Shown: in pieces, positions 1 to 64,000 of the stretch | How positions within the stretch are numbered: position 1 is the first letter of the stretch | How the letters are laid out: the number at the start of each line of letters is the position of its first letter | Virus record (IMG/VR): IMGVR_UViG_3300045988_147517 | Location: 32,001 to 96,000 of that record | Source of the DNA: a virus | Direction: 5' to 3' (one strand) | Length of the DNA: 64,000 nt | Program-made: the position numbers and the translations under genes | The notes under the pieces: model-generated | The model's input: the letters and a program-made list of their open reading frames with translations, nothing else | The model's database searches: none | Told to the model about the DNA's origin: nothing

Positions 1-475
1 CTTTCACAGCATATCGGTTAATCTCTGCCGCCAGTGGACTGGCAATACACGCCGTTGAAACGATAATGTTCTCACTTGTATTAAACAATTCTTCAAATGT
101 AATTCTTGGTGAATTGTAAAAATGGTTATCTCTTGTCCATGACAAACTAAATAAACGGTTTAATTCTTTAAAACCCTCATAATTACGCGCCATTAACACA
201 CAATGGTAGTTATCTCTATGTTTGTCCTCAATCGAATAATCGTTCGTTAGATAGAATTCAGCCGCATGGATATATTTCATCCCGGCATTTTCAATTATTT
301 TTTTTCTGGTATACCACTGTAAGATAGTGCCATGATTCGATATACCAAGTGTGACCATACCATCATCTTTTGCTTTTTCTACATAATGTTTTGCCTTTGT
401 TACGCTATCAATTCCAGCTACAGGATTCGACAACGTATCGTGCGAATGAAAGACAGTGTATATTTTTTTACTCAT
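1..475 (-). CDS. DNA polymerase III alpha-like protein, N-terminal PHP domain (5' part only; gene continues beyond window start)
   Basis: Hand translation from ATG 475-473 (GGAGG at 481-485): MSKKIYTVFHSHDTLSN..GISNHGTILQW..IHAAEFY..YHCVLMARNYEGFKELNRLFS. This fits the PHP-domain pattern of PolIII alpha. The frame is open to position 1, so it is absent from the ORF track. Confidence 0.6.
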   Translation of the reverse strand, partial: MSKKIYTVFHSHDTLSNPVAGIDSVTKAKHYVEKAKDDGMVTLGISNHGTILQWYTRKKIIENAGMKYIHAAEFYLTNDYSIEDKHRDNYHCVLMARNYEGFKELNRLFSLSWTRDNHFYNSPRITFEELFNTSENIIVSTACIASPLAAEINRYAVK

Positions 476-671
476 TATTTCCTCCAACCAGCTTTTCCTC
501 AACCTTTAAACAACGATTTAATGATTTACATTGTTCATAAATTTTGTCTGGACATGACCAGCAACAAATATCTTCCAAACATTTACAATCATTGTTTTGG
601 CGCTCTATATTTTTACATTTTCCTTGTGGTGTTAAATATATACAATATTCAAGATTTCTTGATTTCTTCAT
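468..671 (-). CDS. small Cys-rich protein
   Basis: 67-aa minus-strand ORF with 8 Cys, packed between neighbouring minus-strand genes. Confidence 0.4.
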   Translation of the reverse strand: MKKSRNLEYCIYLTPQGKCKNIERQNNDCKCLEDICCWSCPDKIYEQCKSLNRCLKVEEKLVGGNNE

Positions 672-918
672 CTTTATAATCTTCCCTTATTTTATAAACA
701 AAATGACATGATGCAATAGATAGACATGCGATAACAGCGCCAATGTAATATGCAGAAATCACATATCCAAAATCAATGCCATATACCATCTTAATAATCC
801 ATACACCGATAAAGAATATAACCGCTGTCGTTAATAAATCATAAAATAAATCTGACATAAAAACCCCTCCTAAGTGATTTACTACATCTATTATATCACT
901 TAAAAGGGGTTTTGTCAA
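649..918 (-). CDS. small membrane protein
   Basis: 89 aa with two long hydrophobic segments (TAVIFFIGVWIIKMVYG, ISAYYIGAVIACLSIA). Confidence 0.5.
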   Translation of the reverse strand: MTKPLLSDIIDVVNHLGGVFMSDLFYDLLTTAVIFFIGVWIIKMVYGIDFGYVISAYYIGAVIACLSIASCHFVYKIREDYKDEEIKKS

Positions 919-963
919 GTTATTATATCCGCCGCTTCAATTCGTAAAGTAAGTTTAGCAAAT

Positions 964-1134
964 TTATCGTAGTTTATATACAACGCTGTTAAAATTTTTT
1001 GATACAAAATTTACAAATTCAGCATAACATTTTGGACAAAGGTCTGCTTTCATTGTTTGTTTTCCTTTGTATTCGACCACCTTTTCCACATCTTTCTCAT
1101 CAATTTCTTTATGGCATATATCACATACTATCAT
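964..1134 (-). CDS. small zinc-ribbon protein
   Basis: Hand-translated 56-aa ORF MIVCDICHKEID...CPKCYAEF with a CxxC..CxxC pattern. It fills the gap between tracked ORFs and is below the ORF-track size cutoff. Confidence 0.4.
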   Translation of the reverse strand: MIVCDICHKEIDEKDVEKVVEYKGKQTMKADLCPKCYAEFVNFVSKNFNSVVYKLR

Positions 1135-1143
1135 GAAATACTC

Positions 1144-1554
1144 CTAAATAAAAATATAATTTTCTTCTTCATGTGGAGGAATGACGACTTCTGGATGGTA
1201 AGTTTTTACCTTAATCATTGGAATTAAATCGTGAAAATATACTTTCTTATCAGGAGTAAAATCTCTTATTGATAATGCATAAAAATTACATTCTCTACAG
1301 ATGTCATCTTCTGGAATATTGTATACCAATTGAAATACAGTGTTTATAGTACTATATTCTAACTTTTTATTATCGTTATCACAAATTTCGTCATGAGGTC
1401 TTTGGTCATCAATCTGAATTAAATGATAAGTTTTCCCATCATATTCTACTTTATATCCTTCAATGTCTAAGTATTCATCCCGCTGATGTTTATTATTAAC
1501 AACTTGTTGATTTACATTATCAATAAATTCAGAGAATTTCTTTTTGTTCATCAT
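1144..1554 (-). CDS. hypothetical protein
   Basis: Tracked ORF. Start moved to ATG 1554, preceded by GGAGGA 8 nt upstream. No recognisable motif. Confidence 0.5.
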   Translation of the reverse strand: MMNKKKFSEFIDNVNQQVVNNKHQRDEYLDIEGYKVEYDGKTYHLIQIDDQRPHDEICDNDNKKLEYSTINTVFQLVYNIPEDDICRECNFYALSIRDFTPDKKVYFHDLIPMIKVKTYHPEVVIPPHEEENYIFI

Positions 1555-1780
1555 TAGTTTCGTCCTCCAATGTAATATTACAAACATGACCCCACTTTGT
1601 ATAATCTACATATTCAATAGTTCTGCCAGTAATATCTTGATATTCTTTTAATTCAATTTCTTTTTTCTTTTTGTCTAATATAGTAGAGGTGTAAGCGCCA
1701 AACATAATATCCTCTACTTCTTCTCGTATGATAATCCTATCATCATCTTCTAAAAATTGCACAAAATCATATACCTTCAT
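1529..1780 (-). CDS. hypothetical protein
   Basis: Tracked ORF. Start moved to MKVYDF at 1780, with GGAGGAACA directly upstream. Confidence 0.5.
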   Translation of the reverse strand: MKVYDFVQFLEDDDRIIIREEVEDIMFGAYTSTILDKKKKEIELKEYQDITGRTIEYVDYTKWGHVCNITLEDETNDEQKEIL

Positions 1781-1788
1781 TGTTCCTC

Positions 1789-2139
1789 CTACACTAAATG
1801 AATACAAAGTATTCCAATCTCATCATCGACACGAACAGAATCCACAATTTTGTTCAATAAGTTAGGGTTAAAAGCATAGTCTATGACATCAAAATTACAC
1901 ACGTCAAAATCATTAATGCCAAGTTCAAACCAATGGTGCCACTTACTACTTTCGCTATTATAGTCCGTCAAATAAATACGAACAAGAAGGCAATCTTGCC
2001 TACCTTCTTCTGTCTCTCTATCAGAAATATAATTCCTAAAATTATACAACATTAAGAATTCTCGGAGTGTGATTGCAAAACCACACTCCTCAAGCACAAA
2101 TTCTTTAGTATATTCCCCTGATTCAAAGTTTAATTCCAT
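1789..2139 (-). CDS. hypothetical protein
   Basis: 116-aa ORF whose start overlaps the RNR stop (TAATG). Confidence 0.5.
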   Translation of the reverse strand: MELNFESGEYTKEFVLEECGFAITLREFLMLYNFRNYISDRETEEGRQDCLLVRIYLTDYNSESSKWHHWFELGINDFDVCNFDVIDYAFNPNLLNKIVDSVRVDDEIGILCIHLV

Positions 2140-5100
2140 TAATCACACCCACTATAGCCGCAATCATCGTTAATGCAATGACCGCAACCACCTTCCGCAA
2201 CATAGGTTCTCTGTCCACATTTTGGACAAATTCCTAAATTGCTATTCTCCACTTCATTCTTTAGGTTTGTAACACCGCTAAGGAAATCTGTCAATTCTTT
2301 CATAGTGTTCTGTTCTTCACAAGTTTTACAGCGCGGCTCTGGGATATCAAAAACTCTAGAAACCGCTTCATTCACAATCTCTTCTTCACTATAATCATCA
2401 TCAATCAACTCTTCTTTGATTTGATTTGCCATCTCTTGCAATGCGATTCCCACTGCGGCAGGACAGCAATTCCCCGGCGAAACATCATGTTTAGTCGCCC
2501 TTCGCACCATATAACTAACGCAACCCGGGCAACTCTTTGCTTGGTCTACAATTCCCTCTACTGTTCCACCAAGGCGCATCGCATAAGAAATCATGCGAGA
2601 GCCAAATACCATCCAAGAATTACAGCCGCCCTCTGAGCCTTTGCTTAAAAATGTTTCGCAAAGTTCGCCATCTACTGGGTCAAAGAAAGCTGTTGTGTGT
2701 AAAGAGCCACACCCAGTAACAAGTTTGTGTTTTCTTCCCACAACATCGTCATAAACTTGAACCACATCACCTCGATTAAGTACCTGTAGAGGACGGGTTT
2801 CTTCTTTTGGCGGCTCTTCTTCTTGGTTGTTCACAAGGACACCAGCCCGGTCACAGCCATCTCTATAAACTGTAATGCCTTTAAGGCCTTGTTTCCACGC
2901 CTCATAGTATAATTCAAATACATCTTTAACTGTGGTATATTCAGGGAGATTTACTGTAGAACTAATTGATGCATCGATATGTTTTTGCCAAGCCGCCTGC
3001 ATAGCAATACGTTCTTTATACGGAATCATTGGCGCTGTTACAAACCAACTAGGTAAATCCGCTTCATTATCAATATTATTTTCCTGCATATATTCTTCTA
3101 CAATTGGAGTATATACTTTATACCAATACTCTTGACCATGAAGTGATTCTGTTTTTCTCATATAAGAATTGGCGAAAATGGGTTCCATCCCACCGGATAC
3201 ACCTAGCATTGTGCTAGTACTGCCCGTTGGGGCCACAGTCAACAGTTGCAAATTTCTCAACCCATATTTACGAATATCTTCATATAATTTGTCTGTTACA
3301 TGTGAATTTAAGAAAGGAGAATCTAGCACCGCGCCAGAAAACCTCGGGGCTGGGCCGAATTCTTTTGCTAACTCCATAGATGATTCGAGAGCGCATGAAA
3401 CGATGAATTCACCAATATTATCAGCTAATTTTAAAGACTCCTCACTTCCGTATCTTATTTTCAATTTAATCAGTAAGTCAGCCCATCCCATAACTCCTAG
3501 GCCGATTTGCCTGTAATTTCTTACACTTTCACGTTGATATTCTAGGGGGTGTAATTCCAACCCTTCATCTAAAACTTCATTCAAATAAATTACTGCATTT
3601 TTGACAGTAAATTTCAAAGAATCCCAATCAACTTTTCCATCTTTTTCAAATTGCGCCAAGTTAATTGAGCCAAGTAAACAACTACCTCCTTCTGGTAATG
3701 GTTCTTCTGCACCTTACCACACATAGTTTCCTATGCCATCTAATATAGATGTTGTAGTCTGGACTATATCATCCGTTATTTTATAAAAATAACAGGTGGG
3801 CGCTGGACAATAAATTGCCACTTAGTCTCTGAACCTTCCCCTGTTCGGGGCTTGGATGCTGATTGCCCAATCCATACATTTTTTAACATTCACGCCTAGA
3901 TTTATTTCATTCTTACGTTGTAGTATGTATGGCTCTAAGGGGTTTCCAGCAGTTCACCCACTTTTAAATCCGCATACACTTTACGGATTAACCCCACCAT
4001 ATTGAAAATCAGGGTCTTCACTTAATAAATTATAGTCATTAATTCTATCCCAGAATAATAATCCGGGTTCAGCCTGCCGCCAATTCATCTCTGCTAAACG
4101 CATAAATACATCTTGAGCATTAATTACTTTGGTAATTTCTTCTCCTGTCTCTTGACGATAATATTTTAATGTATATTCTTCATCATTGATAACAGCATTC
4201 ATAAATTCATCTGTTACTTTAATTGAGATATTTGCCTTAGTAACTTTTCCAGCCTCCGATTTTAAATCAATAAAATCTTCAAGGTCTGGATGGCTACAAT
4301 CAAGGCTAATCATCAATGCCCCCAATATGGACTATCTCTTACCACTAATCTAGTGGCTCGGGCGCTAATGTAGTCTTATTGTTATCCTCAACTACTAGTC
4401 TCTGCACGTCCTATATACCTTTTACATTATATAGTTTCGCTCAGGGTTCTTGGGTCTTCCCTGAATTCACCCAATTCAAGACGCAGGGCATTAGCTTTGT
4501 TATACTTTCTATATAATACAATAAATGAATCGTTAGGATATATATAATCTAAAAATTTTAAAACATCTTTTTTGCTAGAAAATCCTAATATAAAACAATC
4601 TTCTTTTCCTTTTGGCTTTATCTTAGATGATACTCCAACCTCATCTATTAAAACATTCTGAACACCTTCTAATAAACGGTATTGAGAAGTAAATGAAATT
4701 CTTTGCCATATCCTATTTCTGTCTTTCCTTCTTCCCCAAGTAATACACCCATCTCCATCAAAAAACCCAAGAATTAAATATCTTTTAAGGTCTTTTCTTA
4801 CAATTGGCAAATGACGGCTGTTCTTTTTTCCACCATATTTATTAATATCTGTAAGTATATTTTTATTATATATTGTATATCTTGCTCTTGGGAACCTCCT
4901 AGATTCCCTATCTAAGTATGTGGTTTCATGAACATTTCCACCAATAATTTGAGATATATAATATAGTATTTCTTTATCAGCTAATGAAACAGATAACTCA
5001 ACACACTTATCTCCAATGTATCCATCCGCTAATATAAATCCTAAGATATATGCTTTTTCTGGGGTATCAATCTTATTAAACATGTATTCATTTTTATACT

Positions 5101-5735
5101 CAACAGGTTTATTTTTTATTAAATGTTTTAAATTAAGTTTACCTATCCAATATAAAACAGTGGTGTAGCATAATCCAACTTTTTTTCCTATTTCCCTACT
5201 AGACATTCCATCTTCTAAATATCCTTTTAATTCATTATATTCCATATATTATCTCCTACTCTATATATTTTCGGTGATTAAATTAAGCTATTTTACGTCT
5301 TCCATTCTGAGCAATTAATTCGCTAACTAATGAATACAAATCGCAAAAACTAACTGAGCCGCTTGTTGTTTTGGCCGCATTATTTACCTTAGCGCCACTA
5401 GGAGCAAGTTTACTAATGTCTACACCACAACCGCCGCCATAACTGAACGTTCTTGCCAAATCTCGCGCACAGTCAAAGATACTTTCAATATTATCTTCTG
5501 GCGCTTTGACTACATAACAATTTCCATATGTCAGTTTTTTAATATGTCCTAGACCTCTATTAGCAAGAATTCTACCTCCTGATAGAAATTTCTGTTCTTC
5601 AATAAGTTTTTCAATAATCTTATTATTTCCTGCTACACGTTTTTTCCATTCTTCAAAAGTTTCATTTTCATCTCGATATTTGTTTTTCCAAATATCTCTT
5701 CCGATTTCTGTGCTAATCCATTGTTCTAATTCCAA
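2139..5735 (-). CDS. ribonucleotide reductase, probably adenosylcobalamin-dependent (class II-like), in three exons: 5735-5295, 4322-3983, 3712-2139
   Basis: Exon 1 ends ..GGGCGVDISKLAPSGAKV..TSGSVSFCDLY..IAQNGRR and exon 2 starts GALMISLDCSHPDLEDFIDLK, restoring the RRGA motif. Exon 2 ends GGVNP plus t, and exon 3 starts gt-AEEPLPEGGSCLLGSINL, restoring NPC-AE. TVYRDGCDR and a Cys-rich C-terminus are present. Exon lengths 441+340+1574 sum to 2355 nt, which is in frame. Confidence 0.8.
3713..3982 (-). mobile_element. group I intron (ORF-less, about 270 nt) in the RNR gene
   Basis: There is a stop codon directly after exon 2. P1 is formed by exon ATCCGT pairing with internal guide GCGGAT 9 nt downstream, with U.G at the splice site. 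Core elements CAGAGACTAAG and GATGATATAGTCC are present and the intron ends in G. Confidence 0.75.
4323..5294 (-). mobile_element. group I intron carrying a LAGLIDADG homing endonuclease gene, in the RNR gene
   Basis: It interrupts RR|GA of the RNR. The 3' part contains GCAGAGACTAG and AAGAGATAGTCC core elements and ends in ..ATATTG. I could not find a convincing P1, so boundaries are accurate to a few nt only. Confidence 0.7.
4427..5245 (-). CDS. LAGLIDADG homing endonuclease (double motif) with N-terminal HTH
   Basis: Contains the motifs LGFILADGYI and LGFFDGDGCI, and lies inside the RNR intron. Confidence 0.85.
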   Translation of the reverse strand: MEYNELKGYLEDGMSSREIGKKVGLCYTTVLYWIGKLNLKHLIKNKPVEYKNEYMFNKIDTPEKAYILGFILADGYIGDKCVELSVSLADKEILYYISQIIGGNVHETTYLDRESRRFPRARYTIYNKNILTDINKYGGKKNSRHLPIVRKDLKRYLILGFFDGDGCITWGRRKDRNRIWQRISFTSQYRLLEGVQNVLIDEVGVSSKIKPKGKEDCFILGFSSKKDVLKFLDYIYPNDSFIVLYRKYNKANALRLELGEFREDPRTLSETI

Positions 5736-5759
5736 ATTACTTCCTCCTAGGTCATTATA

Positions 5760-6005
5760 CTATTCTTCAAAGTCAAAGTCAAATGATTCTTTTGGTTCTT
5801 CAGCGCCATCCTCATAGAATGATGTATTGGCGCTAACCACCTTACAATAATCTTCTTCATCAAAGCAACTAAATACCGCATCTAATAAAGCTTCTTTGTA
5901 TTCTTCTGGGCGCTTTTTAATAATGTTAATAATTCTTTCGCATTCTTCTGTCGAATCTTCCTCTACAATCTCTAAATGAAGCAAACAACTATTTACTACT
6001 CTCAT
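5760..6005 (-). CDS. hypothetical acidic protein
   Basis: 81-aa ORF with GGAGGTG RBS. Confidence 0.5.
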   Translation of the reverse strand: MRVVNSCLLHLEIVEEDSTEECERIINIIKKRPEEYKEALLDAVFSCFDEEDYCKVVSANTSFYEDGAEEPKESFDFDFEE

Positions 6006-6243
6006 CTTTCACCTCCACAAAATAATCTGAATTTGAGAAAAAGATAGGAATGTTTCCAATTCCTTTAACAAAATTACGAAACTCTCCGTCTTTATCATTT
6101 ACATATACTTCAAAAACAATACCACTTTTATTACATATAGCCTTTCCAAGTGGCAGATTATGTTCATTACAATACCACATATATTCCCTATCTGCCTTAC
6201 ATTGGTTAACTAATTGTGTAAAATTCAATCTCTTCTCTTTCAT
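5989..6243 (-). CDS. hypothetical protein
   Basis: Tracked ORF. Start moved to MKEKRL at 6243, behind GGAGG. Confidence 0.5.
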   Translation of the reverse strand: MKEKRLNFTQLVNQCKADREYMWYCNEHNLPLGKAICNKSGIVFEVYVNDKDGEFRNFVKGIGNIPIFFSNSDYFVEVKDESSK

Positions 6244-6254
6244 TGAGCCTCCAA

Positions 6255-6470
6255 TCAAAATGGAAAATTTTTATAAATAAGAATCCACGTACCAATCATT
6301 GCGATATCACCTATTACAGCAATAATAACTCCAGCTAAGACCCCCATTTTTTCTTTTAGCTCTATAGCCTCTACAATAAAAGAAGACCCAATATAAATTA
6401 CAACACTCTCTATGATTGTAATTGCTAATATAAATAGTGAAAAGAAAAATGATTCTATAAATCCATTCAT
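6255..6470 (-). CDS. small membrane protein
   Basis: 71 aa, almost entirely hydrophobic. ATGA overlap with the dUTPase stop. Confidence 0.5.
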
Positions 6471-6898
6471 TTTAAATTCTCAGTTCCTTTTCCAAAACCA
6501 CCCCGGTCTTTGCTATCTAGATGGTCAACTTCTTTAAACTCTACACTATCCATAGATTTAATCAATCTAAACTGGCAGATTCTTTCATTCTTTTTGACGA
6601 ATGTATCTTCGTGGGCGATGGCTGGAAACATCCATTCATCATTATCTCCCGAATAGGAATTATCAATGACGCCAAGAGAATTTGCCTGAGTAATTCGATA
6701 TTTTTTAAATGTACTACTACGTGGCGCAACTAACGCTTCATATCCCTCTGGCAATTTCATAGCAATACCAAGTGGAATTAATTTAAAATCGCCTTTTTTT
6801 AATGAAGTATCTTCTGCGGCTCTTAAGTCAATCCAATCTCCAACATCAAATTTTTCAGGCAATTCCACGCCTCTTAAGTTCTTAATTAAAATTTCCAT
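6467..6898 (-). CDS. dut: dUTP pyrophosphatase
   Basis: dUTPase motifs seen in order: [41 protein letters not shown]. Confidence 0.85.
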
Positions 6899-6961
6899 TT
6901 TATTGACCCTTTCTTATACTATTAATATTATTTTTTACTTATAAAACTATATTTTTTCATA

Positions 6962-7279
6962 CTATTTGTATTGAATTATACTATCGAAAGTACATTCATC
7001 ATACGCAAGCGGTTTAACAAGCCGTACATTTGCGTCACTATCGACAAGAATTCCAGTAGAGTGTACTGACTCGGCTTGGTCAGCCTGCAAAATTGCGGCA
7101 AATAAATCTAGTAGCCAATCACAGGACGAATTAAAATCTCCGATGTCAGTGCTGGACAAACAATCTATAGTAGTATTGTTATGACGACTTACAGCCTCCA
7201 AACCGCCACCAACTGGAACATAAAATTCGTAATCGTACGTATCAATAAGACTGCCAGAATTCTTAAATATAATCCTCAT
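6962..7279 (-). CDS. hypothetical protein
   Basis: 105-aa ORF whose start overlaps the primase stop. Confidence 0.5.
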   Translation of the reverse strand: MRIIFKNSGSLIDTYDYEFYVPVGGGLEAVSRHNNTTIDCLSSTDIGDFNSSCDWLLDLFAAILQADQAESVHSTGILVDSDANVRLVKPLAYDECTFDSIIQYK

Positions 7280-8241
7280 AAAACTTTCCTCCTCTCATAA
7301 AGATATTTCCATATATCTAAACCATAATCTATAGGCGCGTCTTTATTTTTTAATAGAAACCAATCATCTTGAACGTATTCAATTTTTGTATAATGCGCCA
7401 ATCTCATTATGTTTTTATCTTGCTTTATATCAACGCCTTTATCGTAGGCAAATACTACGGGAACCCCTAACCGAATTAATATCTTTAGTTGGTCATCGTT
7501 TAAGTGATTTGTTTGGGATGATACACAGTTATTATACCCCATACTTTCAGCAACCATGACTGATTTGGCTCCTTCAAAAATAATTATCTCATTTTTATCT
7601 ATAATATTTTTTCTGTTCTGATATTCCCAATAGAAAAAATCAACGCCATCATATTTATTATAAGAAATATACTTTGGTATACGGCCACATAATGTGCGGC
7701 TACAGATAGAAATAATATTTCCATTAGAATCAAATAGAGGAAAAACTAACGAATCGTCTTGTGGGTTATATTTAACTTGATGATTCTTTAATGTTTGTCT
7801 GCTTATACCTTCCCTTATCCAACTCATTAATTTTTCCTCGCCATCCCAATACTCATCCATACAAGAAGAATCTAAAATTTTTCGATGAATATATTCTTTC
7901 TCTTTTTTCTTTTTAGATATATACTTTCGCATTTCTTTTAAAATGCTGGGCCGACTAATATATTCACCAGTATCTTCAATCCCAGCAAATTTCATCAACA
8001 TTCGCATAGCGTTCAAGAAATCCACATGATGATATTCTTTTATGAAGGTGAGCAAATCTCCACTATATCCACTACTAAAATCACAAAATCTCTGCTTTTC
8101 TGTATCTACTGAAAATGATGGCGTCTTTTCTTCTTTAAAAGGGCTTAAGCCCCAATATTCACCACCCCTTTCTTCTAGTTCTACATACTGAGAAACATAA
8201 TCATAAATGTCAACTTCTTCAAGTAATTCTTCGTAATCCAA
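7276..8241 (-). CDS. DnaG-like DNA primase (TOPRIM) with a degenerate zinc-binding motif
   Basis: GLSPFKEEKTPSFSVD..RFCDFSSGYSGDLLTFI aligns with the DnaG pattern CPFHxEKTPSF..CFGCGxxGD, but the Cys/His ligands are replaced. IIIFEGAKSVM and VVFAYDKGVD form the TOPRIM-like part. Confidence 0.7.
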   Translation of the reverse strand: MDYEELLEEVDIYDYVSQYVELEERGGEYWGLSPFKEEKTPSFSVDTEKQRFCDFSSGYSGDLLTFIKEYHHVDFLNAMRMLMKFAGIEDTGEYISRPSILKEMRKYISKKKKEKEYIHRKILDSSCMDEYWDGEEKLMSWIREGISRQTLKNHQVKYNPQDDSLVFPLFDSNGNIISICSRTLCGRIPKYISYNKYDGVDFFYWEYQNRKNIIDKNEIIIFEGAKSVMVAESMGYNNCVSSQTNHLNDDQLKILIRLGVPVVFAYDKGVDIKQDKNIMRLAHYTKIEYVQDDWFLLKNKDAPIDYGLDIWKYLYERRKVL

Positions 8242-8259
8242 TTGCTCACCCCCGCCATA

Positions 8260-9639
8260 TTAATATGGCAATCCGTTATCGTCTGCCTCGTCTCTTTCGT
8301 CTCTATGTTGATTCTGAGCTTGATGGTAGTTGAGAGTATTACCATCATACTGAATATCAATCCACTCATTAGAGTTATGTTGTTCTCCATTACGGTTAAA
8401 CACAACTCTTAATCTTGTATTTCCACACGAATTTCCATCTCTAAATATATCTTCTGGCGCTTTTCGCTCTAATGTGATAAGTGTAGAAGTGTTTCTTGCG
8501 ATATTTTTACTAAGCGCCACACTTCCATCTGGATTCATTTGAGCGGCACCCAGTCCGGGAATACCCATATCTCCGCAAATATCATTCTTAATCATGTCAA
8601 CAGTTCTTCCCATAGCCTGAGATACTTCAAATGCTCCGCCCTCAGTTGAGTTTTTAAAGTAATCAATGACCACCAAGTCAAGTTTTTCAATGGCGTTACA
8701 ACGTTTAATCAACATCATGATTTCTGTGTTATCAAACACAGGAACATATTCATGATAAAAATTAAAAGTTTCAATTTCATTATTAGCTTCTTCAATGCGT
8801 TTTAATTTTTCTGGGTCATTAGTTCCATTTTTTACTTCTGAGAAATTAACTCCTGAAACATGAGCAACCATTCTCATATAGTATAACTCATCCGATAACT
8901 CGCTGTCAATAACAACAATTCTTTTTCCTTGTCTTAATAAAAATACAGTAGTGCTTAATAAGAATGCAGATTTTCCCACCTTCTGTTCAGCGCCAATGAT
9001 AACAAGTTCCCCCTCTTCAAGTTGAACATATCTGTCAAGTTCTGGGATTTGCATGGAGATAGATTTAATCTCGCCCTTTTGCCTTCTCAGTAGCTTCTCT
9101 TTAAGAGGTTTTACTTTATATTTAAACTCTTTAACATCCTTAATCATAGCATAGTCACGACTAACTTTTTCAAGTTCATCATAAACTGTGCTTAAAATAT
9201 TGGAAATATCATTATTAAAACACCCGCCCTCGCATTTTTTCAGGGCTTGATATGTATTTCTTCTTAACGCATAATCTTGAACAGTACGTTTGGACATTTT
9301 AAAAGCTTCGGTAGTTCGCTCAGGAAGTAAGTCAGCGTTGTCAAAGATATCTTCAATAATTGAAAACTCAATATCATCAATGTTTTCAGTTTTTGCATCA
9401 GTAGAAGATAACGCGCCAGCAATGTCAATTGGTTTGATGTCTACTTTGGCACCTTCTGTAACTAATTTTGTAAACGCCCAATATATTGACCTATTCGTTT
9501 TGTCATAAAATTGTTTATAAGTCAATCCCTCTGCCGCAAAAATAAGAACTGGTTTTTTAATAATGCTACTAATTACAGCCATTTCTGCATTTGGACTTTT
9601 TAATTCATTAATGTTTTTTCTTTTTAACATTTCTTCCAA
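8260..9639 (-). CDS. DnaB-like replicative helicase
   Basis: DnaB-type N-domain (NAEMAVISSIIKKP) and Walker A IIGAEQKVGKS. A RecA-like C-terminal domain follows. TTG start 6-7 nt after GAGGTGG. Confidence 0.85.
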   Translation of the reverse strand: MEEMLKRKNINELKSPNAEMAVISSIIKKPVLIFAAEGLTYKQFYDKTNRSIYWAFTKLVTEGAKVDIKPIDIAGALSSTDAKTENIDDIEFSIIEDIFDNADLLPERTTEAFKMSKRTVQDYALRRNTYQALKKCEGGCFNNDISNILSTVYDELEKVSRDYAMIKDVKEFKYKVKPLKEKLLRRQKGEIKSISMQIPELDRYVQLEEGELVIIGAEQKVGKSAFLLSTTVFLLRQGKRIVVIDSELSDELYYMRMVAHVSGVNFSEVKNGTNDPEKLKRIEEANNEIETFNFYHEYVPVFDNTEIMMLIKRCNAIEKLDLVVIDYFKNSTEGGAFEVSQAMGRTVDMIKNDICGDMGIPGLGAAQMNPDGSVALSKNIARNTSTLITLERKAPEDIFRDGNSCGNTRLRVVFNRNGEQHNSNEWIDIQYDGNTLNYHQAQNQHRDERDEADDNGLPY

Positions 9640-9659
9640 ATTAAAACCACCTCTTATCT

Positions 9660-10505
9660 CTAGTCTGTTTCAATCTCTTTTGCGTAATATTCACATTCAT
9701 CTCTAAAGTCACAAAGGTTCGTACAATAAAATATATCAGAAGTATTTGGTAACCATAAAAATTCTGATTCAATATTCTTTACTGTATCAACAGCCCAATC
9801 TAACGCTTCTTCTATAACCTCATCGGTCATTTTAAACTTCTCAATATGATTAATTCTAAATTGGTTAAACCATGCTTCTTTAACAGGTTTCCCCCATTTA
9901 TATTGAGCATATAAAGAATAGAGCGCAAGTTGTCTACAATATTCTGCTTTCTCTCCAACAGATTTAAACTTTCCTTTAGATTTATGGTCGATAACATAAA
10001 GTTCGTCGTCCTTATCTACGATTAAGTCAATGAATCCATTTAAAATAAAAGGTTTGCCTTTGTGATTTATTAACAAATTAAAATTTTCTTCAACGCCTAG
10101 AACTTTGTATTTGTTTTTATTTCCAAAGTTATCTTGAAAACCTTCAAAATTTTCAAAGAATTGATAGCCACCATTATAGTATAATTCAGTCAAGTCCTTT
10201 TCAAAGAAATCATTACTCTTTGAAGGTATCAACATTTGAATGCCTTCGGAACATTCTTCCGAAAACCTTTCAACGTATTCATCTTTTAAATCGTTAACGT
10301 TCAATTCTTCGTTAAAATACGATTCTAATATTGAATGAACCATTGTCCCATATGAAGAAAATCCATTTGCTTTCCCATGTTTTTTTCTATTATATCGCTC
10401 ATTATATTGATATTGACAGGTATGATAAGTAGACAATCGGCTGAATGAATACTTATTAATACCTGTCAAATCTTGTACAATGAGTTTATCAATATCTAAA
10501 CTCAT
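9660..10505 (-). CDS. PD-(D/E)XK nuclease, Cas4/RecB-like, with a Cys cluster
   Basis: N-terminal Cys (YHTCQY), then FIDLIVDKDDELYVIDHKSK (D..D/ExK), then a C-terminal CTNLCDFRDEC cluster. It is probably the exonuclease partner of Erf. Confidence 0.7.
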   Translation of the reverse strand: MSLDIDKLIVQDLTGINKYSFSRLSTYHTCQYQYNERYNRKKHGKANGFSSYGTMVHSILESYFNEELNVNDLKDEYVERFSEECSEGIQMLIPSKSNDFFEKDLTELYYNGGYQFFENFEGFQDNFGNKNKYKVLGVEENFNLLINHKGKPFILNGFIDLIVDKDDELYVIDHKSKGKFKSVGEKAEYCRQLALYSLYAQYKWGKPVKEAWFNQFRINHIEKFKMTDEVIEEALDWAVDTVKNIESEFLWLPNTSDIFYCTNLCDFRDECEYYAKEIETD

Positions 10506-10515
10506 TGATTACACC

Positions 10516-10848
10516 TTAGAATGGAGTAACGGTTGCAGAATCTTCGTTATAAGTGATTTCATCAATATCATAGATATTTAAAACAGGATTCTTTGGGTAG
10601 CGCTTTTCTCCATCGGCGTTAACATAAGGGGTATTTTGCATTTTCCCCTGTAAAAGTTTAAATGATTTAATGTCTGGATTCTGGGAAACTTTCTCGTATG
10701 CATTACCAAAGAATGTGCAGAAAAATCTTGAATAAATTCGCTCACCCTTTGGATTTTTATCTGGAACTGAGACAGATGCCCGCGCCAAATTCCCCTTATC
10801 CTCATAGTTATTTCCGTTCAAATACATATACTGTTCTTTTACCCACAT
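10516..10848 (-). CDS. possible single-stranded DNA-binding protein
   Basis: 110 aa, located between the nuclease and Erf, with a C-terminus ending ..TPF like SSB tails. The evidence is weak. Confidence 0.35.
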   Translation of the reverse strand: MWVKEQYMYLNGNNYEDKGNLARASVSVPDKNPKGERIYSRFFCTFFGNAYEKVSQNPDIKSFKLLQGKMQNTPYVNADGEKRYPKNPVLNIYDIDEITYNEDSATVTPF

Positions 10849-10864
10849 AAATTATTACCTCTCT

Positions 10865-11008
10865 TTATTGATATTCTATAAACAAATCTTCGACTTCTAT
10901 TCCCCATGCGCGAAATACATCTTGCACATTGATTAATAGCTCGTCGACATCAATGTTATCAAAACTCTCATCGCATTCTAATAATAAATGCATTTCACCT
11001 TCATACAT
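10865..11008 (-). CDS. small acidic protein
   Basis: Hand-translated 47-aa ORF MYEGEMHLLLECDESFDNIDVDELL.. starting 4 nt after the erf stop, behind GGAG. Confidence 0.4.
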   Translation of the reverse strand: MYEGEMHLLLECDESFDNIDVDELLINVQDVFRAWGIEVEDLFIEYQ

Positions 11009-11011
11009 ATT

Positions 11012-11800
11012 TTACTCCAAATTTTTCACAATGTCAAGTGCTTTTTTAATATCTGCTTCAGTAGTGATTTTATTTACATCGCCTTTTGGCTCTACCTGTT
11101 TTAACGCTTCGATTACCCTCTGTCTTCTAGTGCTATCATTCTGAGTATACTTGGCGCATTCTGCAATAAGATTTTCTTTTAGAGGGTCTTTTGCTTTAGT
11201 CACTGTTTTTTTAGCAGTTTTTGCTGGGGATTTCTTATTAACACCAGCGGCGGCATTACCATCATCATCAACCTCTCCGGCAACACCAGCAATAGCATTG
11301 ACCGAAAATCTTCTTAAATATGTGATTACAGCGCCCATACCCTGAATATCTGCTTTGGCTGGTTTCCCTGTTAAAGATGGGAAAGACATATACGCACCAC
11401 TCTCATGCGTTAAAATCGTCTGTACACTCCCCATGCCATCACTTGTAACTTTTGGAGATTGAATAAGTGCCAAACCATACTTGCCCATGACGGGACGAAT
11501 GGCATTTAATACTTCACTGAGTGGCGCGTACTTTGACTTGAAAAACGGATTATCTGCATTATTTTCAGGATTTCCAACTTCTGCAAAGTATTTCCCTAAG
11601 GCGCCAAACATCTCCGCCCGCGCTTCGTCTGAGCCGCTAATTTCTACATTTCCATCATCCGCTACCACACTGATATCTTCTAAAATTAATTCATCAGGAA
11701 TTGCATATTGCATAACGGGAGTATCGATTAATGGCGCTTCAATAGTACCATATTCTATTGTTGAATTATGAGAATTTGATTGAATAATATTTTCGTCCAT
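11012..11800 (-). CDS. erf: Erf-family single-strand annealing protein
   Basis: SKYAPLSEVLNAIRPVMGKYGLALIQ matches the ERF-family core. Confidence 0.7.
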   Translation of the reverse strand: MDENIIQSNSHNSTIEYGTIEAPLIDTPVMQYAIPDELILEDISVVADDGNVEISGSDEARAEMFGALGKYFAEVGNPENNADNPFFKSKYAPLSEVLNAIRPVMGKYGLALIQSPKVTSDGMGSVQTILTHESGAYMSFPSLTGKPAKADIQGMGAVITYLRRFSVNAIAGVAGEVDDDGNAAAGVNKKSPAKTAKKTVTKAKDPLKENLIAECAKYTQNDSTRRQRVIEALKQVEPKGDVNKITTEADIKKALDIVKNLE

Positions 11801-12492
11801 TAAATAGCACCAACCTTTTCTGCTAATATAACCATTCTTCCAAATGCAGTTACGCCTTCAATGATACTTTCTAAACTCTGTCTTTCATACAATGATAGGT
11901 CTTTGTAACTGTCGCTATTCATCATTTCTTCCATATCATTTGTTAATGAATTAAAAAACTCTTCTACGGTTTTAGCATTGTATAAGTCATCACACACTTT
12001 TCTCATCATTTTTGCGTCCTCTTCCTCGTCCTCGTCAATAATATTTAAGAGTTCTGGAATTAACGACGCTTTTAGTTGTTTAAGAATTTCGGATGATTCA
12101 TCCTTTTCTGTGTCATTCCCTACTTCATTTGTAACGAATCTCTCGAATGCCTCATTAAAATCTGATAGACTGTTCCCTGAAATCGAATCTCCATTGCAAT
12201 CATCAAATTTAACTTTAGGTTTGTTGCTAAGGCGATATTCCATGTAAGTCATAATAGAATAATTTGCCAAATCTCTTAATGTGTCTTCTAAAGACTCATA
12301 CACAACATCATCCTTATCTGCAATTTGTAGCGCACGATTTAACTTATGTTTAATCTGGTAAAGACATGGCTTTACACCATCCTCATCAAACATTTGCCCA
12401 AAGCTATCACCATATTCTTCATTTTTGCTTACGTAAACTTCACTTAACTCTTCACACACTCTTTTAAATTCAATTAATTTTTCTGATACCAT
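11800..12492 (-). CDS. hypothetical protein with a DUF1599-like N-terminus
   Basis: The pattern KNEEYGDSF..IKHKLNRALQI..LEDTLRDLANYSIM resembles the nucleotide-modification-associated domain DUF1599. This is recalled from memory only. Confidence 0.4.
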   Translation of the reverse strand: MVSEKLIEFKRVCEELSEVYVSKNEEYGDSFGQMFDEDGVKPCLYQIKHKLNRALQIADKDDVVYESLEDTLRDLANYSIMTYMEYRLSNKPKVKFDDCNGDSISGNSLSDFNEAFERFVTNEVGNDTEKDESSEILKQLKASLIPELLNIIDEDEEEDAKMMRKVCDDLYNAKTVEEFFNSLTNDMEEMMNSDSYKDLSLYERQSLESIIEGVTAFGRMVILAEKVGAI

Positions 12493-12502
12493 AATATTCT
12501 CC

Positions 12503-12868
12503 TTAAAAATTTAACGTTATTTTCAATTCATTAAGCAATTCTTCATCAAAATAATCAGAATAATCTACTTTAATTTCTTTTGTCTCAGCCTCATATAACT
12601 TTTCAAACGTATCAACTGAGATATTATAGAATTCACCATCAATATTTTTTACTAAATAAGTATTGAATGGGGAGTGGAATAATACTTCGCCGCTATCTAA
12701 AGACTTAAAAGCATAATGAATAGGGGATGTTTCATTTACAACCTCCATTCTTAATCTATTCTTCTCAAGAAATCTTAACAAATCTCTAAATTCATTTTCG
12801 GTATATGCACATGATAATTTAATTCTTACTGCTTCAATTAATGTTGGCTTATGTTTATAAACTCCCAT
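12503..12868 (-). CDS. hypothetical protein
   Basis: 121-aa ORF in the operon. Confidence 0.5.
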   Translation of the reverse strand: MGVYKHKPTLIEAVRIKLSCAYTENEFRDLLRFLEKNRLRMEVVNETSPIHYAFKSLDSGEVLFHSPFNTYLVKNIDGEFYNISVDTFEKLYEAETKEIKVDYSDYFDEELLNELKITLNF

Positions 12869-13583
12869 AATATTCCCTCATTTCTTTGGATTTTCCACAA
12901 GACATATTTCCTTCTGGACAATTTCCGCCTACGCAAAACGGCCCAGCGTCTCTAAATAATACTGGCGCTACTTTTTTACACTCTCTTAACATTTGGTCGG
13001 CAACATCTTGTATTTCATCTTGCGCCCTAGTGCAACATCTTTGATTGAAAAAATGTAACAATTCTCTAGCGTTTGCTTTAAGAATCATTTTAGTTTCACA
13101 AGCATTTGGAAGTACATAACGAGCATTTTCGTATGCCTGTTTCTCATTCATACCACTTTTAATCAACTCATCAACGATATCATTATACGCGCCATATGAT
13201 GATTCCATGGCTCTGGTATACATATCTATAATCTTTGCTCCCCCTACAATGATTGCTGGTGTTGGAATAATATAATTAAAGTCAGTTTCTGACACATAGC
13301 GTTGTGAACGCTGATTAAAACTCATTAACCGATGACGCACTAACTGATGGCTAGTTGAACGCGAAATTCCCTCAATAGAGAATGTGAAATCGGCTTGTTC
13401 TAAAGGCGTTCCATGCGTACTTGGTAAACGTTTTAAGAATTTTTCAGCCTCTTCGTTTGTTGAGATATTAAATAAATCATCGGCCGATTTATCACTATAG
13501 CAGAGCTTAGCGGCCGTTGCTACCGCTTTTTCTGGCTCCGGTGTGTAAGATAATAATTTTACTTTTGGCGCTACTTCTTTCAT
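12855..13583 (-). CDS. thyX: flavin-dependent thymidylate synthase
   Basis: Contains the ThyX signature QLVRHRLMSFNQRSQRY. Confidence 0.85.
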   Translation of the reverse strand: MKEVAPKVKLLSYTPEPEKAVATAAKLCYSDKSADDLFNISTNEEAEKFLKRLPSTHGTPLEQADFTFSIEGISRSTSHQLVRHRLMSFNQRSQRYVSETDFNYIIPTPAIIVGGAKIIDMYTRAMESSYGAYNDIVDELIKSGMNEKQAYENARYVLPNACETKMILKANARELLHFFNQRCCTRAQDEIQDVADQMLRECKKVAPVLFRDAGPFCVGGNCPEGNMSCGKSKEMREYYGSL

Positions 13584-13586
13584 TAT

Positions 13587-13856
13587 TTAATTGTCCTCCA
13601 ATTCTATATTAGCATCACTGTAATCATGTGAAACAACTATATAGTATTCACCATCTTCGCTTTTAAGGATAATGACAATACTATTCCCAGACGAACAATA
13701 ATAATAACTACTATCATCATCATTTTCAAGCGTTTGAATTCCAGTTTTAATCCACTTATTAATATCCTTATCTTTTATCTTTACACCATTTTTAAAAGAA
13801 TAAAAATCTTCTGGATACTGTGGAACATCCACTTCTTTATACACTTTAATCTTCAT
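13587..13856 (-). CDS. hypothetical protein
   Basis: Start moved to MKIKVY (GGAGG RBS), because a TTGACA-N17-TATAAT promoter lies inside the longer tracked ORF. Confidence 0.5.
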   Translation of the reverse strand: MKIKVYKEVDVPQYPEDFYSFKNGVKIKDKDINKWIKTGIQTLENDDDSSYYYCSSGNSIVIILKSEDGEYYIVVSHDYSDANIELEDN

Positions 13857-14041
13857 ATGTACCTCCTTTTTTCTATAATAATTATACCACACCCCATGCA
13901 TTTTGTCAACAGGGTATGGTATTTTTCTTTAAATATTTCTAAATTCAAAAGCAATCCTAATTTAATTAATTACAAATATTTTTATAAAGCTCTATTTCTT
14001 AAAAATGCTTTAAAAAGCAAACAATTATAAAAATTTATTTT

Positions 14042-14275
14042 TTAGTCATCTTCTACGAATAATTTTATTTCTACATGGGGATTTACTCCTTTTTCAAAAT
14101 GGTAATGAAACTCTCTCTTTGCAATTATTCCATGATAAACTGTTCCATTGCTAAGATTAATTACAATCTTTTCATTTTCATTCGGTATGACAGGATAATC
14201 TCTGAAATCCATATTCCCGATTGATTCCCAATTATTTAAAAAATCATCCCAAGCATATAGTACTGTATGTATCAT
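14042..14275 (-). CDS. hypothetical protein
   Basis: 77-aa ORF. Confidence 0.5.
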   Translation of the reverse strand: MIHTVLYAWDDFLNNWESIGNMDFRDYPVIPNENEKIVINLSNGTVYHGIIAKREFHYHFEKGVNPHVEIKLFVEDD

Positions 14276-14745
14276 TTTTCTTTCTTCTTAGTGAGGTCAA
14301 GTTCTACCTCAAATTCCTCAAACTCTGCATCTTCTGGCGCGCTCATTTCGACTTGTTCTTTTGCGGCCTCCATTTCTTCTTGTTCCCTTTCCTGCTCTTC
14401 TTCAAATTCTTTCTGGCGCTCTTCCATTTCTTTTTGGAATTTTTCTGCTTCTTCAGGTGTCATTGGATTCATACCTACAAAAACATAGACACTACATAAC
14501 ATTTCACCAACATCTTCAAAATCAATTTTAACAATTTGATTTGCTTCGAGCGCTACAACGTGAATAACTTTTAATTCATCATTAATATTGCATTCAAAAT
14601 ACGACCCATTTGATAGTCCATACCCTTCAAATAAATCTTCTGTTGGAACGGCAAATTGATATCTCGAAAAACCATTTTCCATTTCTTCATATTTTACACT
14701 ACATCTTACACTTCTTGTTTCATCTTTTTTAATTTCTTCCATCAT
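14272..14745 (-). CDS. hypothetical protein with an acidic C-terminus
   Basis: Start moved to MMEEIKK behind AAGGAG. Confidence 0.5.
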   Translation of the reverse strand: MMEEIKKDETRSVRCSVKYEEMENGFSRYQFAVPTEDLFEGYGLSNGSYFECNINDELKVIHVVALEANQIVKIDFEDVGEMLCSVYVFVGMNPMTPEEAEKFQKEMEERQKEFEEEQEREQEEMEAAKEQVEMSAPEDAEFEEFEVELDLTKKKEK

Positions 14746-14944
14746 CAATCTCCTTTGCTTCTTTATATTCAATCAAGGGGCAATTTGTTCGCCGCTTGTA
14801 TTTTAAACTAGTATCTTTTTTAGCATATGGCAAAATCTTACATTCGTAATATTCTGAATTTCCACCATAAACATGATTGCTCTTAATACTCTTGAATAAA
14901 CATTCTGCACAACTTTCTGGATATTTATCAACAACTATTTTCAT
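14729..14944 (-). CDS. small Cys-rich protein
   Basis: 71-aa ORF. Confidence 0.45.
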   Translation of the reverse strand: MKIVVDKYPESCAECLFKSIKSNHVYGGNSEYYECKILPYAKKDTSLKYKRRTNCPLIEYKEAKEIDDGRN

Positions 14945-15083
14945 CTTACCATTAAACTTTCTAATACTTCATTCTTTATAATGTCGTAAAGCATATCTTG
15001 TGCTACTTTTTCCATAATTGAATTATTCCCATTAATATCTAAATCCATCGCTTGTTTTAGATAATAAGACAAAGGCTCCCCTT

Positions 15084-15163
15084 ATTTAGGCACATTTTCA
15101 CGCTTCTCGCTCAAGCACTACAATAAGTACAGTATCAACGAGCTATCCCCGTCCTAACAGCGG
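15084..15163 (-). ncRNA. TnpB-associated guide-scaffold RNA (omega-RNA-like), orphan copy A
   Basis: Minus-sense CCGCUGUUAGGACGGGGAUAGCUCGUUGAU-[ACUGUA CUUAU UGUAGU]-GCUUGAGCGAGAAGCGUGAAAAUGUGCCUAAAU. It is homologous to the RNA directly downstream of tnpB and has no ORF. Confidence 0.7.
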
Positions 15164-15300
15164 TTCTTGCTAACGATTTGTCAATCTTTGATTAACTCCT
15201 TTTCTCTCTGGGAATCAAATTCAAAATCCTCATTCGATTCTGGTATTTCATAAGGGTCATGGTCATAGCACCACATACAACCATCACATTCCTTTGTTCC

Positions 15301-15329
15301 ATTATAACATAATAGCGCCAATATGTCAA
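15301..15329 (-). promoter_or_regulatory. sigma-70/A-type promoter
   Basis: TTGACA (15329-15324), 17-nt spacer, TATAAT (15306-15301). It lies upstream of scaffold copy A. Confidence 0.65.
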
Positions 15330-15616
15330 CCTTCTTTCGGTTTATCTTCAATTATATTCTTTACTTCCTCCACAAATTCTTTATTGCGTTCCGTGCTTTT
15401 AATCCTACAATGCCGAATTTGTAGCAGTGTTATAAATGCTACAATCCCCAAGATTACTGCCATAAGTCTGGCTTGTACAATTGTAACTCCTAGTCGTCCA
15501 AGCAAATGATAAAAATTAAAAAGATTGTCTGTCGCAAATCCGAAAACAACCATTATACTAAAAACAACAAAAATCGCTTCAAAAAAGCACCATAAAATAT
15601 TTTTAATTTTGTCCAT
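15326..15616 (-). CDS. membrane protein
   Basis: 96 aa with three hydrophobic segments and a GGAGG RBS. Confidence 0.55.
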   Translation of the reverse strand: MDKIKNILWCFFEAIFVVFSIMVVFGFATDNLFNFYHLLGRLGVTIVQARLMAVILGIVAFITLLQIRHCRIKSTERNKEFVEEVKNIIEDKPKEG

Positions 15617-15632
15617 ACTGCCTCCATGCTCG

Positions 15633-16382
15633 TCAATTTACTTCTAAAATTCTATCATATAGCACATGAAATTCGCTGATATAATCTCCTTGCTCAATCA
15701 TAAGCCCCATAGGTATAACTTTATTATTTCCTTCTAATTTATGAAGGCATAAATCATCTTCTATATGGTAATGACCAGCGAACCATTTATCAAATTTAAC
15801 CGCGTTTAAAATTTCATCACTCAAAAAATTTGTAAACACATTGGGTTCAAACCACCTATCTCTCAAAAGTCCAACATAGGTAGGTATATCATGTGTAATA
15901 ATATAATCTACCTCATTATTATTTCTTTGCAAATTATTTATCGCATTTAAACATTCTTTATTATTCGGAACTTCCTCTGGCCACCAATCTAATCCGGGCG
16001 TCCTTAATTCTTTATCATGAGATGGCGCACCCCCTAGTGCCAAAAACTTTTTATCTTCAATAATAAAAATTTCTCCACGCATCAGGTGGTATACGCTGTC
16101 ATTAATTTTATGTGCTTTTCCGCCAAATAAATTAACTGTTTCGAATTCGTTTAATAAGTGGTGATTCTCATGATTTCCATCAATAAATAAAGTTGTGAAT
16201 GGTTTATTGTCGAACCATTTCTGCCAATACTTATCTGTATTGCTATTGTCCCACACCACTCCAAAATCGCCACAGACAATTAAGTAATCCCGCTTAGTGA
16301 GTTGGCGCTGTTCAGGCCATGCTTTCGTAGTGAGTTTATGAATATCTATAGGGCAATGTACATCACCTGTCACAAAAATCAT
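15633..16382 (-). CDS. calcineurin-like metallophosphoesterase
   Basis: Motifs in order: GDVHC, CGDFG, DGNHENH, THDIP, AGHYH. Confidence 0.75.
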   Translation of the reverse strand: MIFVTGDVHCPIDIHKLTTKAWPEQRQLTKRDYLIVCGDFGVVWDNSNTDKYWQKWFDNKPFTTLFIDGNHENHHLLNEFETVNLFGGKAHKINDSVYHLMRGEIFIIEDKKFLALGGAPSHDKELRTPGLDWWPEEVPNNKECLNAINNLQRNNNEVDYIITHDIPTYVGLLRDRWFEPNVFTNFLSDEILNAVKFDKWFAGHYHIEDDLCLHKLEGNNKVIPMGLMIEQGDYISEFHVLYDRILEVN

Positions 16383-16678
16383 TATTTCTCAACCTTTCTG
16401 CAATGCACATTTAAATTATTTGAATCCATATTGTAAATAATTCGTTCAATCACATAATAATTTCCATTCTTATAAACTTCTTCCCCAATTTGCGGGGTGT
16501 GAAAAGTTTTCACATGTTCTGGCTTACTATCGTTGGGAATAAGATAATAATATTGTTCTTCCATCATTTCTCCTATATCCTTATTATGCGTAGTTGTAAC
16601 CTTCCAATAAACAAAACACATTCCAACAACCATTACAACAACTATAATGGCGGTAATTATATTATATCTTATCTTCAT
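16382..16678 (-). CDS. membrane-anchored protein
   Basis: N-terminal transmembrane segment IITAIIVVVMVVGMCFVYW. Confidence 0.5.
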   Translation of the reverse strand: MKIRYNIITAIIVVVMVVGMCFVYWKVTTTHNKDIGEMMEEQYYYLIPNDSKPEHVKTFHTPQIGEEVYKNGNYYVIERIIYNMDSNNLNVHCRKVEK

Positions 16679-17091
16679 ATTTCCTTTTTCCTAAATAAAT
16701 TATTAAAGTGCTCCAGCGTATATATCGTGGCGCTATCCTTTTTAGGATAATCCATTACAATTATATGCGGGATTCCGTCTTTATCTTTTACGCCCTTAAT
16801 AATTTCATACTCATTCCCATATATATCAACATACACCGAATCGGTAGATTTAAACTCCTTATTTAATTCCACACGCCTAACAACTAGCCCTATAAGAAAC
16901 CCAATGATGGTGACACCCATCCAAATACTAGGCATAGCATTATTACCTAAGCCTAGCACTTTCATATACAAATCAAGTGTAAACATTCCATCATAGATAA
17001 ACACGCATATGACTAATGTTAAGACCGCTACCCCAACCCCACAAAACCCATAACGCAACCATGTTAAAATTGATTTTATTTTATCATTCAT
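16675..17091 (-). CDS. membrane protein
   Basis: Two transmembrane segments in the N-terminal half. Confidence 0.5.
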   Translation of the reverse strand: MNDKIKSILTWLRYGFCGVGVAVLTLVICVFIYDGMFTLDLYMKVLGLGNNAMPSIWMGVTIIGFLIGLVVRRVELNKEFKSTDSVYVDIYGNEYEIIKGVKDKDGIPHIIVMDYPKKDSATIYTLEHFNNLFRKKEI

Positions 17092-17121
17092 AAAAGTATC
17101 CTCTCATCCAAAAGTAGTTGG

Positions 17122-17676
17122 TTACATGATGTGGCCGTATCTTTGCAAAAGTCTTAAACCGTCAACCATTTCGCTTAAAGACTCGTCAAAATTATCAGAA
17201 GTTTCATCCTTACTTTCTTCTTCTTGTTCTTCCTCTTCGTCATATCCTATCATATCAACTATAAGCGCAAATGAAGTGAATATTTCTTCCTCAGAAACTT
17301 CTTCATTGTTTTCAATCTTTTCTTCAATTTTATTAAGATATTCTAAAGCATGTAAAAGTTTAAATGCTTCTGATATTTCGGAATTTTCATCCTCCAATTC
17401 AATGGCTGTCCTTTTTGTAGAGCCACAAGCTTTAGGTTCTGCATCGATGCACCATTCAGAGCTTACTTTTAATAATTCGCCGTCTTCCGCCTCTACAATA
17501 TAAGACTTTTCATTTTCACCCAATAATTCATCATGCCAAAATTCTCCTACTATCGGCATCATATCCATTTTATCATATGGCATTTCGATGCCCATTTCAT
17601 TGGTTAAAGCTTTCCCGGCTTCATAGACATTCTTACCTACAACCTCAATCATTTTTTCTTTACTAAATACTAGCAT
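17122..17676 (-). CDS. hypothetical acidic protein
   Basis: 184-aa ORF. Confidence 0.5.
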   Translation of the reverse strand: MLVFSKEKMIEVVGKNVYEAGKALTNEMGIEMPYDKMDMMPIVGEFWHDELLGENEKSYIVEAEDGELLKVSSEWCIDAEPKACGSTKRTAIELEDENSEISEAFKLLHALEYLNKIEEKIENNEEVSEEEIFTSFALIVDMIGYDEEEEQEEESKDETSDNFDESLSEMVDGLRLLQRYGHIM

Positions 17677-17707
17677 TTTGTTCTCCTTTTTTATATAAAT
17701 TTTAAAA

Positions 17708-17785
17708 ATTAAATATAATTCATGTTAACTTTAAACAATGGTAAAAGTCAATCAAATTTAAATACATTCTAATTTAAACACAGAT
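17708..17785 (-). repeat. two degenerate copies of the CRISPR-like repeat downstream of scaffold copy B
   Basis: Plus-strand 17756-17785 ATTTAAATACATTCTAATTTAAACACAGAT and 17708-17737 ATTAAATATAATTCATGTTAACTTTAAACA, compared with the consensus ATTTAAATACATCTCATGTTAAACACAAAC. Confidence 0.5.
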
Positions 17786-17850
17786 TCAACGCTTCTCGCT
17801 CAATAACCTTACGGTTAAGTATCAACGAGCTAACCCCGGTTTAACCTCGG
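17772..17850 (-). ncRNA. TnpB-associated guide-scaffold RNA, orphan copy B, with its own promoter
   Basis: Minus-sense CCGAGGUUAAACCGGGGUUAGCUCGUUGAUAC-[UUAACC GUAA GGUUA]-UUGAGCGAGAAGCGUUGAAUCUGUGUUUAAAU. It starts about 7 nt after a perfect -10 box. Confidence 0.7.
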
Positions 17851-17857
17851 TTCTTTG

Positions 17858-17886
17858 ATTATAACATATAATTTTTGTTATGTCAA
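17858..17886 (-). promoter_or_regulatory. consensus promoter driving scaffold copy B
   Basis: TTGACA (17886-17881), exactly 17 nt, TATAAT (17863-17858). No ORF lies between it and the RNA. Confidence 0.7.
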
Positions 17887-17895
17887 ATTTATTTT

Positions 17896-18237
17896 TTAAT
17901 CATCCCATTCAATATCTGGGTATGGATTTCTATTAATTTCGTCTATATAGAATTCCCCGTAAAACCAATCTTTTAAATTGATATATATTTCATTTATTTC
18001 TTGCAATGTTTTTTCGATAAATTCATTTATTTCTTCGTCATCATATTTATTATCAGCAAAATACTTTTCACTATTAAATATTTTACAAAATGGATAAGAA
18101 TGCACTTCAACTTTTACATGAATGCACCAACCACAATAGCGATAATTTATAATTATATCAAATGGCAAGTCGTATAAATCGTATAATTCTTTACATTCTT
18201 TTGTTTTATTTTCATAATAATATTTTTTAGTAATCAT
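17896..18237 (-). CDS. hypothetical protein
   Basis: 113-aa ORF with AGGGGT RBS, located between the repeat array and scaffold copy B. Confidence 0.5.
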   Translation of the reverse strand: MITKKYYYENKTKECKELYDLYDLPFDIIINYRYCGWCIHVKVEVHSYPFCKIFNSEKYFADNKYDDEEINEFIEKTLQEINEIYINLKDWFYGEFYIDEINRNPYPDIEWDD

Positions 18238-18264
18238 TTTACCCCTACTTTATTTAAACATTCC

Positions 18265-18492
18265 ATTCAAATACATCTCGTGTTAAACACAAACTTTGGC
18301 ACTTGATGTCTATTTTTTCTGGAAATTAAAATTTAAATGCATCTCATGTTAAACACAAACCCCGGCATCTATTACCGGAGACAAACAAATAGTAAGATTT
18401 AAATACATCTCATGTTAAACACAAACCCTAATCGTCTATATCTGCGCCTTTTAGAATATCTAATTTAAATACATCTCATGTTAAACACAAAC
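18265..18492 (-). CRISPR. CRISPR-like mini-array: 4 x 30-nt repeats, 3 x 36-nt spacers
   Basis: Repeats are at 18265-18294 (2 mismatches), 18331-18360 (1 mismatch), 18397-18426 and 18463-18492, with an exact 66-nt period. In crRNA sense the repeat is GTTTGTGTTTAACATGAGATGTATTTAAAT, containing the hairpin ACAU-GAG-AUGU. The spacers are unique. Confidence 0.75.
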
Positions 18493-18513
18493 TATAGTAT
18501 TTATCTCATTCTC

Positions 18514-18591
18514 ATTACGCTAACATTTGATGCTTCTCACTCGATAGTCTAATGACTAAGCATAAATGAGCTATCCCCGGTTTAACCTCGG
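18514..18591 (-). ncRNA. guide-scaffold RNA (omega-RNA / tracr-like), copy C, immediately 3' of tnpB
   Basis: It begins 11 nt after the tnpB stop: CCGAGGUUAAACCGGGGAUAGCUCAUUUAUGCU-[UAGUC AUUA GACUA]-UCGAGUGAGAAGCAUCAAAUGUUAGCGUAAU. The 3' boundary is uncertain. Confidence 0.7.
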
Positions 18592-18602
18592 TTGGTGGTA
18601 AG

Positions 18603-19751
18603 TTAATTTACCAGCCGCTTTCCTTCTTTTAGAATATTTTTAGCGGCATTTATATCCCTATCCTCTTTGTAGCCACAAACCGGGCATACAAAGGTTTTTT
18701 CGGATAAAATATTCTCTTCTATTACATGTTCACACTTATGGCACGTCTTTGAGCTTGGGAAAAATGTATTTACTTGTACATATTTATGGCCATATTCTTC
18801 TGCTTTATACGCTAACATTTGGCAGAAATTAAAGTACCCTATATCGGTAATAGCAGAATTAAAATTTTTCTTTGTTCTATTTAAAAACCCTTCTTTCTCT
18901 TTATTCTGTTTCATCATTTCTTGCAATTTAAGTTTCTCAACCGCAATAATTTTATTATCTCTCGCAATCTTCCTACTCAAATTATGTGCGAAATATGCTC
19001 TTTGTCTAGCAATTTTCTGATGAACTTTCGCTACTTTAATACGTTGTTTTTCGTAATTTTTACTACCACGTTGACAATGACTTAATTTGCGTTGCTCTCT
19101 GGCTAAACGTTCTTTGCTTTTCTTATAGTAGTTAGGATAATCTGGAATACTTCCTTTATTATCCACAAAGTAATCTCGTGATGAAAAATCAAGCCCGATG
19201 GATTGGGATTTCCCTTTCTTCTGTTTCATTTTAAATTCAATGCAGAAGGCAATATAGTATTCCCCTGATGGTGTCCTAGAAAGTGTTGCATCACATATTT
19301 TTGCATCATCTGGAATTGGCCTATCAACAATCATTTTGACGGTTGTTGACAATTTTGGAATTTTAACTCTATTACCTTCAATACGCAACCCATTACCGCC
19401 AACTGTATTTCTCGTTTTAAAGCTATCCCTACATCTACCACGCTTCTTAAATTTAGGAAATCCGGGCTTTTCCCCATTTTTTAATCTTCTAAAAAAGTTT
19501 TTATACGCCTGTTCTAAATCCCGCTGAACAAAATTTAAGGCATGTGCATCCACTTCTTTTAACCAAGTATTATCTGCTTTATATGAAGCGTAGCTCGTCT
19601 TTAATGACTTCCCCGTCTCTTCATAATGCTTTATTTTGTCAGCAAGCATAGCATTCCAAATCCATCTGCAAGCGCCAAATGTTTTATTTAAATATTCTCT
19701 CTGTTCTTTATTTGGGTAGATACGATATTTATAACCTCTAACTACTAACAT
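18603..19751 (-). CDS. tnpB: TnpB-like RNA-guided RuvC nuclease (IS200/IS605 OrfB family), stand-alone
   Basis: Contains YKYRIYPNKEQ, RuvC-I IGLDFS, RuvC-II IAVEKL, the zinc ribbon CHKCEH..CPVCGY and RuvC-III DRDINAAKNI. The protein is 382 aa. Confidence 0.9.
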   Translation of the reverse strand: MLVVRGYKYRIYPNKEQREYLNKTFGACRWIWNAMLADKIKHYEETGKSLKTSYASYKADNTWLKEVDAHALNFVQRDLEQAYKNFFRRLKNGEKPGFPKFKKRGRCRDSFKTRNTVGGNGLRIEGNRVKIPKLSTTVKMIVDRPIPDDAKICDATLSRTPSGEYYIAFCIEFKMKQKKGKSQSIGLDFSSRDYFVDNKGSIPDYPNYYKKSKERLAREQRKLSHCQRGSKNYEKQRIKVAKVHQKIARQRAYFAHNLSRKIARDNKIIAVEKLKLQEMMKQNKEKEGFLNRTKKNFNSAITDIGYFNFCQMLAYKAEEYGHKYVQVNTFFPSSKTCHKCEHVIEENILSEKTFVCPVCGYKEDRDINAAKNILKEGKRLVN

Positions 19752-19779
19752 TTTCTTACCTCATCAACTTTATGTCTAT

Positions 19780-19808
19780 ATTATATCATGTTGGCGCTTA
19801 CTTGTCAA
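19780..19808 (-). promoter_or_regulatory. consensus promoter of tnpB
   Basis: TTGACA (19808-19803), 17 nt (containing GCGCCAA, as in other promoters in this window), TATAAT (19785-19780). Confidence 0.7.
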
Positions 19809-20236
19809 CCATTTTTAAAAAAATTTTTTATTTTTTCTTTCTTCTCATTGCACTGTTTACTTTCATAGCCGTTACAACTATACCTATTATCACAATCTTT
19901 GCACATATTTATAATAGTATACACCGCTTCTTCTTTTGTAGTCGGGAAATCTATTTCAAAATCTTCTGGTGGCGTGTAGATACTATCGTCCTCACTCTCA
20001 TATTTTTCTTTTATTCTTTGCTTCTCTTCCTTCGGCAAACTCAATACTTCATCCCGCACTCTCTTAAAAATTCTTTCATTATCCACTGATAGATTCTGGC
20101 GCGATTTTTCTTCATTTTTCTGAGCAATCATCTCTTCTAACAACTTATCTCGCTCTTCCTCTGGAAGGGATTCTATAATCGGAACCAACCAATTTTCGAC
20201 AAACTCTTTCATAGTCATTACACAATCTTTACTCAT
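19805..20236 (-). CDS. hypothetical acidic protein
   Basis: 143-aa ORF with AAGGAG RBS. It is not a transposase. Confidence 0.5.
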   Translation of the reverse strand: MSKDCVMTMKEFVENWLVPIIESLPEEERDKLLEEMIAQKNEEKSRQNLSVDNERIFKRVRDEVLSLPKEEKQRIKEKYESEDDSIYTPPEDFEIDFPTTKEEAVYTIINMCKDCDNRYSCNGYESKQCNEKKEKIKNFFKNG

Positions 20237-20262
20237 TAACTCTCACTCCTTACTTTACATAC

Positions 20263-20291
20263 ATTATAATACATTGTTTGCATGTTGTCAA
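20263..20291 (-). promoter_or_regulatory. consensus promoter
   Basis: TTGACA (20291-20286), 17 nt, TATAAT (20268-20263). Confidence 0.65.
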
Positions 20292-20362
20292 CAGTTTTTA
20301 TAAAAAATGTCTAAATATTTATAAAATCATTAAAAGGGCATTTTTATTGACAAAATGGCAGT

Positions 20363-20396
20363 AAAAAACCCTAGTAATTACTAGGGTTTTTATTTT
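20363..20396. terminator. bidirectional rho-independent terminator
   Basis: Perfect 18-nt palindrome CCCTAGTAATTACTAGGG flanked by an A-run and a T-run. Confidence 0.7.
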
Positions 20397-20502
20397 GACA
20401 TTTTAGTCATATAAGAAAAAGCCTATCGTCATGCTCATATGAACGTGATATTCTTTCAATTTTATTTTTATACATTATTAACTTATAATTATACATTATA
20501 TT

Positions 20503-20694
20503 TCAATCAATATCATTGCACCAATTTAAATCCATTTTATATTTAATGCCATCGTTCCCGACACACATCCAAACACCATCCGCTCTACAATAAACTCTGT
20601 TTCCATCGCAGGCTTCTACCCACTCTTCTTCAGCGGTGCCATCATAAGCGCCACCAATATCTTCTAAAAATTTTTCCTTACTGAAAACCATCAT
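20503..20694 (-). CDS. hypothetical protein
   Basis: 63-aa ORF. Confidence 0.45.
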   Translation of the reverse strand: MMVFSKEKFLEDIGGAYDGTAEEEWVEACDGNRVYCRADGVWMCVGNDGIKYKMDLNWCNDID

Positions 20695-20786
20695 AATTAA
20701 TTAACCTCGCCTCTCGTCTAACTCTTTTATTGCCCAACTTCTTTATTTTCTTCTTCATTTTATGGTTGACATCAAACACCATCTGC

Positions 20787-21029
20787 TTATGCTGAATATA
20801 CTTTTTCCGCTGGTTGTCCATACGTGTCCAAACCTCCACTCTCAGGCTCAATTACAAGCGCCATCTTCTCACAATCTACTAAGCCGCCTTTAAGAATTAC
20901 CACATCACCTACGGCTGTCTTATGGATACTCTCACAATAGCCACTTGGCATTTCAACCACCACTTCTAAATTTCCGTCATATCTCTTTTTTGCCACATTT
21001 AATCTATTTAGCAACTCATTAATTGTCAT
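20787..21029 (-). CDS. hypothetical protein
   Basis: Start moved to ATG 21029 behind GGAG. Confidence 0.5.
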   Translation of the reverse strand: MTINELLNRLNVAKKRYDGNLEVVVEMPSGYCESIHKTAVGDVVILKGGLVDCEKMALVIEPESGGLDTYGQPAEKVYSA

Positions 21030-21065
21030 ATTTTTCTCCAAAGTTATATTTTTAAAAGCATAATT

Positions 21066-21725
21066 TTATTTTTCCTTTTTATACCATGGTTTAAACCGTT
21101 TAATTCTGTCCAGAAGAGTGGCAGAATGTCCATTAAAAACAATCGCTCTGTCATCCACTACTGCAATGGCGGCTGGTTTACTATCCGTAATATCATCGAC
21201 CTTAATATCATTCTTATCTAGCCATTCTTTGATAGCCTCTCTTCCAATTTTCCATCGACATCTACTACTCTGAATAACTACACTATATCCCTTTTCACGC
21301 ATATCGTCAATAGCTTTTTTAATTCCTTTTGTTGGTGGGTCAAGGATGGTATCAATTCCATTGTAACCTGATTTGTAACTATTAACAACGCCATCAAAAT
21401 CAAGAACAATTGTTTGTTTGAATGGGGTTTCTGATTCTTTAACAAGTTCTAACATTGGCGCTGTAAAACTAAAAGGATAAAGTTCATTTTCACCTTCAAA
21501 TAAAATATAAATATTTTGAATATGTTTATCTAATAATGAATTATATATTATACCTATATCCATTACTACACCAACACATTCACATTTATCTCTCATTTCT
21601 AAAACGAAATAATCCCCTTCAATTTCTAAGTCATTTTCAGAATCAACTTCGTCACAAATATCTAATAATTCTTTAAGTGGACGAACCTTTACTGTATCGC
21701 CCACCCTGTATTTAATCCTACTCAT
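21066..21725 (-). CDS. HAD-superfamily phosphatase-like protein
   Basis: The C-terminal half has IVLDFDGVVNS (the DxDxV/T motif I), VVIQSSR and VVDDR. The start overlaps the upstream stop. Confidence 0.5.
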   Translation of the reverse strand: MSRIKYRVGDTVKVRPLKELLDICDEVDSENDLEIEGDYFVLEMRDKCECVGVVMDIGIIYNSLLDKHIQNIYILFEGENELYPFSFTAPMLELVKESETPFKQTIVLDFDGVVNSYKSGYNGIDTILDPPTKGIKKAIDDMREKGYSVVIQSSRCRWKIGREAIKEWLDKNDIKVDDITDSKPAAIAVVDDRAIVFNGHSATLLDRIKRFKPWYKKEK

Positions 21726-22035
21726 TTTCAACAAACATTTCTGGTGAAAAATCAAACATCCAATTTAAACCGCCATCTTCTGGTTTAAAATCAGGGTCTA
21801 AAAATCGCGCATCATGTAATAAGATTTTATTCGGCCCATTAACAGATGCAACATATCCTCTCATACCACATAATTTCTGCATATCTGGTGTAAAATAATT
21901 TGCAACCTTTCGATTTGATTTTGCGTTTGGATAAGTATATCCACACAAAAATGTACCATTTTCATCTGGCGCACCATACTCATTCAACAATTCTTCATAC
22001 GTTTTAATTCTTACAATATCGCCTTTTTTTACCAT
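21718..22035 (-). CDS. hypothetical protein
   Basis: Start moved to MVKKGD behind GGAGGG. Confidence 0.5.
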   Translation of the reverse strand: MVKKGDIVRIKTYEELLNEYGAPDENGTFLCGYTYPNAKSNRKVANYFTPDMQKLCGMRGYVASVNGPNKILLHDARFLDPDFKPEDGGLNWMFDFSPEMFVENE

Positions 22036-22262
22036 TTTAAACCCTCCATCATATTTCTTTTTACCCAATATTCATTACTTGCCCTAATAAAATCTACATC
22101 CTCTTTACTAAGTTCTACTGCATCTTCCGGTACCGGATTTTTATCGGAAATAGTGCGAAAGTATACTCCGGCCTTATCAGCAGATGGAAACCACAAATCG
22201 CCCTCTTTAGGTTCGATTGGAGTTAGATTTTTATTCCAACACATTACTATTCTAGGTTCCAT
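22029..22262 (-). CDS. hypothetical protein
   Basis: 77-aa ORF with GGAGGA RBS. Confidence 0.5.
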   Translation of the reverse strand: MEPRIVMCWNKNLTPIEPKEGDLWFPSADKAGVYFRTISDKNPVPEDAVELSKEDVDFIRASNEYWVKRNMMEGLKW

Positions 22263-22757
22263 TTATTCCTCCAAAATTAAACATTTAAAAATATAATTAT
22301 TTTCCCTTAAAAATTCTAATGGGATTAAATAACCAGCGCCATAGCAGTTATCCGTTTTATTCCAAAATCTACGATAATACTTACTTTCAACGCTCTGTTC
22401 GGTGCAAAATTTCTTAAGTCTAGGCCAATTAACAATATATGCAATACGATTAATGTCATCCACATAGCATAACAAATCGCTCCTACAATAATGTAACCAG
22501 CCCTTTTTATTTCCTTCTTGGCGCTCCATCATATCTTCAACAAAAATATTCTTGGTAGAATTAATGCGTTTATCAGCTTTAATTTCCATGAAATATTTCT
22601 TATTATTGATAATTATTTCTGCGTCAATATCATATTTTTGGTACTCTTTATTTTTGCTGGTATCTATTACTTGAAGCCCAACACTCCTCAATTTATCAAA
22701 TACAATATTTTCAAATTTCTTTCCATACCTTAAATCAGTTGTAAAATTTCTTTCCAT
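22263..22757 (-). CDS. possible PD-(D/E)XK nuclease
   Basis: YDIDAEIIINNKKYFMEIKADK fits the D..(D/E)xK pattern. Confidence 0.4.
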   Translation of the reverse strand: MERNFTTDLRYGKKFENIVFDKLRSVGLQVIDTSKNKEYQKYDIDAEIIINNKKYFMEIKADKRINSTKNIFVEDMMERQEGNKKGWLHYCRSDLLCYVDDINRIAYIVNWPRLKKFCTEQSVESKYYRRFWNKTDNCYGAGYLIPLEFLRENNYIFKCLILEE

Positions 22758-23692
22758 TTTAAAGCCGAACCTATGTTTGGGTAACTTTGAGAACTCATTA
22801 AAATATTAATTAATTCCGAAATATCCATTCCATATTCACACATTACTTCAATAGTATCTTTAATAAACTCAAGATTTCTCAAATCATCATGCGTATAATA
22901 AGTAATTAAATTTAAGAGTCTTCCTTTCTCATCATAAACACTTTCTTCTAACAATGATTTGATTTTATTAAAATAAAATACTAAAAGAAAATCTCTTCCC
23001 ATATCACACAATTCTTCTTTATATTCATCTTTGCATTTCATAAATGATGGAAAGTTTTCTATATCTTGAATAATATGTTCAGCCCAATTTATATCCATAG
23101 TATACAAAGGAATATATTCTTGCAATACTATTTTTGATGCCACAATTTTCCAATTTTCATCTTTAATACATTTTTCATAATATTTTTTAGAAACATAAGC
23201 TTTTACTTTGAATAATTTTGATTCTCTTATGCTATATGCATCGACAGTTTCCATTGGCGAATTGGAAAAGTGAAACCCTTGCAGACATAAAATTGGAAAA
23301 TCCACGCTGTATTCTTTTCCAATTTCATATTTTAATCCTTTTGAAACCATATTAAATGGAACGCGTTTATATCCTTCTACCCAAATTTTCTCCTCTTCGT
23401 CATAGAGTTCCTTCATTGTATTATAAGCAACCCCATCTTTGTTTTGAATATCAAATTCACCTACTTTCAAAAGCGAAAGTCCACCACGAATTTCATAATA
23501 AAACAACCCATCATTGAAATCATAAATACTATTACGCAGTGGGCTACTATCTAATTCCTTTTTCAAATTTTCAATTTTCCTTTCTCTTTCTGACATCGGC
23601 TCTTCCTTATTCATTTCATCATTAATATCTTCAATTTCTTCATTTGATGATGCCACTTTACCATTCGTATTACCTTTATTAAACCAAAACAT
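22730..23692 (-). CDS. hypothetical protein
   Basis: 320-aa ORF with AAGGAGGA RBS. Confidence 0.55.
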   Translation of the reverse strand: MFWFNKGNTNGKVASSNEEIEDINDEMNKEEPMSERERKIENLKKELDSSPLRNSIYDFNDGLFYYEIRGGLSLLKVGEFDIQNKDGVAYNTMKELYDEEEKIWVEGYKRVPFNMVSKGLKYEIGKEYSVDFPILCLQGFHFSNSPMETVDAYSIRESKLFKVKAYVSKKYYEKCIKDENWKIVASKIVLQEYIPLYTMDINWAEHIIQDIENFPSFMKCKDEYKEELCDMGRDFLLVFYFNKIKSLLEESVYDEKGRLLNLITYYTHDDLRNLEFIKDTIEVMCEYGMDISELINILMSSQSYPNIGSALKWKEILQLI

Positions 23693-23704
23693 TATATTTC
23701 CTCC

Positions 23705-23884
23705 TTATACCCAAATGCAAACTACAACAGAAATAAAAAAACAAATCATACATACTATTAAAGCACCCATAAAAAGTCCGGCTATTTTTCTGCTATTCCT
23801 ACTAGGAAAATCACTAAAAATACATACTAAAATTGCAAATAGTAGCCCCAATATTATAAATGTTACTACAAATTTTTGCGCCAT
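23705..23884 (-). CDS. small membrane protein
   Basis: Hand-translated 59-aa ORF MAQKFVVTFIILGLLFAILVC.. with AGAGG RBS. It is preferred over the antisense tracked ORF 23715-23951. Confidence 0.45.
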   Translation of the reverse strand: MAQKFVVTFIILGLLFAILVCIFSDFPSRNSRKIAGLFMGALIVCMICFFISVVVCIWV

Positions 23885-24029
23885 ATTATACCTCTTTCTT
23901 TTTAAAACCCCTAGTAGTCAATCGGCCAAAATTAGTTTTATTATTATTTAAATTTAAACTGTAAAATAAACACCTACTAGGGGCATAGCGGCCTTCGAGA
24001 GATTGTAATCGCTCCCTCACCATATCTAT

Positions 24030-24058
24030 ATTATACAACAAAAGCGCCAATATGTCAA
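24030..24058 (-). promoter_or_regulatory. consensus promoter
   Basis: TTGACA (24058-24053), 17 nt, TATAAT (24035-24030). Confidence 0.65.
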
Positions 24059-24083
24059 TAGATTTCTGGCGCTTTTTAAAATT

Positions 24084-24347
24084 TTATTCGTGAAACAGAA
24101 AATAATAGGATTTTTCAATGGGGTATGCGTTAATAATTTTAATCTTTGGATTTGTCAATAATTCTAAATCTTCATTATAAGCATTTGCATAATATACAAT
24201 TTTATAAGCTAAAGCCTTCTCTGTACTAATAATATACTCAGGTACCTCCATATCATCATTTTTAATTACCACACAAAACCCGCAATATAATCCTTCCGTA
24301 TCATCTTTTGTTTCAAACATCATTTTTAATAATTCAGTCTTTTTCAT
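24084..24347 (-). CDS. hypothetical protein
   Basis: 87-aa ORF. Confidence 0.5.
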   Translation of the reverse strand: MKKTELLKMMFETKDDTEGLYCGFCVVIKNDDMEVPEYIISTEKALAYKIVYYANAYNEDLELLTNPKIKIINAYPIEKSYYFLFHE

Positions 24348-24928
24348 CGTTTTAAAATTTTTACTCCTACTAATTCTTCAATTAAATCTCGATAGCGCGA
24401 TTCGGCTTCGAGCAATCGTGCATCACCATAATTAATCACGTCTTGCAACCCTTCGTTTCTTTTTCGGAGCGCCACAATCAAATCCTCGTATTCGCGAATT
24501 TTTGATTTATTTTCATCCATTTCATCACGAAACTTCTTTACTTCACTTTCATTTTCGTTTTTTAATTCAGTGATTTCATTATCTAAAGCATTAAGCTTAT
24601 CTATTCTAGTTCTAATAAACAAACTATTTAACTCTGCATCTTGCTCCGTTTCTTCTTTTACTGCTTCAATTTTATAAAGTGTAATGGCAATTTCTTCTTT
24701 GCGGTCTGTTAATAGAACCCATGGATTTGAAAAGAAAATATGGACAAAATTTCCATCTTCTTTAGTTTTTCCCTCATAAATTTTAGTGCCATATTCATAC
24801 ATTTTGTTAACACGTTCACTAATTTTATCTTCATTTTGGGCAATGTAGGTATTAATAGATAGTTTCTCATCCCTTCCCATGATACGTTCTGCGTATCTTT
24901 CTTGGCAATGTTTGCTAACTTTTAACAT
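24344..24928 (-). CDS. hypothetical coiled-coil protein
   Basis: 194 aa with a heptad-like, charged C-terminal half. Confidence 0.5.
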   Translation of the reverse strand: MLKVSKHCQERYAERIMGRDEKLSINTYIAQNEDKISERVNKMYEYGTKIYEGKTKEDGNFVHIFFSNPWVLLTDRKEEIAITLYKIEAVKEETEQDAELNSLFIRTRIDKLNALDNEITELKNENESEVKKFRDEMDENKSKIREYEDLIVALRKRNEGLQDVINYGDARLLEAESRYRDLIEELVGVKILKR

Positions 24929-25185
24929 GAACTACTCCTATCTTCGTCTTTATTCATAGCAGTGACTTTTGGCTGAGTGTTCGGGTCGATTCTAAAAGGA
25001 TTCAGATGTCTAGGCGCTGTTACAAATGGATAGTTTTCTCTAAAATTTTTACAACTTATATTTATTTCAAATGAATCGCTATGTTGAATGCCGTCTACTT
25101 TATCTTGTAGCGCGTATGCTTCTTCAATATTCTTACATACGTCATGATGATTACATAAGTCGCATTTTTCTCTCATATTACTCAT
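24922..25185 (-). CDS. hypothetical protein
   Basis: 87-aa ORF with AGGAGGA RBS. Confidence 0.5.
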   Translation of the reverse strand: MSNMREKCDLCNHHDVCKNIEEAYALQDKVDGIQHSDSFEINISCKNFRENYPFVTAPRHLNPFRIDPNTQPKVTAMNKDEDRSSSC

Positions 25186-25210
25186 TTAGTTTTCCTCCTT
25201 TTTTATTTTG

Positions 25211-25597
25211 TTAATTTTTTAATAATTGGTCAACAATTTTTCTACATTCATTTTGAACGTACTCAAGAGAGCATACTTGACCTTCATATCCAATATCTAA
25301 AATAAGCCTTTTAGGATAATACATTTTTGCCAATTCAATATCATTCCCATCCTCAAAATGTACGCAATCAAACCCGAACCACCATAAATCGGATTTGATA
25401 GGATGCGCACTATCTTTACCACCATCCGAATAGGTGAGTCCACCGTGACATTCTATCTTTAAATCATCATAGAACTTTCCATAATACTGACTTTCTGATG
25501 TTACCCCAACATAACCACACCGATATCCTCCCGGTGTAAAGGTAACAACACAGCGTAGACCTTTATAGATAAAATCACTTTCTATCTTTAACTGCAT
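25211..25597 (-). CDS. hypothetical protein
   Basis: 128-aa ORF with GGAGG RBS. Confidence 0.5.
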   Translation of the reverse strand: MQLKIESDFIYKGLRCVVTFTPGGYRCGYVGVTSESQYYGKFYDDLKIECHGGLTYSDGGKDSAHPIKSDLWWFGFDCVHFEDGNDIELAKMYYPKRLILDIGYEGQVCSLEYVQNECRKIVDQLLKN

Positions 25598-25776
25598 TCT
25601 TCAACCTCCAACTCTTCTTCAAAAACGTCTTCTCTATATTCTATAATTTCCATCATTCGTTCTTCAAGCCACTCTAATTCTTCTACGTTTTTACATTTAT
25701 CAAATAAGTCATCAACAAATAATTCAAAACCAAAACTATCTAAACCTAATCTTCCACTCTCATCTCTTCCCAGCAT
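25588..25776 (-). CDS. hypothetical acidic protein
   Basis: 62-aa ORF with AGGAGG RBS. Confidence 0.45.
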   Translation of the reverse strand: MLGRDESGRLGLDSFGFELFVDDLFDKCKNVEELEWLEERMMEIIEYREDVFEEELEVEECS

Positions 25777-25952
25777 CTTTCAACCTCCTGATAAAGTTCT
25801 CCTAAATTTTCTGGTACCTCTTCTGCATTATTTAAAGACTCCTCATACCATTCCCAATTATCCACGCCGCCATATTTTAAAGATAATAACTCAGCTTCTC
25901 TCTCAAGCAATAACCGCAATTCTTTTTCTACAATAATATATTCTTTACTCAT
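25746..25952 (-). CDS. hypothetical protein
   Basis: 68-aa ORF. Confidence 0.45.
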   Translation of the reverse strand: MSKEYIIVEKELRLLLEREAELLSLKYGGVDNWEWYEESLNNAEEVPENLGELYQEVERCWEEMRVED

Positions 25953-26195
25953 TTAAACCTCCCTAAAATATTTTTGCATTGCTTCTTCTGGTATTTCTAA
26001 CCAGTCCCCCGGGTCACCGTTTTGCTCAAGGTGTACGTAATTATCAGGTCGTTTCTCATGCGTTTCCACCCAGATTGTGCCCAACTTGACGGGAGGAATT
26101 TCGCTATCACTAAACACAAGTCCTTTTATGCATTCATATTTTTCATTCTTCTTCATTTCACTACCGCACAAACCTATGTATGTATAGCTCTTCAT
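25953..26195 (-). CDS. hypothetical protein
   Basis: 80-aa ORF with AGGAG RBS. Confidence 0.5.
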   Translation of the reverse strand: MKSYTYIGLCGSEMKKNEKYECIKGLVFSDSEIPPVKLGTIWVETHEKRPDNYVHLEQNGDPGDWLEIPEEAMQKYFREV

Positions 26196-26388
26196 CTAAT
26201 ATCTCCTGTACTTCATCTTTCACCTGTTGAGCTTCAAGCGTTGAATTTCCATTAAACACTTCTTCAAACACCATTGAGAGTAGGCAATCTAGTTCGTTAA
26301 GCTCTTTGCAAGAATTAACCAAGTCAGACACCACAACTTTTAATTTTTTTCCATTATAAAACATCTCATCATTTACATACTTTAACAT
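26161..26388 (-). CDS. hypothetical protein
   Basis: Start moved to MLKYVND behind AGGAGG. Confidence 0.45.
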   Translation of the reverse strand: MLKYVNDEMFYNGKKLKVVVSDLVNSCKELNELDCLLSMVFEEVFNGNSTLEAQQVKDEVQEILDEELYIHRFVR

Positions 26389-26753
26389 TCTTTTACCTCC
26401 TGGTTCCAACAATCATAACAAGTATAGCCCAGTCTCATACATTCCACAGATTTATCATCTTCGCCATATACATCTACAATACATGCAGTAGGATAAAGCC
26501 CACTCCCATCATCTTCTAATCTAGCATTCGGGAACTTCTCTAAAAATACATTCATGTAGGTCTTTGGTGGATGTTCTCTGTCCCACTTTTCAACAACAGA
26601 AACAGCCTCTCGAGGATAATCCTGTTCAAAACTTGCACAATAGATATGTCTTTTATTATTATGTGATTCAAACGGGCACTCAGAACAAGATGACGCTTTG
26701 CAACATTGTGTCATTCTTCTCTTTATTTTTAAATATTCAACTGCGTTCATCAT
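26382..26753 (-). CDS. Cys-rich hypothetical protein
   Basis: 123-aa ORF with several Cys pairs. Confidence 0.5.
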   Translation of the reverse strand: MMNAVEYLKIKRRMTQCCKASSCSECPFESHNNKRHIYCASFEQDYPREAVSVVEKWDREHPPKTYMNVFLEKFPNARLEDDGSGLYPTACIVDVYGEDDKSVECMRLGYTCYDCWNQEVKEC

Positions 26754-27148
26754 TCAGTTACCCCAATCAAATTAAGAAGGTCGTCAATGTCAATTTCGAC
26801 GTTATTATAGTCAGTTGGATGACGATGTGATGATTTCATAGTAATATTTTCCGCGTCTAACGTTTCATCTAAAATATCAATCAAAGAATTTTCTTCATTC
26901 TCAAACAATTTATCCTTTAAAAGACCAAATAATTCTTGGTATGGCATTTCTTTTACATCATTTTCTGCTTCAATATATCCAGAGTAGCTTCCAATTTTCA
27001 CCACTACCAATACAGCATCTGATAATGGGTGTAAATACCACTGCTCCCAGTAATAACCATCATCGTATCCAAAAAACAAGGCTTTTTTATTTTGTTTATG
27101 TACCTTTAAAAGCGCATCTCTTAATTCATCTGGTGTGTCAATGTTCAC
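26750..27148 (-). CDS. hypothetical protein
   Basis: 132-aa ORF. Confidence 0.5.
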   Translation of the reverse strand: MNIDTPDELRDALLKVHKQNKKALFFGYDDGYYWEQWYLHPLSDAVLVVVKIGSYSGYIEAENDVKEMPYQELFGLLKDKLFENEENSLIDILDETLDAENITMKSSHRHPTDYNNVEIDIDDLLNLIGVTE

Positions 27149-27555
27149 TCCCTTACCCCCTTCTTAATTTCCTCGAATTTCGCCAACATTTCGGGCACTG
27201 CCGCCACCGCCTCCTCTTCGGTCGGGAAACAGTTACCCATGTTGAGCATGGCAAGAGAGGCTTCTTCGTCTTTATAGAAGTGGCACCATGTCACGCGTCC
27301 ATTAAGAGAGACGGTATAATATTTACCATCATCTTTCGGCTTCCAAGGGCGTTTCTGAATTGTGTATTCTCCGGTTAATAAATACCATAGTTGACTATAC
27401 GCCATGTCATCATCGTCATAATCAATAATTGAGTCATTCGTAAATCTATAAGGACTATAAGCGACAATACTTCCATTTTTATCCATAACATCAAATTTCT
27501 CCCCAATCTCTACGCCTAACATTTTTGCCACTTCTTGCATGTAGTTTTTATTCAT
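27145..27555 (-). CDS. hypothetical protein
   Basis: 136-aa ORF preceded by a structured leader and no obvious SD. Confidence 0.5.
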   Translation of the reverse strand: MNKNYMQEVAKMLGVEIGEKFDVMDKNGSIVAYSPYRFTNDSIIDYDDDDMAYSQLWYLLTGEYTIQKRPWKPKDDGKYYTVSLNGRVTWCHFYKDEEASLAMLNMGNCFPTEEEAVAAVPEMLAKFEEIKKGVRE

Positions 27556-27871
27556 CTAATCTTTGGCAATGAAACTCCCTACTTCTATAAGTAGGAGAGG
27601 AATTGCCTTCTCCTTTCTTCCTGTAAATAACTCATTCTAGCTTTTAATAATTTTAATTTTTTACAACTTATACCCGTTAGTCTAGTCAACAAGGGCTTTT
27701 CAAGCCCCCACTTCAACAAGACCTATCTTGTAAGTAGTGGGTTATTGACTTTAAATCTCCTTTACCTTTCTTATTTTAACTGGTTTTCTTTTCTTGGGTC
27801 TACGCCTTTCTTTCAAATCTTTTTCAGCTAGGCGCTCTTCTTCTTGTTCCATAATATAATTAAAGTATTCT

Positions 27872-28405
27872 TCACTCGTTATCGGTAGATTCTTTTTCTT
27901 GTAACTCATCGTTCTTCCTAAAAATAATTAGCTTTACATGTTCGCTATCATCAAAAACTTCATGTAATATCTTACTTACAATTTTCCAATCTCCTCCACC
28001 ACATCCGCAACCTAGCTTATATGGTACTCCAATTGTCCAAATATCATCTTTTTTTGAAAAAGTAAGGGCCTCACAATGTTCTCTTAACAATATTAGTGCC
28101 TCTTTAAGCGCCCTATAATCTGTCAACCTTTCACCATTTGGGGCATGATGAAACTGGGCGAATAAATTAGCAACCAAGTCTTTTCTGCCCCCATACCGTT
28201 CCACTTCGACTATCTGAACAACGCCCATCATTGATTCAGATAGACCATATTCTTTGCAGAATTTATTATATTGCTTCAATAAATCTTTGTAAATATACCT
28301 TAAATCTCTCGAAAGTCCGGCGTGCATTTTCCCTTGACAATTTACCTGATGGGCGATAATATCAACTTTAGATTTAATTAAATCTCCATCTTTCATTTCT
28401 ACCAT
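27872..28405 (-). CDS. macrodomain protein, TARG1/DarG-like (ADP-ribose removal)
   Basis: DGDLIKSKVDIIAHQVNCQGKMHAGLSRDL matches the GDL..D.iaH.vNC.G.MGaGiA pattern of TARG1/DarG-type macrodomains. Confidence 0.55.
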   Translation of the reverse strand: MVEMKDGDLIKSKVDIIAHQVNCQGKMHAGLSRDLRYIYKDLLKQYNKFCKEYGLSESMMGVVQIVEVERYGGRKDLVANLFAQFHHAPNGERLTDYRALKEALILLREHCEALTFSKKDDIWTIGVPYKLGCGCGGGDWKIVSKILHEVFDDSEHVKLIIFRKNDELQEKESTDNE

Positions 28406-28406
28406 T

Positions 28407-28625
28407 TTAATCCCTCATAAGCCTTTTAATATCTCTTACATTCAAACTCAATACTATATTCACATTATCAGGCGGATTCATATTATTTACAAACCGCTTC
28501 AAACACCCAGTCGAACAAAAATAATGGCCGTGCGACCGCACCCCGTTATTGGAGATTTCTTGAATCGTCAACTGAATCATATTACAGGTACAACCCGCTT
28601 CTCCACTACAAAACTCACACTTCAT
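28407..28625 (-). CDS. small Cys-rich protein
   Basis: Start placed at ATG 28625, 9 nt after AAGGAG. Confidence 0.5.
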   Translation of the reverse strand: MKCEFCSGEAGCTCNMIQLTIQEISNNGVRSHGHYFCSTGCLKRFVNNMNPPDNVNIVLSLNVRDIKRLMRD

Positions 28626-28637
28626 AATATTCACTCC

Positions 28638-28727
28638 TTAGTTAATTAAAATACCGCCAACATATTCAATATATTCGTATGCCGCCTTTGGCGATTCCAC
28701 AACATCATTTTTGCCAATCGTTTCCCA
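28638..28727 (-). pseudogene. orphaned ancestral 3' end of the upstream gene (diverged duplicate of 28826-28915)
   Basis: Ungapped hand alignment gives 68 of 90 nt identical to the real 3' end. It translates as WETIGKNDVVESPKAAYEYIEYVGGILIN*, against WDAIAKDDVIESPEKAYEYIETVGGILIN*. It retains the original stop, RBS and junction to the next gene. Confidence 0.75.
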
Positions 28728-28802
28728 ATTTAGGTGTACTAATGTACTTCTCACTCGATAGCATAGCTAAGCATAAATGAGCTAACCCCGTCCTAACAGC
28801 GG
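28728..28802 (-). ncRNA. TnpB-associated guide-scaffold RNA, orphan copy D
   Basis: Minus-sense CCGCUGUUAGGACGGGGUUAGCUCAUUUAUGCU-[UAGC UAU GCUA]-UCGAGUGAGAAGUACAUUAGUACACCUAAAU. It is followed directly by the orphaned gene fragment. Confidence 0.7.
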
Positions 28803-28825
28803 TTATTGTTGGTGCTATATAATTA

Positions 28826-29248
28826 TTAATTGATTAATATGCCGCCAACAGTTTCAATATACTCATAGGCTTTTTCAGGCGATTCTATAACATCATCTTT
28901 AGCAATCGCATCCCAAGAATATTTACCCGCATATCGGGTAAAAGCCTTTTGAAAATCAACACCTTTTTTATTTTTATACAATACAATTTCATCCCACATT
29001 CTTTGACTACTCACCACAATATTATCATGCGCCATGTTTACTATTGTATTCGGCCCCATAACTCTATACCCTTTAACGTCATGCGGGATTGTCCCAATGC
29101 CATGGCAATAATGACAAACACTTTGTAAAAGGGGGTATCCCGCTTTTAAACCACGAGCATACCCCTTACCACCACATTTCGGGCAACATACTTCATCTAC
29201 GCGAAACGTTCCTTCTTTAATATAATATACTTCGTCTCCTAGTTCCAA
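28826..29248 (-). CDS. DnaJ-type zinc-finger (CxxCxGxG) protein
   Basis: Contains CPKCGGKGY and CHYCHGIGT. Probable TTG start behind AAGGAGGG. Confidence 0.55.
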   Translation of the reverse strand: MELGDEVYYIKEGTFRVDEVCCPKCGGKGYARGLKAGYPLLQSVCHYCHGIGTIPHDVKGYRVMGPNTIVNMAHDNIVVSSQRMWDEIVLYKNKKGVDFQKAFTRYAGKYSWDAIAKDDVIESPEKAYEYIETVGGILIN

Positions 29249-29275
29249 AACTACAAAACCCTCCTTTAAAATTTA

Positions 29276-29350
29276 TGGTGCGGGGACTGGGAATCGAACC
29301 CAGTTTTCAGGCGTATAAGACCCGCGCACTAACCGATGTACTATCCCCGT
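29276..29350 (-). tRNA. tRNA-Ile (anticodon UAU)
   Basis: Hand-folded cloverleaf: acceptor ACGGGGA/TCCCCGC, anticodon arm CGGGT-CTTATAC-GCCTG, T arm CTGGG-TTCGATT-CCCAG, and an encoded CCA. Position 1:72 is an A.C mismatch. Confidence 0.75.
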
Positions 29351-29383
29351 ATAAAAGGGAAATACATCCCTTTTTATAAACAT

Positions 29384-29412
29384 ATTATAACATACTGTTG
29401 GCGCTTTGTCAA
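29384..29412 (-). promoter_or_regulatory. consensus promoter upstream of tRNA-Ile
   Basis: TTGACA (29412-29407), 17 nt (contains GCGCCAA), TATAAT (29389-29384). Confidence 0.65.
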
Positions 29413-30047
29413 TCAGTTTCGCCCGGAATAATATACTCAAACAGTTCTTCACAGTCAGCGCACATAACAGAAATATTTGCTTTTCCTCTTACAACCGCGC
29501 CACATGTTGGACATTGGTAATATGGTCTAGGTTTTCTAGGTTTCTTTGGCTCTTCACCTTCACTTGCGGCTAAATCTGACAATTGCCTGTTAATATTAAA
29601 AACGTCGCTGATATTAAGCGTATCAATAAATTCTATAAATTCGTCTGATGGCGCTGTCTCTGAATAACCAATTCCATCAACCTTATTAATAATCAAATCT
29701 CTCTTTTCAGCTTTTGCTTTAAACCGCTTATTATGATAGCGGTTACCTCGGGAAGTATCTTTAATATCATTCTCCCAGCAATAAATATGCACCATCTCAT
29801 GCGCCAGTGTAGAAATGATATCATATTTATCAAGGTTTAAATACTCGGCTGTAATGTTTAACTCATAGTATCTTTTCCCACTAATATCAATCCACCGATT
29901 TTTTGAAGCCCACCCATAAGCATCTCCACTTACTACTTTCTTACTTTGAATTGTAATAATTACTAGCGGCAATTCACCATCATAATATTTTTCGTTTAGA
30001 GCGTTATATACTCTTTCTAACTCATTATAAATTTCTGCCAAATTCAT
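29409..30047 (-). CDS. SprT-like zinc metalloprotease
   Basis: Contains HEMVH (HExxH) and a C-terminal CPTCG..CADCEE zinc ribbon. Confidence 0.65.
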   Translation of the reverse strand: MNLAEIYNELERVYNALNEKYYDGELPLVIITIQSKKVVSGDAYGWASKNRWIDISGKRYYELNITAEYLNLDKYDIISTLAHEMVHIYCWENDIKDTSRGNRYHNKRFKAKAEKRDLIINKVDGIGYSETAPSDEFIEFIDTLNISDVFNINRQLSDLAASEGEEPKKPRKPRPYYQCPTCGAVVRGKANISVMCADCEELFEYIIPGETD

Positions 30048-30048
30048 T

Positions 30049-31314
30049 TCATTCGCCTTTCATATCATCAAAATTCCAAGCACCATAGGCCGGAGTGGAT
30101 TCAAAAATACCTTCTGGATACTTTTCACCATCTGCAAGTGGAACAATTTTATCAATATATATTTCATTAAATAAAATTCCTGTTTTATTTAACGCACTAA
30201 ATGGAGATATATTCATATCGGCTCGTTTATTAACATGCATAAATACAAAAGCCCTGTCTTTGTTACAAGAATATGTTGAATGTGGCGCGCCAATGATAGA
30301 ACTCCCATATATGTTATTATAATATTCTCCCTCTTTATATTCAAATGAATTATCATAAAATGATACGTATTTATCCCCATCAATCTTCACATATTTCACA
30401 AATCTTAATGGGAAATTACAAGGTACTTGTTTTTCAATAGCATTGAGTCTTTTTATCATTATATCCCTTTTCGCGCTATCATTAAAAAAATAAGAACTGT
30501 AAAAATTATCGTCGAATAGGACAAACCTTTCCATTATATTGTCATTTTCTACTGTCCAATATATCTGTTTTCCCAAACAATATGAGACCAATAAATTATA
30601 GTTAATACAATATTTTGTGAAAAAATTTATACAATTAGATTGTCCTTGTTTTTCTTCAAATAATTCCATTGCCCTATTAATATCGAATGGCTCATCCCGA
30701 ATTTCTTCAAAAATATCTTCCGATTCTTCACCATACATTCCGCCTATTTGCTCAGATAAGGCATCATAACTTTCGATATTTACATTTTTCATAGACAATC
30801 CTATTTTATATAACGTTGATGTGGGAATACTATATCCTCTCTGCCTGTATTTTTCCATACGTTTTAAAGATGTAAGCGGATAAGGTGTCTTTACATTATA
30901 ATTTAGGCATCGTTTAAGATTATCTGCAATAAAATTATCATCTACGATAAATTTATCTTCATCAAAATCATATAGCCCCATATTAATAGTAAAATCAAAA
31001 CTTTCAAAAATACTTTGTGGAGTAGGATACGCCTTTAAAGTAACCACTTGCACCATCTTATTGCCTCCACAATAATCTTTAAAACTGATAGCCCTTTTAG
31101 AACACACTCTAAAATTCCCACTAGCCCATGATGACCTTAAAAAAGACTCCATATCTTTTTCTGTTTTAAAATATACATCATAGTCATTAATCTCGTTTCC
31201 AGTATAAACAGAAGTAATAGCGCCACCAGCAATCATTGCATGGTTCAGTTTTAATAAATCATATAAATCGTCACTCATTTCATCAAATAGAACTTCTTTT
31301 TTATCTTTACTCAT
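30049..31314 (-). CDS. hypothetical protein, possible nucleotidyltransferase
   Basis: Start moved to MSKDKK behind GAGGAGG. MIAGGAITSVYTGNEINDYDVYF resembles the GG..(x)n..DxD motif of pol-beta-fold nucleotidyltransferases. The evidence is weak. Confidence 0.35.
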   Translation of the reverse strand: MSKDKKEVLFDEMSDDLYDLLKLNHAMIAGGAITSVYTGNEINDYDVYFKTEKDMESFLRSSWASGNFRVCSKRAISFKDYCGGNKMVQVVTLKAYPTPQSIFESFDFTINMGLYDFDEDKFIVDDNFIADNLKRCLNYNVKTPYPLTSLKRMEKYRQRGYSIPTSTLYKIGLSMKNVNIESYDALSEQIGGMYGEESEDIFEEIRDEPFDINRAMELFEEKQGQSNCINFFTKYCINYNLLVSYCLGKQIYWTVENDNIMERFVLFDDNFYSSYFFNDSAKRDIMIKRLNAIEKQVPCNFPLRFVKYVKIDGDKYVSFYDNSFEYKEGEYYNNIYGSSIIGAPHSTYSCNKDRAFVFMHVNKRADMNISPFSALNKTGILFNEIYIDKIVPLADGEKYPEGIFESTPAYGAWNFDDMKGE

Positions 31315-32278
31315 CTGCGAGTTCCTCCTCGTCCCCTTCGCACCAAAGGATACTACTTGTAATTTCATCTTGGTAATTTTTATCAACCATCTGTACGTAG
31401 CGCATCGTCATTTCAACGCTTTGATGCCCTAACATCGTTTGAATATTTTTCACATTCGTACCATGAACAGATTGTAAAGTGGCGGCAGTACTTCTTAATT
31501 TGTGGGGTGTGATATCTTTGGTGATTCCAGCGCGTTCACATACCCGCTTTAATTCTTTTGAAACATTTCTACCATCTACTTTGCCACCAGATGTCGATGT
31601 AAAAAGATAATTATTATTCCCAGACATGCGTTCTGTTGGAACAATTCTTTCGCCATCTCGATATACGGGGTAACCAAACCTATCAAGCACTACTTCACCA
31701 TTTTGTTTAACAATTTCTTTTCTACCGATATAATCATTAATATATCTCTTACATACCCAGTTAATTGGGATATAGCGAAGTTCATTACGTTTTGCTTTGC
31801 GAATATTAATGCGGCTCTTTTCAAAGTCCACATCTTCTAATTTTAAATCAGTCACTTCGCTAATACGCATTCCTGTATTAATCATCAGGTAAAATATTGC
31901 CTTTTGGCGCTTTGTTCTACAATTCTTAATAAGTAGTTTTGCTTCACTTTCAGTTAAATAAGTCATTGGTTTAGGTTGAGTTTTACGAGAACTAACATGA
32001 ATATCATGGTCAATATAACCCTCACCATATAAAAAATGAATAAATTTTAACACTGGCGCGGTGTAAGTATTAATTGTGCTATCCGTAAGTCCATCCTCAT
32101 CAAGCATAATCCTATATTCTTGAATGTCCTTTTTCTTCAGTGTCTCAATCTGAGTAAAATTCTTAATCCCCATACGGTCGAAAAATTTGTTTAAATTTTT
32201 TTCATATTCAAAAAGAGTCTTATCAGCGGCACCATCAGCTTTTAAATCCTGAAGAAACAACTTGACTTCTAACATCAT
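31307..32278 (-). CDS. tyrosine recombinase / integrase
   Basis: Contains TGMRISEV (Arg), HKLRSTAAT (HxxR) and LGHQSVEMTMRYV (His, Tyr). Confidence 0.85.
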   Translation of the reverse strand: MMLEVKLFLQDLKADGAADKTLFEYEKNLNKFFDRMGIKNFTQIETLKKKDIQEYRIMLDEDGLTDSTINTYTAPVLKFIHFLYGEGYIDHDIHVSSRKTQPKPMTYLTESEAKLLIKNCRTKRQKAIFYLMINTGMRISEVTDLKLEDVDFEKSRINIRKAKRNELRYIPINWVCKRYINDYIGRKEIVKQNGEVVLDRFGYPVYRDGERIVPTERMSGNNNYLFTSTSGGKVDGRNVSKELKRVCERAGITKDITPHKLRSTAATLQSVHGTNVKNIQTMLGHQSVEMTMRYVQMVDKNYQDEITSSILWCEGDEEELADE

Positions 32279-32368
32279 TTCTAATTACCTCTTTCTTTGT
32301 TTTATAGCTATATTGTACCATCTAATTAGACTCTTGTCAATACATTTTTAATTTTTTGTGTAAAATTG

Positions 32369-32935
32369 TTAAAACTTTTTAATTTGCTGTAAGAGATTTT
32401 CGGCTTTTTTAGCCGCTTTTTCTTTTTGTTGCATAGAATGTCCTAATTCTCGTGTTAAAAACTTAATAAAACCATCCAGTTCGTTCTTTTCTTCTAATGC
32501 TTGAGTACGTTTTGCTTTTAAGAGCGCCACAGTCTTACCTTTTTCTTCGTCATACTTATCGTTTTTCTTTAATTTGGTAATACCCTTAGTGCCATCTTCT
32601 AGAATACAAACAGTAGTATTCCCTGAATAAATAAATTTTTCAATACCATCATCGTTAACATGCTCAACTTTATGATGGTTCCTAAAAAGCGAAAGCGCAT
32701 CTTCTTTGTCAATGACTAAAGCGCCAAAACCTAACTCACATCTTGGAATCAACTTAACAGATTCGCTATCTACCGACTTAAGCTCAAACGTACACTTATC
32801 TAAAACAAATTCCATCTTCTGGCGCTCGTCTTCCGTGTAATCTAAATCACCCATATCTACAATATAATCTACAAGATGTTTAACATCATTCGGCATATAT
32901 ACCGCGCCAATAACCAAATCTTTCTCTTTTAACAT
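32369..32935 (-). CDS. hypothetical protein
   Basis: 188-aa ORF. Confidence 0.5.
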   Translation of the reverse strand: MLKEKDLVIGAVYMPNDVKHLVDYIVDMGDLDYTEDERQKMEFVLDKCTFELKSVDSESVKLIPRCELGFGALVIDKEDALSLFRNHHKVEHVNDDGIEKFIYSGNTTVCILEDGTKGITKLKKNDKYDEEKGKTVALLKAKRTQALEEKNELDGFIKFLTRELGHSMQQKEKAAKKAENLLQQIKKF

Positions 32936-32956
32936 AATATTCCTCCTCTTATGTTT

Positions 32957-34084
32957 TTAATTATAACGTTTGTAAATCAATTTTTTATTTTTTGCATACT
33001 TTTTCAAAAACTCTACTTCATTCTCATTTGGCTCTCTATTATAATATCCTCTCACTTGATTTAAAGTGCCATCACGAATCTCAATAGTGACTAGCGGCTT
33101 TTCTGGGTTAGCTTTTTCTCTTAGGAAAACAATGCTCGTTTTACCGTCAATAACATCATCAATATAAGAAGATACACAGTGCACTAATTGAGAACCTTCT
33201 TCTTTAATTTCATCTGTACTTTCTGGATATTTTACCATATACGCGCCATAACTATACTCAAGATTTTTATCAATACGCTGTTCGAATAATTCTTCTTTAT
33301 ACTTTTTCTTATAGTTATTATAGGAAATGGTAGTAATGTCATGAACTGATTTTAAAAATTTTGGGTATTTTTCAAATTTCTTTCCTTCTGGAAGAATTGT
33401 CGTTTTCATTTTTAAATAATCAGAAAGCATAACAACTGCATCCATAAACATAATGTTTTCATAGCGCGGTAGATACCAGAACAGATAGTCAATTAGACTT
33501 TTGTATTCATAATTATATTTCCTTACCATATTTGAAAATGAACAGAAAATATTTTTTGTATACCCACCAAGTACAAATACACTTACAAGGTGAAAATCAT
33601 TTTCATCTTTCCCATATTTACTGTCTATGTAGCGCAATACATTGAAACATAACGATTCATCATACTCTACAATATCTTCAAATGGAGTAAGTAAATGTAT
33701 ATCATGTTTTGATAGTATTTTTAAAATATCTTTTGGGTAATAAGATGTTGGATTATGGATATGTATATCTACATCAATATTTAATAGAAAATAATTTTCA
33801 AGATTAGAATGCCTACGCAGTCTTTCTAAAAATGTACCCATATTACTGCACTCATTATAATATGTGCTTATTTTATTTATGAGTTTTGCATAAGCTATAT
33901 TGTCATCTTTTAGTTCTTCTAATACATTTTCAATGGGGATATTTGTAAAATATTTATTTAATGATTTTACAGGATTCCACTTTTTATTATAGTAGCGCCA
34001 ACATTCCCCCGTTGATAAATCAAACTGTGCTAACTTACCATCAATTTCAAACTTTAGAAATTTACCTTCCTTTTTACATTTCAA
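32957..34084 (-). CDS. PcfJ-like protein
   Basis: The C-terminal EGSQLVHCVSSYIDDVIDGKTSIVFLR..PLVTIEIRDGTLNQVRGYYN matches the PcfJ-like pattern as I recall it. TTG start. Confidence 0.5.
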   Translation of the reverse strand: MKCKKEGKFLKFEIDGKLAQFDLSTGECWRYYNKKWNPVKSLNKYFTNIPIENVLEELKDDNIAYAKLINKISTYYNECSNMGTFLERLRRHSNLENYFLLNIDVDIHIHNPTSYYPKDILKILSKHDIHLLTPFEDIVEYDESLCFNVLRYIDSKYGKDENDFHLVSVFVLGGYTKNIFCSFSNMVRKYNYEYKSLIDYLFWYLPRYENIMFMDAVVMLSDYLKMKTTILPEGKKFEKYPKFLKSVHDITTISYNNYKKKYKEELFEQRIDKNLEYSYGAYMVKYPESTDEIKEEGSQLVHCVSSYIDDVIDGKTSIVFLREKANPEKPLVTIEIRDGTLNQVRGYYNREPNENEVEFLKKYAKNKKLIYKRYN

Positions 34085-34387
34085 TACCTCATTTCTCCTT
34101 TCTATTCCCCACTTTCCAACTATATATTATAGATTGACGGGGACTTTCCAACTTTTTAAAAGCTACTTTGAAATTCATTTTTAAATTTCTACGCTACGTT
34201 TAAATTCATTCAGGCCATCAATTCTTTTACTTGTTCTTTAGGAAACCAATTTTCTTTTTATTTTTCTACTTTTAAAATCATTTTTTTTATAACGTAATCA
34301 TTTTTTACTTTATTACGTTATAAATTATCTACTGGCGCGTAGCGACAGGTAGATAAGAATTGATAGTGAAGAGAATAAACACAGCTT

Positions 34388-34416
34388 ATTATAATACAAT
34401 TTCAGCAAGATGTCAA
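34388..34416 (-). promoter_or_regulatory. consensus promoter with a ~300-nt structured leader
   Basis: TTGACA (34416-34411), 17 nt, TATAAT (34393-34388). Confidence 0.6.
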
Positions 34417-34938
34417 TACCTTTTTAAAATATATTAAATTATCAAAGACCAATTAAGTTTTCATTAAGATAACAATTTTGTTTATTAGCGCGGCATAGTA
34501 ATATTAAATAAGAATTTCACCAGTTAAGCCTCCATTCACTATCTAAAATTTCTATTATTGGCGCTATATAAATTTACTAAAATTATCTTACGCAGTTTTT
34601 ATTATTTGTGTATTATAAATATGTCAAAATCCATAAGCTTTTTAATTTTATCATCTTTTATCTATATGTATATTGTTCCCAGTTTAAATGTATTTTTATC
34701 TTGTATTAATTTTTTATCATCGCTTACTTCATTTTGTTTCCATATAAATATTGCCAATTGTTACCTTGCCAATCAATCATATGGCGCTAGATTTTTCAAT
34801 CTATCCTTTTCATATTTACAATATTATTATACTACAAAAAATAATATTTGTCAACAGAAAATTTAAAATATTTTATTTTTTTTATTTTAATTAAATTGAA
34901 TTATAAAATGTTTGTTTTTTTTAATTTAAATATTATAT

Positions 34939-35063
34939 CCCCCGGAAATTTTGATTCGCATTTTACCTTTTTGGATTTTTCTACAATTATCCCGGGAATT
35001 TTTATTTCACATTTTACCCCATTTTGTATATTGCCCCGGGAAATTAGGTATATGTTTTACCCT
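34939..35063. repeat. three copies of a ~30-bp dyad motif CCCC(G)GGAAAtTTt..CATTTTACC
   Basis: Copies are at 34939-34967, 34991-35020 and 35034-35063. They appear as GC-rich islands in AT-rich spacer. Confidence 0.7.
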
Positions 35064-35453
35064 TTTTCCTTATTTATGCCTAAATTTTAAAGTTTTTATT
35101 ATAAACTTTGTTAAACAATTCTAACATTTTATAGATTATAATTATATTCTATGGCAATATATTTTTTAAAATAAAATTTTATCTGATATTTTTTCATTTA
35201 TAATTATTCAGTTTTCAAAGACCGCTCTTATTTCTTTTGTATCTATATTATAGCATACTTAAAGGGGTAGCGATAGTCCCCATCGAAAATTTTTTGTCAA
35301 GCATTTTTTTTATAAAAATAGATTTATTAAGAATATATTAAGATTAATATGGCGATTTAAGGCGATTATTTTTTACGAGCCTATAGATATATCCTATTAT
35401 CAAACAAAGTCTCTATATGGTTAAAATTAAACGATTACATATATAAATACAGA

Positions 35454-35478
35454 TAAAAAAAAGAGCGGTAAACCGCTC
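35454..35478 (-). terminator. rho-independent terminator
   Basis: GAGCGG-TTTA-CCGCTC followed by a T-run on the minus strand. Confidence 0.65.
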
Positions 35479-35698
35479 AATCATATATTACTGGGTGACT
35501 ATCTATAATTTCTTGTCGATATTTTACAGTGGGGCTGTTATCATACCCCCACACAAAAGCATAAAATACACCACAAAATAATATAATTATTAGTAGTCCA
35601 CAAAACAACTTTTTTAGAATTTCTTTCAGTGTATTTTCTGTAAAGAATTCATATACACTTAAAACAATTTTACCGATGGCTCTTTTTAATTTCTTCAT
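35477..35698 (-). CDS. small membrane protein
   Basis: 73 aa with the transmembrane segment LFCGLLIIILFCGVFYAFVW. It has its own promoter and terminator. Confidence 0.55.
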   Translation of the reverse strand: MKKLKRAIGKIVLSVYEFFTENTLKEILKKLFCGLLIIILFCGVFYAFVWGYDNSPTVKYRQEIIDSHPVIYD

Positions 35699-36127
35699 GT
35701 TTATACCTCATTTCTTATGATATATATATTATACATTATATACAATATCATGTCAAGTGATTTTGTACAAAAATGAAAAATTATTTAAAGAAATCCAAAA
35801 TAAAACCCTAGTTTTTATTACCCAAAACTGCATGGAAATTTTGTACAAAATAAAATCCTCATATTTCCTTTTATAGGCGTTTTAAAAAATTTTAGGTATA
35901 AATATACCTTTGAAATTTTAACCTGAAATCAATCGTTTACATCGGTATATATATAAAAACGTTTACAATTCATTGCAGGAGTGGCGGCTAACAGGTATTA
36001 GCTGAAATTCTCTTGCCCACTTGACGCTTTCTTTATTTGATTATAGTTAAATTATACACTATTTTATAAATCTTGTCAAGCATTTCTTAAATATTTTTTT
36101 TATTTTGTTAACGTTTACATTTTTCAT

Positions 36128-36153
36128 AAAATAAAAAGGCGGATAACCCGCCT
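36128..36153 (-). terminator. rho-independent terminator
   Basis: AGGCGG-GTTAT-CCGCCT followed by a T-run on the minus strand. Confidence 0.65.
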
Positions 36154-36515
36154 TAAAATGGTTTTAAATATTGATTGTAATTTTCCCTTATAAATAGACA
36201 TGCTTTTTTAAGATAAAACTGAACAGCGCCATCTTCGATATCATGCTTGCTTAAGTATACATCATTATCTTCCGTTTTGTTTCCAGCAAATAAATATTCA
36301 TTTTCAAAATAAATATATAATTTATAATTGATATACTCCCAGTCTTGTTCTATATTCATTAAATCTTCCTGAATATCATAGAAACAACTTATTATATTAT
36401 CAAGATTATAAAGTATAAGCTCTTCATCTTTTTTATGTTTTTCTTTTAATTTACTTGCTAAAAATTCAATTGTCTTGTTTACTAAATTAATTAAAAATTC
36501 CTTTTCTGTTTTCAT
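36153..36515 (-). CDS. hypothetical early protein
   Basis: 120-aa ORF with AGAGGT RBS. Confidence 0.5.
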   Translation of the reverse strand: MKTEKEFLINLVNKTIEFLASKLKEKHKKDEELILYNLDNIISCFYDIQEDLMNIEQDWEYINYKLYIYFENEYLFAGNKTEDNDVYLSKHDIEDGAVQFYLKKACLFIRENYNQYLKPF

Positions 36516-36627
36516 AATCTTACCTCTTTCTTATTTCTTATTGTAATTATATTATACACATTTTGAATACATTTGTCAAGTATTATTAAACGTTTTCATA
36601 AAAAAAATAAAAAAAAGGATAATTCGT

Positions 36628-36894
36628 TTATCCTTTTAAACAAATTACCCTATAAATTCTTTTTCCATGGGCATCATCTTTAATAACAAATATGTTTAGT
36701 CCCCTCTTAACATTTTCAATTTGTTTCAAATTTTCTTTATCCTTTAAAAAATCAATAATATCGCTGTCTGTTAGGTCACAATAATGCATTTTAATAAAGT
36801 TATAGTTTAAATTTTTATTATTAAATACACCTATGTATGCCACACACTTAAATATAATTAGTTTTATCAAATAATTATCATATTTAATATTCAT
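36628..36894 (-). CDS. hypothetical early protein
   Basis: 88-aa ORF with a hairpin plus T-run at its 3' end. Confidence 0.45.
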   Translation of the reverse strand: MNIKYDNYLIKLIIFKCVAYIGVFNNKNLNYNFIKMHYCDLTDSDIIDFLKDKENLKQIENVKRGLNIFVIKDDAHGKRIYRVICLKG

Positions 36895-36996
36895 TTTTTC
36901 TGTTTCTTATTTCCTCTTTAATCGATTTAATTAATAAATACCCTAAAGTTAAAAGAATTATATTAGCATTAAAAAATATTATAAATATTTCTACCA

Positions 36997-37389
36997 TTAG
37001 TCAATATCTCCATCTTCCATGGAAGATGTTCTAGAAATATAATAAATCTTTTTATCTTCGTCATGGATTTCAACATTTACATTTTCTAAGGTTGCCGCGC
37101 CAATGATATGTTCAAAATAATCATCATAAAAATTTATGTATATTCCATCTTTATATAGCTGTCCAATTTTTTGCGCAATCATTTCTGCTCTTAATTTTGA
37201 ATATGTTCTCATAAATTTGTTGTAATTATCTAACTCTGAGATAATCTCTCTTTCTCTTCCTGAATCTTCAACTACAATATACTTTAAATAATATTTCTTT
37301 TTATATTTAACCGCACCAATACAATAAACAAGAATGGTATTTTCACTTTTTCTAATTTTATTTAATTCTTTTCTACTATAAACTTTCAT
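36997..37389 (-). CDS. hypothetical protein
   Basis: Start moved to MKVYSR, overlapping the upstream stop (TAATG). Confidence 0.5.
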   Translation of the reverse strand: MKVYSRKELNKIRKSENTILVYCIGAVKYKKKYYLKYIVVEDSGREREIISELDNYNKFMRTYSKLRAEMIAQKIGQLYKDGIYINFYDDYFEHIIGAATLENVNVEIHDEDKKIYYISRTSSMEDGDID

Positions 37390-38225
37390 TATCCTAAACA
37401 CCTTTTAATAATATCCTTACCTCTCAATTTATTAATCCATTCGATGGGAATATTTTCATATCCATAAATTAACCCGGCCAAACCACCAGCCAAAGCGGCA
37501 ATAGTATCGGTATCGCCACCTAAATTAACAGCCGTTAGCACACAATCTTTATAATTGTTAGTGTTTACCACACACCAAAGCGCCGCTTCTAATGTATGAA
37601 CTACAAATGGAGTTGATTTAATATCGTCTTTTGAAATTTCTTTTAATTTGTTTAATCTGTCATAAGGCTCATCAAAATTATCTCCATCTAACGTGGCTAT
37701 CTCTATACCATCATTTAACAAACTGACTACATAACTATATATTTGACACGCCTTAATTGAAAGATTATGAGCATGTGTCAGACTGGCCAGTGTTTCAATT
37801 TGTTTATAACTTTTATAATAAGGCGATAATGCTAGAGGTAAAATACGCATTAAAGCGCCATTACCATTAGCCGTAAATCTATTATCCCCACAACTGCTAT
37901 AGTGGGAACCATTTTTATATCGCTCAATGGCTCTAGAGGTTATCCCTCCTACATCAAATTTGTACCCATCTACTGTAAAAGCGCCATCATCATACCATTT
38001 TACAAAATTATTCATAATATCATCATAATCGATTTTTCGCCGTCTTTTCATAGATTCACACGTCGCTAGAATCAAACTGGTATCATCTGACCATGTTCCC
38101 GCTGGTTGATTGTGAGTGCCATATCCTATCATGTCGTTGCACTCTGGCGCTATCATAGATTCGTATGGGACACCCAAAGCGTCCCCTATTGCGAAACCAT
38201 AAATCGCATTTTTTAAATTACTCAT
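37389..38225 (-). CDS. ADP-ribosylglycohydrolase (ARH/DraG family)
   Basis: Contains GFAIGDALGVPYE, GTWSDDTS and NLGGDTDTIAALAGGLAG. Confidence 0.8.
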   Translation of the reverse strand: MSNLKNAIYGFAIGDALGVPYESMIAPECNDMIGYGTHNQPAGTWSDDTSLILATCESMKRRRKIDYDDIMNNFVKWYDDGAFTVDGYKFDVGGITSRAIERYKNGSHYSSCGDNRFTANGNGALMRILPLALSPYYKSYKQIETLASLTHAHNLSIKACQIYSYVVSLLNDGIEIATLDGDNFDEPYDRLNKLKEISKDDIKSTPFVVHTLEAALWCVVNTNNYKDCVLTAVNLGGDTDTIAALAGGLAGLIYGYENIPIEWINKLRGKDIIKRCLG

Positions 38226-38397
38226 AACATTCCCCATCTATATACATTAATTCTTCCATTAATTCATCACACATAATTGACCAAAGCAAAGCATTGTCTA
38301 TATCTTCTCTTAGAATAGCCTCTCTTTCCGCTTCTCTTGCATAATCTAAATGATATAATATACTTTCATAATAACTAGAATTCATAAAATCAAACAT
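38218..38397 (-). CDS. hypothetical protein
   Basis: Start moved to MFDFMN behind GAGGTG. Confidence 0.45.
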   Translation of the reverse strand: MFDFMNSSYYESILYHLDYAREAEREAILREDIDNALLWSIMCDELMEELMYIDGECYE

Positions 38398-38398
38398 T

Positions 38399-38773
38399 TT
38401 ACACCTCTTTAATATTTTCAACTTTATTTTCTTCTATTTTCTGCACAAACAACGAGCCGTCTTTTCTCATGATGATTTCTTCGTCCCAATTATCACTCAT
38501 TTTATTCTGTTCGCTAAGATGTTCTTTAAAATATTCCACGCAAGCATCATAAGATTCAAGTAAAGCATATTCTGCTAAGTGGTTTCCGTTTAGTATTAAA
38601 AATTTAGTGGGCTCTACACCATTAATGCGAACAAGAGCAGTAGTGTCACTTCCATAATCTGAGATTGAACAATTGTTATAACTTACATAACAACCCTTTT
38701 CAGTCAATGCGAAAGTATCATTCGGTGAAAAAATAGGCACTCCATTGTAAAATTCCATTTGTCCAGTTAACAT
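38399..38773 (-). CDS. hypothetical protein
   Basis: 124-aa ORF. Confidence 0.5.
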   Translation of the reverse strand: MLTGQMEFYNGVPIFSPNDTFALTEKGCYVSYNNCSISDYGSDTTALVRINGVEPTKFLILNGNHLAEYALLESYDACVEYFKEHLSEQNKMSDNWDEEIIMRKDGSLFVQKIEENKVENIKEV

Positions 38774-38794
38774 CTTCCTAACCTCATTTCATTT

Positions 38795-39082
38795 TTAGAC
38801 ATTTTCGATACAATAATAGTAACGTTCAATTTCAATATAACCATATTCTTCAAGTGTTTCACAAAAATTTAAATACCGCCATCTTTTATAATCGTCATAA
38901 TCATAAAAACCATTTGCGCCATATTCATCAATGTAATCGTGATATTCTTCTACTAAACAATAGCTCTCATTGCAATAGTCAAGAATGTCTCCATAGAAGT
39001 TTTCTTTACTTAATTCAATTTTTTCTAACGTTTCTTTATCCTGCCGATAACACTTTAATTCTTGTGATTTTTTCATTTTCAT
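38795..39082 (-). CDS. hypothetical early protein
   Basis: 95-aa ORF with the conserved leader AAATGAGGT. Confidence 0.5.
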   Translation of the reverse strand: MKMKKSQELKCYRQDKETLEKIELSKENFYGDILDYCNESYCLVEEYHDYIDEYGANGFYDYDDYKRWRYLNFCETLEEYGYIEIERYYYCIENV

Positions 39083-39150
39083 AACCTCATTTCATTTCTT
39101 ATTATGGTTATATTATACACCATATATATTTACTTGTCAAGCGTTTTTTT

Positions 39151-39429
39151 TTAATCTTTTAACAATTTTATATAATCTTTAATGGTTTTTAGCTGAATAA
39201 ATAAGTAAAATGGTGTAGAGGAGGGCTTATTTCTTCTAATACTCTTTAAAAATTCATATCCTACACCTGTAATTTCAGATAATTCCATCAAAGTATAATA
39301 TTCAAAAACAGCACTAAAATATTCTTTTGCATTTTTTTTATTTTCTTCCCATTCTTTCTTCAATGCAGATATCTTTTCAATATCCGCAATCATTTCACCC
39401 ATAACAATTTCCTTGTCTAAATTATTCAT
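39151..39429 (-). CDS. hypothetical protein, possible HTH
   Basis: Start moved to MNNLDK behind GGAGG. LSEITGVGYEFLKSIRR looks HTH-like. Confidence 0.45.
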   Translation of the reverse strand: MNNLDKEIVMGEMIADIEKISALKKEWEENKKNAKEYFSAVFEYYTLMELSEITGVGYEFLKSIRRNKPSSTPFYLFIQLKTIKDYIKLLKD

Positions 39430-39925
39430 TCCACGAACCTCCAATAAATTTATCAATCAATGTATATATTTCCATTCCAAAAACTTCTTTTATACTATCA
39501 GGAAGCTCCATTCCTGAGTTAATACAGTCTAAAAAATCGCTATTATCAGACAAATAGATTTCTAACAACTTTAGGTCTATGTTATCTTCACGTACAGCGA
39601 ATGAGATATCTATTCCAATTTCCTCCTCAATTTTTTCTGGAATTGAAACCCATTCATCATAAAATGGTTTGGTTTTGGCGCTTTCAAATTCCTTATTTAA
39701 ATTTATGTCTGAGATATTTTTATCAAATTCTGATATGAATTTCTCGCATTCTTTAACAGTTTTTGCCTTACCAATGATAGCGCCATTAGCACATAATATG
39801 ATATTGTAATCTTTTTTATTTTTATAATATCCATATACCGTAGAATTATAAATGGTTTTCCAGCCATCAATTACCGCTAAATATAGAGGTTTTTGGATTA
39901 CTAGTTTTTCTCTTGTTCTTCTCAT
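39422..39925 (-). CDS. hypothetical protein
   Basis: 167-aa ORF. Confidence 0.5.
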   Translation of the reverse strand: MRRTREKLVIQKPLYLAVIDGWKTIYNSTVYGYYKNKKDYNIILCANGAIIGKAKTVKECEKFISEFDKNISDINLNKEFESAKTKPFYDEWVSIPEKIEEEIGIDISFAVREDNIDLKLLEIYLSDNSDFLDCINSGMELPDSIKEVFGMEIYTLIDKFIGGSWNE

Positions 39926-39927
39926 AT

Positions 39928-40422
39928 CTAAACCTCTTTAATCATAATAGTTTCGGCAGTAGCATAGAATTCGTTGTTATTTGTTTTATCTTTGCACAGA
40001 TATACAGTTTCTTTAATTACATCATTGATTAATCTGTCATATTCAATACCTAAAATAACAATTTCATTACCTGTATTACAATCAAATAAAGTAGTTTTTA
40101 AATCCCTACCATCATAATAATGTCCACAATTTTCACAAAAATCTTCATCAACATCTACGCCAATCTCAGACAATTCTCCACAATATTTACATTTTATGGG
40201 ATAAAATTCAGGATTGCTTTCATACTCTTCAATTATAAAATTAGAATAGTATTCAAGCTGATTTTCTTTAAAATCTTTGATATGATTCCATAATTCTAAA
40301 TCATTATTAGTATCTTTAACGACATCTTCCTTTAAATCATTAATAATGTAATCAATAATATTAATTAATTCTTCGCTATCGGCACACATATCCCCTCTCA
40401 TAATCATTCTAATACTTTCCAT
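39928..40422 (-). CDS. hypothetical protein with a CxxC..CxxC motif
   Basis: 164-aa ORF containing CKYCG..CENCG. The start is uncertain. Confidence 0.45.
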   Translation of the reverse strand: MESIRMIMRGDMCADSEELINIIDYIINDLKEDVVKDTNNDLELWNHIKDFKENQLEYYSNFIIEEYESNPEFYPIKCKYCGELSEIGVDVDEDFCENCGHYYDGRDLKTTLFDCNTGNEIVILGIEYDRLINDVIKETVYLCKDKTNNNEFYATAETIMIKEV

Positions 40423-40504
40423 ATCAAAGCGATTGACTTCATTGAGATAGCTAGAAGCATTTCCCCAGTTAGAACAAAAATAATCGTAAATATTATCTAA
40501 TGTA

Positions 40505-40855
40505 TCACAAAAACTTTTTTTCTATATTAAAATTAGAATTATTCATACGGAATGAACTTGTTCTACCCATATATTTAACACATTCATGAAATTCTTTGCC
40601 AAATTGTTCTTCACACCATTCGTTAAGGCAATAAAAGTTATCTTCACAAAATACATCGAAATTATCTTTTAGAATATCATCTGTTAATATTTCTTTAATA
40701 TTTTCAGGTATGTTTAAATCACTTTTATTACAAAAGGCACAATCATATAATTTTAAATTTGTATATTTATGAAATGCTTCGTTGCTTAAATATTTTTCCA
40801 ATGAATCTAATATTTCATTTGCTTTTTGAATTTTTTCACTAATTTTCATCTTCAT
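40505..40855 (-). CDS. hypothetical early protein
   Basis: 116-aa ORF with the leader AACGAGGT. Confidence 0.5.
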   Translation of the reverse strand: MKMKISEKIQKANEILDSLEKYLSNEAFHKYTNLKLYDCAFCNKSDLNIPENIKEILTDDILKDNFDVFCEDNFYCLNEWCEEQFGKEFHECVKYMGRTSSFRMNNSNFNIEKKFL

Positions 40856-40935
40856 AACCTCGTTTCATTTGTTATTATGTGTATATTATACACCATGTAC
40901 TTTTGCTTGTCAAGTATTTTTTTTTATTTTTTTTT

Positions 40936-41145
40936 TTAATCAATAATTGCGCCCCAGTTAATATGATGAGGGTTCACATAATATTCTTTATGATAAAATA
41001 ATACATGGCTTTCTGCATGAGTTCCGCCATAAGTGATAATCTTTTGATTATTTAATGTGAATTTTGCCCCCAAACAAAAACTTAAGGTCAAACTCAATCC
41101 AAACAATAAACCGAACGCTACCTTTTTAATTTTCTTTGTTTTCAT
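40936..41145 (-). CDS. small secreted or membrane-anchored protein
   Basis: MKTKKIKKVAFGLLFGLSLTLSFCLG has a signal-peptide-like N-terminus. The start was chosen downstream of the predicted transcription start. Confidence 0.45.
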   Translation of the reverse strand: MKTKKIKKVAFGLLFGLSLTLSFCLGAKFTLNNQKIITYGGTHAESHVLFYHKEYYVNPHHINWGAIID

Positions 41146-41216
41146 TTTATTACCCCGTTTCATTTCTTACTATGGTTATATTATACACGTTTTGAAATAT
41201 TATGTCAAGACTTTTT

Positions 41217-41257
41217 TTAAAAAAAATAAATAAAAAAAACAGGGGATAAACCCCTGT
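41217..41257 (-). terminator. rho-independent terminator
   Basis: ACAGGGG-TTTAT-CCCCTGT followed by a long T-run on the minus strand. Confidence 0.65.
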
Positions 41258-41264
41258 TAAGTTT

Positions 41265-42047
41265 CTAAAAGAAATTTTCTTTGAAGTATTTAAAAGCATT
41301 AAATATTGCTTCACTGTCCGCCCCAACAAAATCGGGTGACATTTCAGCAGAATCTTCGTCGATATCAACGGCTTTATTAATATCAGTAGTATTACCATTA
41401 GTAGAATCTACTAATTTATTAATTTTAATCATATATGGCTCATCATTTTCTAAGTCTGAACATGAATTATATAGCTCATCTAAAGAATCAAAAGTTCCAA
41501 TCTCTGTATCAAAAGACAAGTGACTTTCAAACCACTCATTATAGGAATTCCACAAGAAATCATTCACATATGTTTCTAATTCGTCAAACCTATTTATATT
41601 ATTAGTGTAAATCCACAAACTATCAATTCTATCTTTGATAACATTAATATAATTAACTGGAATATATTCCTCTTCTCTATTAATCATTTCCTCGATTGCA
41701 TTTAATACGATATTTTTCAAAATAGTGTCAACATTACTATGTAACATTTCTAAATTATAAATGCACCATGCATGTTGTATCAATTTAGAAATACTACCGT
41801 CAGAACTATCGAAATTTTCTAAAGCTTCTTCCATATAATCTGTATTATCCAAACATTCAACATTTTTATATATGTCTGAATAATAAATGCCAACTTGACC
41901 GTCTGCCCATTCCATTATAGCGTCACCTACATAACTACTATCCCAAATGCTATAGTTGTTTGCAAAATCTTCACATAACTCTAAATCGTCTTGTGTTTTT
42001 AATAAATTTTCTACTTTATACAATTCTCTTTCTAATTCTAATAACAT
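41265..42047 (-). CDS. hypothetical strongly acidic protein
   Basis: 260 aa, rich in D and E, with its own promoter and terminator. Confidence 0.55.
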   Translation of the reverse strand: MLLELERELYKVENLLKTQDDLELCEDFANNYSIWDSSYVGDAIMEWADGQVGIYYSDIYKNVECLDNTDYMEEALENFDSSDGSISKLIQHAWCIYNLEMLHSNVDTILKNIVLNAIEEMINREEEYIPVNYINVIKDRIDSLWIYTNNINRFDELETYVNDFLWNSYNEWFESHLSFDTEIGTFDSLDELYNSCSDLENDEPYMIKINKLVDSTNGNTTDINKAVDIDEDSAEMSPDFVGADSEAIFNAFKYFKENFF

Positions 42048-42247
42048 TTTTTCTTACCTCGTTTCTTTATTTTATGTTTACATTATACACTATATAATCT
42101 GTCTTGTCAAGTACTTTTTTATTTTTTTTCGTTTTTTTTATTTTGACCCCCGTTTCTTTAACTTGATTACATTATACACTAATAGCGCCAATATGTCAAT
42201 GGTTTTTTAAAAATATAAATAAAAAAAATAGAGTAGCGTAAACCACT

Positions 42248-42454
42248 CTATTCTTCGTTCATATCGTTGAAAAAATCTGCTATTACTTTAGCCGCCCATC
42301 TAGGCCGCCGCCTCAATACCCTGAAACAAGATTTATAATCATCTTCCTTGACTAGGTCAATCATGCGGCAGGACGAGCAATCGTTCAGGCTACAAAATAA
42401 CGAGAAGTCTTGTAACGTGATGTTACCTCGGCTGTACTTTTTCTTTAGTTTCAT
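42248..42454 (-). CDS. hypothetical protein
   Basis: 68-aa ORF with a terminator hairpin downstream. Confidence 0.45.
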   Translation of the reverse strand: MKLKKKYSRGNITLQDFSLFCSLNDCSSCRMIDLVKEDDYKSCFRVLRRRPRWAAKVIADFFNDMNEE

Positions 42455-42788
42455 TTTCGTTCAACTCCGGCTCAGTTTCATTTAACTCCGCATCTTCCAA
42501 AGATTTAATCATACTTAAATCAAACTTTAATAAGTGCCAAAAATCATATAATTCCCCATTTAATTTAATAATCCCGGTAGGTCTTCCTTTAGAATTCTTT
42601 TTTATTTCTGTTACTTTTGCTTTCAATCCCCCAAAGTCAAACATCTGCCTTGTAAATACTTCTTTCTTACATGGAATCTCCCCATATTCGTCAAACCCGT
42701 ACTTTTCGGCAAGTTCCTGAACTGTCCTCACCCGTACATCGTCATTCAATTCTACACTTAAAACATTACCCTCTTTATCAACTACCAT
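42423..42788 (-). CDS. hypothetical protein
   Basis: 121-aa ORF with GGAGGA RBS. Confidence 0.5.
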   Translation of the reverse strand: MVVDKEGNVLSVELNDDVRVRTVQELAEKYGFDEYGEIPCKKEVFTRQMFDFGGLKAKVTEIKKNSKGRPTGIIKLNGELYDFWHLLKFDLSMIKSLEDAELNETEPELNENETKEKVQPR

Positions 42789-42962
42789 TTAAATTTTCCT
42801 CCATTCATTTTTAATTTTGAGTGGGTACTTTCCAACTCATTCTTAAATAATAAGGTGGGGTTTCCACCTTTTAAAAGCTACTTTAAAATTCATTCTTAAA
42901 ATTAAAAAATTATTTTCAAATTCATTTTACTTTTTATAAAACTATTTTTAAATTCATTCTTT

Positions 42963-43247
42963 TTAAAGTTTGAAAATTTTGATACTTTTTAAATCAACAT
43001 TTAAAAACAAACCAATAACTTTATATATTAACGAAAGCACAATTTTACCTAAACATACAATAATAAAATTCAATGTACAATTGCCTATAATATTTAAATA
43101 AATATTGAAATCTTGTTCTGGCGCAACTCCTAATAATATTATTATCAAAATCGTCACCATAGCATATAAAAATGCCGCAATCCATAAAATTGATTGGCCA
43201 ATATAAAATATTATATACAATTTGTCAATTAGTGACATATTTTTCAT
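42963..43247 (-). CDS. membrane protein
   Basis: 94 aa with three hydrophobic segments. Confidence 0.5.
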   Translation of the reverse strand: MKNMSLIDKLYIIFYIGQSILWIAAFLYAMVTILIIILLGVAPEQDFNIYLNIIGNCTLNFIIVCLGKIVLSLIYKVIGLFLNVDLKSIKIFKL

Positions 43248-43273
43248 CTTTATTTCCCTTCCAAATTTCCTCC

Positions 43274-43579
43274 TTATTTTTTCTTCATTGATTTTAAAAA
43301 TTTATTGAAACTCTCTTCGTTCCAACCTTGCGCTACATTAAATATTGCATTCTCTGGGGCGGCTTCTGCTTTTGTAAAGTATTCATCGATTATCATATTT
43401 GTATCATCTTTGACAGTTTTAATACAGACATATCGATTTCCAAAATCGCCCTTGTTATTTCTCTTGTCCAGTAAAAAAGATGTTTCAACTACCATTTTTC
43501 TATTGGCGCTTATATATTCTTCCCGATATGGGAAAACCATATTTGTTCTTTTTGTTTTTGGTTTTATTTTTTCATTCAT
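43274..43579 (-). CDS. hypothetical protein
   Basis: 101-aa ORF with AAGGAGG RBS and a TTGACT-N17-TATAAT promoter at about 43600-43628. Confidence 0.5.
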   Translation of the reverse strand: MNEKIKPKTKRTNMVFPYREEYISANRKMVVETSFLLDKRNNKGDFGNRYVCIKTVKDDTNMIIDEYFTKAEAAPENAIFNVAQGWNEESFNKFLKSMKKK

Positions 43580-43678
43580 TTAAACCTCCTTTTAATTATT
43601 ATAAAGTAAATTAAAAAATAAGTCAAGAAAAAATTTTATAAATTGAAAATCAAAAAAATTTTCCAAAAATTTCATATA

Positions 43679-43753
43679 CCCCCGGGAAATTTTGATTCGC
43701 ATTTTACCCCCTGCGCCCATACCCCCGGGAAAATTGCATATGCATTTTACCCT
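43679..43753. repeat. two further copies of the dyad motif CCCCCGGGAAAtTTg..CATTTTACCC
   Basis: Copies are at 43679-43710 and 43722-43753, 50-150 nt upstream of the 43600-43628 promoter. Confidence 0.7.
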
Positions 43754-44436
43754 TTTTGGATTTTTGCATTCAGATTTCAAAGTTTTTTGTTTTAAACTTT
43801 GTTAACTTAATCTAACATTGTTCACCTTACTTTATCGCTTAAACTTATTATATGTTAGATTTGACTAACAATTGTAAGTTTTCATGAAAAATTTACAATA
43901 ACTCAGGCTTATTATTTAATTGCCAAAGACCAACTTTTAAAAGTTTAAGATATTTCAGGGTTGTTATGACCTATTATTATTTTAGCATGGATTTTTCGTG
44001 TTAGTCAAGTAAAACAAAGGGTAAAATTTTGTCATTAAGAATTATTTAAGTGTTAGCGTTTACATTGGAATGCCGATTTAAGTGGTTTTATTTTTATCGC
44101 CCATGGTATATATCCTTTTACAAATAAATCCGCTCTATGGTCAAAATCAAACGATTACATATATATTATTATACCTTATTCCCGTTGGTTTGTGGTTCCA
44201 TGGAAACCTAAAATCGTTTATAATCTCCATGGAGATTCAGAAATTTTTATATCTTTGAGTTAGAACATACTTAATTGCGTTTTTAAGAGACTTTTTTAAA
44301 AATAGGTATAAGTATAAGGGTAGAAAATAAAACGCCAATTCAATCGTTTACAATGGATTTAAAAGACAAATAAAAAAGGGCTTTCGCCCTTAATATATAA
44401 TCTTATCATATTTTGCAATCTTGTTCCCTGGGACGC

Positions 44437-44931
44437 TTAAGAAATTTTTTTAAGCTCTGTTTTTTCTTTTACCGTTTCAGCGCCATAATAAGATTTTATT
44501 TCTTCGTATGATAAATATTTTCTTGTTTTCTTCGTGTAGCTGTTTCCATTGTAATACCATTTCTTTTTGCCTTTTGCCCAGTTAAAGCCCAGAGACTTTA
44601 AAATTTCTTTGATTGAATAAGTTTCACCTCCATAAACCCATATCCACGAGCCGACAATATCAATATTAACATTATATCTTATAATACTGTCAATAATATT
44701 TTTGAATTTGTTGGAACTTTCCCCCGTTTCTTTTGTATACGTTTCGCCGTTCTTTGTTTTAAATATAGCGCCAAAGACCTTAAATAGTAATTCGTACTCG
44801 TTTCCCATGGCTTTAAACTGTTCAGGGTCTCCGCCCCTGTCTGGATGCAGTTCAAACGCCAATCGCCTGTACTGTTTCTTCAAATCCTCGCCTGACTCAA
44901 TTTTATCAATATTAAAAAATTTATATTGCAT
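44437..44931 (-). CDS. J-domain (DnaJ-like) protein
   Basis: LKKQYRRLAFELHPDRGGDPEQFKAMGNEYELL carries the HPD motif. Start moved to MQYKFF behind AGGAGG. Confidence 0.8.
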   Translation of the reverse strand: MQYKFFNIDKIESGEDLKKQYRRLAFELHPDRGGDPEQFKAMGNEYELLFKVFGAIFKTKNGETYTKETGESSNKFKNIIDSIIRYNVNIDIVGSWIWVYGGETYSIKEILKSLGFNWAKGKKKWYYNGNSYTKKTRKYLSYEEIKSYYGAETVKEKTELKKIS

Positions 44932-45001
44932 ATGTCCTCCTTTTTGATAAATATTATTCACGGTAGCGGCCTATTTAAAAGCCGCTACAATTAATAATAT
45001 T

Positions 45002-45256
45002 TTACCATGTTACAACTACTAAATTATTGTTGTATTCGAAATAGTTATAATCTATCAATAATTCTTCTCCCAGGGATTCCCAGTCAACATAAGGCCTTAC
45101 ACATTCTGGAACATCTTTTTCAATTTTTTCCATGGCATAATCTTCAACACTGTCGTAAATTTCTACAGAATTGCAATTTATTAATTCTACAGCTTCCTCT
45201 TCATCGATAACCAATTCTTCCATTAATTCCTTGATTAAGCTTTCATCGTATAACAT
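45002..45256 (-). CDS. hypothetical acidic protein
   Basis: 84-aa ORF with AAGGAG RBS. Confidence 0.5.
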   Translation of the reverse strand: MLYDESLIKELMEELVIDEEEAVELINCNSVEIYDSVEDYAMEKIEKDVPECVRPYVDWESLGEELLIDYNYFEYNNNLVVVTW

Positions 45257-45385
45257 TTTTTTATTCTCCTTTATAATTTATTTAATTTATTTGTAATAAT
45301 AATTATTTTTTTTAATCTTAAAAAATTAACCAACTTAGCGCAATAAACGCGCCAACAACCAAACCACCTTTAATAATATCTATCA

Positions 45386-45652
45386 TCATCTTTCTACCCC
45401 ATACCATTTTATGATTTCGTTTTTCGTCCCAGACTTGAAGCCGTTCTGTTGCAAAAACTCCTTAATATGCCTTAACGTTGTGGCGCTGTACGTTCCGTAA
45501 ATAATCGGTTTCCCGTCTTTAATCTCCGCCACAATCGTATTATAAGACTGCAATCTTACATTTCCATGCCACTCTTGTACTTTTGCTTTCTGATAAAAGC
45601 TTTTCGCCCTATCGTAAATTGGTTCTAATTCATAACTTTTCAGTCCTAGCAT
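45386..45652 (-). CDS. hypothetical protein
   Basis: 88-aa ORF. Confidence 0.5.
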   Translation of the reverse strand: MLGLKSYELEPIYDRAKSFYQKAKVQEWHGNVRLQSYNTIVAEIKDGKPIIYGTYSATTLRHIKEFLQQNGFKSGTKNEIIKWYGVER

Positions 45653-45653
45653 T

Positions 45654-46199
45654 TTAGTATATATCCTCCATTTTTACATAAATATCAATTTCGCCATACT
45701 CAAAACAAACAGAATACCAAATATAGTTAAAGTATTGTCCGGATAAACCGTTATTTTTACAATCCGGATAATCAAATTTTTCCAAAAATTCCTCAAACTC
45801 GTCAAGGCTCATTCTTGCGCCATTATATTCATCTAGAACCTCTTCTTCTGTTAATGTTTCAAAATTGTAAAAACCCTCGTCACATTCCATACATTGCCAA
45901 TTATAACCATCTATTTCACTTTTAACAAGTTCCTGCCCACAATTTTTACAAAATCTCTTTTCTTGTTCGCTCATTTTCAATTCACCTCTTTTAATAAGTA
46001 TTTCCTCTAAAGCTTTCTTGTAACCTTTGTAACTATCGGTTTCAGTTCCATTCGTTAGCTCGAGCATTCTTTTTAATTCTGCCTCACAGAATCTAACGCC
46101 AAAGTTTTCACAATCACTGATACAATGGTCATGACCGTGTTTTTCCCAATATCTCTGTTTTTCCTCTTTACTCATTTTTGCTGACCATCTTTTATTCAT
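45654..46199 (-). CDS. hypothetical protein with a zinc ribbon
   Basis: 181-aa ORF containing CKNCG..CMECDE. Confidence 0.5.
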   Translation of the reverse strand: MNKRWSAKMSKEEKQRYWEKHGHDHCISDCENFGVRFCEAELKRMLELTNGTETDSYKGYKKALEEILIKRGELKMSEQEKRFCKNCGQELVKSEIDGYNWQCMECDEGFYNFETLTEEEVLDEYNGARMSLDEFEEFLEKFDYPDCKNNGLSGQYFNYIWYSVCFEYGEIDIYVKMEDIY

Positions 46200-46279
46200 T
46201 TTGTGTTCCTCACTTTCTTAACCATATTCAATTCATGCCTTAATTATACACGCCTTTTTTATAGCTGTCAACCTTTTTA

Positions 46280-46822
46280 TTAAAAATTTAAGGATTCAAA
46301 CAAGCCTAACTTTGTTTTCCGTGCAATTAATAATTTCCCTCTTCTTTCCACAAGCGGGAAAACCATTTTTAAAAATGCAATATAGTCTTGCGTTTTTGCG
46401 TTTCGCTGGTATCCCTTACAAGTTAACTTCCCTTTTCCGCTTCTGTCTCCCTCATAAACGTTCAGGAAGAGCGTCCCATGGACGTTCAAGTTGTTATATA
46501 TATCCTCTAATATATCTATAATAACATCGTTTTCCGCTATTACATTTAGCACATTAGCGCACAAACAAACATTCACGCCGCCCATTTGCTCAACATTCCT
46601 GAACGTTTTTAAATTACTTTCTCTGCTTCTGTTGTATTTATCATATGGCAGGACGGTAATATTTTTGCTTTTATAATATTCTATTCCAGTGTTATATTTT
46701 CCAGCGCCATAGTCTAGAATCGTGCTGTTTTCCGTTATGTATTTTTCCACTATCTTATAAAGTGCTGGAACCTTGTTTTTATTTATAGACGTTTCCGCAC
46801 TACTATATTTTTGCTTATCCAT
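46280..46822 (-). CDS. SAM-dependent methyltransferase (class I fold)
   Basis: ILDYGAGKY looks like the glycine-rich motif I. The substrate is unknown. Confidence 0.5.
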   Translation of the reverse strand: MDKQKYSSAETSINKNKVPALYKIVEKYITENSTILDYGAGKYNTGIEYYKSKNITVLPYDKYNRSRESNLKTFRNVEQMGGVNVCLCANVLNVIAENDVIIDILEDIYNNLNVHGTLFLNVYEGDRSGKGKLTCKGYQRNAKTQDYIAFLKMVFPLVERRGKLLIARKTKLGLFESLNF

Positions 46823-46832
46823 TTTCTACCTC

Positions 46833-46952
46833 CTATAATAAGTTAATTAATGCCGCTAACGGGCTTAACTCCGGCATTAAAACCGCCAAACCCAAAGACA
46901 GAACCAAAGTACCAATACTAAGATAAAATTCTTTAATTTTGTTATATTTCAT
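46833..46952 (-). CDS. small membrane protein
   Basis: 39 aa, MKYNKIKEFYLSIGTLVLSLGLAVLM.., behind GGGAGG. This is a trimmed version of tracked ORF 46833-47051. Confidence 0.4.
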   Translation of the reverse strand: MKYNKIKEFYLSIGTLVLSLGLAVLMPELSPLAALINLL

Positions 46953-46956
46953 TTTT

Positions 46957-47193
46957 TTAATCCTCCCAGGGATGTTTTTGCCCAATTTCGAAACGTGCGC
47001 CAAAGTTAAAATATGTTTTATTTTTACTACACTCATAATTGTAAAAAGCATTCTCAGGGGCTTTGCGCTCTATCAGCTTTCTACATTCTCTTTCTGTATA
47101 AAGTTCACCGCCTACCAAAAACGTATAATATTTTCCCTTTTTGTTAAGAACCATTATACCGTCATATGCTTCTTTTACTTTTTTATACTTCAC
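46957..47193 (-). CDS. hypothetical protein
   Basis: 78-aa ORF with a GTG start behind GAGGT and a TTGACA-N17-CATAAT promoter at about 47225-47255. Confidence 0.5.
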   Translation of the reverse strand: MKYKKVKEAYDGIMVLNKKGKYYTFLVGGELYTERECRKLIERKAPENAFYNYECSKNKTYFNFGARFEIGQKHPWED

Positions 47194-48230
47194 TTTGTTA
47201 CCTCGCTTTCAATATTTTCAATTGTGCTTAAATTATGCACGTTTCTAATTGCGCTGTCAAGTAAAATTTTTGCTGTTTAAGAAATGTTTTTTTTAGCTCC
47301 TTGTATACAAGCGATTATTTTTAAATTGCCCTTATATTTATACCTTTAGAAAAAAAGTCCGCTCTAAACGTCAATAAATCGTTTACATGAGCCATATGAA
47401 AACGCAAATTTTGCGCCCTGACCACTAAAGTTTATTCAGGCTCTCATTATTTAATTTTATAATACGCCTACCGCTTTATGCGCTACCACTCTAATTGTTT
47501 CGCCATATTCACTTTATTCATTCGTTTTAACAGGTATCCTATATCCTTTTCTAAATAAAGTCGCTATATGGTCAAATTTAAACGATTACACGCCTATTTA
47601 TAAAGCGCCATGGCTACAATCTATTCTTATTGAGTTTACTTCAGCGCCATAACCATAATCAGTAAGTGTTCAATTATATTTACTTGATTCGTTTGCCCTG
47701 ATTTATTGTACATCATCTAACATTGTTCATAATACCCGCCTTTGTTATATCGCTCTAACAATATTCAGTTTGCCTATCTTTGTAAGTTTGCGCTACCTCT
47801 GTTATAGTATCCTTACTTTGTTTATCCCCATGTTCTAAGTTAGTCCCATCTTAATAATTTAGCCCTATATAATTTTATTCAGCTATTCTATTTTTGTTTG
47901 CGCTTCGCTTACTTTGTTCGTCTCGTCTAACTTTGTTTAAATCAATTTACAATTTGGTTTTGTTTTAAATTAAAATTAATTTTATTTTAATTTTAATAAG
48001 GTTGCGCCAAAGACGAGCCTATTCTAGTTTTAAAATGCGCTTTCTATTTAACTTATTATTAGATTGCGCTTTAAATTGTAATCGTTTGATTTTCGCTTTA
48101 TAGCTGTTTTATTTTTATTCAGGATATATTATACCTCTGTATTTATAAGCGCCATAACACCCATCTAAATAGTTTATAATAATATTTCGCCTATCTAAAT
48201 TATATTAAAATTATTAATTATATTGTTTTG

Positions 48231-48530
48231 CTCTATGTTTGTTCTTTGTTCATTGTATTATTGCAAACAAGTGTTCTTGCTCTGCTTTGTTTGTTTGCTT
48301 AATGTATGTTATGTATATATGTTTAATGTGTTTATCTATGTATAATGTACTAACATGTATGTATGTGTGTGCTACGTGTGTTATATATATATGTTTAATG
48401 TGTTTGTTCTCTTGTTATGTATTGTTCTTGTGTGTGTTTAATGAACTGTCAATGTCCATGGACGTGTAAAGCATGTGCTTAAGAGGATAGATAACATGTT
48501 AATGGGTTGTTGTGGTGTGTGTAAAATATT
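48231..48530. repeat. TG-rich low-complexity tract with an internal duplication
   Basis: The plus strand here is almost devoid of C. ATATATGTTTAATGTGTTT occurs twice, and (TG)n-like runs are present. Confidence 0.6.
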
Positions 48531-49149
48531 TTTTTTTATTATGGAAAGTATTTTTTTATTTTTAGATTGGTTTAGGTTGATATGGAAATACTTAAAAAGT
48601 TGCTTTCTTTTTACCCTTAAGCAATTTTAACCGTGGTTAATATTAAATTTTTAATTTGTTCAAATTTTAAAGTTTTAAAAAACTAACTTTGTTATCCTGA
48701 ACTAACAAGTACCTACTAACTATATTTAGTGGGTATCTTTTCAAAACAATAGGTGATATTTTAAGTGTAAAGGATTACACTATCACCCCTACTTCTCAAC
48801 TTTGGTTTTGAAAATTTTCAGAAATCGTTACCATGCACTTTCATTCCAGACCCATATACAAATTTCTACAATTTTTTAACAACCTTCAACAAAAAAAATA
48901 AATTTTAAACACATTACATTAAATTTAAAAAATCTCCTCTAGCGCCATATCACTATATTTAGTTTTTGATAAAAGATGATTTTCTTAAATTTATCCTCTA
49001 ATTGACAATTTTGATGAAGATTTGTACACAGACACTTAGCGCAAATTCATCTCCTAAAATTATTAGTAAATAGCCGCATTTTATAATCTAAAAAAATATT
49101 ATCATTTTCTTAAATTATTGTATAAGTTTTTATTATTATTGCATTAAAG

Positions 49150-49625
49150 TTTTAAATAATCTAGGATTATCATCTTCTGTAGATATTTGAAGGAATCTTA
49201 AAGACGGCTCTCAGTCTAGCCAGAAAAGCATAGGTGTAGTTACCAAGGACTTTATGATTATGGCGCGGTACGTATAGGGGCAATCAGGTTTCACTTACTG
49301 AGTTCTACCAAGGTCATGAGTGGTGCGTTGTTAAAGTTCGGTAAGTCAAAGAGATTAACTGCAAGGCGTTCATTTTAAGACAAATTAAAGGGGCTTTTCA
49401 CCAAAGTGGAAAGTACCTTTAATTTAATAGGCTTAAAATGATAAGCACCAAAGATAAAAAATTGTCCGTTTGGCTTAGCGGGCTTTGACCTTGTAGCACC
49501 ATAGAGGAATGTATTTCCAAAGCCCCTATTTTTTACACACAGATGTGTGCTCCACCCCGCATATGTGCTAGCTTTTAAGGGGTGGCTCTATAATATATAT
49601 ATTATATAGAGAGAGCATTAAAAAA
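49150..49625. ncRNA. candidate large structured RNA (unidentified class)
   Basis: This ORF-free segment looks more GC-rich than its surroundings. It contains several long helices: TTAAAGG..CCTTTAA enclosing CTTTTCAC-CAAA-GTGGAAAG, GGGCTTTG..CAAAGCCC, and CCACCCC..GGGGTGG. The strand is uncertain; one G.U pair favours the plus strand. Confidence 0.4.
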
Positions 49626-49731
49626 GAGATGATTTAAGCGTTCTACGTAGAGATGTGAAAAAAAAAGATTCTAAAATACACTTTCTTCGAAACCGTATTT
49701 TCTCGTTTCATTTTTACACAAATTTGGCAAG

Positions 49732-49812
49732 TTATCCACAGGGATGTTGATAAGTCTAAAGTTATCCACAGAAGTTATCCACAGGCTGTTGATAACTAGG
49801 CACTTATCCACA
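49732..49812 (+). promoter_or_regulatory. DnaA-box cluster (putative origin or DnaA-binding region)
   Basis: Four perfect TTATCCACA boxes at 49732, 49762, 49775 and 49804, plus two inverted TGTTGATAA boxes at 49746 and 49788. Confidence 0.7.
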
Positions 49813-49822
49813 GGTAGCGCAA

Positions 49823-49850
49823 TAAAAAAAAAGGCGTTAAGCCTTTTTTC
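49823..49850. terminator. bidirectional terminator
   Basis: A-run, AAGGC-GTTAA-GCCTT, T-run. It overlaps the stop of the helicase-like gene. Confidence 0.65.
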
Positions 49851-51186
49851 GAGATTTATTAAAGTAGCGGGATTTTTGGTAGGGCACGTAGGCGATTTCT
49901 TCATCGTTGAGCCATTGAGTGAAAAGCGTTCGCATACGCAGGGATGGAATGTAGAGGTAAATTTCTTCATTATTTCTTATGGCGCTTCTCCATACCCATT
50001 GAACCATATCAGCCAGCGCGAATTTATCTTGGTCGACGGCAATATTTCTAATTGAAAAAAGTTGTTTAATAAAAGGGTTCATGTAGCGGTTTACCATGTA
50101 GGCGCAATGTGTGCGGTTTCCATATTCGTTTGTCGCTTTAGCATTGAGTGGAACAAAAGCCCTTCTACTAATGCGCGCTGGCTTCACTTGCTTATTAAAA
50201 GATTTAAAGGTGGTATACATTCGTTGTTTTGGTGGCGCGCTTCTCAGAAAATTAAAGATACATCGGCTTACATCCTCAAGTTCCTCTGGATGTGAGGCAT
50301 ACCAATTATTACTAAGCGTACTGGAGAACTCCTGATTATTATTTGCTACATAAGGTCGACCAATTTCATTAAGGCTATCACTCTGGCAAATGTGGATAAG
50401 CGGTTTTACATTTTTCTTCCATTCTCTCTCATAGTCTTGGTTAATGGTTGGAACAAAACAATATTGTCCATTTTGGCGCTCTGTGTGATAATATTCATAT
50501 GTTATATCATAGAAGCGATAATAGTATGCCTGCATTTGATGTTCAAACATGTAGGTAAGGATAAAAACGTCATTAAAAATATCCTCTTCGAAAACCTGTA
50601 CGGGGAACGACCAAAATAAGGCACTATCATTAATATAGTAGAGCAGTCCATTATCGGCCAAATGTTTCATGTGTTGGTAGCGTGATAAATCAGCCCATTC
50701 TTCTTTTGACCAATTCACTTGAAAATCTGGGTCGATAGATACATATCCTTTGCGAATAAAAGATGCCATATCCTTTATTGTATGAAGTTGCCTTTCTCTT
50801 TCGGTGAAGTTGGATTCGGAATACTTACATAAGTCATATTCATTAATAACGTTTATGACCTCGTCTAGAAATAAGATATAATTCCCACCTCTTAAGATAT
50901 CGAGCAACTCTTTGTCTACATAAGAAAAGAGCGCATGTGTACAGACGATATTTTCTCCTTTTGCAAGTAGCGCTTTTAGGTGCCTTCCCTTGGTTCCAAA
51001 TTCTTCCTCAGATGGTTGAACAAAATTCTTTGATTCACATTCTTTTATAACCCTATCACATTCGGTTAGGAATGGTGTTACAAACATAATATTGGTATCA
51101 TTCCCTAACATATTAATATGATGAATGGCGGCACTTGTTTTGCCGCTACCCATCGGAGAGTCAACAACTTTAATTCTTCTTTTCAT
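49837..51186 (-). CDS. P-loop NTPase, helicase-like (DEAD/DEAH-type N-domain)
   Basis: Walker A SPMGSGKTS and Walker B-like ILFLDEV, with AAGGAG RBS. Confidence 0.55.
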   Translation of the reverse strand: MKRRIKVVDSPMGSGKTSAAIHHINMLGNDTNIMFVTPFLTECDRVIKECESKNFVQPSEEEFGTKGRHLKALLAKGENIVCTHALFSYVDKELLDILRGGNYILFLDEVINVINEYDLCKYSESNFTERERQLHTIKDMASFIRKGYVSIDPDFQVNWSKEEWADLSRYQHMKHLADNGLLYYINDSALFWSFPVQVFEEDIFNDVFILTYMFEHQMQAYYYRFYDITYEYYHTERQNGQYCFVPTINQDYEREWKKNVKPLIHICQSDSLNEIGRPYVANNNQEFSSTLSNNWYASHPEELEDVSRCIFNFLRSAPPKQRMYTTFKSFNKQVKPARISRRAFVPLNAKATNEYGNRTHCAYMVNRYMNPFIKQLFSIRNIAVDQDKFALADMVQWVWRSAIRNNEEIYLYIPSLRMRTLFTQWLNDEEIAYVPYQKSRYFNKSRKKA

Positions 51187-51220
51187 ATAATTCTCCTTAT
51201 CTTATATAAAGTCCAATTAC

Positions 51221-51249
51221 ATCTTATCATACCACTGACGCTTTGTCAA
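51221..51249 (-). promoter_or_regulatory. promoter of the helicase-like gene
   Basis: TTGACA (51249-51244), 17 nt, TAAGAT (51226-51221). Confidence 0.55.
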
Positions 51250-51271
51250 GTTTAATTTCTTGCAATGGGGC

Positions 51272-51300
51272 TTGACATTTAATTAAATCTGTGCTATAAT
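51272..51300 (+). promoter_or_regulatory. consensus promoter of the plus-strand module (divergent)
   Basis: TTGACA (51272-51277), 17 nt, TATAAT (51295-51300). Confidence 0.7.
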
Positions 51301-51333
51301 AGAGCCAGAGCAAAATAATACAGGAGGATGTTA

Positions 51334-51507
51334 ATGAAATGTGATAATTGTTATTGGAATATATATTGCTCGCAGGCAGAAATGGATTTAAATATTAATG
51401 GTAATTACTGTTATCATTTTGATGATATAGATAGCGGCGGTGAATATGTTCCGACTAGGGATGATTTTTATGACGAGTTTTACAAATACGTAGAGGAATA
51501 TAACTAA
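51334..51507 (+). CDS. small Cys-rich protein
   Basis: Hand-translated 57 aa, MKCDNCYWNIYCSQAEMD..., behind CAGGAGG. It is below the ORF-track cutoff. Confidence 0.5.
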   Translation: MKCDNCYWNIYCSQAEMDLNINGNYCYHFDDIDSGGEYVPTRDDFYDEFYKYVEEYN

Positions 51508-51675
51508 ATGGATAATGAATCTTATAACTTAGACGAATTGTTAGAAGAAATTGCAGATGATGCAAACAAGCTATTTGATGAATGTTGTGATGAATGGGAC
51601 AAGGCGTCAATGCGTAGAAAGATTATTGACATTATATGGAAAGTGTATGATGGCGAATTTAAGGAGCTAGACTAG
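51508..51675 (+). CDS. small acidic protein
   Basis: Hand-translated 55 aa, MDNESYNLDELLEEIADD.... Its start abuts the previous stop. Confidence 0.45.
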   Translation: MDNESYNLDELLEEIADDANKLFDECCDEWDKASMRRKIIDIIWKVYDGEFKELD

Positions 51676-51691
51676 AAATGAGAGGTTAAAA

Positions 51692-51928
51692 ATGTTTTTT
51701 GGTATTGGAAGTTTACCCTTTTGGCTATGCGGCCTACCTATTTTAGTTGGATTGTTTTTTATAGCATGTGCTAACCCAGAAAAATATATTTATCCACATG
51801 TTATAAAACACGAAGAGAGAAAGCGCAATTCATCGCCTTCACCTTATAATTCGGGAGAGGGAATTATGATTGTATGTGTTTTAGCTTGTGCTTTTATTTT
51901 AATCTATATATTGAAGTTATGGTGGTAG
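51692..51928 (+). CDS. small membrane protein
   Basis: 78 aa with two transmembrane segments and GAGAGG RBS. Confidence 0.5.
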   Translation: MFFGIGSLPFWLCGLPILVGLFFIACANPEKYIYPHVIKHEERKRNSSPSPYNSGEGIMIVCVLACAFILIYILKLWW

Positions 51929-51929
51929 A

Positions 51930-54900
51930 ATGAAGAATCGACAATTTTATATAGTAAAACTAAATAGTTCTGATTTAAAGTATTTCAAATATACTTTAGA
52001 GGGGGATTTTGATATTTTTAAAAAGCGCGACCAGATAGCCGCGGTGGCAGATAGTCAGACATTAAGGTTGATTAGAGAACTTACAAATAAAGATGTAGAC
52101 TTGGAAGAGATTGAGAAGTTATACAAAAAAAGAGATTGGCTCAAAAAACAGGAGAGCACACAGGCCGCTTCAAATGAAATTGCTTTTTTGCAACGTAAGA
52201 TTAATAACGCTATGTTTATTCCAGAATATGTCACAGTCACCATGAGTGGAAATAAACAATATGAGTATTTGTTCGAAAAAGGATTTGAGCTTATTATAGA
52301 TGGTAGGCGCATTCATTATAAGCGATTGTCATGTTCGGCAGGGCAGGCTCGTGTTTCTACTGTTGTATTCTGTGATAGTAATATTATTGATGAATTGGAG
52401 CGTCGATTAAACAACGGACGTGATATGAACTTTAAGATAGCGCCATCTAAATTCAATGCATACTTTGGATTATATACTTCCGCAACTAAAGTAGTTAGCG
52501 AGCCTAACTTTTGTGTTGTGCCAGACTATGAAAATAATTTGGATGTAGAGGTAAATTATGTAACTGAAACGGATTATGATTCGGACGATTTAATTGATAC
52601 GCGAACCGTCAACTTAGGGTTTAACCGAACTGATGGGATGGGGCTAATAAATTATGAACGCGCCTCTAAATGGGCAGAAGAGTTAGGGCTAGATTATGTT
52701 CCGGCCCAATTTTGCATACGACAATCATTTATTAAGGGAATGTTGTGCACCTTTCCCATTCAAGAGTTTTGTGAGCTTGTTAATTATGGTAATTATATCA
52801 CAAAAGATATTTATGGCGCTGAAATAGATTTGAGGGACTATGATGTTATTTTAACGGAGAGCCAATTTAAATTGTGGGGTGCTTATCCAAATCTTGATTA
52901 TTACAAAGAATGTTGCCATAAAAATAATCTTAAATGGGGTGTAGCTATTTATACCCCTAAGCATGATAAAGATATTATCAAGATGAACTATCAATTTCTA
53001 CAAACATTAGATTTATCAGACGAAGATATTGAAAATTTATGCTCAATGTTTGTTAATTGGATTCAGGGTGTAACTTGTGACAACTTAGGATACACGCTCC
53101 TCTATTTAATTGGAGAGGGTAAAACTGAAGAAGAAGTTCGGGCCTACATGCGTAGCCCGGATAACTATTGGATTAAATCTTTAATTATGGAGCCGGAGTT
53201 AATTAAAGATAGGTATATCAAACAGAAGATATATCGCCTAATTAAAAAGCGCATTCAAGACGGTTGCCTAGGAGAGATTATTTTAAATGGCAACTTTCAG
53301 GTACTCGTAAGCGACCCATTTGGATTTATGCAACATGTATGCGGGTTAGAGCCAACTGGGTTACTTGGCGCTGATGAGTATTACTCTAACTATTGGAATG
53401 AGCGGGATGTAAAAGTGGTGGATGGTATGCGTTCCCCCTTGACATATCGCTCCGAACATGTTAAAATGAAGTTAGTGAGAAACAGCCGTATAGATTATTG
53501 GTATCGTTATATGTATACGGGCGTTGTTCTTAATTACCATGGACACGATGTAATGTGTTTTGGTGGCGCGGATTTTGATTATGATATTTTAGCCACTACT
53601 GATTGTCCAGAGGTGGTTAATGGTATATATCCAAATGAGTTACCTGTCTATTATGAGCCACCCAAACCAGCGAAGATAGTGCCTACAAAAGAGGATTTGT
53701 TTAAATCAGACACATTCAGTTTTGGTTCTATCATTGGTAGCATTACAAATAAAGGTTCTAGCGGATATGCATTACTTTCCGACATTGAATATATGTATGG
53801 GAAGAATAGTATAGAGTATGTTACTACGCTAAATAGATTAAAAATGTCTTGCAAGTTACAGAGCGCGCAAATTGATTAATGTTGGTCACTTCATAGGGAA
53901 ACCTATGTCGAAACGTGGTGAACACTCAGAGAGTGGGTATACATATATTGTATGCTATCGGGGAAAGCTAAAGCCATAAGGTATGCCAATCCCGAGCCGA
54001 ACACCTATTGGAGGTGGAGGTGTAACGACTATCCGCAAGGAGTAGCGCCATAGCGATATGGTGGCGAAGTGCCACGCCCCTAACGTAAAGCCGAGGGTGA
54101 AGATATAGTCTAGTCCCCTAACAAATATCGGGAAACCGAGGGTATGAACGAAAGCGAAAATAGGAAGAGAAGTAAAAGGAATTCCTAAAATATGGGTCAA
54201 ACGCCAGAAAATAGAAGATGACGACGATGAACAAACGATTAAATATAAGGAGCGGATGAATTATTTATGTCTAGACAGGCATCCTTATTTTTTTATATAT
54301 CGTTATGCTGATACCAGAAAGAAATATCGCAAGCACATTGACACTTATCAACATTGGTGCAAGACTTCATTTAGATTGTCTCTAGAGGAATTATTTAAGG
54401 TAGAAAATAAGACACAGCAACAAAAGGATTTTTTAGCTGGATATTTCCGTTATATGCCTGTTATTGATAGCAATAGTACGATGAATCGTATTTGCCATTA
54501 TATTGAAGGGTTGAATATGAATGTACGTAGCCACCTTAAAGTAAAAGAAGGGCACGACATGCATAAATTATTTATGCCTGATAATATTGAATGGAATGAA
54601 GAGCGCTACAATAATGTGGTAGAAGCCTATAAGCGTTATTGCAAGGAGTGCACAAAAATGAATTCTCTTGGCGCTTCTAATTTTGATTTTGAGACAACGA
54701 AGGATTATGATTTTTACGCTTCTATGTTTATAGGAATGTTGTATTCCTATGTCAATGAGGTATGCAGTAATGTGTACGAAGCCATTACATATTTGGCGCA
54801 TTATATGTATGTGGAAAAAGATAGCGCCAATAAGGAAATGCTATGGCAAACATATGGGTATGAAATATATAGTATGATTAAGGAAAGAAATAGCGGTTAC

Positions 54901-54984
54901 ATTATGTTTCCACTAGAAGATGAAGATGGTGATATAGAGTATTTAAATAAAAGGTATTCTATGCAGGAGGTTTGTATTGATTGA
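51930..54984 (+). CDS. RdRP-like / YonO-like single-subunit RNA polymerase, two exons (51930-53877 and 54197-54984)
   Basis: SCSAGQARVSTVVF, KFNAYFGLYTSATK, FNRTDGMGLI..PAQFCIRQSFIKGM, MRSPLTYRSEH and FGGADFDYDIL follow the order and spacing of the cellular-RdRP/YonO motifs (SSSQLR, ARxGQxFSxT, DGxG..QIRxxGxKG, RxP, GGDxDGD). Exon lengths 1948+788 nt are in frame. Confidence 0.55.
53878..54196 (+). mobile_element. group I intron (ORF-less, about 319 nt) in the RNA polymerase gene
   Basis: The segment looks GC-richer than its flanks. P1 is formed by exon TGATT pairing with internal guide GGTCA 6 nt downstream, with U.G at the splice site. Core elements AACGACTATCC and GAAGATATAGTCTAG are present. 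The intron ends in G. The junction could shift by 1 nt. Confidence 0.75.
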
Positions 54985-55795
54985 TAAATTTACATATAAA
55001 GAGACAGATTATGTGAACGCTTTATTACAAAATGGTTTTATGACACAATATGAGAACTATGAGATGTCTTTGTTGTGTAAATTTTGGAAAGAGACTGGCG
55101 TGACAAAAAAAGAGGCGCGCCAGAATCTTATTTATTTTTGTGAATTATATTCAGATAGTTATGATGAAATGCTATATCATGCACGCTTAGATAGAATTGT
55201 CAATGGAGTATATCGAAAAGAGAATAAGCTAATTCAAATAGATTATGTTCCTATATATAAACATGAATTTGAATACATTCAAAGTTGTGACCTTCCTCAT
55301 CCTTATCAAAGATTGCTCTTTGCTTTCTTGGTATTAAAGAAAATCCATTCTGAAATATGGGTTATAAATGGCGGGGAGCGTAAGCTAAGTGGCCTGATTA
55401 ATGGTGATAAAAAACAATTTAAAATAGTTAGCGAGATGGCGCATTTAAAAGGTGGAAAAAAGGAAGATATCTTTTATATGATATACGATTTGGCTCAACA
55501 GGGAATGGTTACATCATTGGCGCTTGCTCAGGTTTATTTGAATTTTATAGACGAATTAAAAGAAAACGAATCAGAGGAGATTGTTCGCGTGTCAGATTTT
55601 GAGCATGTTTGGATGTATTATGATTATTTGAGTGGGTATAATCGGGCTGGAAGGGTCGTAATTTGTCAAGAATGTAATAGCCCCTATCACGCAAAGAGTA
55701 ACCGACAAAAGTATTGTAATGAATGTGCCGTTGAAAAACAGAGAGAAAGAGATTTGGAATACAGAAGAAGGGTTAGAAGTTCTAGTGAATACTAG
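54977..55795 (+). CDS. hypothetical protein with a C-terminal zinc ribbon
   Basis: TTG start 6 nt after AGGAGG. Contains CQECNSPYH..YCNECA. Confidence 0.5.
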   Translation: MIDKFTYKETDYVNALLQNGFMTQYENYEMSLLCKFWKETGVTKKEARQNLIYFCELYSDSYDEMLYHARLDRIVNGVYRKENKLIQIDYVPIYKHEFEYIQSCDLPHPYQRLLFAFLVLKKIHSEIWVINGGERKLSGLINGDKKQFKIVSEMAHLKGGKKEDIFYMIYDLAQQGMVTSLALAQVYLNFIDELKENESEEIVRVSDFEHVWMYYDYLSGYNRAGRVVICQECNSPYHAKSNRQKYCNECAVEKQRERDLEYRRRVRSSSEY

Positions 55796-55934
55796 TGTTG
55801 TCGATGTTTAGAGATTTTCAAAAACCCTAGTAAAAACTAGCATTTTCTAATGGTAGTAAAAAAAAGGAGATAATAGTAGAGAATACTAAAGTTTTTTCTT
55901 CTTAATATTTTTTCTTAAATATTTCTTAATACTG

Positions 55935-55963
55935 TTGACATCAGTGTTAAGACATGCTATAAT
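55935..55963 (+). promoter_or_regulatory. consensus promoter upstream of the tRNA cluster
   Basis: TTGACA (55935-55940), 17 nt, TATAAT (55958-55963). Confidence 0.7.
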
Positions 55964-56131
55964 ATATGTATAGTGAATGAGAGATAACGATACACCGCTA
56001 CGGTGGTGATTGTATAGAGCTTGGTGTTAAGCTCATGACAGCAACTTAATTTTAAAACAGTCAAAACTTTGGTATGTGAGTTTATTAAATAGAATGCCTG
56101 CATTTCGTTTAAATTTTAGAGCATACCATAT

Positions 56132-56207
56132 TGGGGTATAGCCAAGTCGGTAAGGCACCAGACTTTGACTCTGGGATGCGTAGGTTCGAGTCCTTCTGCC
56201 CCAGCCA
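56132..56207 (+). tRNA. tRNA-Gln (anticodon UUG)
   Basis: Acceptor TGGGGTA/TGCCCCA, anticodon arm CCAGA-CTTTGAC-TCTGG, T loop TTCGAGT, encoded CCA. Confidence 0.85.
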
Positions 56208-56381
56208 ATAATTTGATAATATTTATATGCCCAGACAGCAAAATTAAAGTTTTTATTAAGCCAAAAAAAACATAAATTGGGCGTAGTTTTAATTTTTAAC
56301 CTCATTTCTTTGTGCGCTTACAGCAAACATTTTTGGATATTACTTTTAATAATACACCCAAAAAGCGCCCAGTCTTATTTT

Positions 56382-56455
56382 GCCACTATAGCATAACGGT
56401 AGTGCGAATGATTTGTAATCATTTTATCGGGGTTCGACTCCTCGTAGTGGCTCCA
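56382..56455 (+). tRNA. tRNA-Thr (anticodon UGU)
   Basis: Acceptor GCCACTA/TAGTGGC, anticodon arm AATGA-TTTGTAA-TCATT, T arm CGGGG-TTCGACT-CCTCG, encoded CCA. Confidence 0.85.
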
Positions 56456-56472
56456 TTTTATAATCAAACCAA

Positions 56473-56550
56473 CCGTTGTTAGGACGGGGATAGCTCGTTG
56501 ACACTTAACCATAAGGTTATTGAGCGAGAAGTACGTTAGTATGCCTAAAT
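56473..56550 (+). ncRNA. TnpB-associated guide-scaffold RNA, orphan copy E (plus strand)
   Basis: CCGUUGUUAGGACGGGGAUAGCUCGUUGACAC-[UUAACC AUAA GGUUA]-UUGAGCGAGAAGUACGUUAGUAUGCCUAAAU. It starts 17 nt after the tRNA-Thr CCA end, in the same orientation as local transcription. Confidence 0.7.
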
Positions 56551-56655
56551 ATAAAAAAGTTTTTGGCATGTCTCCGATTGGGCGCGAACAGCAAAGTATT
56601 GATTTTTTAGAGAAAAAATTAAAGCGCTCAGAGAATTATTGAAAGAGGTACACAC

Positions 56656-58191
56656 ATGTTTATTGAAAATTTACGAAATACTTTAAATGATGAAAAACAA
56701 CTGACAGAGAATGGCGCTTTAGGGTATAAGACCAGCGGGCATAAGCTTGTTGATTTAAACTTTAGAGCTTCTACACTTCGGTATGAAGAAGATGAAAAAA
56801 TCAAAAGTGCGTTTCTAGACGCTTTTGCACAAGAGCCAGAAATGGCAGTTAAGTGGTTATTCTTTGCGAGAGATATTCGTGAGGGTATGGGAGAACGTAG
56901 AGTGTTTAGAGTTATCATTCAACACCTGTGTAATTCTTATCCCGACCAAATGTGTGAAATTTTGGAATACATTCCAGAGTATGGGAGATGGGACGATTTA
57001 ATTTATATCATTAAGAGAAGAGTTCCTGATAAAATTTTCAACAAGGTAGTTGGTATCATTGTAAATCAATTACGTGAAGATATGGAAAATGCATTAAATG
57101 GCAAAAACATTTCGCTTCTTGCTAAATGGATGCCAAGTGAAAAGTCCCATAATAAAGAAGCGCGCAATGTAGCCTACAAGGCTATGAGTTTTCTTGGATT
57201 AACTCCTAGGAATTATCGTAAGATGATTTCTGGATTAAGGAAAACTCTTGATGTGGTAGAGCGTAAAATGAGTGCAAATGAATGGTCGTTTATTAATTAT
57301 TCATCCGTTCCTTCAAATGCGAATTTGAAATACAGGAATGCATTCAATAGACATGACCATGAAAGATATAATGACTTCTTAACGAAAGTATTGACAAAAG
57401 AAGCTAAAATGAATTCTTCAACATTGTATCCTCATGAAATTGTTAAAAAATATAGAAGTGACGATATGTGGGAGGTTAGTTATTTCCCCGAATTTGAACC
57501 TGATTTAGAGGCATTGTGGAAATCCTTACCACGAGACAACTCTCTTAAGGATACAATTGTTGTTAGTGATGGCAGTGGCAGTATGTATACTACTGCGTAT
57601 GGCGTTCAACCAATTGATGTTGCACAAGCACTTGCTATTTATTTTTCAGAAACCTGTCAGGGAGAATTTAAGGATAAATATATCACGTTCAGCCAAACAC
57701 CACAGTTAGTAGATTTTGGTAAGGCAGAGAATTTATTAGATAAGTTAAAAATTATTGATAAATATAACGAGGTTGCTAATACAGATATCGAAGCTGTGTT
57801 TGACTTAATCCTAAAAGTCGCTACAGATGCTCATATGGCGCAGGAGGAAATTCCTAAGAATATCCTAATCATTAGCGATATGGAGTTTGATAGCGCTACA
57901 TCTGCTCCGTTTTTTAGTGATGAACCATCAAGAGTGAATAAAACGTTATTTGATAGTATCTCTGAAAAATATCATAATGCTGGATATGAAATGCCAAAAT
58001 TAATTTTCTGGAATGTGTTATCGAGAACCAATACCATTCCATTAAAGGAAAATGATTTGGGGGTGGCGCTATTAAGCGGATATTCTCCGGTTATTGCAGA
58101 TATGATTATGTCGGGTAGGTTAGACCCATATAGCATTTTAATTGAAAAATTAAATAGCGAAAGATATAAAGATATTAAATTTAAATTATAA
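56656..58191 (+). CDS. TROVE/DUF2828-like protein with a C-terminal vWA domain
   Basis: The N-terminus LTENGALGYKTSGHKLVDLNF..WLFFARDIREGMGER is TROVE/DUF2828-like by recall. VVSDGSGSMY is a MIDAS DxSxS motif. Confidence 0.5.
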   Translation: MFIENLRNTLNDEKQLTENGALGYKTSGHKLVDLNFRASTLRYEEDEKIKSAFLDAFAQEPEMAVKWLFFARDIREGMGERRVFRVIIQHLCNSYPDQMCEILEYIPEYGRWDDLIYIIKRRVPDKIFNKVVGIIVNQLREDMENALNGKNISLLAKWMPSEKSHNKEARNVAYKAMSFLGLTPRNYRKMISGLRKTLDVVERKMSANEWSFINYSSVPSNANLKYRNAFNRHDHERYNDFLTKVLTKEAKMNSSTLYPHEIVKKYRSDDMWEVSYFPEFEPDLEALWKSLPRDNSLKDTIVVSDGSGSMYTTAYGVQPIDVAQALAIYFSETCQGEFKDKYITFSQTPQLVDFGKAENLLDKLKIIDKYNEVANTDIEAVFDLILKVATDAHMAQEEIPKNILIISDMEFDSATSAPFFSDEPSRVNKTLFDSISEKYHNAGYEMPKLIFWNVLSRTNTIPLKENDLGVALLSGYSPVIADMIMSGRLDPYSILIEKLNSERYKDIKFKL

Positions 58192-58212
58192 TAATTAAAA
58201 CAAACTTACACT

Positions 58213-58236
58213 AGCCCGCTTGGCGGGCTTTTATTA
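58213..58236 (+). terminator. rho-independent terminator
   Basis: AGCCCGC-TTGG-CGGGCT followed by TTTTATT. Confidence 0.75.
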
Positions 58237-58275
58237 TACGAAAAATTATAGGAATTATAGAAGGAGTGTAAAGTT

Positions 58276-58557
58276 ATGACAAGAAATGAACTGTATAGGA
58301 AAGTTAGTAAGGCAACAGGAGTCAAGCAAGACGACGTAAAGGAAATAGGCAACGCTATTTTTGACTTGATTAAGACAACTGTTTGCACAGGTGAAAAAGT
58401 TTCAATTTCGAAATTTGGAACTTTTAATCCAAAGGTATATAAACCACATACATTTTTTAATCCTCTAACTCAGGAATATAGCAATATCTCGGCCCGCGCT
58501 GTTCCTAAGTTCTATCCATCACAAGACTTTAGAGAAGGTTGCAAGTCCGATGGCTAA
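58276..58557 (+). CDS. HU/IHF-family DNA-binding protein
   Basis: MTRNELYRKVSKATGV..VSISKFGTFNPKV..FNPLTQEYSNISARAVPKF follows the HU-fold pattern. Confidence 0.75.
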   Translation: MTRNELYRKVSKATGVKQDDVKEIGNAIFDLIKTTVCTGEKVSISKFGTFNPKVYKPHTFFNPLTQEYSNISARAVPKFYPSQDFREGCKSDG

Positions 58558-58762
58558 GTATGGAATCACAAAAAGTGTTGGCCTAAAGATTGTAGGTATG
58601 CTTGATATTCGAATGGAAGAAGAGCGAGTATATGTAGAAATTGAAGGGCAGACACATTCACTGGCGCTTTTATTAGAAGAATATGACGGGCAGGACGTAA
58701 CAATTACTACTGGTATGGATGTAATGCCAGAAGGATTGGTGCCAGAAGAGGATGAGGAATGA
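58550..58762 (+). CDS. hypothetical protein
   Basis: 70-aa ORF with overlapping start and stop codons on both sides. Confidence 0.5.
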   Translation: MAKYGITKSVGLKIVGMLDIRMEEERVYVEIEGQTHSLALLLEEYDGQDVTITTGMDVMPEGLVPEEDEE

Positions 58763-59979
58763 ACTTAGAGAGATTGAAAGACGAGACTAATTATGAATAT
58801 CATAAGCGCTTAGTTTATGGAAAACTAGTCGACAAAACATTAGATGCGGACTATACAGAAATAGCGCCATATCTATATGGTAGGGAATATGCCCCTGATG
58901 TAGCAAGGCGTATGATGTATGGTAGCAGGGCAACTTTAGATATATTAGAATCTGAGGTTGAAAGTTTATTAGATACAGATGAAGACGATTACATATCGTC
59001 TATCGAATATAAAAAAGTAGAATTACAAAAAGAGCGTATTAAGCTACAGACAGAAAAACAAGAATATAATAAGTGGGTACGCGAAGATGCCCGAGAAGAA
59101 CAATTTTTAGAAAAAATTATAGAAGCAATGAAAGAATGTAGCCCCCCCCGCAAGGCTAATGTATTAGTTAGCGAGGGTAATTTAGCGCATCATAAAGAAG
59201 GTGTGCTATGTTTTGCTGATTGCCATTATGGAAAAGAGTTTGTTATTTATGGGCTTGAGGGCGAAATCCTCAATCAATATAGCCCAGAAACATTTTTCTT
59301 AAGAATGGATATGCTTTTGACAGAAACTATCAAAAGAGGACACGAAAATAATCTGAACAAAATCAAAGTATTATTTTTGGGTGACGCTCTTGATGGTTTC
59401 CTTAGACACTCACAACTTAAAACGTTAAGGGAGGGTGTTGTTGATAGCGCAATTAGCTATGGTCGTTACATGTCAGATTGGTTATACAAACTATCACAAG
59501 AATTTTTTGTAGAATATTATCAAGTATGTGGTAATCATGGAGAATTACGTCTCTTAGATGGTCGTAAAGAAGAACATCTTGACGATAATATAGAAAAGAT
59601 TACTCTTGAAATTATACGTGCTTATAATATTAATAATCAAAATTTAAAGATAGTAGAGAACAAATCGGGTAATATATATACAAACATTTGCGGATATAAT
59701 GTTTTAGGTATCCATGGAGAGTTCAAAGACTCTAAAAATGCTATGAGAGATTATATTGCCGCATATGATAAGGATATTGATTATTTGATTTGCGGTCATA
59801 AACATCATTCTTCTTTAGTAAATTGTGGATATCGAAAGTATGTTATCGGCATAGGAAGTATCGTTGGGATAGACGATTATAGTATGAAGATACTAAAGAC
59901 ATCCGAAGCAAGTGCGAACTTTTTAATATTTGAAGAAGGAAAAGGAAAGACAATTGACTACTCTATTATCTTGAATTAA
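58759..59979 (+). CDS. metallophosphoesterase, Mre11/SbcD-like
   Basis: Motifs in order: FADCHYG, FLGDALDG, CGNHGE, GIHGE, CGHKHH. The N-terminal domain is about 130 aa. Confidence 0.6.
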   Translation: MNLERLKDETNYEYHKRLVYGKLVDKTLDADYTEIAPYLYGREYAPDVARRMMYGSRATLDILESEVESLLDTDEDDYISSIEYKKVELQKERIKLQTEKQEYNKWVREDAREEQFLEKIIEAMKECSPPRKANVLVSEGNLAHHKEGVLCFADCHYGKEFVIYGLEGEILNQYSPETFFLRMDMLLTETIKRGHENNLNKIKVLFLGDALDGFLRHSQLKTLREGVVDSAISYGRYMSDWLYKLSQEFFVEYYQVCGNHGELRLLDGRKEEHLDDNIEKITLEIIRAYNINNQNLKIVENKSGNIYTNICGYNVLGIHGEFKDSKNAMRDYIAAYDKDIDYLICGHKHHSSLVNCGYRKYVIGIGSIVGIDDYSMKILKTSEASANFLIFEEGKGKTIDYSIILN

Positions 59980-60000
59980 TATTTCAAAAAGGAGAAAATA

Positions 60001-60750
60001 ATGAGAGATGAAAAGGGTAGGGCTTTTAGCCTAAAAGAATCCGAAAAACAATACGCCACACAACGTCTTGGTGGTGGCATGATTAGTGACGAGCAAATTA
60101 TAAGTGTTTCTGCAAGTAAAATTACAGGTGGAGATGTCCCCGGTGCGGGTACATTAGAAAATGCACTCACTATTAGAGAGAGTGGAAAAGATGATATTGT
60201 GTTTGATGGCGCTCAACCAGAAACAATTACAATACCCATTGTTGAACAGTCGTTAAGCAATTCATCTTTGAATGCCATTTCAAATAAGGCAGTAACACTT
60301 GCATTGGCTGACAAAGCGCCAAATAGTGGTAGTGCACCTAATTTAACTGTAGGTGTTGCAAATAAAACAAAGTCACCGCTTACATTTACTGGCGCGTCAA
60401 CGGGCACATTTGATGGTTCGGCGGCACTTTCTATTAATATTCCAGAAGCGCCAACAGTTCCAACTAAAACAAGTGAGCTTACAAATGACAGTGGATTTTT
60501 AACATCAGTTCCGGCTGAGTATGTTACGGACACTGAATTGACAGCAAAAGGCTACCAGACATCTTCTGATGTTTCTGGCGCTATTACAACAGCATTAACC
60601 CCTTATTTAAAGAGTGCGGATGCTGATACTACTTACGTTAAAACAGCAGATTTAACAAACGCAATTAATACGGCTGTACAGGCGGCACTGGCTAATTATT
60701 ACACAAAAGCAGAAGCAGATGACCGTTTTGCTCCGAAAGCAACTTCCTAA
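60001..60750 (+). CDS. structural protein, tail-fibre-like
   Basis: TSELTNDSGFLTS and YYTKAEADDRFAPK are motifs common in phage fibre proteins. The composition is rich in Ala, Thr and Ser. Confidence 0.4.
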   Translation: MRDEKGRAFSLKESEKQYATQRLGGGMISDEQIISVSASKITGGDVPGAGTLENALTIRESGKDDIVFDGAQPETITIPIVEQSLSNSSLNAISNKAVTLALADKAPNSGSAPNLTVGVANKTKSPLTFTGASTGTFDGSAALSINIPEAPTVPTKTSELTNDSGFLTSVPAEYVTDTELTAKGYQTSSDVSGAITTALTPYLKSADADTTYVKTADLTNAINTAVQAALANYYTKAEADDRFAPKATS

Positions 60751-60763
60751 GGAGGAAATTTAG

Positions 60764-61273
60764 ATGGCTAAAAGAAATGTCTTTTTAAAACCAAACGATG
60801 TATTTTCATTGAGTAAAATGGAAACACTTAATGTTATTACTATTAAACCATTAGAGTTTATGTCTACTACTATTGGCACGTCGCTGGCTGGTATTCAAGT
60901 TCTGCTACAGGGCAAGCCATTTGAAATGGTACCGTTCGCGTCTATTGATAGCGCGGATAATATCGGTAAATTTACAGTCGACACAAATAATCAGCTTTTG
61001 CTGTTTGTTGATAATACACAGATTCAAACTGAACAGCAGGCAAGAGATTATGTGTGGGGCATTGTTGTCATTTACGAAATGAAAGAATTAAAAGTGGCAG
61101 ATAATATCCCAACGTATGTTTGCGAGTCTTTTGATAGCAACGGCTATCAGGTGAGTGAAACACTTGCATCACCGTTGCCAGAGGTTATGAATAAGATTAA
61201 GTGCTTGGATAACATACTAGATATTAACGAAACTGGTTATTATTATCATATTTTAACACGAAATATGAATTAA
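60764..61273 (+). CDS. hypothetical protein
   Basis: 169-aa ORF with GGAGGA RBS. A terminator-like hairpin GCCCCAATTATATTGGGGCTTTT follows it. Confidence 0.5.
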   Translation: MAKRNVFLKPNDVFSLSKMETLNVITIKPLEFMSTTIGTSLAGIQVLLQGKPFEMVPFASIDSADNIGKFTVDTNNQLLLFVDNTQIQTEQQARDYVWGIVVIYEMKELKVADNIPTYVCESFDSNGYQVSETLASPLPEVMNKIKCLDNILDINETGYYYHILTRNMN

Positions 61274-61322
61274 GTAAAGATGTTGCCCCAATTATATTGG
61301 GGCTTTTACAATGAGGTGAATA

Positions 61323-62327
61323 ATGGGAAGAAGCGTAATAAAAGCGCCAGAAGAAATGTTCACCTGTATCGAATGTAATGAGAAAAAGCGAAAAGCTGAT
61401 TTCTATAAATCATATCATCCAGATAGCAAGGACGGGATAATTCCTTATTGTAAAGAATGCTCTCGTAAAAAATGTTCGGATGAAAAAGGTAGAGTAGTTA
61501 AAGAGAAGTTAATGAACTTCCTTAAGGATGAAAATGTTAATAAGCCATTTATAGAAGAAGTGTGGAATATTAGTGTTTCTGATAAAAGAGAAACGCTTGG
61601 CATATATATGCGTAACCTAGCTTTAACAAAGTACAGAGATATGGGTTGGAGTGACGGAGAAACAAATGCGTACACTGGCGGTTTAACAATAGATGATTTA
61701 GATGGAAGTTATCATAGTACGGATTTTGAAGTAACACCAGAAATTATGAAAATGTTTGGTGAAGGGTATTCAGAAATGGAATATAAAGTCATGTATGATA
61801 AATATGATAAACTAAGTCCGTTTTATGCAATGCCTACTCCATTCCATCGGGAAGCTTTAATGAATTACGTTAGGGCAAAAGCAAAAGAGGAAGTTGCTAT
61901 TACCCAGAATAGAATGACTGATGCTAAGTTTTGGGGCGATATTGCTCGTCAAGCGGCAAAGGATGCTAACATAAATCCTAGCCAGCTAAGAGAGCAGGAT
62001 ACAAAAGATGGTTTAAATAGCTTTTCTAAGATATATGAAGAAGTGGAACGTGCTGTTGACATCGTTCCAATATTACCAAAATTCAAACACCGCCCAGCGG
62101 ATTCAGCAGATTTTATTATTTATACCGAGGCTCTTTATGTAAGAGATTTATTAGGAATGCCGCCATGTTCTTATGAGGATGTTTATTCGTTCTATGATAG
62201 AGCGGTAAATTCTTATCTGGAACGATATGGTGATAAATATGGTATTTTTACAGATGACCCAACTATGGAAAATAGGCCAAGAATACGAGCATTTCTAGAT
62301 GAATGTAAGGATATCGTAGATGGCTAG
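61323..62327 (+). CDS. hypothetical protein with an N-terminal zinc ribbon (position suggests a packaging accessory or small terminase)
   Basis: Contains CIECNEKK..YCKECS. It lies immediately upstream of, and overlaps, the terminase large subunit gene. Confidence 0.4.
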   Translation: MGRSVIKAPEEMFTCIECNEKKRKADFYKSYHPDSKDGIIPYCKECSRKKCSDEKGRVVKEKLMNFLKDENVNKPFIEEVWNISVSDKRETLGIYMRNLALTKYRDMGWSDGETNAYTGGLTIDDLDGSYHSTDFEVTPEIMKMFGEGYSEMEYKVMYDKYDKLSPFYAMPTPFHREALMNYVRAKAKEEVAITQNRMTDAKFWGDIARQAAKDANINPSQLREQDTKDGLNSFSKIYEEVERAVDIVPILPKFKHRPADSADFIIYTEALYVRDLLGMPPCSYEDVYSFYDRAVNSYLERYGDKYGIFTDDPTMENRPRIRAFLDECKDIVDG

Positions 62328-64000
62328 TTATAACAATTTTAGTCAAGCTGTTCAGCGGGAACACCAAAGGCGCGCTGGTCTGTTAGGTGAAGTTAACACA
62401 GTAAAATTTAAAAGTGATGGTATGCAGGATTCTTTTGATAGAAATTTAGATAAATGGATTTATTTTTCGTCATGGAGTCGCTGGTACCCAGATTTGTTTT
62501 TAGATTTAATTCACCCTAGTGACGGTGGTATTGTATTAGATTTAGACCAAAGAGTATTCCTAAGAAGCATATTAAGATTTGTGAGTGTATACGGAGTGTA
62601 CCCCCGTGCATATGGAAAATGCGAAAGCTTGAATAGTTATTTGTATACCGACAAAGGAATGTTACAGCTCTCAGATTTTATTGATAGCAAATATGAATAT
62701 CATGCATCTGATTTCGACACAGTCAATAAATATGGTGAAATGGAGCATACCTACTTGGCCACATATAATGGGTATAAACCAACACTTAAGATTAAGACGA
62801 AGTATGGGTATGATAATGAATGCACAGATAATCACAGGCTTATGGTTATGGAAGAAGATGGGAATCTCGCTTGGAAATATGCTAGAGATATTAGAGTTGG
62901 AGATTATATATGTGTAAATCGTCATAATAATATATGGGGAAATTTAACAGATATATCTTATGCTACAAATAATCTTTGTGAAAATATTTCTAAGTTATGT
63001 AATAAATATAACTTTATCACTGAGAATACACCAGATTTTTCTTATTTAATAGGGTTATTAGTTGGGGATGGCAACACAACACTTAAATCACAAATTACCT
63101 TAACATCGGCTGATAGTGAAATTTCAGATTTCTTTATTAAGTATGTTAAAGATAATTTTTCTTATGATGTTCAAAAATATGGAAAGTATGAATATAAAAT
63201 CTATTCGACTTATTTAAGAAAATGTCTATATAATTTGGGCATAAAATATGATACGTCTCATACAAAGGAGATTCCGAGATTTATCCGACAATCACCAAAA
63301 GAATGCTGTAGAGGTTTTTTACAGGGGTTATTTGACACTGATGGTGGTGTAGAGCAAAAAATTGTTTCATATGCTACTACTAGCGAAGAACTTAGTAGGC
63401 AAGTACAATTAATGTTATTGAATTTTGGAATTATTTCTAAAAGAGTATTTTGTGACAGAGGTGAGTTTAATCATTGGCGCATTTATATAATGGGAGAGAA
63501 TGTTAATATTTTCTATAGCAATATCGGATTTAGGTTAAGTAGGAAGCAGGAACAACTTAGGTCGATATTAAAACCTGTTAATGAAATAAATACGAACACA
63601 AATTATATACCATACCAGAAAGACAATGTAAATGACTTCTTTGAATATATTAAGAAAAAAGGAGAGCATAATTCTCAAATATTTGATAAATTTTATCATG
63701 TAAGAAAAGGAAATAATGAACTAACATATAACAAAGCTACCATTTTATTGGATGAATTCCACTCTTTTAAAGATTGCGGAGACGCTCCACAATTATTTGG
63801 TATAATAGAAAGAGATTATTTTTATACTCCTGTTGTTGGAATTGAAAATTCTGTTGCGGAAACAGGGGATATAAATATGCCGGACACTAATTCATGGATA
63901 TGTAATGGAGTTGTATCTCATAATACCTTTATAGAAGTTTTATCCTTATTCTTAATATGTATGTTTTATCCGAATATCGAAGTAGCTATGACCGCACAAA
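62320..64000 (+). CDS. terminase large subunit (partial, open at window end), interrupted by an intein
   Basis: Hand translation from ATG 62320: ..WSRWYPDLFLDLIHP..LDLDQRVFLRSILRF..GVYPRAYGK|intein|TFIEVLS... Removing the intein restores the Walker A motif YPRAYGKT. No stop codon occurs before position 64000, so it is absent from the ORF track. Confidence 0.6.
   Translation, partial: MASYNNFSQAVQREHQRRAGLLGEVNTVKFKSDGMQDSFDRNLDKWIYFSSWSRWYPDLFLDLIHPSDGGIVLDLDQRVFLRSILRFVSVYGVYPRAYGKCESLNSYLYTDKGMLQLSDFIDSKYEYHASDFDTVNKYGEMEHTYLATYNGYKPTLKIKTKYGYDNECTDNHRLMVMEEDGNLAWKYARDIRVGDYICVNRHNNIWGNLTDISYATNNLCENISKLCNKYNFITENTPDFSYLIGLLVGDGNTTLKSQITLTSADSEISDFFIKYVKDNFSYDVQKYGKYEYKIYSTYLRKCLYNLGIKYDTSHTKEIPRFIRQSPKECCRGFLQGLFDTDGGVEQKIVSYATTSEELSRQVQLMLLNFGIISKRVFCDRGEFNHWRIYIMGENVNIFYSNIGFRLSRKQEQLRSILKPVNEINTNTNYIPYQKDNVNDFFEYIKKKGEHNSQIFDKFYHVRKGNNELTYNKATILLDEFHSFKDCGDAPQLFGIIERDYFYTPVVGIENSVAETGDINMPDTNSWICNGVVSHNTFIEVLSLFLICMFYPNIEVAMTAQ
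62620..63924 (+). mobile_element. intein (435 aa) with a LAGLIDADG homing endonuclease domain, inserted in the terminase P-loop
   Basis: It starts with Cys (CESLNSYLYTDKG). Block B is TDNHRLMV. The LAGLIDADG motifs are LIGLLVGDGN and FLQGLFDTDGG. It ends ..NGVVSHN followed by Thr. It is in frame with no stop codons. Confidence 0.85.

What the first reader, a model, noticed from the sequence alone, without database searches (positions are those of the whole stretch)
18514..18591. Five-member family of a ~78-nt structured RNA with compensatory base changes; only one copy is next to tnpB
Five copies are present, each oriented with local transcription: A 15084-15163(-), B 17772-17850(-), C 18514-18591(-), D 28728-28802(-) and E 56473-56550(+).

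All share this architecture: CCG-loop-CGG hairpin, GGGRUAGCUC, a central hairpin, GAG(C/U)GAGAAG, a small hairpin, and YYUAAAU.

The central hairpin keeps its position but has four different stem sequences:
- B and E: UUAACC/GGUUA
- A: ACUGUA/UGUAGU
- C: UAGUC/GACUA
- D: UAGC/GCUA

The enclosing stem also covaries, from CUCG/CGAG to CUCA/UGAG.

The modules are mosaic. The 5' hairpin type is shared by A, D and E versus B and C, while the central type is shared by A, B and E versus C and D. This implies recombination among copies.

Selection on structure together with adjacency of copy C to tnpB argues for an omega-RNA-like scaffold. The orphan copies would let one nuclease be programmed from several loci.
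Basis: seen in the sequence. Interest (0 to 1): 0.9.

Follow-up and report, generated by a model that had tools for sequence, protein, structure and literature searches.

The report
Phage TnpB guide-RNA scaffolds, one feeding CRISPR
The five repeated RNAs are guide-RNA scaffolds (omega-RNAs) for the phage's small TnpB nuclease. The copy next to the nuclease gene lacks its own guide end and runs into a CRISPR array, so this looks like a rare natural link between transposon guides and CRISPR.

Summary
There are exactly five copies at the stated coordinates, where none are expected by chance. The compensatory changes are real.

The family is the core scaffold of the ISDra2-type TnpB omega-RNA. 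It has stem 1, stems 2 and 3, stem 4, and a pseudoknot between the stem-1 loop and the last 8 nt before the guide.

- **Link to tnpB:** related scaffolds lie just downstream of a same-strand tnpB in 7 of 12 viral loci and about 31 of 44 bacterial loci.
- **Nuclease:** the window's TnpB matches ISDra2 TnpB (E = 6.5e-58) and keeps its RuvC residues.

The new part is copy C, the only tnpB-linked copy. It lacks the pseudoknot 3' strand and is followed by a four-repeat CRISPR array. The array's repeats share their last 20-21 nt with Clostridium type I-B repeats. Each repeat's 3' end can supply stem 4 and the tail.

The module tnpB, tail-less scaffold, array recurs in phages whose TnpB is only 72% identical (dN/dS about 0.1), with different spacers. 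This resembles a TranC-like split guide. Function is untested.

The parts
18603..19751 (-). tnpB, 382 aa, an ISDra2-like RNA-guided nuclease
   Evidence: Pfam HTH_OrfB_IS605, OrfB_IS605 and Cas12f1-like_TNB. Matches ISDra2 TnpB 8h1j/8exa at E = 6.5e-58, with D (GLDFSS), E (IAVEKL) and D (EDRDINAA) aligned to the catalytic positions. dN/dS is 0.06-0.13 against relatives.
19780..19808 (-). Sigma-70-type promoter upstream of tnpB
   Evidence: TTGACA-17-TATAAT, 12 of 12 matches, with a TG extension.
18533..18594 (-). Copy C: stems 1-3 and the GAGUGAGAAG core, with stem-1 loop AGGUUAAAC. It has no pseudoknot 3' strand of its own (tracrRNA-like scaffold).
   Evidence: No tail was found downstream of the core. 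The same tail-less form follows tnpB in L151-L154 and L180-L183.
18521..18532 (-). Putative anti-repeat, that is, the 5' strand of stem 4 (CAUCAAAUGUUA), directly after GAGAAG
   Evidence: It pairs 10 of 12 with repeat nt 10-21 (UAACAUGAGAUG). The register is the same in four loci. Duplex energy is -10.4 kcal/mol (45 of 1000 shuffles as good); for L152 it is -14.2 (1 of 1000). Folding of L152 and L181 reproduces the pairing.
18493..18520 (-). Leader-like spacer segment with the conserved motif GRGAUAAAUACU. It may be the loop of an expanded stem 4.
   Evidence: Conserved in window, L006, L152, L154 and L180.
18265..18492 (-). CRISPR array 1. Four 30-nt repeats GTTTGTGTTTAACATGAGATGTATTTAAAT: R1 18463-18492, R2 18397-18426, R3 18331-18360, and a degenerate R4 18265-18294. 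Three 36-nt spacers.
   Evidence: (family D3). Weak Rfam CRISPR-DR3 match. The 3' 20-21 nt are identical to type I-B repeats of C. autoethanogenum and C. chauvoei.
17772..17853 (-). Copy B: C-type scaffold with its own promoter. Its apparent tail GUUUAAAU comes from a degenerate repeat that was fused on by a 37-nt deletion.
   Evidence: (alignment with L006-B).
17858..17886 (-). Promoter ending 4 nt before copy B
   Evidence: TTGACA-17-TATAAT, 12 of 12 matches, with TG.
17708..17782 (-). Decayed CRISPR array 2: a degenerate repeat (17756-17782), a 19-nt spacer, and a terminal degenerate repeat (17708-17736)
   Evidence: The array is intact in relatives L006 and L181 (three repeats, two spacers).
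15084..15166 (-). Copy A: complete standalone scaffold (loop GUUAGG, tail CCUAA). The predicted guide is 15064-15083, which overlaps the ribosome-binding site of the next gene.
   Evidence: Identical in L181-L183. A promoter lies about 135 nt upstream at 15301-15329.
28728..28805 (-). Copy D: complete standalone scaffold. The predicted guide is 28708-28727.
28638..28727 (-). Remnant copy of the last 29 codons of the upstream gene (28826-29248). It begins exactly at the first base of D's predicted guide.
56470..56550 (+). Copy E: complete standalone scaffold, 14 nt after tRNA-Thr. The predicted guide is 56551-56570.
   Evidence: Its MFE fold shows stems 1-4, z = -2.8.

Best explanation
The five elements are guide-RNA scaffolds (omega-RNA, also called reRNA) of the ISDra2-type TnpB family. 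They serve the single TnpB nuclease encoded at 18603-19751.

Each scaffold folds into:
- stem 1 (CCG/CGG) with a 9-nt loop;
- stem 2 (CUCR/YGAG) enclosing a variable stem 3;
- a stem 4;
- an 8-nt tail. Tail positions 1-6 pair with the stem-1 loop to form a pseudoknot (positions 2-6 in copies A, D and E).

The 16-20 nt that follow the tail are the guide.

**Copies A, D and E** are complete single-molecule guides that stand alone. TnpB made from the C locus would load them in trans.

**Copy C** lacks the tail. The segment right after its GAGAAG core is complementary to the middle of the CRISPR repeat. The repeat's last 8 nt (AUUUAAAU) match C's loop (GGUUAAAC). Each repeat-spacer unit can therefore supply stem 4, the pseudoknot strand and a guide. 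The first unit can do this in cis and later units in trans. C would then act like a tracrRNA and the array like crRNAs, as in TranC or early type V systems.

**Copy B** is a second C-type scaffold whose array has decayed.

Shown here: family identity, structure, linkage to tnpB, conservation of the tnpB-scaffold-array module, and spacer turnover.
Inferred: RNA expression, loading into TnpB, use of the array by TnpB, and the targets.
For: **Copies are real and non-random:**

**Linkage to tnpB:** 7 of 12 divergent viral loci. About 31 tnpB-linked against 13 orphan among real bacterial hits.

**Architecture matches the ISDra2 omega-RNA core**:
- The pseudoknot register holds across 86 unique sequences, with A:G at tail position 7 and loop position 3 in 82 of 86.
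- Covariation on 51 distinct sequences: 92.3% of cells paired against 80.9% in shuffles (0 of 500 as high). 72 double-change cells against 17.6. Slid controls give 22-48%. All 6 pseudoknot pairs change on both sides.
- G:U pairs are frequent, which points to RNA on this strand.

**TnpB:** homologous to ISDra2 TnpB with an intact RuvC triad.

**Split-guide part:**
- Among 144 scaffolds with downstream sequence, an exact-repeat scan found arrays only after tail-less C-type copies (window C, L154); the arrays after L152/L153 and L006-B were identified by reading the sequence.
- tnpB, tail-less scaffold, leader, array recurs in L151-L154 and L180-L183. These are syntenic phage genomes.
- tnpB has dS of 1.5-1.9 between lineages and dN/dS of 0.06-0.13.
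- Stem 2 in these copies carries two further compensatory pairs (GCCUA/UAGG).
- The anti-repeat pairs in the same register in four loci, and the pairing is predicted by folding for L152 and L181.
- Spacer sets differ completely between close relatives.

**Precedent for trans-acting standalone omega-RNAs:**
Against: - No expression or binding data exist.
- No protospacer was found for any of about 16 spacers or for the guides of A, B, D and E. Neither a TAM nor any targeting could therefore be shown.
- The repeats are of the host type I-B kind. The array could work only with host Cascade, as known viral mini-arrays do.
- The repeat hairpin is palindromic, so part of the anti-repeat complementarity comes for free. 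For the window and L006-B the duplex is only marginally better than shuffles (45 and 220 of 1000).
- Close relatives (IMG/VR contigs 3300045988_118521 and _129962) keep A, B, D and E but show no tnpB in the roughly 30 kb sampled.
- Single-sequence folding z-scores are modest, -0.85 to -2.9.
Confidence: 0.8

Rival explanations
1. The array is an ordinary viral mini-array that borrows the host's type I-B Cas proteins to attack competing phages. TnpB merely sits next to it. Copy C is a truncated omega-RNA with no role in reading the array. Only A, D and E, or none of the copies, serve TnpB.
For: - The repeat's 3' 20-21 nt, the 30-nt repeat length and the 35-38-nt spacers equal those of Clostridium type I-B arrays.
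- Viral mini-arrays with host-identical repeats are well known.
- Relative L006 has array 1 with no tnpB or scaffold in front of it.
- Spacer turnover needs an adaptation machinery that the phage does not visibly encode.
Against: - The tail-less scaffold is kept in front of the array across lineages whose tnpB is saturated at synonymous sites.
- The scaffold's structure is maintained by compensatory changes.
- Its loop is complementary to the repeat's terminal UUUAA.
- The anti-repeat register fits the position of stem 4.
- Without the array, no tnpB-adjacent copy in this lineage offers a guide.
Confidence: 0.35
2. The orphan copies are inert relics: solo right ends or miniature non-autonomous IS200/IS605 derivatives left behind by past insertions. 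They have no present function.
For: - About 30% of bacterial family members are also orphans. Some follow an LE-like hairpin (L010, L040, L048, L113), as miniature elements do.
- Copy B and a relic beside D' in L001 and L181 are visibly decaying.
Against: - A, D and E keep every stem and the pseudoknot despite sequence divergence. For example, the loop and tail changed together from the bacterial GGGAC:GUC type to UUAGG:CCUAA.
- The A-copies of the window and L006 differ only by structure-neutral changes.
- All copies lie in the sense of transcription, directly before genes. B has a perfect promoter placed to start at the scaffold.
Confidence: 0.15
3. The standalone copies are cis-acting 5'-UTR elements. 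The RNA, alone or bound by TnpB, controls translation or processing of the gene immediately downstream, whose ribosome-binding site lies inside the 'guide'.
For: - The tail is followed at once by a ribosome-binding site and start codon in A (AAGGGGAG), L004 and L013.
- Every copy shares the orientation of its downstream gene.
Against: - The same scaffold in most relatives is simply the 3' flank of tnpB.
- The downstream genes are unrelated to one another, with no Pfam hits in common.
- No ligand-type conserved pocket is evident beyond what the TnpB complex explains.
Confidence: 0.1
4. The scaffolds mimic the type I-B CRISPR repeat (hairpin plus an AUUUAAAU-like handle). They act as RNA anti-CRISPRs that soak up host Cas6 or Cascade.
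For: Stem 4 plus the tail of B-type scaffolds (and the relic in L001) resembles the repeat's 3' half. RNA anti-CRISPRs made from single repeat units are known.
Against: - A, D and E carry CCUAAAU, which covaries with their own loop rather than matching the repeat.
- The other 60 nt of the element are explained by TnpB binding.
- The wider family has unrelated tails (UAUGUCAC).
Confidence: 0.05

Closest known systems
ISDra2 TnpB omega-RNA (reRNA), Deinococcus radiodurans IS200/IS605
   Same: - Same order of elements: stem 1, with the pseudoknot 5' strand in its loop; stem 2 enclosing stem 3; stem 4; the pseudoknot 3' strand 2 nt before the guide. A non-canonical A:G pair flanks the pseudoknot.
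- It lies at or just after the 3' end of tnpB.
- The protein matches ISDra2 TnpB at E = 6.5e-58.
   Different: - The conserved part here is shorter (about 80-95 nt against 116) and lies wholly downstream of the stop codon.
- The phage copies have a 4-bp stem 4 and a changed pseudoknot sequence.
- No tnpA and no room for a left-end hairpin: only 11 nt lie between the upstream TTGAT and the tnpB ATG.
Standalone (orphan) omega-RNAs acting in trans (Altae-Tran et al. 2021, as summarised in PMC10691335)
   Same: Scaffold plus guide without an adjacent effector, in a genome that also encodes the effector. They are proposed to add target sites without duplicating the nuclease.
   Different: - Here they are in a phage genome, in 5' UTRs of phage genes.
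- They show no transposon ends.
- One (D) is flanked by a duplicated gene end.
TranC, transposon-CRISPR intermediates (LaTranC, PDB 9jfo; Jin et al. 2025, recalled from memory and)
   Same: - A TnpB-lineage nuclease next to a CRISPR array.
- A guide apparently split into a tracrRNA-like scaffold and repeat-derived crRNAs.
- Single-molecule guides coexist with the array.
   Different: - The protein is only 382 aa and much closer to ISDra2 TnpB than to LaTranC (E = 7e-18, C-terminal part only).
- It is phage-borne.
- The repeats look captured from a type I-B system rather than grown from the omega-RNA.
- The split is inferred, not demonstrated.
Viral CRISPR mini-arrays that exploit host Cas proteins
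   Same: A short array without cas genes in a phage. The repeats are of the host type and the spacers vary between related phages.
   Different: It is preceded by, and apparently base-pairs with, a TnpB guide scaffold. That arrangement is conserved across diverged phages.
Cas12f (type V-F) tracrRNA/sgRNA
   Same: From memory only: the Un1Cas12f1 tracrRNA shares the words GAACCG, GGGGAUUAG and CGAGAAG. Its pseudoknot is formed with the repeat's end.
   Different: This was not tested here beyond recollection. The Cas12f proteins in PDB match only the TNB/RuvC end of the window protein.

Membership tests
TnpB omega-RNA (ISDra2 type) | Encoded at or just downstream of the 3' end of tnpB, on the same strand | tested here: met
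   Met for copy C (9 nt after the stop codon). Also 7 of 12 viral relatives and about 31 of 44 bacterial relatives. Copies A, B, D and E are orphans.
TnpB omega-RNA (ISDra2 type) | Stem 1, stem 2, stem 3 and stem 4, plus a pseudoknot between the stem-1 loop and the nucleotides just 5' of the guide | tested here: met
   Covariation counts. Register and the A:G pair. Compared. Not met by copy C, which lacks the 3' strand.
TnpB omega-RNA (ISDra2 type) | The guide is the sequence flanking the scaffold's 3' end, and it targets a TAM-adjacent match | tested here: inconclusive
   The guides are defined by position only. No second match was found in the window and no empty sites were recovered. TTGAT precedes tnpB but may be coincidental, because L152 and L151 lack it.
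TnpB omega-RNA (ISDra2 type) | Binds TnpB and directs DNA cleavage | not testable with these tools
   Needs biochemistry.
TranC / minimal type V CRISPR-like system | A TnpB-lineage nuclease stably associated with a downstream CRISPR array | tested here: met
   Window, L152-L154 and L180-L183. tnpB is 72-96% identical, dS is 1.5-1.9, and dN/dS is about 0.1.
TranC / minimal type V CRISPR-like system | Guide functionally split into a tracrRNA and a crRNA that pair through an anti-repeat and the pseudoknot | tested here: inconclusive
   The tail-less scaffold correlates with array presence. The register is consistent and duplex energies are given. Folding supports the pairing in 2 of 4 loci. The repeat hairpin is palindromic, and no RNA data exist.
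Type I-B CRISPR array (host-dependent viral mini-array) | Repeat sequence, repeat length and spacer length of type I-B arrays | tested here: met
   30-nt repeat and 36-nt spacers. The 3' 20-21 nt are identical to repeats of C. autoethanogenum (type I-B operon) and C. chauvoei. The Rfam CRISPR-DR3 match is below threshold.
Type I-B CRISPR array (host-dependent viral mini-array) | Cas6/Cascade of the host processes and uses the crRNAs, and spacers match competing phages beside a type I-B PAM | tested here: inconclusive
   No protospacer was found. The host is unknown; one relative is annotated Holdemanella porci.
Any Rfam family (tRNA-like, riboswitch, ribozyme) | Match to a curated covariance model | tested here: not met
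   No hit on the copies at gathering threshold, nor at E <= 10 on 14950-18750. ARAGORN finds only three true tRNAs.

The most novel reading that the evidence does not exclude
A phage lineage has rewired an ISDra2-like TnpB of 382 aa to read type I-B-style CRISPR arrays. The omega-RNA's stem-4 3' strand, pseudoknot strand and guide were replaced by a captured type I-B repeat-spacer array. The remaining scaffold co-evolved an anti-repeat and a loop (GGUUAAAC) that pairs with the repeat's 8-nt handle.

If so:
- This would be a living example of type V CRISPR origin by capture of a pre-existing array rather than by duplication of omega-RNA segments.
- The same crRNAs, possibly including those of the host, could arm both host Cascade and the phage nuclease.
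- Three single-molecule omega-RNAs (A, D, E) would give fixed extra targets.
Probability: 0.3. Interest if true: 0.85.

Novelty: new variant of a known kind. Interest (0 to 1): 0.62.

Why it matters
The identity of the RNA is ordinary: it is a TnpB omega-RNA, and standalone copies are already known. Two things make it worth following up.

1. **Origin of type V CRISPR.** The published survey of TnpB and Cas12 says that insertion of tnpB next to an existing array "cannot be ruled out" as a route to type V CRISPR. This phage family may be a natural instance. It is conserved, under purifying selection, has turning-over spacers, and its repeats are recognisably type I-B. The hypothesis is directly testable with one small protein, one scaffold of about 100 nt and a short array.

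2. **A compact, multi-format guide system.** At 382 aa, with a scaffold core of about 80-95 nt, it would be among the most compact RNA-guided nuclease systems. It would naturally accept both single guides and array-encoded guides.

It also raises a question of phage biology: whether RNA-guided nucleases with several fixed guides drive marker exclusion or homing between related phages.

Tried and rejected
1. **tRNA-like element** (GGGGAUAGCUC resembles an acceptor plus D arm). ARAGORN and the Rfam tRNA model find only the three true tRNAs.
2. **Known Rfam riboswitch or ribozyme.** No hit even at E <= 10.
3. **'YYUAAAU' as a mimic of the type I-B 8-nt handle (RNA anti-CRISPR).** Dropped as the main reading once the tail was seen to covary with the scaffold's own loop.
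4. **tnpB plus C as a fresh IS insertion after the ISDra2 TAM TTGAT, with L006 as the empty site**. Weakened because the module is conserved in lineages that lack TTGAT. L006 is more likely a deletion derivative, but the direction remains ambiguous.
5. **Protospacer search to separate TAM from PAM.** Four spacer 20-24-mers against IMG/VR, eleven spacers against INPHARED, and sixteen against all held loci. Nothing above chance.
6. **Guides of A, B, D and E against the window.** Only self matches.
7. **More members of the phage lineage in JGI metagenomes.** Zero real hits in two scans.
8. **Empty sites for A.** Only two close relatives exist in IMG/VR, and both carry A.
9. **Left-end boundary or TAM from four 91-95%-identical tnpB elements (L004, L009, L014, L015).** The boundary could not be fixed.
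10. **MAFFT alignment of full-length scaffolds.** It misaligned the short phage tails, so a gapless alignment of fixed-length segments was used instead.

Full report
**1. Observation**

- The pattern GGGGWTAGCTC-N15-45-GAGYGAGAAG matches exactly these five sites. Expectation from 100 shuffles is 0.00.
- A profile built from relatives finds the same five (E = 2e-15 to 4e-9) and nothing else below E = 3.
- The central hairpins differ in sequence but still pair. The enclosing stem switches CUCG/CGAG to CUCA/UGAG. The hairpin types are distributed as a mosaic, as described.
- No Rfam family matches the copies at gathering threshold or at E <= 10. ARAGORN finds only three genuine tRNAs.

**2. Relatives and what they reveal**

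The same pattern finds 16 loci in IMG/VR and at least 120 in species-representative genomes. The genome hits are mostly rumen and gut Clostridia and spirochaetes.

Divergent members show a fuller architecture: (G)AACCG, a 9-nt loop, YGG, GGWUAGCUC, a variable hairpin, GAGYGAGAAG, a second hairpin, and an 8-nt tail such as UAUGUCAC or UAGUUCAC.

The tail is complementary to the 9-nt loop, and the two covary.
- Examples: GAACUA:UAGUUC, GGCGCA:UGCGUC, UUAGG:CCUAA (A, D, E), UUAAAC:GUUUAA (B).
- I built a gapless 56-column alignment from the fixed-length segments of 51 distinct sequences. On it, 92.3% of cells are paired against 80.9% in shuffles (0 of 500 as high).
- There are 72 double-change cells against 17.6. 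Slid controls reach only 22-48%. All six pseudoknot pairs change on both sides.
- Frequent G:U pairs point to an RNA on this strand.
- Single-sequence folding energies are only modestly better than shuffles, z = -0.85 to -2.9. The case for structure therefore rests on covariation.

**3. Identity**

In 7 of 12 divergent viral loci the scaffold starts just after a same-strand TnpB gene of 360-383 aa. Among real bacterial hits with at least 300 nt of upstream flank, about 31 are tnpB-linked and 13 are orphans. Nine hits are chance matches inside coding DNA.

The window's ORF 18603-19751(-):
- has the three TnpB Pfam domains;
- matches ISDra2 TnpB structures at E = 6.5e-58;
- has D, E and D aligned at the RuvC positions.

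The published ISDra2 omega-RNA core has the same layout: stem 1, a pseudoknot between the stem-1 loop and nt -5 to -3, stem 2 enclosing stem 3, stem 4, then the guide. It also has a non-canonical pair -2A:-106G. The same A:G pair appears here in 82 of 86 sequences.

The family is therefore the ISDra2-type omega-RNA scaffold. The guide is the sequence immediately 3' of the tail. Standalone omega-RNAs acting in trans are already described.

**4.

On the minus strand the order of elements is:
1. a perfect promoter (19808-19780);
2. tnpB;
3. copy C;
4. a leader-like stretch of about 28 nt;
5. four 30-nt repeats, GTTTGTGTTTAACATGAGATGTATTTAAAT, with three 36-nt spacers (18492-18265);
6. a 113-aa gene;
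7. a second perfect promoter;
8. copy B;
9. a decayed two-repeat array.

The repeat's last 20-21 nt are identical to the type I-B repeats of Clostridium autoethanogenum and C. chauvoei.

Copy C is the only copy without the pseudoknot 3' strand. In the alignment with relative L006, the part that C shares with the scaffold family stops 9 nt (CAUCAAAUG) after GAGAAG.

**5. A conserved module**

The closest TnpB homologues are 96% identical (P0001 cluster, on more than 100 contigs up to 119 kb) and 72% identical (P0002, P0003; one member is annotated Holdemanella porci).

All of them show promoter, tnpB, C-type tail-less scaffold (loop AGGUUAAAC), a leader with GGGAUAAAUACU, and a CRISPR array of the same repeat family ending AUUUAAAU or AUUUAAAC. 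For L151 the contig ends inside the scaffold, so only the first part could be seen.

- They sit at a syntenic place in related phage genomes of about 120 kb.
- tnpB is saturated at synonymous sites between lineages (dS 1.5-1.9) with dN/dS of 0.06-0.13.
- Stem 2 of these scaffolds carries two more compensatory pairs (GCCUA/UAGG).
- Spacer sets are entirely different between close relatives.
- Among 144 family scaffolds with downstream sequence, an exact-repeat scan detected arrays only after tail-less C-type copies (window C and L154). The arrays after L152/L153 and L006-B were identified by reading the sequence.

**6. Proposed mechanism for C**

The 12 nt right after GAGAAG (CAUCAAAUGUUA) pair with repeat nt 10-21 (UAACAUGAGAUG). 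That is where the 5' and 3' strands of stem 4 would lie. One nucleotide later, the repeat's last 8 nt (AUUUAAAU or AUUUAAAC) fit the tail. UUUAA pairs with the loop's UUAAA, position 7 is A, and the spacer follows as the guide.

- The register is the same in four loci.
- Duplex energy is -14.2 kcal/mol for L152 (1 of 1000 shuffles as good), -10.4 for the window (45 of 1000), -8.2 for L154 (45 of 1000) and -7.3 for L006-B (220 of 1000).
- Folding of scaffold plus leader plus the first repeat gives this structure for L152 (MFE and centroid) and L181 (centroid). It is ambiguous for the window.
- The first repeat-spacer can thus complete C in cis, and later units could do so in trans. This is the split described for TranC.

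Caveat: the repeat hairpin is palindromic, which inflates the complementarity.

**7. The other copies**

A, D and E are complete single-molecule scaffolds with a 4-bp stem 4. They are conserved in the relatives.
- A lies directly before a ribosome-binding site.
- E lies 14 nt after tRNA-Thr and before a short ORF, ahead of a DUF2828 gene.
- D is followed by a remnant of the last 29 codons of the upstream gene. The remnant starts exactly at the first base of D's predicted guide.
- In relatives, the D locus instead carries a 5'-truncated older scaffold with an AUUUAAAU tail. Repeated events at this site are evident, but I cannot explain how the gene end came to be duplicated.

B is C-type. In relatives it precedes an intact array 2. 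In the window, a 37-nt deletion fused it to a degenerate repeat, which supplies its apparent tail, and its anti-repeat is mutated. B is probably decaying.

**8. Limits**

- No target was found for any spacer or guide, so TAM and PAM could not be told apart.
- TTGAT, the ISDra2 TAM, directly precedes the tnpB 5' UTR, and relative L006 joins TTGAT to the leader. The 72% lineage lacks TTGAT. Insertion versus deletion is therefore unresolved, and L006 is more likely a deletion.
- The window has no close match among deposited phages.
- Nothing here shows that the RNAs are expressed or bound by TnpB.

**9. Verdict**

By itself this is a new member of a known kind.

The added finding is a conserved phage module in which a TnpB-size nuclease is followed by a tail-less omega-RNA scaffold and a type I-B-style CRISPR array, alongside three single-guide omega-RNAs. 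That is a new variant of the TranC / early type V theme and is worth an experiment.

Noticed in passing
window 3739-4020 (-): Group I catalytic intron (Rfam RF00028, 67.6 bits, full-length model match). The host gene was not examined. TnpB elements combined with group I introns (IStrons) exist in Clostridia, but this intron is 15 kb from tnpB.
   Followed up: no
window 28638-28727 and 28826-28915 (-); L001 1-290; L181 1100-1330: The last 29 codons of the 140-aa gene upstream of copy D are duplicated downstream of D, starting exactly at D's predicted guide. Relatives instead carry a 5'-truncated older scaffold (GAGUAGGAAG-hairpin-AUUUAAAU) plus a 17-nt remnant of the gene end. Events have recurred at one site, and the mechanism is unexplained.
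   Followed up: partly
window 56656-58191 (+), next to tRNA-Gln 56132-56207, tRNA-Thr 56382-56455 and copy E: A 511-aa DUF2828/DUF7788/VWA protein, annotated 'RNA-binding protein' in Enterococcus and Listeria phages (38% identity). A homologue also lies beside the scaffold in L008. The link to tRNAs or the scaffold was not examined.
   Followed up: partly
window 34146-35439 versus 42861-44159: Several repeat families (D6, D7, D10, D14, D18) recur at a constant offset of about 8715-8740 nt. This points to a diverged segmental duplication. It includes four copies of TATAYCCCCSGGAAATTTTGATTCGCATTTTACC and 32-nt tandem units at 42870-42960.
   Followed up: no
window, minus strand, e.g. 13878-13912, 15298-15336, 19770-19832, 20260-20294, 24027-24065, 34385-34423, 35686-35776, 36041-36103, 39070-39164, 40843-40937, 41138-41228, 42072-42206: A large family of near-identical sigma-70 promoters (TTGACA-17-TATAAT with conserved surroundings, often ...GCGCCAATATGTCAA on the plus strand). 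They drive many short early-type genes on the minus strand.
   Followed up: no
window 29276-29350 (-): tRNA-Ile with anticodon UAU, about 470 nt upstream of copy D on the same strand. This is an unusual anticodon for a bacterial-type tRNA-Ile.
   Followed up: no
L010, L040, L048, L113 (about 20-45 nt upstream of the scaffold): Some orphan scaffolds in bacteria and phages are preceded by a conserved hairpin, GUACGAAUSGAACRUCAUUCGU. This may be a left-end hairpin of miniature non-autonomous IS200/IS605 elements. The window's orphans lack it.
   Followed up: no
window 18360-18380 (-), inside spacer S2: Spacer 2 contains a G+C-rich hairpin (CUCCGGUAAUAGAUGCCGGGG) followed by the U-rich start of the next repeat. 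The simple scan flagged it as terminator-like, and it might truncate array transcripts.
   Followed up: no

What the first reader, a model, noticed from the sequence alone, without database searches (positions are those of the whole stretch)
28638..28915. Scaffold copy D lies between a recoded and an ancestral copy of a gene 3' end: the architecture of an RNA-guided homing cassette
The last 90 nt of gene 28826-29248 (28826-28915) are duplicated at 28638-28727. My ungapped alignment gives 68 of 90 identical positions. Both copies translate to related peptides ending GGILIN*. The downstream copy still carries the original stop, RBS and junction to the next gene (28625).

Between the two copies lie a short linker and scaffold D. 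The RNA ends ..CCUAAAU and runs directly into the ancestral copy (UGGGAAACGAUUGGCAAAAAUG..). That sequence is therefore exactly where a TnpB guide would lie.

The functional upstream copy differs at 5 of the first 20 guide positions (UGGGAUGCGAUUGCUAAAGAUG), so it would escape targeting.

The inference is as follows. The cassette, made of a recoded gene end plus the scaffold, directs cleavage of uninterrupted ancestral-type alleles in co-infecting relatives. It is then copied in by homologous repair. This is the RNA-guided analogue of intronless homing by free-standing homing endonucleases, with a built-in rescue copy.
Basis: partly seen in the sequence, partly recalled or inferred. Interest (0 to 1): 0.9.

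Follow-up and report, generated by a model that had tools for sequence, protein, structure and literature searches.

The report
Phage guide-RNA cassette with spare gene end
A 119-kb phage carries a TnpB nuclease plus five guide-RNA genes, and one of them sits between a replacement copy and the displaced original copy of a gene's last 90 bases, so that the RNA's guide is that original sequence; this looks like a natural RNA-guided weapon or gene drive aimed at sister phages, but cutting has not been shown.

Summary
Bases 28826-28915 and 28638-28727 (minus strand) are 68/90 identical, far above chance. Between them lie a 21-nt linker and a 77-nt structured RNA.

That RNA is one of exactly five copies of a TnpB guide-RNA (omega-RNA) scaffold in the window. 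An apparently active ISDra2-like tnpB lies at 18603-19751. A covarying pseudoknot puts the guide start within 1-2 nt of the first duplicated base.

Relatives support much of the interpretation:
- One relative has no cassette, and its stop-RBS-next-gene junction matches the downstream copy, so that copy is the original one.
- The window's working copy has 14/45 changes (7 nonsynonymous codons) exactly over the guide-matching stretch, against 6% elsewhere in the gene.
- The common sister lineage replaced most of the old copy with a second guide. That guide matches the window's next gene 20/20, while its own allele differs at the flank and two positions.

Not shown: the TAM, any cleavage, any inheritance bias, or any uninterrupted allele that matches the guide perfectly.

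My best reading (about 0.5) is RNA-guided exclusion or homing between sister phages. It is a new variant of known kinds and of high interest.

The parts
28826..29248 (-). Gene of 140 aa (zinc-ribbon-like CxxC motifs, function unknown). Its last 90 nt are the cassette-linked copy of the gene end.
   Evidence: ORF. Weak DnaJ_CXXCXGXG match. Only one 90%-identity cluster of 13 sequences exists among about 15 billion proteins.
28826..28915 (-). Working ('replacement') copy of the gene's 3' end, including the stop codon. It differs from the guide at positions 6, 7, 14, 15 and 19.
   Evidence: Against the sister lineage, the first 45 nt have 14 differences (1 synonymous and 7 nonsynonymous codons) and the last 45 nt have 2.
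28805..28825 (-). 21-nt linker between the stop codon and the scaffold. It is conserved in all cassette-bearing alleles.
28728..28804 (-). Scaffold D, an orphan TnpB guide-RNA (omega-RNA-like) scaffold with loop TTAGG pairing to tail CCTAA (pseudoknot).
   Evidence: Covariance model hit of 75 bits, E 5e-24. Consensus structure with 8 of 14 pairs showing compensatory changes. Pseudoknot covariation in 13/13 scaffolds.
28708..28727 (-). Inferred guide segment of the D RNA (first 20 nt of the displaced copy): TGGGAAACGATTGGCAAAAA.
   Evidence: It lies immediately 3' of the scaffold. The pseudoknot ends 2 nt before it, as in ISDra2 omega-RNA (PMC10097598). Guide length is inferred.
28638..28727 (-). 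Displaced original ('ancestral') copy of the gene's 3' end, with the native stop, RBS and junction to the next gene.
   Evidence: Junction type confirmed by the cassette-free relative L025.
28407..28625 (-). Next gene (72 aa). It contains the site matched by the sister lineage's second guide.
28567..28586 (-). TGTAATATGATTCAGTTGAC, a 20/20 match to the guide that follows a partial scaffold at the same locus in the common sister lineage. It is preceded here by GTACC.
29384..29412 (-). Perfect sigma-70-type promoter (TTGACA-17-TGnTATAAT) upstream of tRNA-Ile, the 140-aa gene, scaffold D and the next gene. Scaffold D has no consensus promoter of its own.
29276..29350 (-). tRNA-Ile, first gene of the putative transcription unit that contains the cassette.
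18603..19751 (-). tnpB, 382 aa, ISDra2-like. The RuvC D/E/D residues and the zinc-finger cysteines are conserved. It is the presumed partner of all five scaffolds.
   Evidence: Pfam HTH_OrfB_IS605, OrfB_IS605 and TNB. E about 1e-58 to ISDra2 TnpB structures, with catalytic residues aligned. 53 synonymous against 14 nonsynonymous codon changes versus the sister lineage.
18514..18593 (-). Scaffold copy directly 3' of tnpB.
18265..18492 (-). CRISPR-like array of four 30-nt repeats (GTTTGTGTTTAACATGAGATGTATTTAAAT) and three 36-nt spacers. The repeat's 3' end resembles the scaffold's 3' end.
   Evidence: Sister strains carry different spacers.
17772..17852 (-). Orphan scaffold copy preceded by a TTGACA/TATAAT promoter. 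In relatives it is followed by a short array.
15084..15165 (-). Orphan scaffold copy.
56471..56550 (+). Orphan scaffold copy starting 15 nt after tRNA-Thr.

Best explanation
Scaffold D is a trans-acting guide-RNA gene for the phage's own TnpB nuclease. It belongs to a small cassette (a replacement 3' end of the 140-aa gene, a linker and the scaffold) that lies upstream of the displaced original 3' end.

Proposed mechanism, all steps inferred:
- The strong promoter at 29412-29384 transcribes tRNA-Ile, the gene, scaffold D and the next gene.
- TnpB binds and trims the scaffold and uses roughly the first 16-20 nt of the displaced copy (TGGGAAACGATTGG...) as its guide.
- The phage's own genome is safe at both matching sites. 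The displaced copy is preceded by the scaffold end (..CCTAAAT) rather than a TAM. The working copy keeps the natural 5' flank but has mismatches at guide positions 6, 7, 14, 15 and 19.
- In a mixed infection, a relative whose gene end still matches the guide is cut there. Its genome is either lost (exclusion) or repaired from the cassette-bearing genome.
- The gene body and the displaced copy with its downstream genes serve as ready-made homology arms, so repair copies in the replacement end and the guide gene (homing).

The locus belongs to a wider system: tnpB, a short CRISPR-like array and four orphan guide genes. Guides at this locus turn over. The common sister lineage lost most of the old copy and gained a guide against this phage's allele of the neighbouring gene.

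Shown: the anatomy, the presence/absence polymorphism, RNA structure covariation, conserved catalytic residues and the localised divergence.
Inferred: expression, the TAM, cleavage, exclusion and homing.
For: (1) The duplication is real, and the guide position coincides with its first base.

(2) The scaffold is a genuine TnpB RNA.
- There are five copies in the window, at 75-85 bits.
- One lies directly 3' of tnpB here, and copies follow tnpB stop codons in 8 unrelated viral contigs.
- 8 of 14 helix pairs show compensatory changes.
- Loop-tail pseudoknot covariation holds in 13/13 scaffolds. This matches the ISDra2 omega-RNA architecture (PMC10097598).

(3) TnpB looks active and selected. The D/E/D residues and the zinc finger align with ISDra2 TnpB. 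Codon changes against the sister lineage are 53 synonymous and 14 nonsynonymous.

(4) The cassette-free allele L025 has stop + RBS + next gene like the downstream copy.

(5) Divergence of the working copy is concentrated on the guide-matching 45 nt. There are 14/45 differences, 7 of them nonsynonymous codons. The 333 nt upstream have 21 differences (2 nonsynonymous codons) and the next 45 nt have 2 (binomial p about 2e-5). Four other alleles all keep the consensus-type sequence there.

(6) In the sister lineage, the working copy differs from the old copy in the first 38 nt only at guide positions 9, 12 and 15. All three changes are synonymous.

(7) Reciprocal targeting. The sister lineage has, after scaffold D, a partial scaffold followed by TGTAATATGATTCAGTTGAC. 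This matches window 28567-28586 at 20/20. Its own allele has ACC changed to GTA in the codon immediately 5' of the site, plus 2 mismatches.

(8) All cassette-bearing alleles share the cassette-proximal half of the replacement end. The distal half varies by lineage, as expected for recombination or co-conversion tracts.

(9) Precedents:
- TnpB-driven homing of IS elements, and TnpA-independent spread in plasmids (PMC10055086; the plasmid result as summarised in review PMC13565253; preprint 10.1101/2025.02.20.638934 seen as an abstract only).
- Intronless homing and marker exclusion by T4 Seg/Mob enzymes (PMC13565253).
- A phage TnpB-like nuclease with a short array acting in conflicts between mobile elements (bioRxiv 10.64898/2026.04.20.719267).
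Against: - No perfect target was found. No uninterrupted allele with the guide's sequence is present in a 15-billion-protein collection, since no cluster member ends ..EYVGGILIN. None was found in JGI metagenomes, GTDB genomes, IMG/VR or GenBank phages.
- Known alleles differ from the guide at 3 positions (sister lineage) or 6 of 22 (cassette-free L025).
- The TAM is unknown. The target flank ATTCT and the second target's flank GTACC do not match TTGAT, the TAM of the closest characterised homologue and also the left flank of tnpB here. The ISDra2 TAM-reading residues Y52, K76, F77 and Q80 are not conserved, so this neither refutes nor supports the target.
- Only one of five scaffolds has the duplication.
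- Most relatives retain scaffold D with only an 18-26-nt remnant of the old copy.
- Some relatives lack tnpB altogether.
- The origin of the duplication is unexplained. A single illegitimate recombination could have produced it.
- No array spacer found a target anywhere.
Confidence: 0.5

Rival explanations
1. Recombination scar with a now-idle guide. An orphan omega-RNA cassette, together with the neighbouring gene end, was joined to a related phage genome by a single illegitimate or homeologous crossover. This left a 90-nt duplication by accident. The D RNA may be made, but it has no target in the current population. The hyper-diverged patch was simply imported from an unsampled divergent phage.
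For: - No perfect target allele exists in any collection searched.
- The locus is mosaic. The window differs from the sister lineage by about 6-8% left of the cassette and about 17-25% right of it.
- Most relatives have lost most of the old copy without losing the scaffold.
- Only 1 of 5 scaffolds shows the architecture.
Against: - The junction falls within 1 nt of the guide start, which is a 1-in-many coincidence for a random crossover.
- The divergence burst sits exactly on the guide-matching 45 nt.
- The sister lineage shows the same logic at the same locus with a 20/20 guide against this phage's neighbouring gene, plus an altered self allele.
- The displaced copy shows no decay: its frame is open and it is identical in all 5 contigs of this type.
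Confidence: 0.27
2. Pure exclusion weapon without homing. The five guide genes and the array form a phage-borne, CRISPR-like system that destroys competing relatives or other mobile elements. The duplicated gene end is only the way this guide was captured, and the cassette does not spread by repair.
For: - A tnpB plus array architecture with strain-specific spacers.
- Precedent in phage Cas12r arrays that target other mobile elements.
- The review notes that homing enzymes can also simply kill competitors (PMC13565253).
Against: - The cassette is flanked by perfect homology arms, namely the gene body on one side and the old copy plus downstream genes on the other. That is exactly the substrate needed for copying by repair.
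- The cassette-proximal half of the replacement end is shared across lineages whose distal halves differ, which looks like conversion tracts.
- Exclusion and homing are not mutually exclusive.
Confidence: 0.13
3. Regulatory or structural role. The D RNA with TnpB acts as an RNA-guided repressor, as TldR proteins do. Alternatively, the retained old copy (which forms a 38-codon ORF, 28638-28754) exists to keep translational coupling and the RBS context of the next gene.
For: - The old copy keeps the stop codon and RBS spacing to the next gene.
- TnpB relatives have been domesticated as repressors in phages (PMC10705468, listed).
Against: - The RuvC catalytic residues are intact and the gene is under purifying selection.
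- Sister phages keep only 18-26 nt of the old copy and still have the same RBS, so the full copy is not needed for expression.
- A guide identical to its own flanking DNA without a TAM does not bind it in known TnpB systems.
Confidence: 0.05
4. Integrative-element logic. A small element integrated by site-specific recombination into the 3' end of the gene and carried a substitute gene end. Prophages that integrate into tRNA genes or icd do this.
For: - The order 'gene with element-borne end, element, displaced original end' is what such integrations leave.
- A tyrosine integrase gene lies 2.4 kb away, at 31307-32278.
Against: - The element is only 188 nt and encodes nothing but the RNA.
- The two copies share no long identical core. 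They are 76% identical with scattered mismatches.
- The left junction varies between lineages, as expected for homologous rather than site-specific recombination.
Confidence: 0.03

Closest known systems
TnpB/omega-RNA homing of IS200/IS605 transposons (Meers et al. 2023, PMC10055086; TnpB-driven IS spread in plasmids, bioRxiv 10.1101/2025.02.20.638934)
   Same: - An ISDra2-like TnpB with intact RuvC residues.
- A guide RNA whose scaffold ends at the element's right boundary, so that the guide is the flanking DNA.
- The element-bearing allele is immune because the insertion separates flank from target.
- Spread by break-induced homologous repair.
   Different: - No tnpA and no LE/RE hairpins.
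- The guide gene is 9 kb from tnpB and acts in trans.
- The unit that would be copied contains no nuclease.
- It sits inside a coding region and brings a substitute gene end, so a second, TAM-adjacent copy must escape through mismatches.
- The arena would be mixed phage infections rather than sister chromosomes or plasmid copies.
Intronless homing and localised marker exclusion by free-standing homing endonucleases of T-even phages (SegF, SegG, MobE, SegB; reviewed in PMC13565253)
   Same: - A cassette wedged between conserved phage genes.
- A target in the neighbouring conserved gene of related phages.
- The self allele is protected by sequence polymorphisms.
- Co-conversion of flanking markers.
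- Presence/absence polymorphism among close relatives.
   Different: - Recognition would be by a 77-nt RNA plus guide rather than by a protein.
- The nuclease is encoded elsewhere.
- The target specificity is written in the cassette as a displaced copy of the target itself.
- A rescue copy of the gene end is part of the cassette.
Phage-encoded type V CRISPR-like systems and TnpB-to-Cas12 intermediates (Cas12r of Thermus Lalka phages, bioRxiv 10.64898/2026.04.20.719267; TranC, as summarised in PMC13565253)
   Same: [quoted passage not shown]
- The repeat resembles the 3' part of the ancestral guide scaffold.
- A proposed role in conflict between mobile elements.
   Different: - The protein here is a 382-aa canonical-size TnpB much closer to ISDra2 TnpB (E about 1e-58) than to LaTranC (E about 1e-17).
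- Full-length single-guide scaffolds and an array coexist.
- Four guide genes are scattered around the genome.
- Scaffold D is not in an array.
Synthetic CRISPR gene drives with a recoded rescue copy (home-and-rescue and cleave-and-rescue designs)
   Same: A guide against the wild-type allele of a gene, a cleavage-resistant replacement copy of the same gene segment in one cassette, and homology arms on both sides.
   Different: Those drives are engineered in diploid eukaryotes. This one would be natural, in a virus, with the nuclease unlinked. The comparison rests on my own knowledge, not on a tool result.

Membership tests
TnpB omega-RNA (OMEGA guide RNA) | Scaffold encoded at or just beyond the 3' end of a tnpB gene | tested here: met
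   Met for the family. Copy 18514-18593 begins 9 nt after the tnpB stop. Related scaffolds follow tnpB stops in L003, L004, L005, L008, L011, L015, L017 and L018. Scaffold D itself is an orphan 9 kb away.
TnpB omega-RNA (OMEGA guide RNA) | Conserved secondary structure with a pseudoknot next to the guide | tested here: met
   RNAalifold gives 14 pairs, 8 with compensatory changes. Loop-tail complementarity is kept through different sequences in 13/13 scaffolds and ends 2 nt before the guide. This compares with the ISDra2 pseudoknot at -5 to -3.
TnpB omega-RNA (OMEGA guide RNA) | A catalytically competent TnpB in the same genome | tested here: met
   Three Pfam TnpB domains. D, E, D and the CxxC...CxxC motif align with ISDra2 TnpB. 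Purifying selection is evident. Enzymatic activity was not tested.
TnpB omega-RNA (OMEGA guide RNA) | Target preceded by the nuclease's TAM | tested here: inconclusive
   The flanks of the two inferred targets are ATTCT and GTACC, and the tnpB left flank is TTGAT. The ISDra2 TAM readers K76, F77, Q80 and Y52 are replaced, while T123 is kept. No protospacer was found from which to derive the TAM.
IS200/IS605 transposon | tnpA (Y1 HUH transposase) and LE/RE terminal hairpins flanking the element | tested here: not met
   tnpB starts 11 nt after a phage promoter region and is followed by the scaffold and an array. Its neighbours are phage ORFs that are also present in tnpB-less relatives. The window was not scanned exhaustively for tnpA.
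Homing-endonuclease cassette (intronless homing) | Presence/absence polymorphism at the same site among close relatives | tested here: met
   L025 lacks the cassette. The window type, the common type and a third type carry it.
Homing-endonuclease cassette (intronless homing) | Self allele resistant through polymorphisms at the recognition site | tested here: met
   5 mismatches in 20, two of them in the TAM-proximal 12 nt. A local divergence burst sits on that stretch. Resistance itself is inferred.
Homing-endonuclease cassette (intronless homing) | Nuclease encoded within the mobile cassette | tested here: not met
   The 188-nt unit encodes only the RNA and the gene end. tnpB is at 18603-19751.
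Homing-endonuclease cassette (intronless homing) | Cleavage of the cassette-free allele and biased inheritance in mixed infection | not testable with these tools
   This needs biochemistry and phage crosses.
CRISPR-Cas type V / TranC-like | Repeat-spacer array next to the effector, with spacers that vary between strains | tested here: met
   Four 30-nt repeats and three 36-nt spacers at 18265-18492. Relatives carry different spacers. This applies to the system, not to scaffold D.
CRISPR-Cas type V / TranC-like | Adaptation module (cas1/cas2) or demonstrated spacer acquisition | not tested
   No cas genes were noticed near the array. The window was not scanned with cas profiles.
Site-specific integrative element carrying a substitute gene end | Identical att core at both junctions and an integrase belonging to the element | tested here: not met
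   The copies are 76% identical with scattered mismatches and no long identical core. The element is 188 nt. The left junction differs between lineages.

The most novel reading that the evidence does not exclude
A natural RNA-guided gene drive between viruses. Guide-only selfish cassettes use a nuclease encoded elsewhere in the phage genome. Each cassette carries both a displaced copy of the competitor's allele, which serves as guide and homology arm, and a cleavage-resistant rescue copy. Guides are renewed by capturing pieces of sister phages' alleles, giving a CRISPR-like arms race without Cas1 or Cas2. It would run on a TnpB that is visibly in transition from single-guide omega-RNA to repeat-spacer arrays.
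Probability: 0.35. Interest if true: 0.93.

Novelty: new variant of a known kind. Interest (0 to 1): 0.8.

Why it matters
TnpB is known to keep transposons in bacterial genomes by cutting the empty site. Protein homing endonucleases are known to bias inheritance in mixed phage infections. This locus would join the two.

It would be an RNA-programmed, trans-acting homing or exclusion cassette in a virus, with a built-in resistant copy of the interrupted gene end. Engineers arrived at the same design for 'recoded rescue' gene drives.

It would also give a testable natural case of how new guides arise without an adaptation machine, namely by capturing a competitor's allele next to a scaffold. The same genome offers a living intermediate between single-guide TnpB and CRISPR arrays.

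If cleavage fails, the locus is still a clean example of orphan omega-RNA genes in a phage. It would, however, lose most of its interest.

Tried and rejected
**Searches for relatives of the locus**
- Megablast of the locus and tblastn of the 140-aa protein against GenBank phages found no match.
- The gene exists only in one 13-member protein cluster.

**Searches for an uninterrupted ancestral-type allele**
- The JGI metagenome pattern scan gave only two chance hits.
- The GTDB genome scan gave none.
- IMG/VR holds only the common cassette-bearing type.

**Searches for protospacers of the array spacers and the other orphan guides**
- Nothing was found in the window or in the loci searched, 8 to 49 of those held depending on the call, at up to 5 mismatches.
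- Nothing significant was found in GenBank phages.
- IMG/VR gave no exact seeds.
- The TAM therefore could not be derived.

**TAM by homology**
- The nearest characterised enzyme (ISDra2, TTGAT) has different TAM-contact residues.
- The nearest bacterial homologues are only 41% identical, so no IS boundaries could be transferred.
- A tentative 'T at -4, C at -2' rule fits both inferred targets and the altered self allele, but it rests on n = 2 and I do not rely on it.

**Other checks**
- No flanking duplication was found at the other four scaffolds.
- Rfam has no family for this RNA at gathering thresholds.
- I considered reading the 66 nt that are identical between lineages right of the cassette as a conversion tract. 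I rejected this as weak, because most of that stretch is conserved in all alleles, including the cassette-free one.
- Literature searches found no description of this architecture. The library is incomplete, so prior description cannot be excluded.
Full report
**1. The observation**

All genes of the region are on the minus strand. The last 90 nt of the 140-aa gene (28826-28915) and 28638-28727 are 68/90 identical without gaps. They translate to WDAIAKDDVIESPEKAYEYIETVGGILIN* and WETIGKNDVVESPKAAYEYIEYVGGILIN*. Similarity ends abruptly at TGGGA. A local alignment of the 150 nt after the scaffold against the 800 nt before it scores 46, against a maximum of 17 in 100 shuffles.

Between the copies lie a 21-nt linker and a 77-nt element ending CACCTAAAT. 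The downstream copy keeps stop + AGGAGTG + ATG of the next gene.

**2. What the intervening element is**

A covariance model built from 16 related sequences finds exactly five copies in the window, at 75-85 bits:
- 15084-15165 (-)
- 17772-17852 (-)
- 18514-18593 (-)
- 28727-28804 (-)
- 56471-56550 (+)

Nothing else scores above 11 bits.

One copy begins 9 nt after the stop of a 382-aa ORF (18603-19751) with the three Pfam domains of TnpB. That ORF is closest to ISDra2 TnpB among solved structures, at E about 1e-58. The RuvC Asp/Glu/Asp residues and the zinc-finger cysteines are aligned and conserved.

The same scaffold class follows tnpB stop codons in eight unrelated viral contigs. RNAalifold gives 14 pairs, of which 8 show compensatory double changes.

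A loop near the 5' end (positions 6-14) is complementary to the tail just before the guide in 13 of 13 scaffolds, through different sequences. Examples are TTAGG:CCTAA, TTGGG:CCTAA, TTAAAC:GTTTAA, GAACTA:TAGTTC, GGCGCA:TGCGTC and GACATA:TATGTC. This is the pseudoknot that defines TnpB and Cas12 guide RNAs. In ISDra2 it ends a couple of nucleotides before the guide (PMC10097598).

In scaffold D it ends 2 nt before TGGGAAACG. The guide position therefore coincides with the first duplicated base, within 1-2 nt. Scaffold D is a genuine, orphan TnpB guide-RNA gene.

It has no consensus promoter of its own. A perfect TTGACA-17-TATAAT promoter at 29412-29384 precedes tRNA-Ile, the 140-aa gene, scaffold D and the next gene. 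Expression as part of that transcript, followed by processing, is inferred.

**3. The wider system**

After tnpB and its scaffold come 21 nt and then four 30-nt repeats (GTTTGTGTTTAACATGAGATGTATTTAAAT) separated by three 36-nt spacers (18265-18492). The repeat's 3' end (a hairpin plus TTTAAAT) resembles the scaffold's 3' end.

Sister strains have the same layout with different spacers. Some strains keep the promoter and array but lack tnpB and its scaffold.

tnpB differs between lineages by 53 synonymous and 14 nonsynonymous codons, so it is under purifying selection. There is no tnpA next to it and no transposon ends. It starts 11 nt after a phage promoter region.

The genome is a phage of about 119 kb. 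It encodes ribonucleotide reductase (with a group I intron beside it), a DnaB-like helicase, a primase, an exonuclease and an integrase. It is known only from metagenomes.

**4. Relatives of the locus**

The 140-aa protein exists in a single cluster of 13 sequences. Five structures were recovered.

- Type W is the window itself, seen in five contigs from different samples and identical at the locus.
- Type C is the common type, present in more than 180 index blocks. It has the gene end, the linker and scaffold D. These are followed by TTGGAGAT, a partial scaffold (ATTGAGTAGGAAGTGCGTTAGCATATTTAAAT), the 24 nt TGTAATATGATTCAGTTGACATGG, and only the last 18 nt or so of the old copy before the RBS.
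- L049 is a deletion derivative of type C.
- A third cassette type has a diverged scaffold. Its contigs break inside the scaffold.
- Type U (L025, one contig) has no cassette. Its stop codon is followed directly by the RBS and the next gene.

Type U shows that the cassette is an insertion and that the downstream copy in the window is the original gene end.

All cassette-bearing alleles share the cassette-proximal 45 nt of the replacement end (..GCCTAYGAGTATATTGAAACTGTTGG..TTAATCAATTAA). The distal 45 nt differ by lineage, as expected if the cassette moves by homologous recombination with variable conversion tracts.

**5. Evidence that the guides matter**

(a) Divergence of the working copy. 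Window against type C in the 140-aa gene:

| Codons | nt differences | Synonymous codons | Nonsynonymous codons |
|---|---|---|---|
| 1-111 | 21/333 | 17 | 2 |
| 112-126 (guide-matching 45 nt) | 14/45 | 1 | 7 |
| 127-141 | 2/45 | 2 | 0 |

The binomial p for the middle row is about 2e-5. Four other alleles (type C, the third type, type U and the old copy) all keep the consensus WETI.K.DVV there. The only lineage that still carries a full guide against the consensus sequence is therefore also the only one whose working copy has moved away from it.

(b) Synonymous changes in type C. The working copy differs from the old copy in the first 38 nt only at guide positions 9, 12 and 15, all synonymous third positions.

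(c) Reciprocal targeting. The 20 nt that follow the partial scaffold in type C match the window's next gene exactly (28567-28586, preceded by GTACC). Type C's own allele has the codon immediately 5' of the site changed from ACC (Thr) to GTA (Val), plus mismatches at positions 3 and 17. Type U has ACA and three mismatches. A 20/20 match located about 100 nt from the cassette cannot be chance.

Two sister lineages thus each carry, at the same locus and in guide position, a piece of the other type's allele of an adjacent gene. Each also has a divergent self allele.

**6. What is missing**

- No uninterrupted allele carrying the window's guide sequence was found anywhere. Type C differs from the guide at 3 positions and type U at 6 of 22.
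- The TAM is unknown. The flanks of the two inferred targets are ATTCT and GTACC. TTGAT is the ISDra2 TAM, and it also lies left of tnpB here.
- The ISDra2 TAM-contact residues Y52, K76, F77 and Q80 are T, A, H and N in this protein, while T123 is kept. A different TAM is therefore plausible but unproven.
- No array spacer or other orphan guide found a target.
- Only scaffold D has a flanking duplication.
- Most relatives have lost most of the old copy, so this particular guide is dispensable for the cassette's persistence.
- How the duplication first arose is not explained by homing. A single illegitimate crossover joining the scaffold's 3' end to a relative's gene, followed by selection, is the simplest origin.

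**7. Best explanation and rivals**

Best explanation (confidence about 0.5): scaffold D is a trans-acting TnpB guide whose guide is the displaced original gene end. TnpB with D RNA cuts relatives that keep that sequence behind the native flank. The phage's own two copies are protected, one by lack of a TAM and the other by mismatches. The cut relative is then either lost or repaired from this genome, which copies in the replacement end and the guide gene.

Rivals:
- A recombination scar with an idle guide (about 0.27).
- Exclusion only, with no homing (about 0.13).
- A regulatory or translational-coupling role (about 0.05).
- Site-specific integration (about 0.03).

The full arguments for and against each are given in the structured fields.

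**8. Comparison with what is known**

The locus works like TnpB-assisted transposon homing (PMC10055086; spread in plasmids without TnpA, as summarised in PMC13565253 and in the abstract of bioRxiv 10.1101/2025.02.20.638934). It also works like the intronless homing of T4 Seg/Mob endonucleases (PMC13565253).

It is not a member of either family in the strict sense. There is no tnpA and there are no transposon ends. The cassette does not encode its nuclease.

The tnpB-plus-array context resembles phage Cas12r and TranC intermediates. The combination of a guide with a resistant rescue copy parallels engineered gene drives, a comparison that rests on my own knowledge.

A 2026 review treats transposon homing between co-infecting phages as a theoretical possibility only. 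I found no description of this architecture, within the limits of the library.

**9. Verdict**

The locus is a new variant of known kinds, and interest is high because the hypothesis is specific and cheap to test. It rests on anatomy and comparative patterns, not on demonstrated cleavage.

Noticed in passing
window 18265-18492 (-), with tnpB 18603-19751 and scaffold 18514-18593: A canonical-size TnpB (382 aa, ISDra2-like) is followed by its full scaffold and then a CRISPR-like array of four 30-nt repeats and three 36-nt spacers. The repeat looks like the 3' end of the scaffold. This may be a natural intermediate between single-guide omega-RNA and a split tracr/crRNA. Sister strains carry different spacers, and no targets were found.
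   Followed up: partly
L006 1-620, L038 and L041 (relatives), against window 18480-19800: Some sister phages keep the promoter and an array but lack tnpB and its scaffold. The junction TTGAT + TTAGTATAAT + GAGAAT.. retains the last 10 nt of the scaffold, which suggests deletion of the nuclease gene. Their guide genes would then depend on a TnpB supplied in trans, or be relics.
   Followed up: partly
L001 3522-3585, also L020-L022 and L046-L048; target at window 28567-28586 (-): The common sister lineage carries a partial scaffold plus a 20-nt guide identical to this phage's allele of the neighbouring 72-aa gene. Its own allele has a Thr-to-Val codon change (ACC to GTA) exactly at the 5' flank, plus two mismatches.
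   Followed up: yes
L023 about 1108-1113 and L024 about 1127-1132 (relatives); equivalent to window 28910-28915: Contigs from two independent samples have TGGGAA changed to TGGTAA. This is a nonsense mutation at position 4 of the guide-matching site and truncates the protein to 112 aa. It could be an escape mutation, or a sign that the last 28 residues are dispensable.
   Followed up: no
window 56382-56550 (+): One orphan scaffold starts 15 nt after tRNA-Thr, with a TATAAT-like hexamer in between. Co-transcription with the tRNA and release by tRNA processing is conceivable.
   Followed up: no
window 17700-17852 (-) against L006 1009-1270: The orphan scaffold at 17772-17852 has a consensus promoter. 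In relatives it is followed by its own short repeat-spacer array. In the window only a fragmentary repeat and an 18-nt spacer remain.
   Followed up: partly
window 3739-4020 (-): A group I intron (Rfam RF00028, 67.6 bits) lies next to the ribonucleotide reductase large-subunit ORF 2139-3659. It is a second, classical kind of homing-prone element in the same genome.
   Followed up: no
window 49729-49813: Tandem 42-nt units contain TTATCCACA (DnaA-box-like) motifs upstream of ORF 49837-51186. This may be a replication origin or a regulatory region.
   Followed up: no
window 28922-28942 (-): An 8-bp hairpin (TTTACCCG-ATATG-CGGGTAAA) lies inside the 140-aa gene and ends 6 nt before the guide-matching site. 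The stem carries a mismatch in the sister lineage, and its significance is unknown.
   Followed up: no
window 30049-31386 (-) and 31307-32278 (-): Just upstream of the cassette's operon lie a gene and a tyrosine integrase. The relatives' products of that gene carry a precomputed Pfam Gad2 (PF26128) hit, and it also matches a nucleotidyltransferase PHROG. A defence-like gene therefore sits next to the guide cassette.
   Followed up: no
window 27300-30100 against L020 and L021: Divergence between the window and the common lineage is about 6-8% left of the cassette and about 17-25% right of it. The cassette therefore sits at a mosaic boundary between differently related genome segments.
   Followed up: partly

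What the first reader, a model, noticed from the sequence alone, without database searches (positions are those of the whole stretch)
51930..54984. Phage-encoded RdRP-like (YonO-type) RNA polymerase with a DFDYD metal-site variant
The spliced 911-aa product carries, in order:
- SCSAGQARVSTVVF
- KFNAYFGLYTSATK
- FNRTDGMGLI...PAQFCIRQSFIKGM
- MRSPLTYRSEH
- FGGADFDYDIL

This mirrors the motif series of eukaryote-type RNA-dependent RNA polymerases and of the YonO/crAss-type two-barrel phage RNAPs, whose motifs are SSSQLR, ARxGQxFSxT, DGxG..QIRxxGxKG, RxP and GGDxDGD.

The catalytic loop reads DFDYD, with Tyr in place of the canonical Gly.

Such polymerases are rare and poorly characterised. Promoters for this one are unknown. 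A downstream zinc-ribbon protein (54977-55795) may be a cofactor.
Basis: partly seen in the sequence, partly recalled or inferred. Interest (0 to 1): 0.7.

Follow-up and report, generated by a model that had tools for sequence, protein, structure and literature searches.

The report
Intron-split YonO-type phage RNA polymerase
This is a phage gene for a single-chain RNA polymerase of the known YonO type, split by a self-splicing intron and always followed by a small zinc-binding partner gene; the polymerase itself is an ordinary member of a large family, and the partner is the only part that might teach something new.

Summary
The gene at 51930-54984 encodes a two-barrel, YonO-type single-chain RNA polymerase. 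It passes Pfam PF05183 (32.4 bits, cutoff 23.8) and matches SPbeta YonO (tblastn E=1e-22). Its AlphaFold model (pLDDT 89.5) matches RDR2 and QDE-1 (Foldseek E=1e-16 to 1e-10), then crAss gp66 (E=3e-4).

All eight residues invariant in two-barrel polymerases are present. The gene order around it is SPbeta-like.

The correction concerns splicing. The group I intron is 53877-54150 (274 nt), not about 53877-54195. The product is 926 aa, not 911.

DFDYD is real but is not peculiar to this gene. Of 120 close homologues, 118 carry Y, F, L, M or H in place of Gly. Gly dominates only in more distant relatives, and the field already writes the motif as DxDxD.

The family is very large: 2,479 clusters at 50% identity. 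It occurs in Bacillota phages and prophages.

The cofactor idea gains support. The zinc-ribbon gene abuts the polymerase gene in 78 of 80 related loci. Its ribbon matches YonO's own C-terminus, and one natural polymerase-partner fusion exists.

Verdict: a new member of a known kind, of modest interest.

The parts
51272..51300 (+). Perfect sigma-A/sigma-70-type promoter (TTGACA-17-TATAAT with an extended -10 TG). It lies in the divergent intergenic region upstream of the polymerase operon.
   Evidence: 12 of 12 matches; sequence. Function is inferred.
51328..51928 (+). Three small ORFs (59, 55 and 78 aa) packed directly upstream of the polymerase gene, probably in the same transcript.
   Evidence: no significant Pfam hits.
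51930..53876 (+). Exon 1 of the YonO-type RNA polymerase, residues 1-649. It contains both barrel motifs: D235, R264, K269, R501, P503 and D548/D550/D552.
53571..53585 (+). Catalytic metal-binding loop DFDYD, a DxDxD motif aligned with DNDGD of YonO.
53877..54150 (+). Group I intron of 274 nt with no internal ORF. U53876 precedes it and G54150 is its last base. Exon AUUGAU can pair with intron GUUGGU to form P1 (read by eye, not computed).
   Evidence: Rfam RF00028: 41.4 bits, E=5.2e-9, below the gathering score of 50. Junction fixed by intronless homologues. 19 of 61 predicted pairs show compensatory changes among three introns at this site.
54151..54984 (+). Exon 2 of the polymerase, residues 650-926 plus the stop codon.
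   Evidence: PHROG 8308 and 35857 hits.
54977..55795 (+). Partner gene of 272 aa that overlaps the polymerase stop codon by 8 nt. The protein is helical, with a possible winged helix, and ends in a C4 zinc ribbon and a basic helix.
55664..55726 (+). C4 zinc ribbon of the partner (CQEC...CNEC). Its four Cys are the only invariant columns in 30 homologues, and it is homologous to YonO residues 796-836.
49837..51186 (-). Divergently transcribed YonV-like gene (449 aa), a marker of SPbeta-type gene order.
   Evidence: PF27199 YonV_C on the identical protein in L003; PHROG 2467 E=3e-67.
58213..58229 (+). Intrinsic-terminator-like hairpin (7 bp, 6 of them G-C, followed by a T-run). It closes the upstream units just before the HU/YonK-like genes.
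58245..58260 (+). Tandem ATTATAG-GA-ATTATAG, unique in the window, between the terminator and the HU-like gene. It is a candidate late promoter or operator; this is speculative.
   Evidence: 1 match, 0.04 expected. Conserved in L007, L008 and L009.
58276..58762 (+). HU-like gene (YonN position, 58276-58557) and a weakly YonK-like gene (58550-58762). In SPbeta the YonO-dependent late operon starts at this point.
   Evidence: PF00216 E=8.5e-22; PF09642 YonK E=0.031, below its cutoff. SPbeta late-operon start from PMC5467207.

Best explanation
The gene encodes a 926-aa single-chain, two-barrel, DNA-dependent RNA polymerase of the YonO type, in an SPbeta-like phage or prophage of Bacillota.

The proposed sequence of events is as follows.
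1. Host sigma-A RNA polymerase transcribes the operon from the consensus promoter at 51272-51300 (inferred).
2. The 274-nt group I intron splices itself out between U53876 and A54151. This restores the invariant motif QID-KAKIGREVKGIP (junction shown by homology; splicing itself inferred).
3. The polymerase binds catalytic Mg2+ with D548/D550/D552 on one barrel. D235, R264 and K269 on the other barrel complete the active site (residues shown; chemistry inferred from YonO, QDE-1 and multisubunit polymerases).
4. As for YonO in SPbeta, it then transcribes the late structural and lysis genes that begin near the HU/YonK-like genes at about 58.2 kb (inferred from homology and gene order).
5. The translationally coupled 272-aa zinc-ribbon protein most likely acts with the polymerase, for instance in promoter or DNA binding (inferred from gene adjacency and fusions).

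The Tyr in DFDYD is a clade-wide replacement of a Gly that is not essential.
For: Family membership:
- Pfam PF05183: 32.4 bits against a cutoff of 23.8.
- tblastn to SPbeta YonO: E=1e-22 over residues 122-607. Full-length 49% identity to an intronless ORF of Spbetavirus BUCT082.
- AF2 model with pLDDT 89.5 and pTM 0.84.
- Foldseek PDB: the top 21 hits are all RDR2 or QDE-1 (E=1.9e-16 to 1.3e-10, about 800-950 aligned columns, TM 0.4-0.48), followed by crAss phi14:2 gp66 at E=3.3e-4.
- All eight residues invariant in two-barrel polymerases (PMC2919709) are present, and conserved in at least 251 of 269 relatives and in YonO, the rest being almost all alignment gaps.

Gene order:
- YonV-like gene upstream.
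- HU, a weak YonK match and a weak, sub-threshold metallophosphoesterase match (PF12850, 19.7 bits against a cutoff of 27) downstream, as in BUCT082 and SPbeta.

Function of the prototype:
- YonO is a strict DNA-dependent RNA polymerase, is dead when the three Asp are mutated, and is needed for the late operon that starts upstream of yonK (PMC5467207).

Intron.

Partner protein:
- Present within -34 to +18 nt of the polymerase stop codon in nearly all of the 78 of 80 IMG/VR loci that carry it (L012, +506, is the exception), and in BUCT082; also downstream in phage c-st, at +69 nt.
- Its ribbon and basic tail match YonO residues 796-836 (hhalign 94% probability, E=9.4e-8).
- P0132 is a natural polymerase-partner fusion (E=7.9e-31).
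Against: - No biochemistry exists for this clade. It is only about 25% identical to YonO.
- The best structural matches are RNA-dependent enzymes, so template preference is not shown.
- The intron scores below Rfam's gathering threshold (41.4 against 50), and splicing was not observed.
- The late promoter is unknown.
- Here the HU-like gene sits 35-45 nt after a terminator, and the YonK match is weak (E=0.031).
- The partner's role rests only on gene adjacency, one fusion and a 41-column ribbon match. Its fold has no significant PDB match (best E=0.58).
Confidence: 0.85

Rival explanations
1. It is an RNA-dependent RNA polymerase, as the Pfam name and the best structural matches (RDR2, QDE-1) suggest. 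It would copy phage or host RNA, for example to make dsRNA or to amplify a transcript, rather than transcribe DNA.
For: The Pfam family is called RdRP. The top 21 Foldseek PDB hits are eukaryotic RdRPs. Database names for homologues read 'RNA-dependent RNA polymerase'.
Against: YonO, the only characterised phage member, strongly prefers DNA templates (PMC5467207). QDE-1 itself has DNA-dependent activity (PMC9508822 abstract). The gene sits in a dsDNA phage at the position of the late-transcription polymerase of SPbeta.
Confidence: 0.07
2. The interrupted gene is a decaying pseudogene. The two ORFs would be remnants separated by junk, and Gly-to-Tyr would mark an inactivated metal loop.
For: The ORF is broken by a stop at 53877-53879. 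The intron scores below Rfam's gathering threshold. The canonical Gly is missing.
Against: - The insert matches the full group I model (positions 1-253) at E=5e-9.
- Its removal restores an invariant motif exactly, in frame, obeying the U/G splice rules.
- 19 base pairs covary among introns at this site.
- All eight catalytic-core residues are intact.
- Y, F, L or M at this position is shared by 118 of 120 close, full-length homologues, so it is under selection.
Confidence: 0.03
3. The downstream zinc-ribbon protein has no link to the polymerase. It could be an independent DNA-binding regulator or a degenerate HNH-type protein that merely shares an operon.
For: Its only family hits are weak zinc-ribbon or HNH matches. 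It has no significant structural neighbour. Similar ribbons are common in phage proteins. Adjacency could reflect shared ancestry of the loci.
Against: - The pair is kept, usually with overlapping stop and start codons, across loci whose polymerases are only 40-50% identical and whose partners are only 23-35% identical.
- YonO, which has no partner gene detected in the 7.4-kb yonO region examined, carries the homologous ribbon and basic tail at its own C-terminus.
- None of 228 unfused full-length polymerases of this clade has such a ribbon.
- One protein fuses the two.
Confidence: 0.3

Closest known systems
YonO of Bacillus subtilis prophage SPbeta (Forrest et al. 2017, PMC5467207)
   Same: - Homologous single-chain two-barrel polymerase: E=1e-22, with the same eight core residues.
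- Same place in an SPbeta-type gene order (YonV upstream; HU/YonN and YonK downstream).
- Presumably the same job, late-gene transcription.
   Different: - Only about 25% identity.
- 926 aa against 839 aa.
- Metal loop DFDYD against DNDGD.
- The gene is split by a group I intron.
- YonO ends in a C4 zinc ribbon with a basic tail. Here that module sits on a separate 272-aa protein encoded immediately downstream.
Hypothetical protein UAW07825.1 of Bacillus phage BUCT082 and the PHROG 8308 / PF05183 prophage proteins of Bacillaceae, Paenibacillus and Lachnospiraceae
   Same: - Same clade: 49-81% identity over the full length.
- Same DxD[YFLM]D loop.
- Same partner gene downstream.
   Different: Most lack the intron. 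None has been characterised; they are annotated as hypothetical or 'RNA-dependent RNA polymerase'.
Eukaryotic cellular RdRPs QDE-1 and RDR2 (PDB 2J7N, 7W82, 7EU0)
   Same: Best structural matches. Shared motif series: SxxQxR, DGxG, QxR..KG, RxP, DxDxD.
   Different: - 11-15% identity.
- The eukaryotic enzymes act in RNA silencing, largely on RNA templates.
- They keep DxDGD.
Virion RNA polymerase gp66 of crAss-like phage phi14:2 (PDB 6VR4)
   Same: Single-chain two-barrel phage RNA polymerase of the QDE-1-like branch.
   Different: - Much weaker match (E=3e-4, TM 0.26).
- gp66 is a 2,180-aa virion-packaged early polymerase.
- No evidence of virion packaging here.
Group I introns of SPbeta-type and other Bacillota phages (for example in ribonucleotide reductase genes)
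   Same: A short, ORF-less group I intron inserted in a highly conserved coding motif. The same window has another in its RNR large-subunit gene.
   Different: The host gene is the phage RNA polymerase. No description of an intron in a YonO-type gene turned up in the papers read for other purposes; no literature search was made for this specifically.

Membership tests
Two-barrel (double-psi beta-barrel) RNA polymerase superfamily | Eight invariant residues: the Asp triad, the Rpb2-D837 equivalent, two basic residues of the second barrel, and the R-x-P motif (Ruprich-Robert & Thuriaux 2010, PMC2919709) | tested here: met
   D548, D550, D552, D235, R264, K269, R501 and P503 are present. They are invariant in A1 and A2 and conserved in at least 251 of 269 relatives and in YonO, the rest being almost all alignment gaps.
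Two-barrel (double-psi beta-barrel) RNA polymerase superfamily | Overall fold matches solved two-barrel polymerases | tested here: met
   AF2 model with pLDDT 89.5. Foldseek: RDR2 and QDE-1 at E=1e-16 to 1e-10 with TM 0.4-0.48, gp66 at E=3e-4, multisubunit beta' only at E about 0.2. The barrels themselves were not inspected residue by residue.
Pfam PF05183 (RdRP; eukaryotic cellular RdRPs and YonO-like proteins) | Score above Pfam's gathering threshold | tested here: met
   32.4 bits against 23.8, E=5.6e-8, residues 127-566.
YonO-type phage RNA polymerase | Significant sequence homology to SPbeta YonO across both barrels | tested here: met
   tblastn E=1e-22, 25.6% identity over residues 122-607; alignment A1.
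YonO-type phage RNA polymerase | Location in an SPbeta-type late-region gene order | tested here: met
   YonV_C upstream. HU (E=8.5e-22), YonK (weak, E=0.031) and a weak, sub-threshold metallophosphoesterase match (PF12850, 19.7 bits against a cutoff of 27) downstream, as in BUCT082 and SPbeta.
YonO-type phage RNA polymerase | Strict DNA-dependent RNA synthesis, and requirement for late-gene transcription | not testable with these tools
   Known only for YonO itself (PMC5467207).
Canonical DxDGD metal loop | Gly at the fourth position | tested here: not met
   The window has Tyr, and 118 of 120 close homologues lack Gly. Among 133 diverse cluster representatives, 86 have Gly. Recent papers define the motif as DxDxD (PMC7824862, PMC10770324), so this does not bar membership of the superfamily.
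Group I intron (Rfam RF00028) | Score at or above the gathering threshold | tested here: not met
   41.4 bits against 50, but E=5.2e-9 and a full-length model match over positions 1-253.
Group I intron (Rfam RF00028) | U before the 5' splice site, terminal G, in-frame restoration of the host protein, and a conserved structure | tested here: met
   U53876 and G54150. The junction restores the invariant QID-KAK. 19 of 61 predicted pairs show compensatory changes in three introns.
crAss-like virion RNA polymerase (gp66 type) | Close structural or sequence similarity, and virion packaging | tested here: not met
   Only E=3.3e-4 and TM 0.26. The size and genomic context differ. Packaging was not tested.

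The most novel reading that the evidence does not exclude
The 272-aa zinc-ribbon protein encoded immediately after the polymerase may be a dedicated subunit of YonO-type polymerases, acting as a promoter-recognition or initiation factor. YonO would carry part of it (the ribbon and basic tail) fused to its own C-terminus.

If so, these 'single-subunit' two-barrel polymerases would work as two-component holoenzymes in most of the family. The tandem ATTATAG element upstream of the HU-like gene would be a candidate for their still-unknown promoter.
Probability: 0.35. Interest if true: 0.6.

Novelty: new member of a known kind. Interest (0 to 1): 0.35.

Why it matters
YonO-type enzymes are the smallest known relatives of cellular RNA polymerases and are used to think about how transcription enzymes evolved. 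How they find promoters is an open question, stated as such in PMC5467207.

This locus adds nothing fundamental about the polymerase itself. It does point to three testable things:
- A conserved, translationally coupled partner protein whose zinc ribbon is fused to YonO in SPbeta. This makes the question of whether YonO needs a factor directly testable.
- A large clade that does without the supposedly universal Gly of the metal loop.
- Two recurrent intron insertion sites in the gene. These cause the polymerase to be mis-annotated as two or three hypothetical proteins, as in phage c-st.

Tried and rejected
- Sequence search of the PDB found nothing with the single protein. With the family profile it found only RDR2, at E=0.13. 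No YonO-type structure turned up in either the sequence or the fold searches of the PDB.
- The megablast search of phage genomes found only a 50-nt intron-core match to Staphylococcus phages. No close sequenced phage turned up.
- The first genome-contig scan with the single protein found no close relative. The host genus therefore stays unknown.
- The partner protein gave no answer. Pfam and PHROG hits were weak ribbon or HNH matches only. The PDB profile search gave nothing significant. Foldseek's best hit was E=0.58, with scattered winged-helix regulators at E=1-4 that I do not treat as evidence.
- The last two protein-database searches for the partner returned only 11 and 16 proteins.
- Rfam at the gathering threshold did not call the insertions in related loci. 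Only one of them (L076) reached E=1.6e-5 in the relaxed search. So the nature of the insertions inside DxDxD (intron or intein) is settled only for that locus.
- I looked for a shared motif upstream of the HU-like genes across the loci. Only the four closest relatives share the ATTATAG repeats, and no family-wide promoter motif emerged.
- The primase-polymerase reading named in the finding's refutation test was rejected, because no search gave any such hit.
Full report
**What is in the sequence**

On the + strand, an ORF at 51930-53879 (649 aa) is followed after 376 nt by an ORF ending at 54984. DFDYD is encoded at 53571-53585.

The first ORF passes Pfam's curated threshold for PF05183 'RdRP' (32.4 bits against 23.8, E=5.6e-8).

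**The intron and the corrected splice site**

A relaxed Rfam scan finds a full-length match to the group I intron model at 53877-54132. It scores 41.4 bits with E=5.2e-9, which is below the gathering score of 50.

The intronless 924-aa homologue in Bacillus phage BUCT082 reads QSAQID-KAKIGREVKGIPSPW across the break. Seventy intronless homologues do the same.

The only junction that restores this invariant motif in frame is U53876|A54151, with G54150 as the last intron base. This fits the group I rule of U before the 5' site and G at the 3' end. By eye, exon AUUGAU can pair with intron GUUGGU to form P1.

The intron is therefore 53877-54150 (274 nt, 48.5% G+C in a roughly 34% G+C region). The product is 926 aa, not 911.

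Three introns at this same site in diverged host genes (window, L074, L076) fold to a common structure. In that structure 19 of 61 predicted pairs show compensatory double changes.

**What the protein is**

A tblastn search of GenBank phages gave three informative results:
- 49% identity over the full length to BUCT082, a Spbetavirus.
- 25.6% identity (E=1e-22) over residues 122-607 to YonO of SPbeta.
- Hits in Clostridium phage c-st and in Enterocloster, Thomasclavelia and Psychrobacillus phages.

An AlphaFold2 model built on 71 sequences is confident (pLDDT 89.5, pTM 0.84). Its best 21 PDB matches are all RDR2 or QDE-1 (E=1.9e-16 to 1.3e-10, about 800-950 aligned columns, TM 0.4-0.48). Next comes the crAss-like phi14:2 gp66 polymerase (E=3.3e-4), and then beta' subunits at E about 0.2. 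The viral structure library gives the same picture.

Ruprich-Robert and Thuriaux (PMC2919709) list eight residues as invariant in all two-barrel polymerases. All eight are present: D235, R264, K269, R501, P503, D548, D550 and D552. They are invariant in the alignments and in YonO.

**Genomic context**

- The divergent upstream gene (49837-51186, - strand) is YonV-like.
- Downstream lie the zinc-ribbon gene and two tRNA genes.
- Next is a DUF2828/DUF7788/vWA protein.
- Then comes a strong terminator-like hairpin at 58213-58229.
- After it are an HU-family gene (E=8.5e-22), a weakly YonK-like gene (E=0.031), and a gene with a weak, sub-threshold match to a metallophosphoesterase domain (PF12850, 19.7 bits against a cutoff of 27).

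This is the order seen in BUCT082 and SPbeta. The window also carries a ribonucleotide reductase gene split by a second group I intron, another SPbeta-like trait.

A perfect sigma-A-type promoter (12 of 12 matches plus TG) lies at 51272-51300, upstream of the polymerase operon.

**How it most likely works**

YonO is a strict DNA-dependent RNA polymerase. It is inactive when its Asp triad is mutated, is essential for phage production, and is needed for a 37-gene late operon whose start site lies upstream of yonK (PMC5467207).

By homology and gene order I infer the following. Host polymerase expresses this operon early. The intron splices out. The 926-aa enzyme then transcribes the late genes that begin near 58.2 kb. 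Only the sequence features are shown here; splicing, template choice and targets are inferred.

**The DFDYD loop**

The Tyr aligns with the Gly of YonO's DNDGD. In 120 homologues at 47% identity or more, the fourth position is Y, F, L, M or H in 118 and Gly in 2. The three Asp never vary.

Among 133 cluster representatives with the motif, Gly occurs in 86, Y in 16, S in 11, F in 9, L in 4, M in 3, T in 2 and A in 2. Non-Gly residues dominate above 40% identity to the query, and Gly dominates below.

Loss of Gly is therefore a derived, selected trait of a whole clade, not a singular variant. Recent papers already write the signature as DxDxD (PMC7824862; PMC10770324), although a 2020 review still calls DxDGD universal (PMC7598289).

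**Size of the family**

The family profile finds 2,479 clusters (at 50% identity) with E≤1e-3, and 769 with E≤1e-30. Named genomes include Bacillus, Paenibacillus, Virgibacillus, Oceanobacillus, Metabacillus, Heyndrickxia and many Lachnospiraceae.

'Rare' is therefore not accurate; 'poorly characterised' is. An IMG/VR contig (L008) carries an identical polymerase with the same intron.

**The zinc-ribbon partner**

The 272-aa ORF at 54977-55795 overlaps the polymerase stop codon.

- A homologue is found downstream of the polymerase gene in 78 of 80 IMG/VR loci, in nearly all of them within -34 to +18 nt of the stop codon (L012, +506, is the exception), and in BUCT082. Phage c-st has one too, 69 nt downstream. 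The proteins are only 23-35% identical in most cases.
- Its only invariant residues are four Cys (C230, C233, C247, C250), followed by a basic helix.
- A profile of 30 partners matches the last 41 residues of YonO (796-836) with 94% probability and E=9.4e-8. The c-st annotators had noted that CST177 resembles the 'C-ter' of YonO.
- Conversely, none of 228 unfused full-length polymerases of this family ends in such a ribbon.
- The single exception, P0132 (1,173 aa), is a polymerase-partner fusion: its residues 918-1170 match the partner profile at E=7.9e-31.

These patterns support a functional link. They do not show what the partner does. Its confident model (pLDDT 90) has no significant PDB neighbour.

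**Other observations**

Interruptions of the polymerase gene recur at two sites:
- Inside DxDxD: L076-L079, L085-L086, c-st, MT835481 and CB457P1.
- At QID|KAK: the window, L008, L074 and L076.

Many database ORFs end exactly at one of these two sites.

A tandem ATTATAG repeat at 58245-58260 is unique in the window (0.04 expected). It is conserved upstream of the HU-like gene in the closest relatives.

**Verdict**

This is a correctly recognised, intron-split member of the known YonO-type polymerase family. The splice site needs correcting, and the metal-loop variant is clade-wide. The conserved partner gene is the most useful lead.

Noticed in passing
L004, L005, L006, L074, L076-L079, L085-L086; P0137, P0229-P0267, P0125, P0215, P0268: YonO-type polymerase genes are interrupted again and again at two sites: inside the catalytic DxDxD codons and at the QID|KAK motif. 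Many database ORFs stop exactly there, so the gene is often annotated as two or three hypothetical proteins (for example CST179 and CST178 of phage c-st). Only the L076 insert inside DxDxD gave a group I signal (35.8 bits, E=1.6e-5).
   Followed up: partly
P0132 (1,173 aa, from the representatives search): A natural fusion of the polymerase and the zinc-ribbon partner in one ORF. Residues 918-1170 match the partner profile at E=7.9e-31. It could be a true fusion or a lost stop codon.
   Followed up: partly
window 58245-58260 (+); L007 13259-13284: Tandem ATTATAG repeats between a terminator and the HU-like gene. They are unique in the window (0.04 expected) and conserved in the closest relatives. 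Possibly a late promoter or an operator.
   Followed up: partly
window 55935-55963, 56132-56207, 56382-56455, 56656-58191 (+): A second perfect sigma-A-type promoter precedes tRNA-Gln(UUG), tRNA-Thr(UGU) and a 511-aa DUF2828/DUF7788/vWA protein (PHROG 850, 'RNA-binding protein'). This cassette lies between the partner gene and the HU-like gene, a position where BUCT082 has nothing. BUCT082 has an untested 515-aa ORF just upstream of its polymerase instead.
   Followed up: no
window 2139-4325 (-), intron 3739-4020: The ribonucleotide reductase large-subunit gene is split by a second group I intron (Rfam 67.6 bits), as in SPbeta-type phages.
   Followed up: partly
window 54096-54151: The 3' core of the polymerase intron is 94% identical over 50 nt to unannotated stretches of six 141-kb Staphylococcus aureus phages (CIFT_MFB_MRSA series). 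This suggests a shared intron lineage across host genera.
   Followed up: no
window 29276-29350 (-): A tRNA-Ile gene with anticodon TAT, unusual in bacteria, within the minus-strand early region.
   Followed up: no
L077 12485-12638: A related phage contig carries drum RNA (88.5 bits) and DUF3800-XI RNA (62.5 bits) motifs about 2 kb downstream of its polymerase and partner genes.
   Followed up: no
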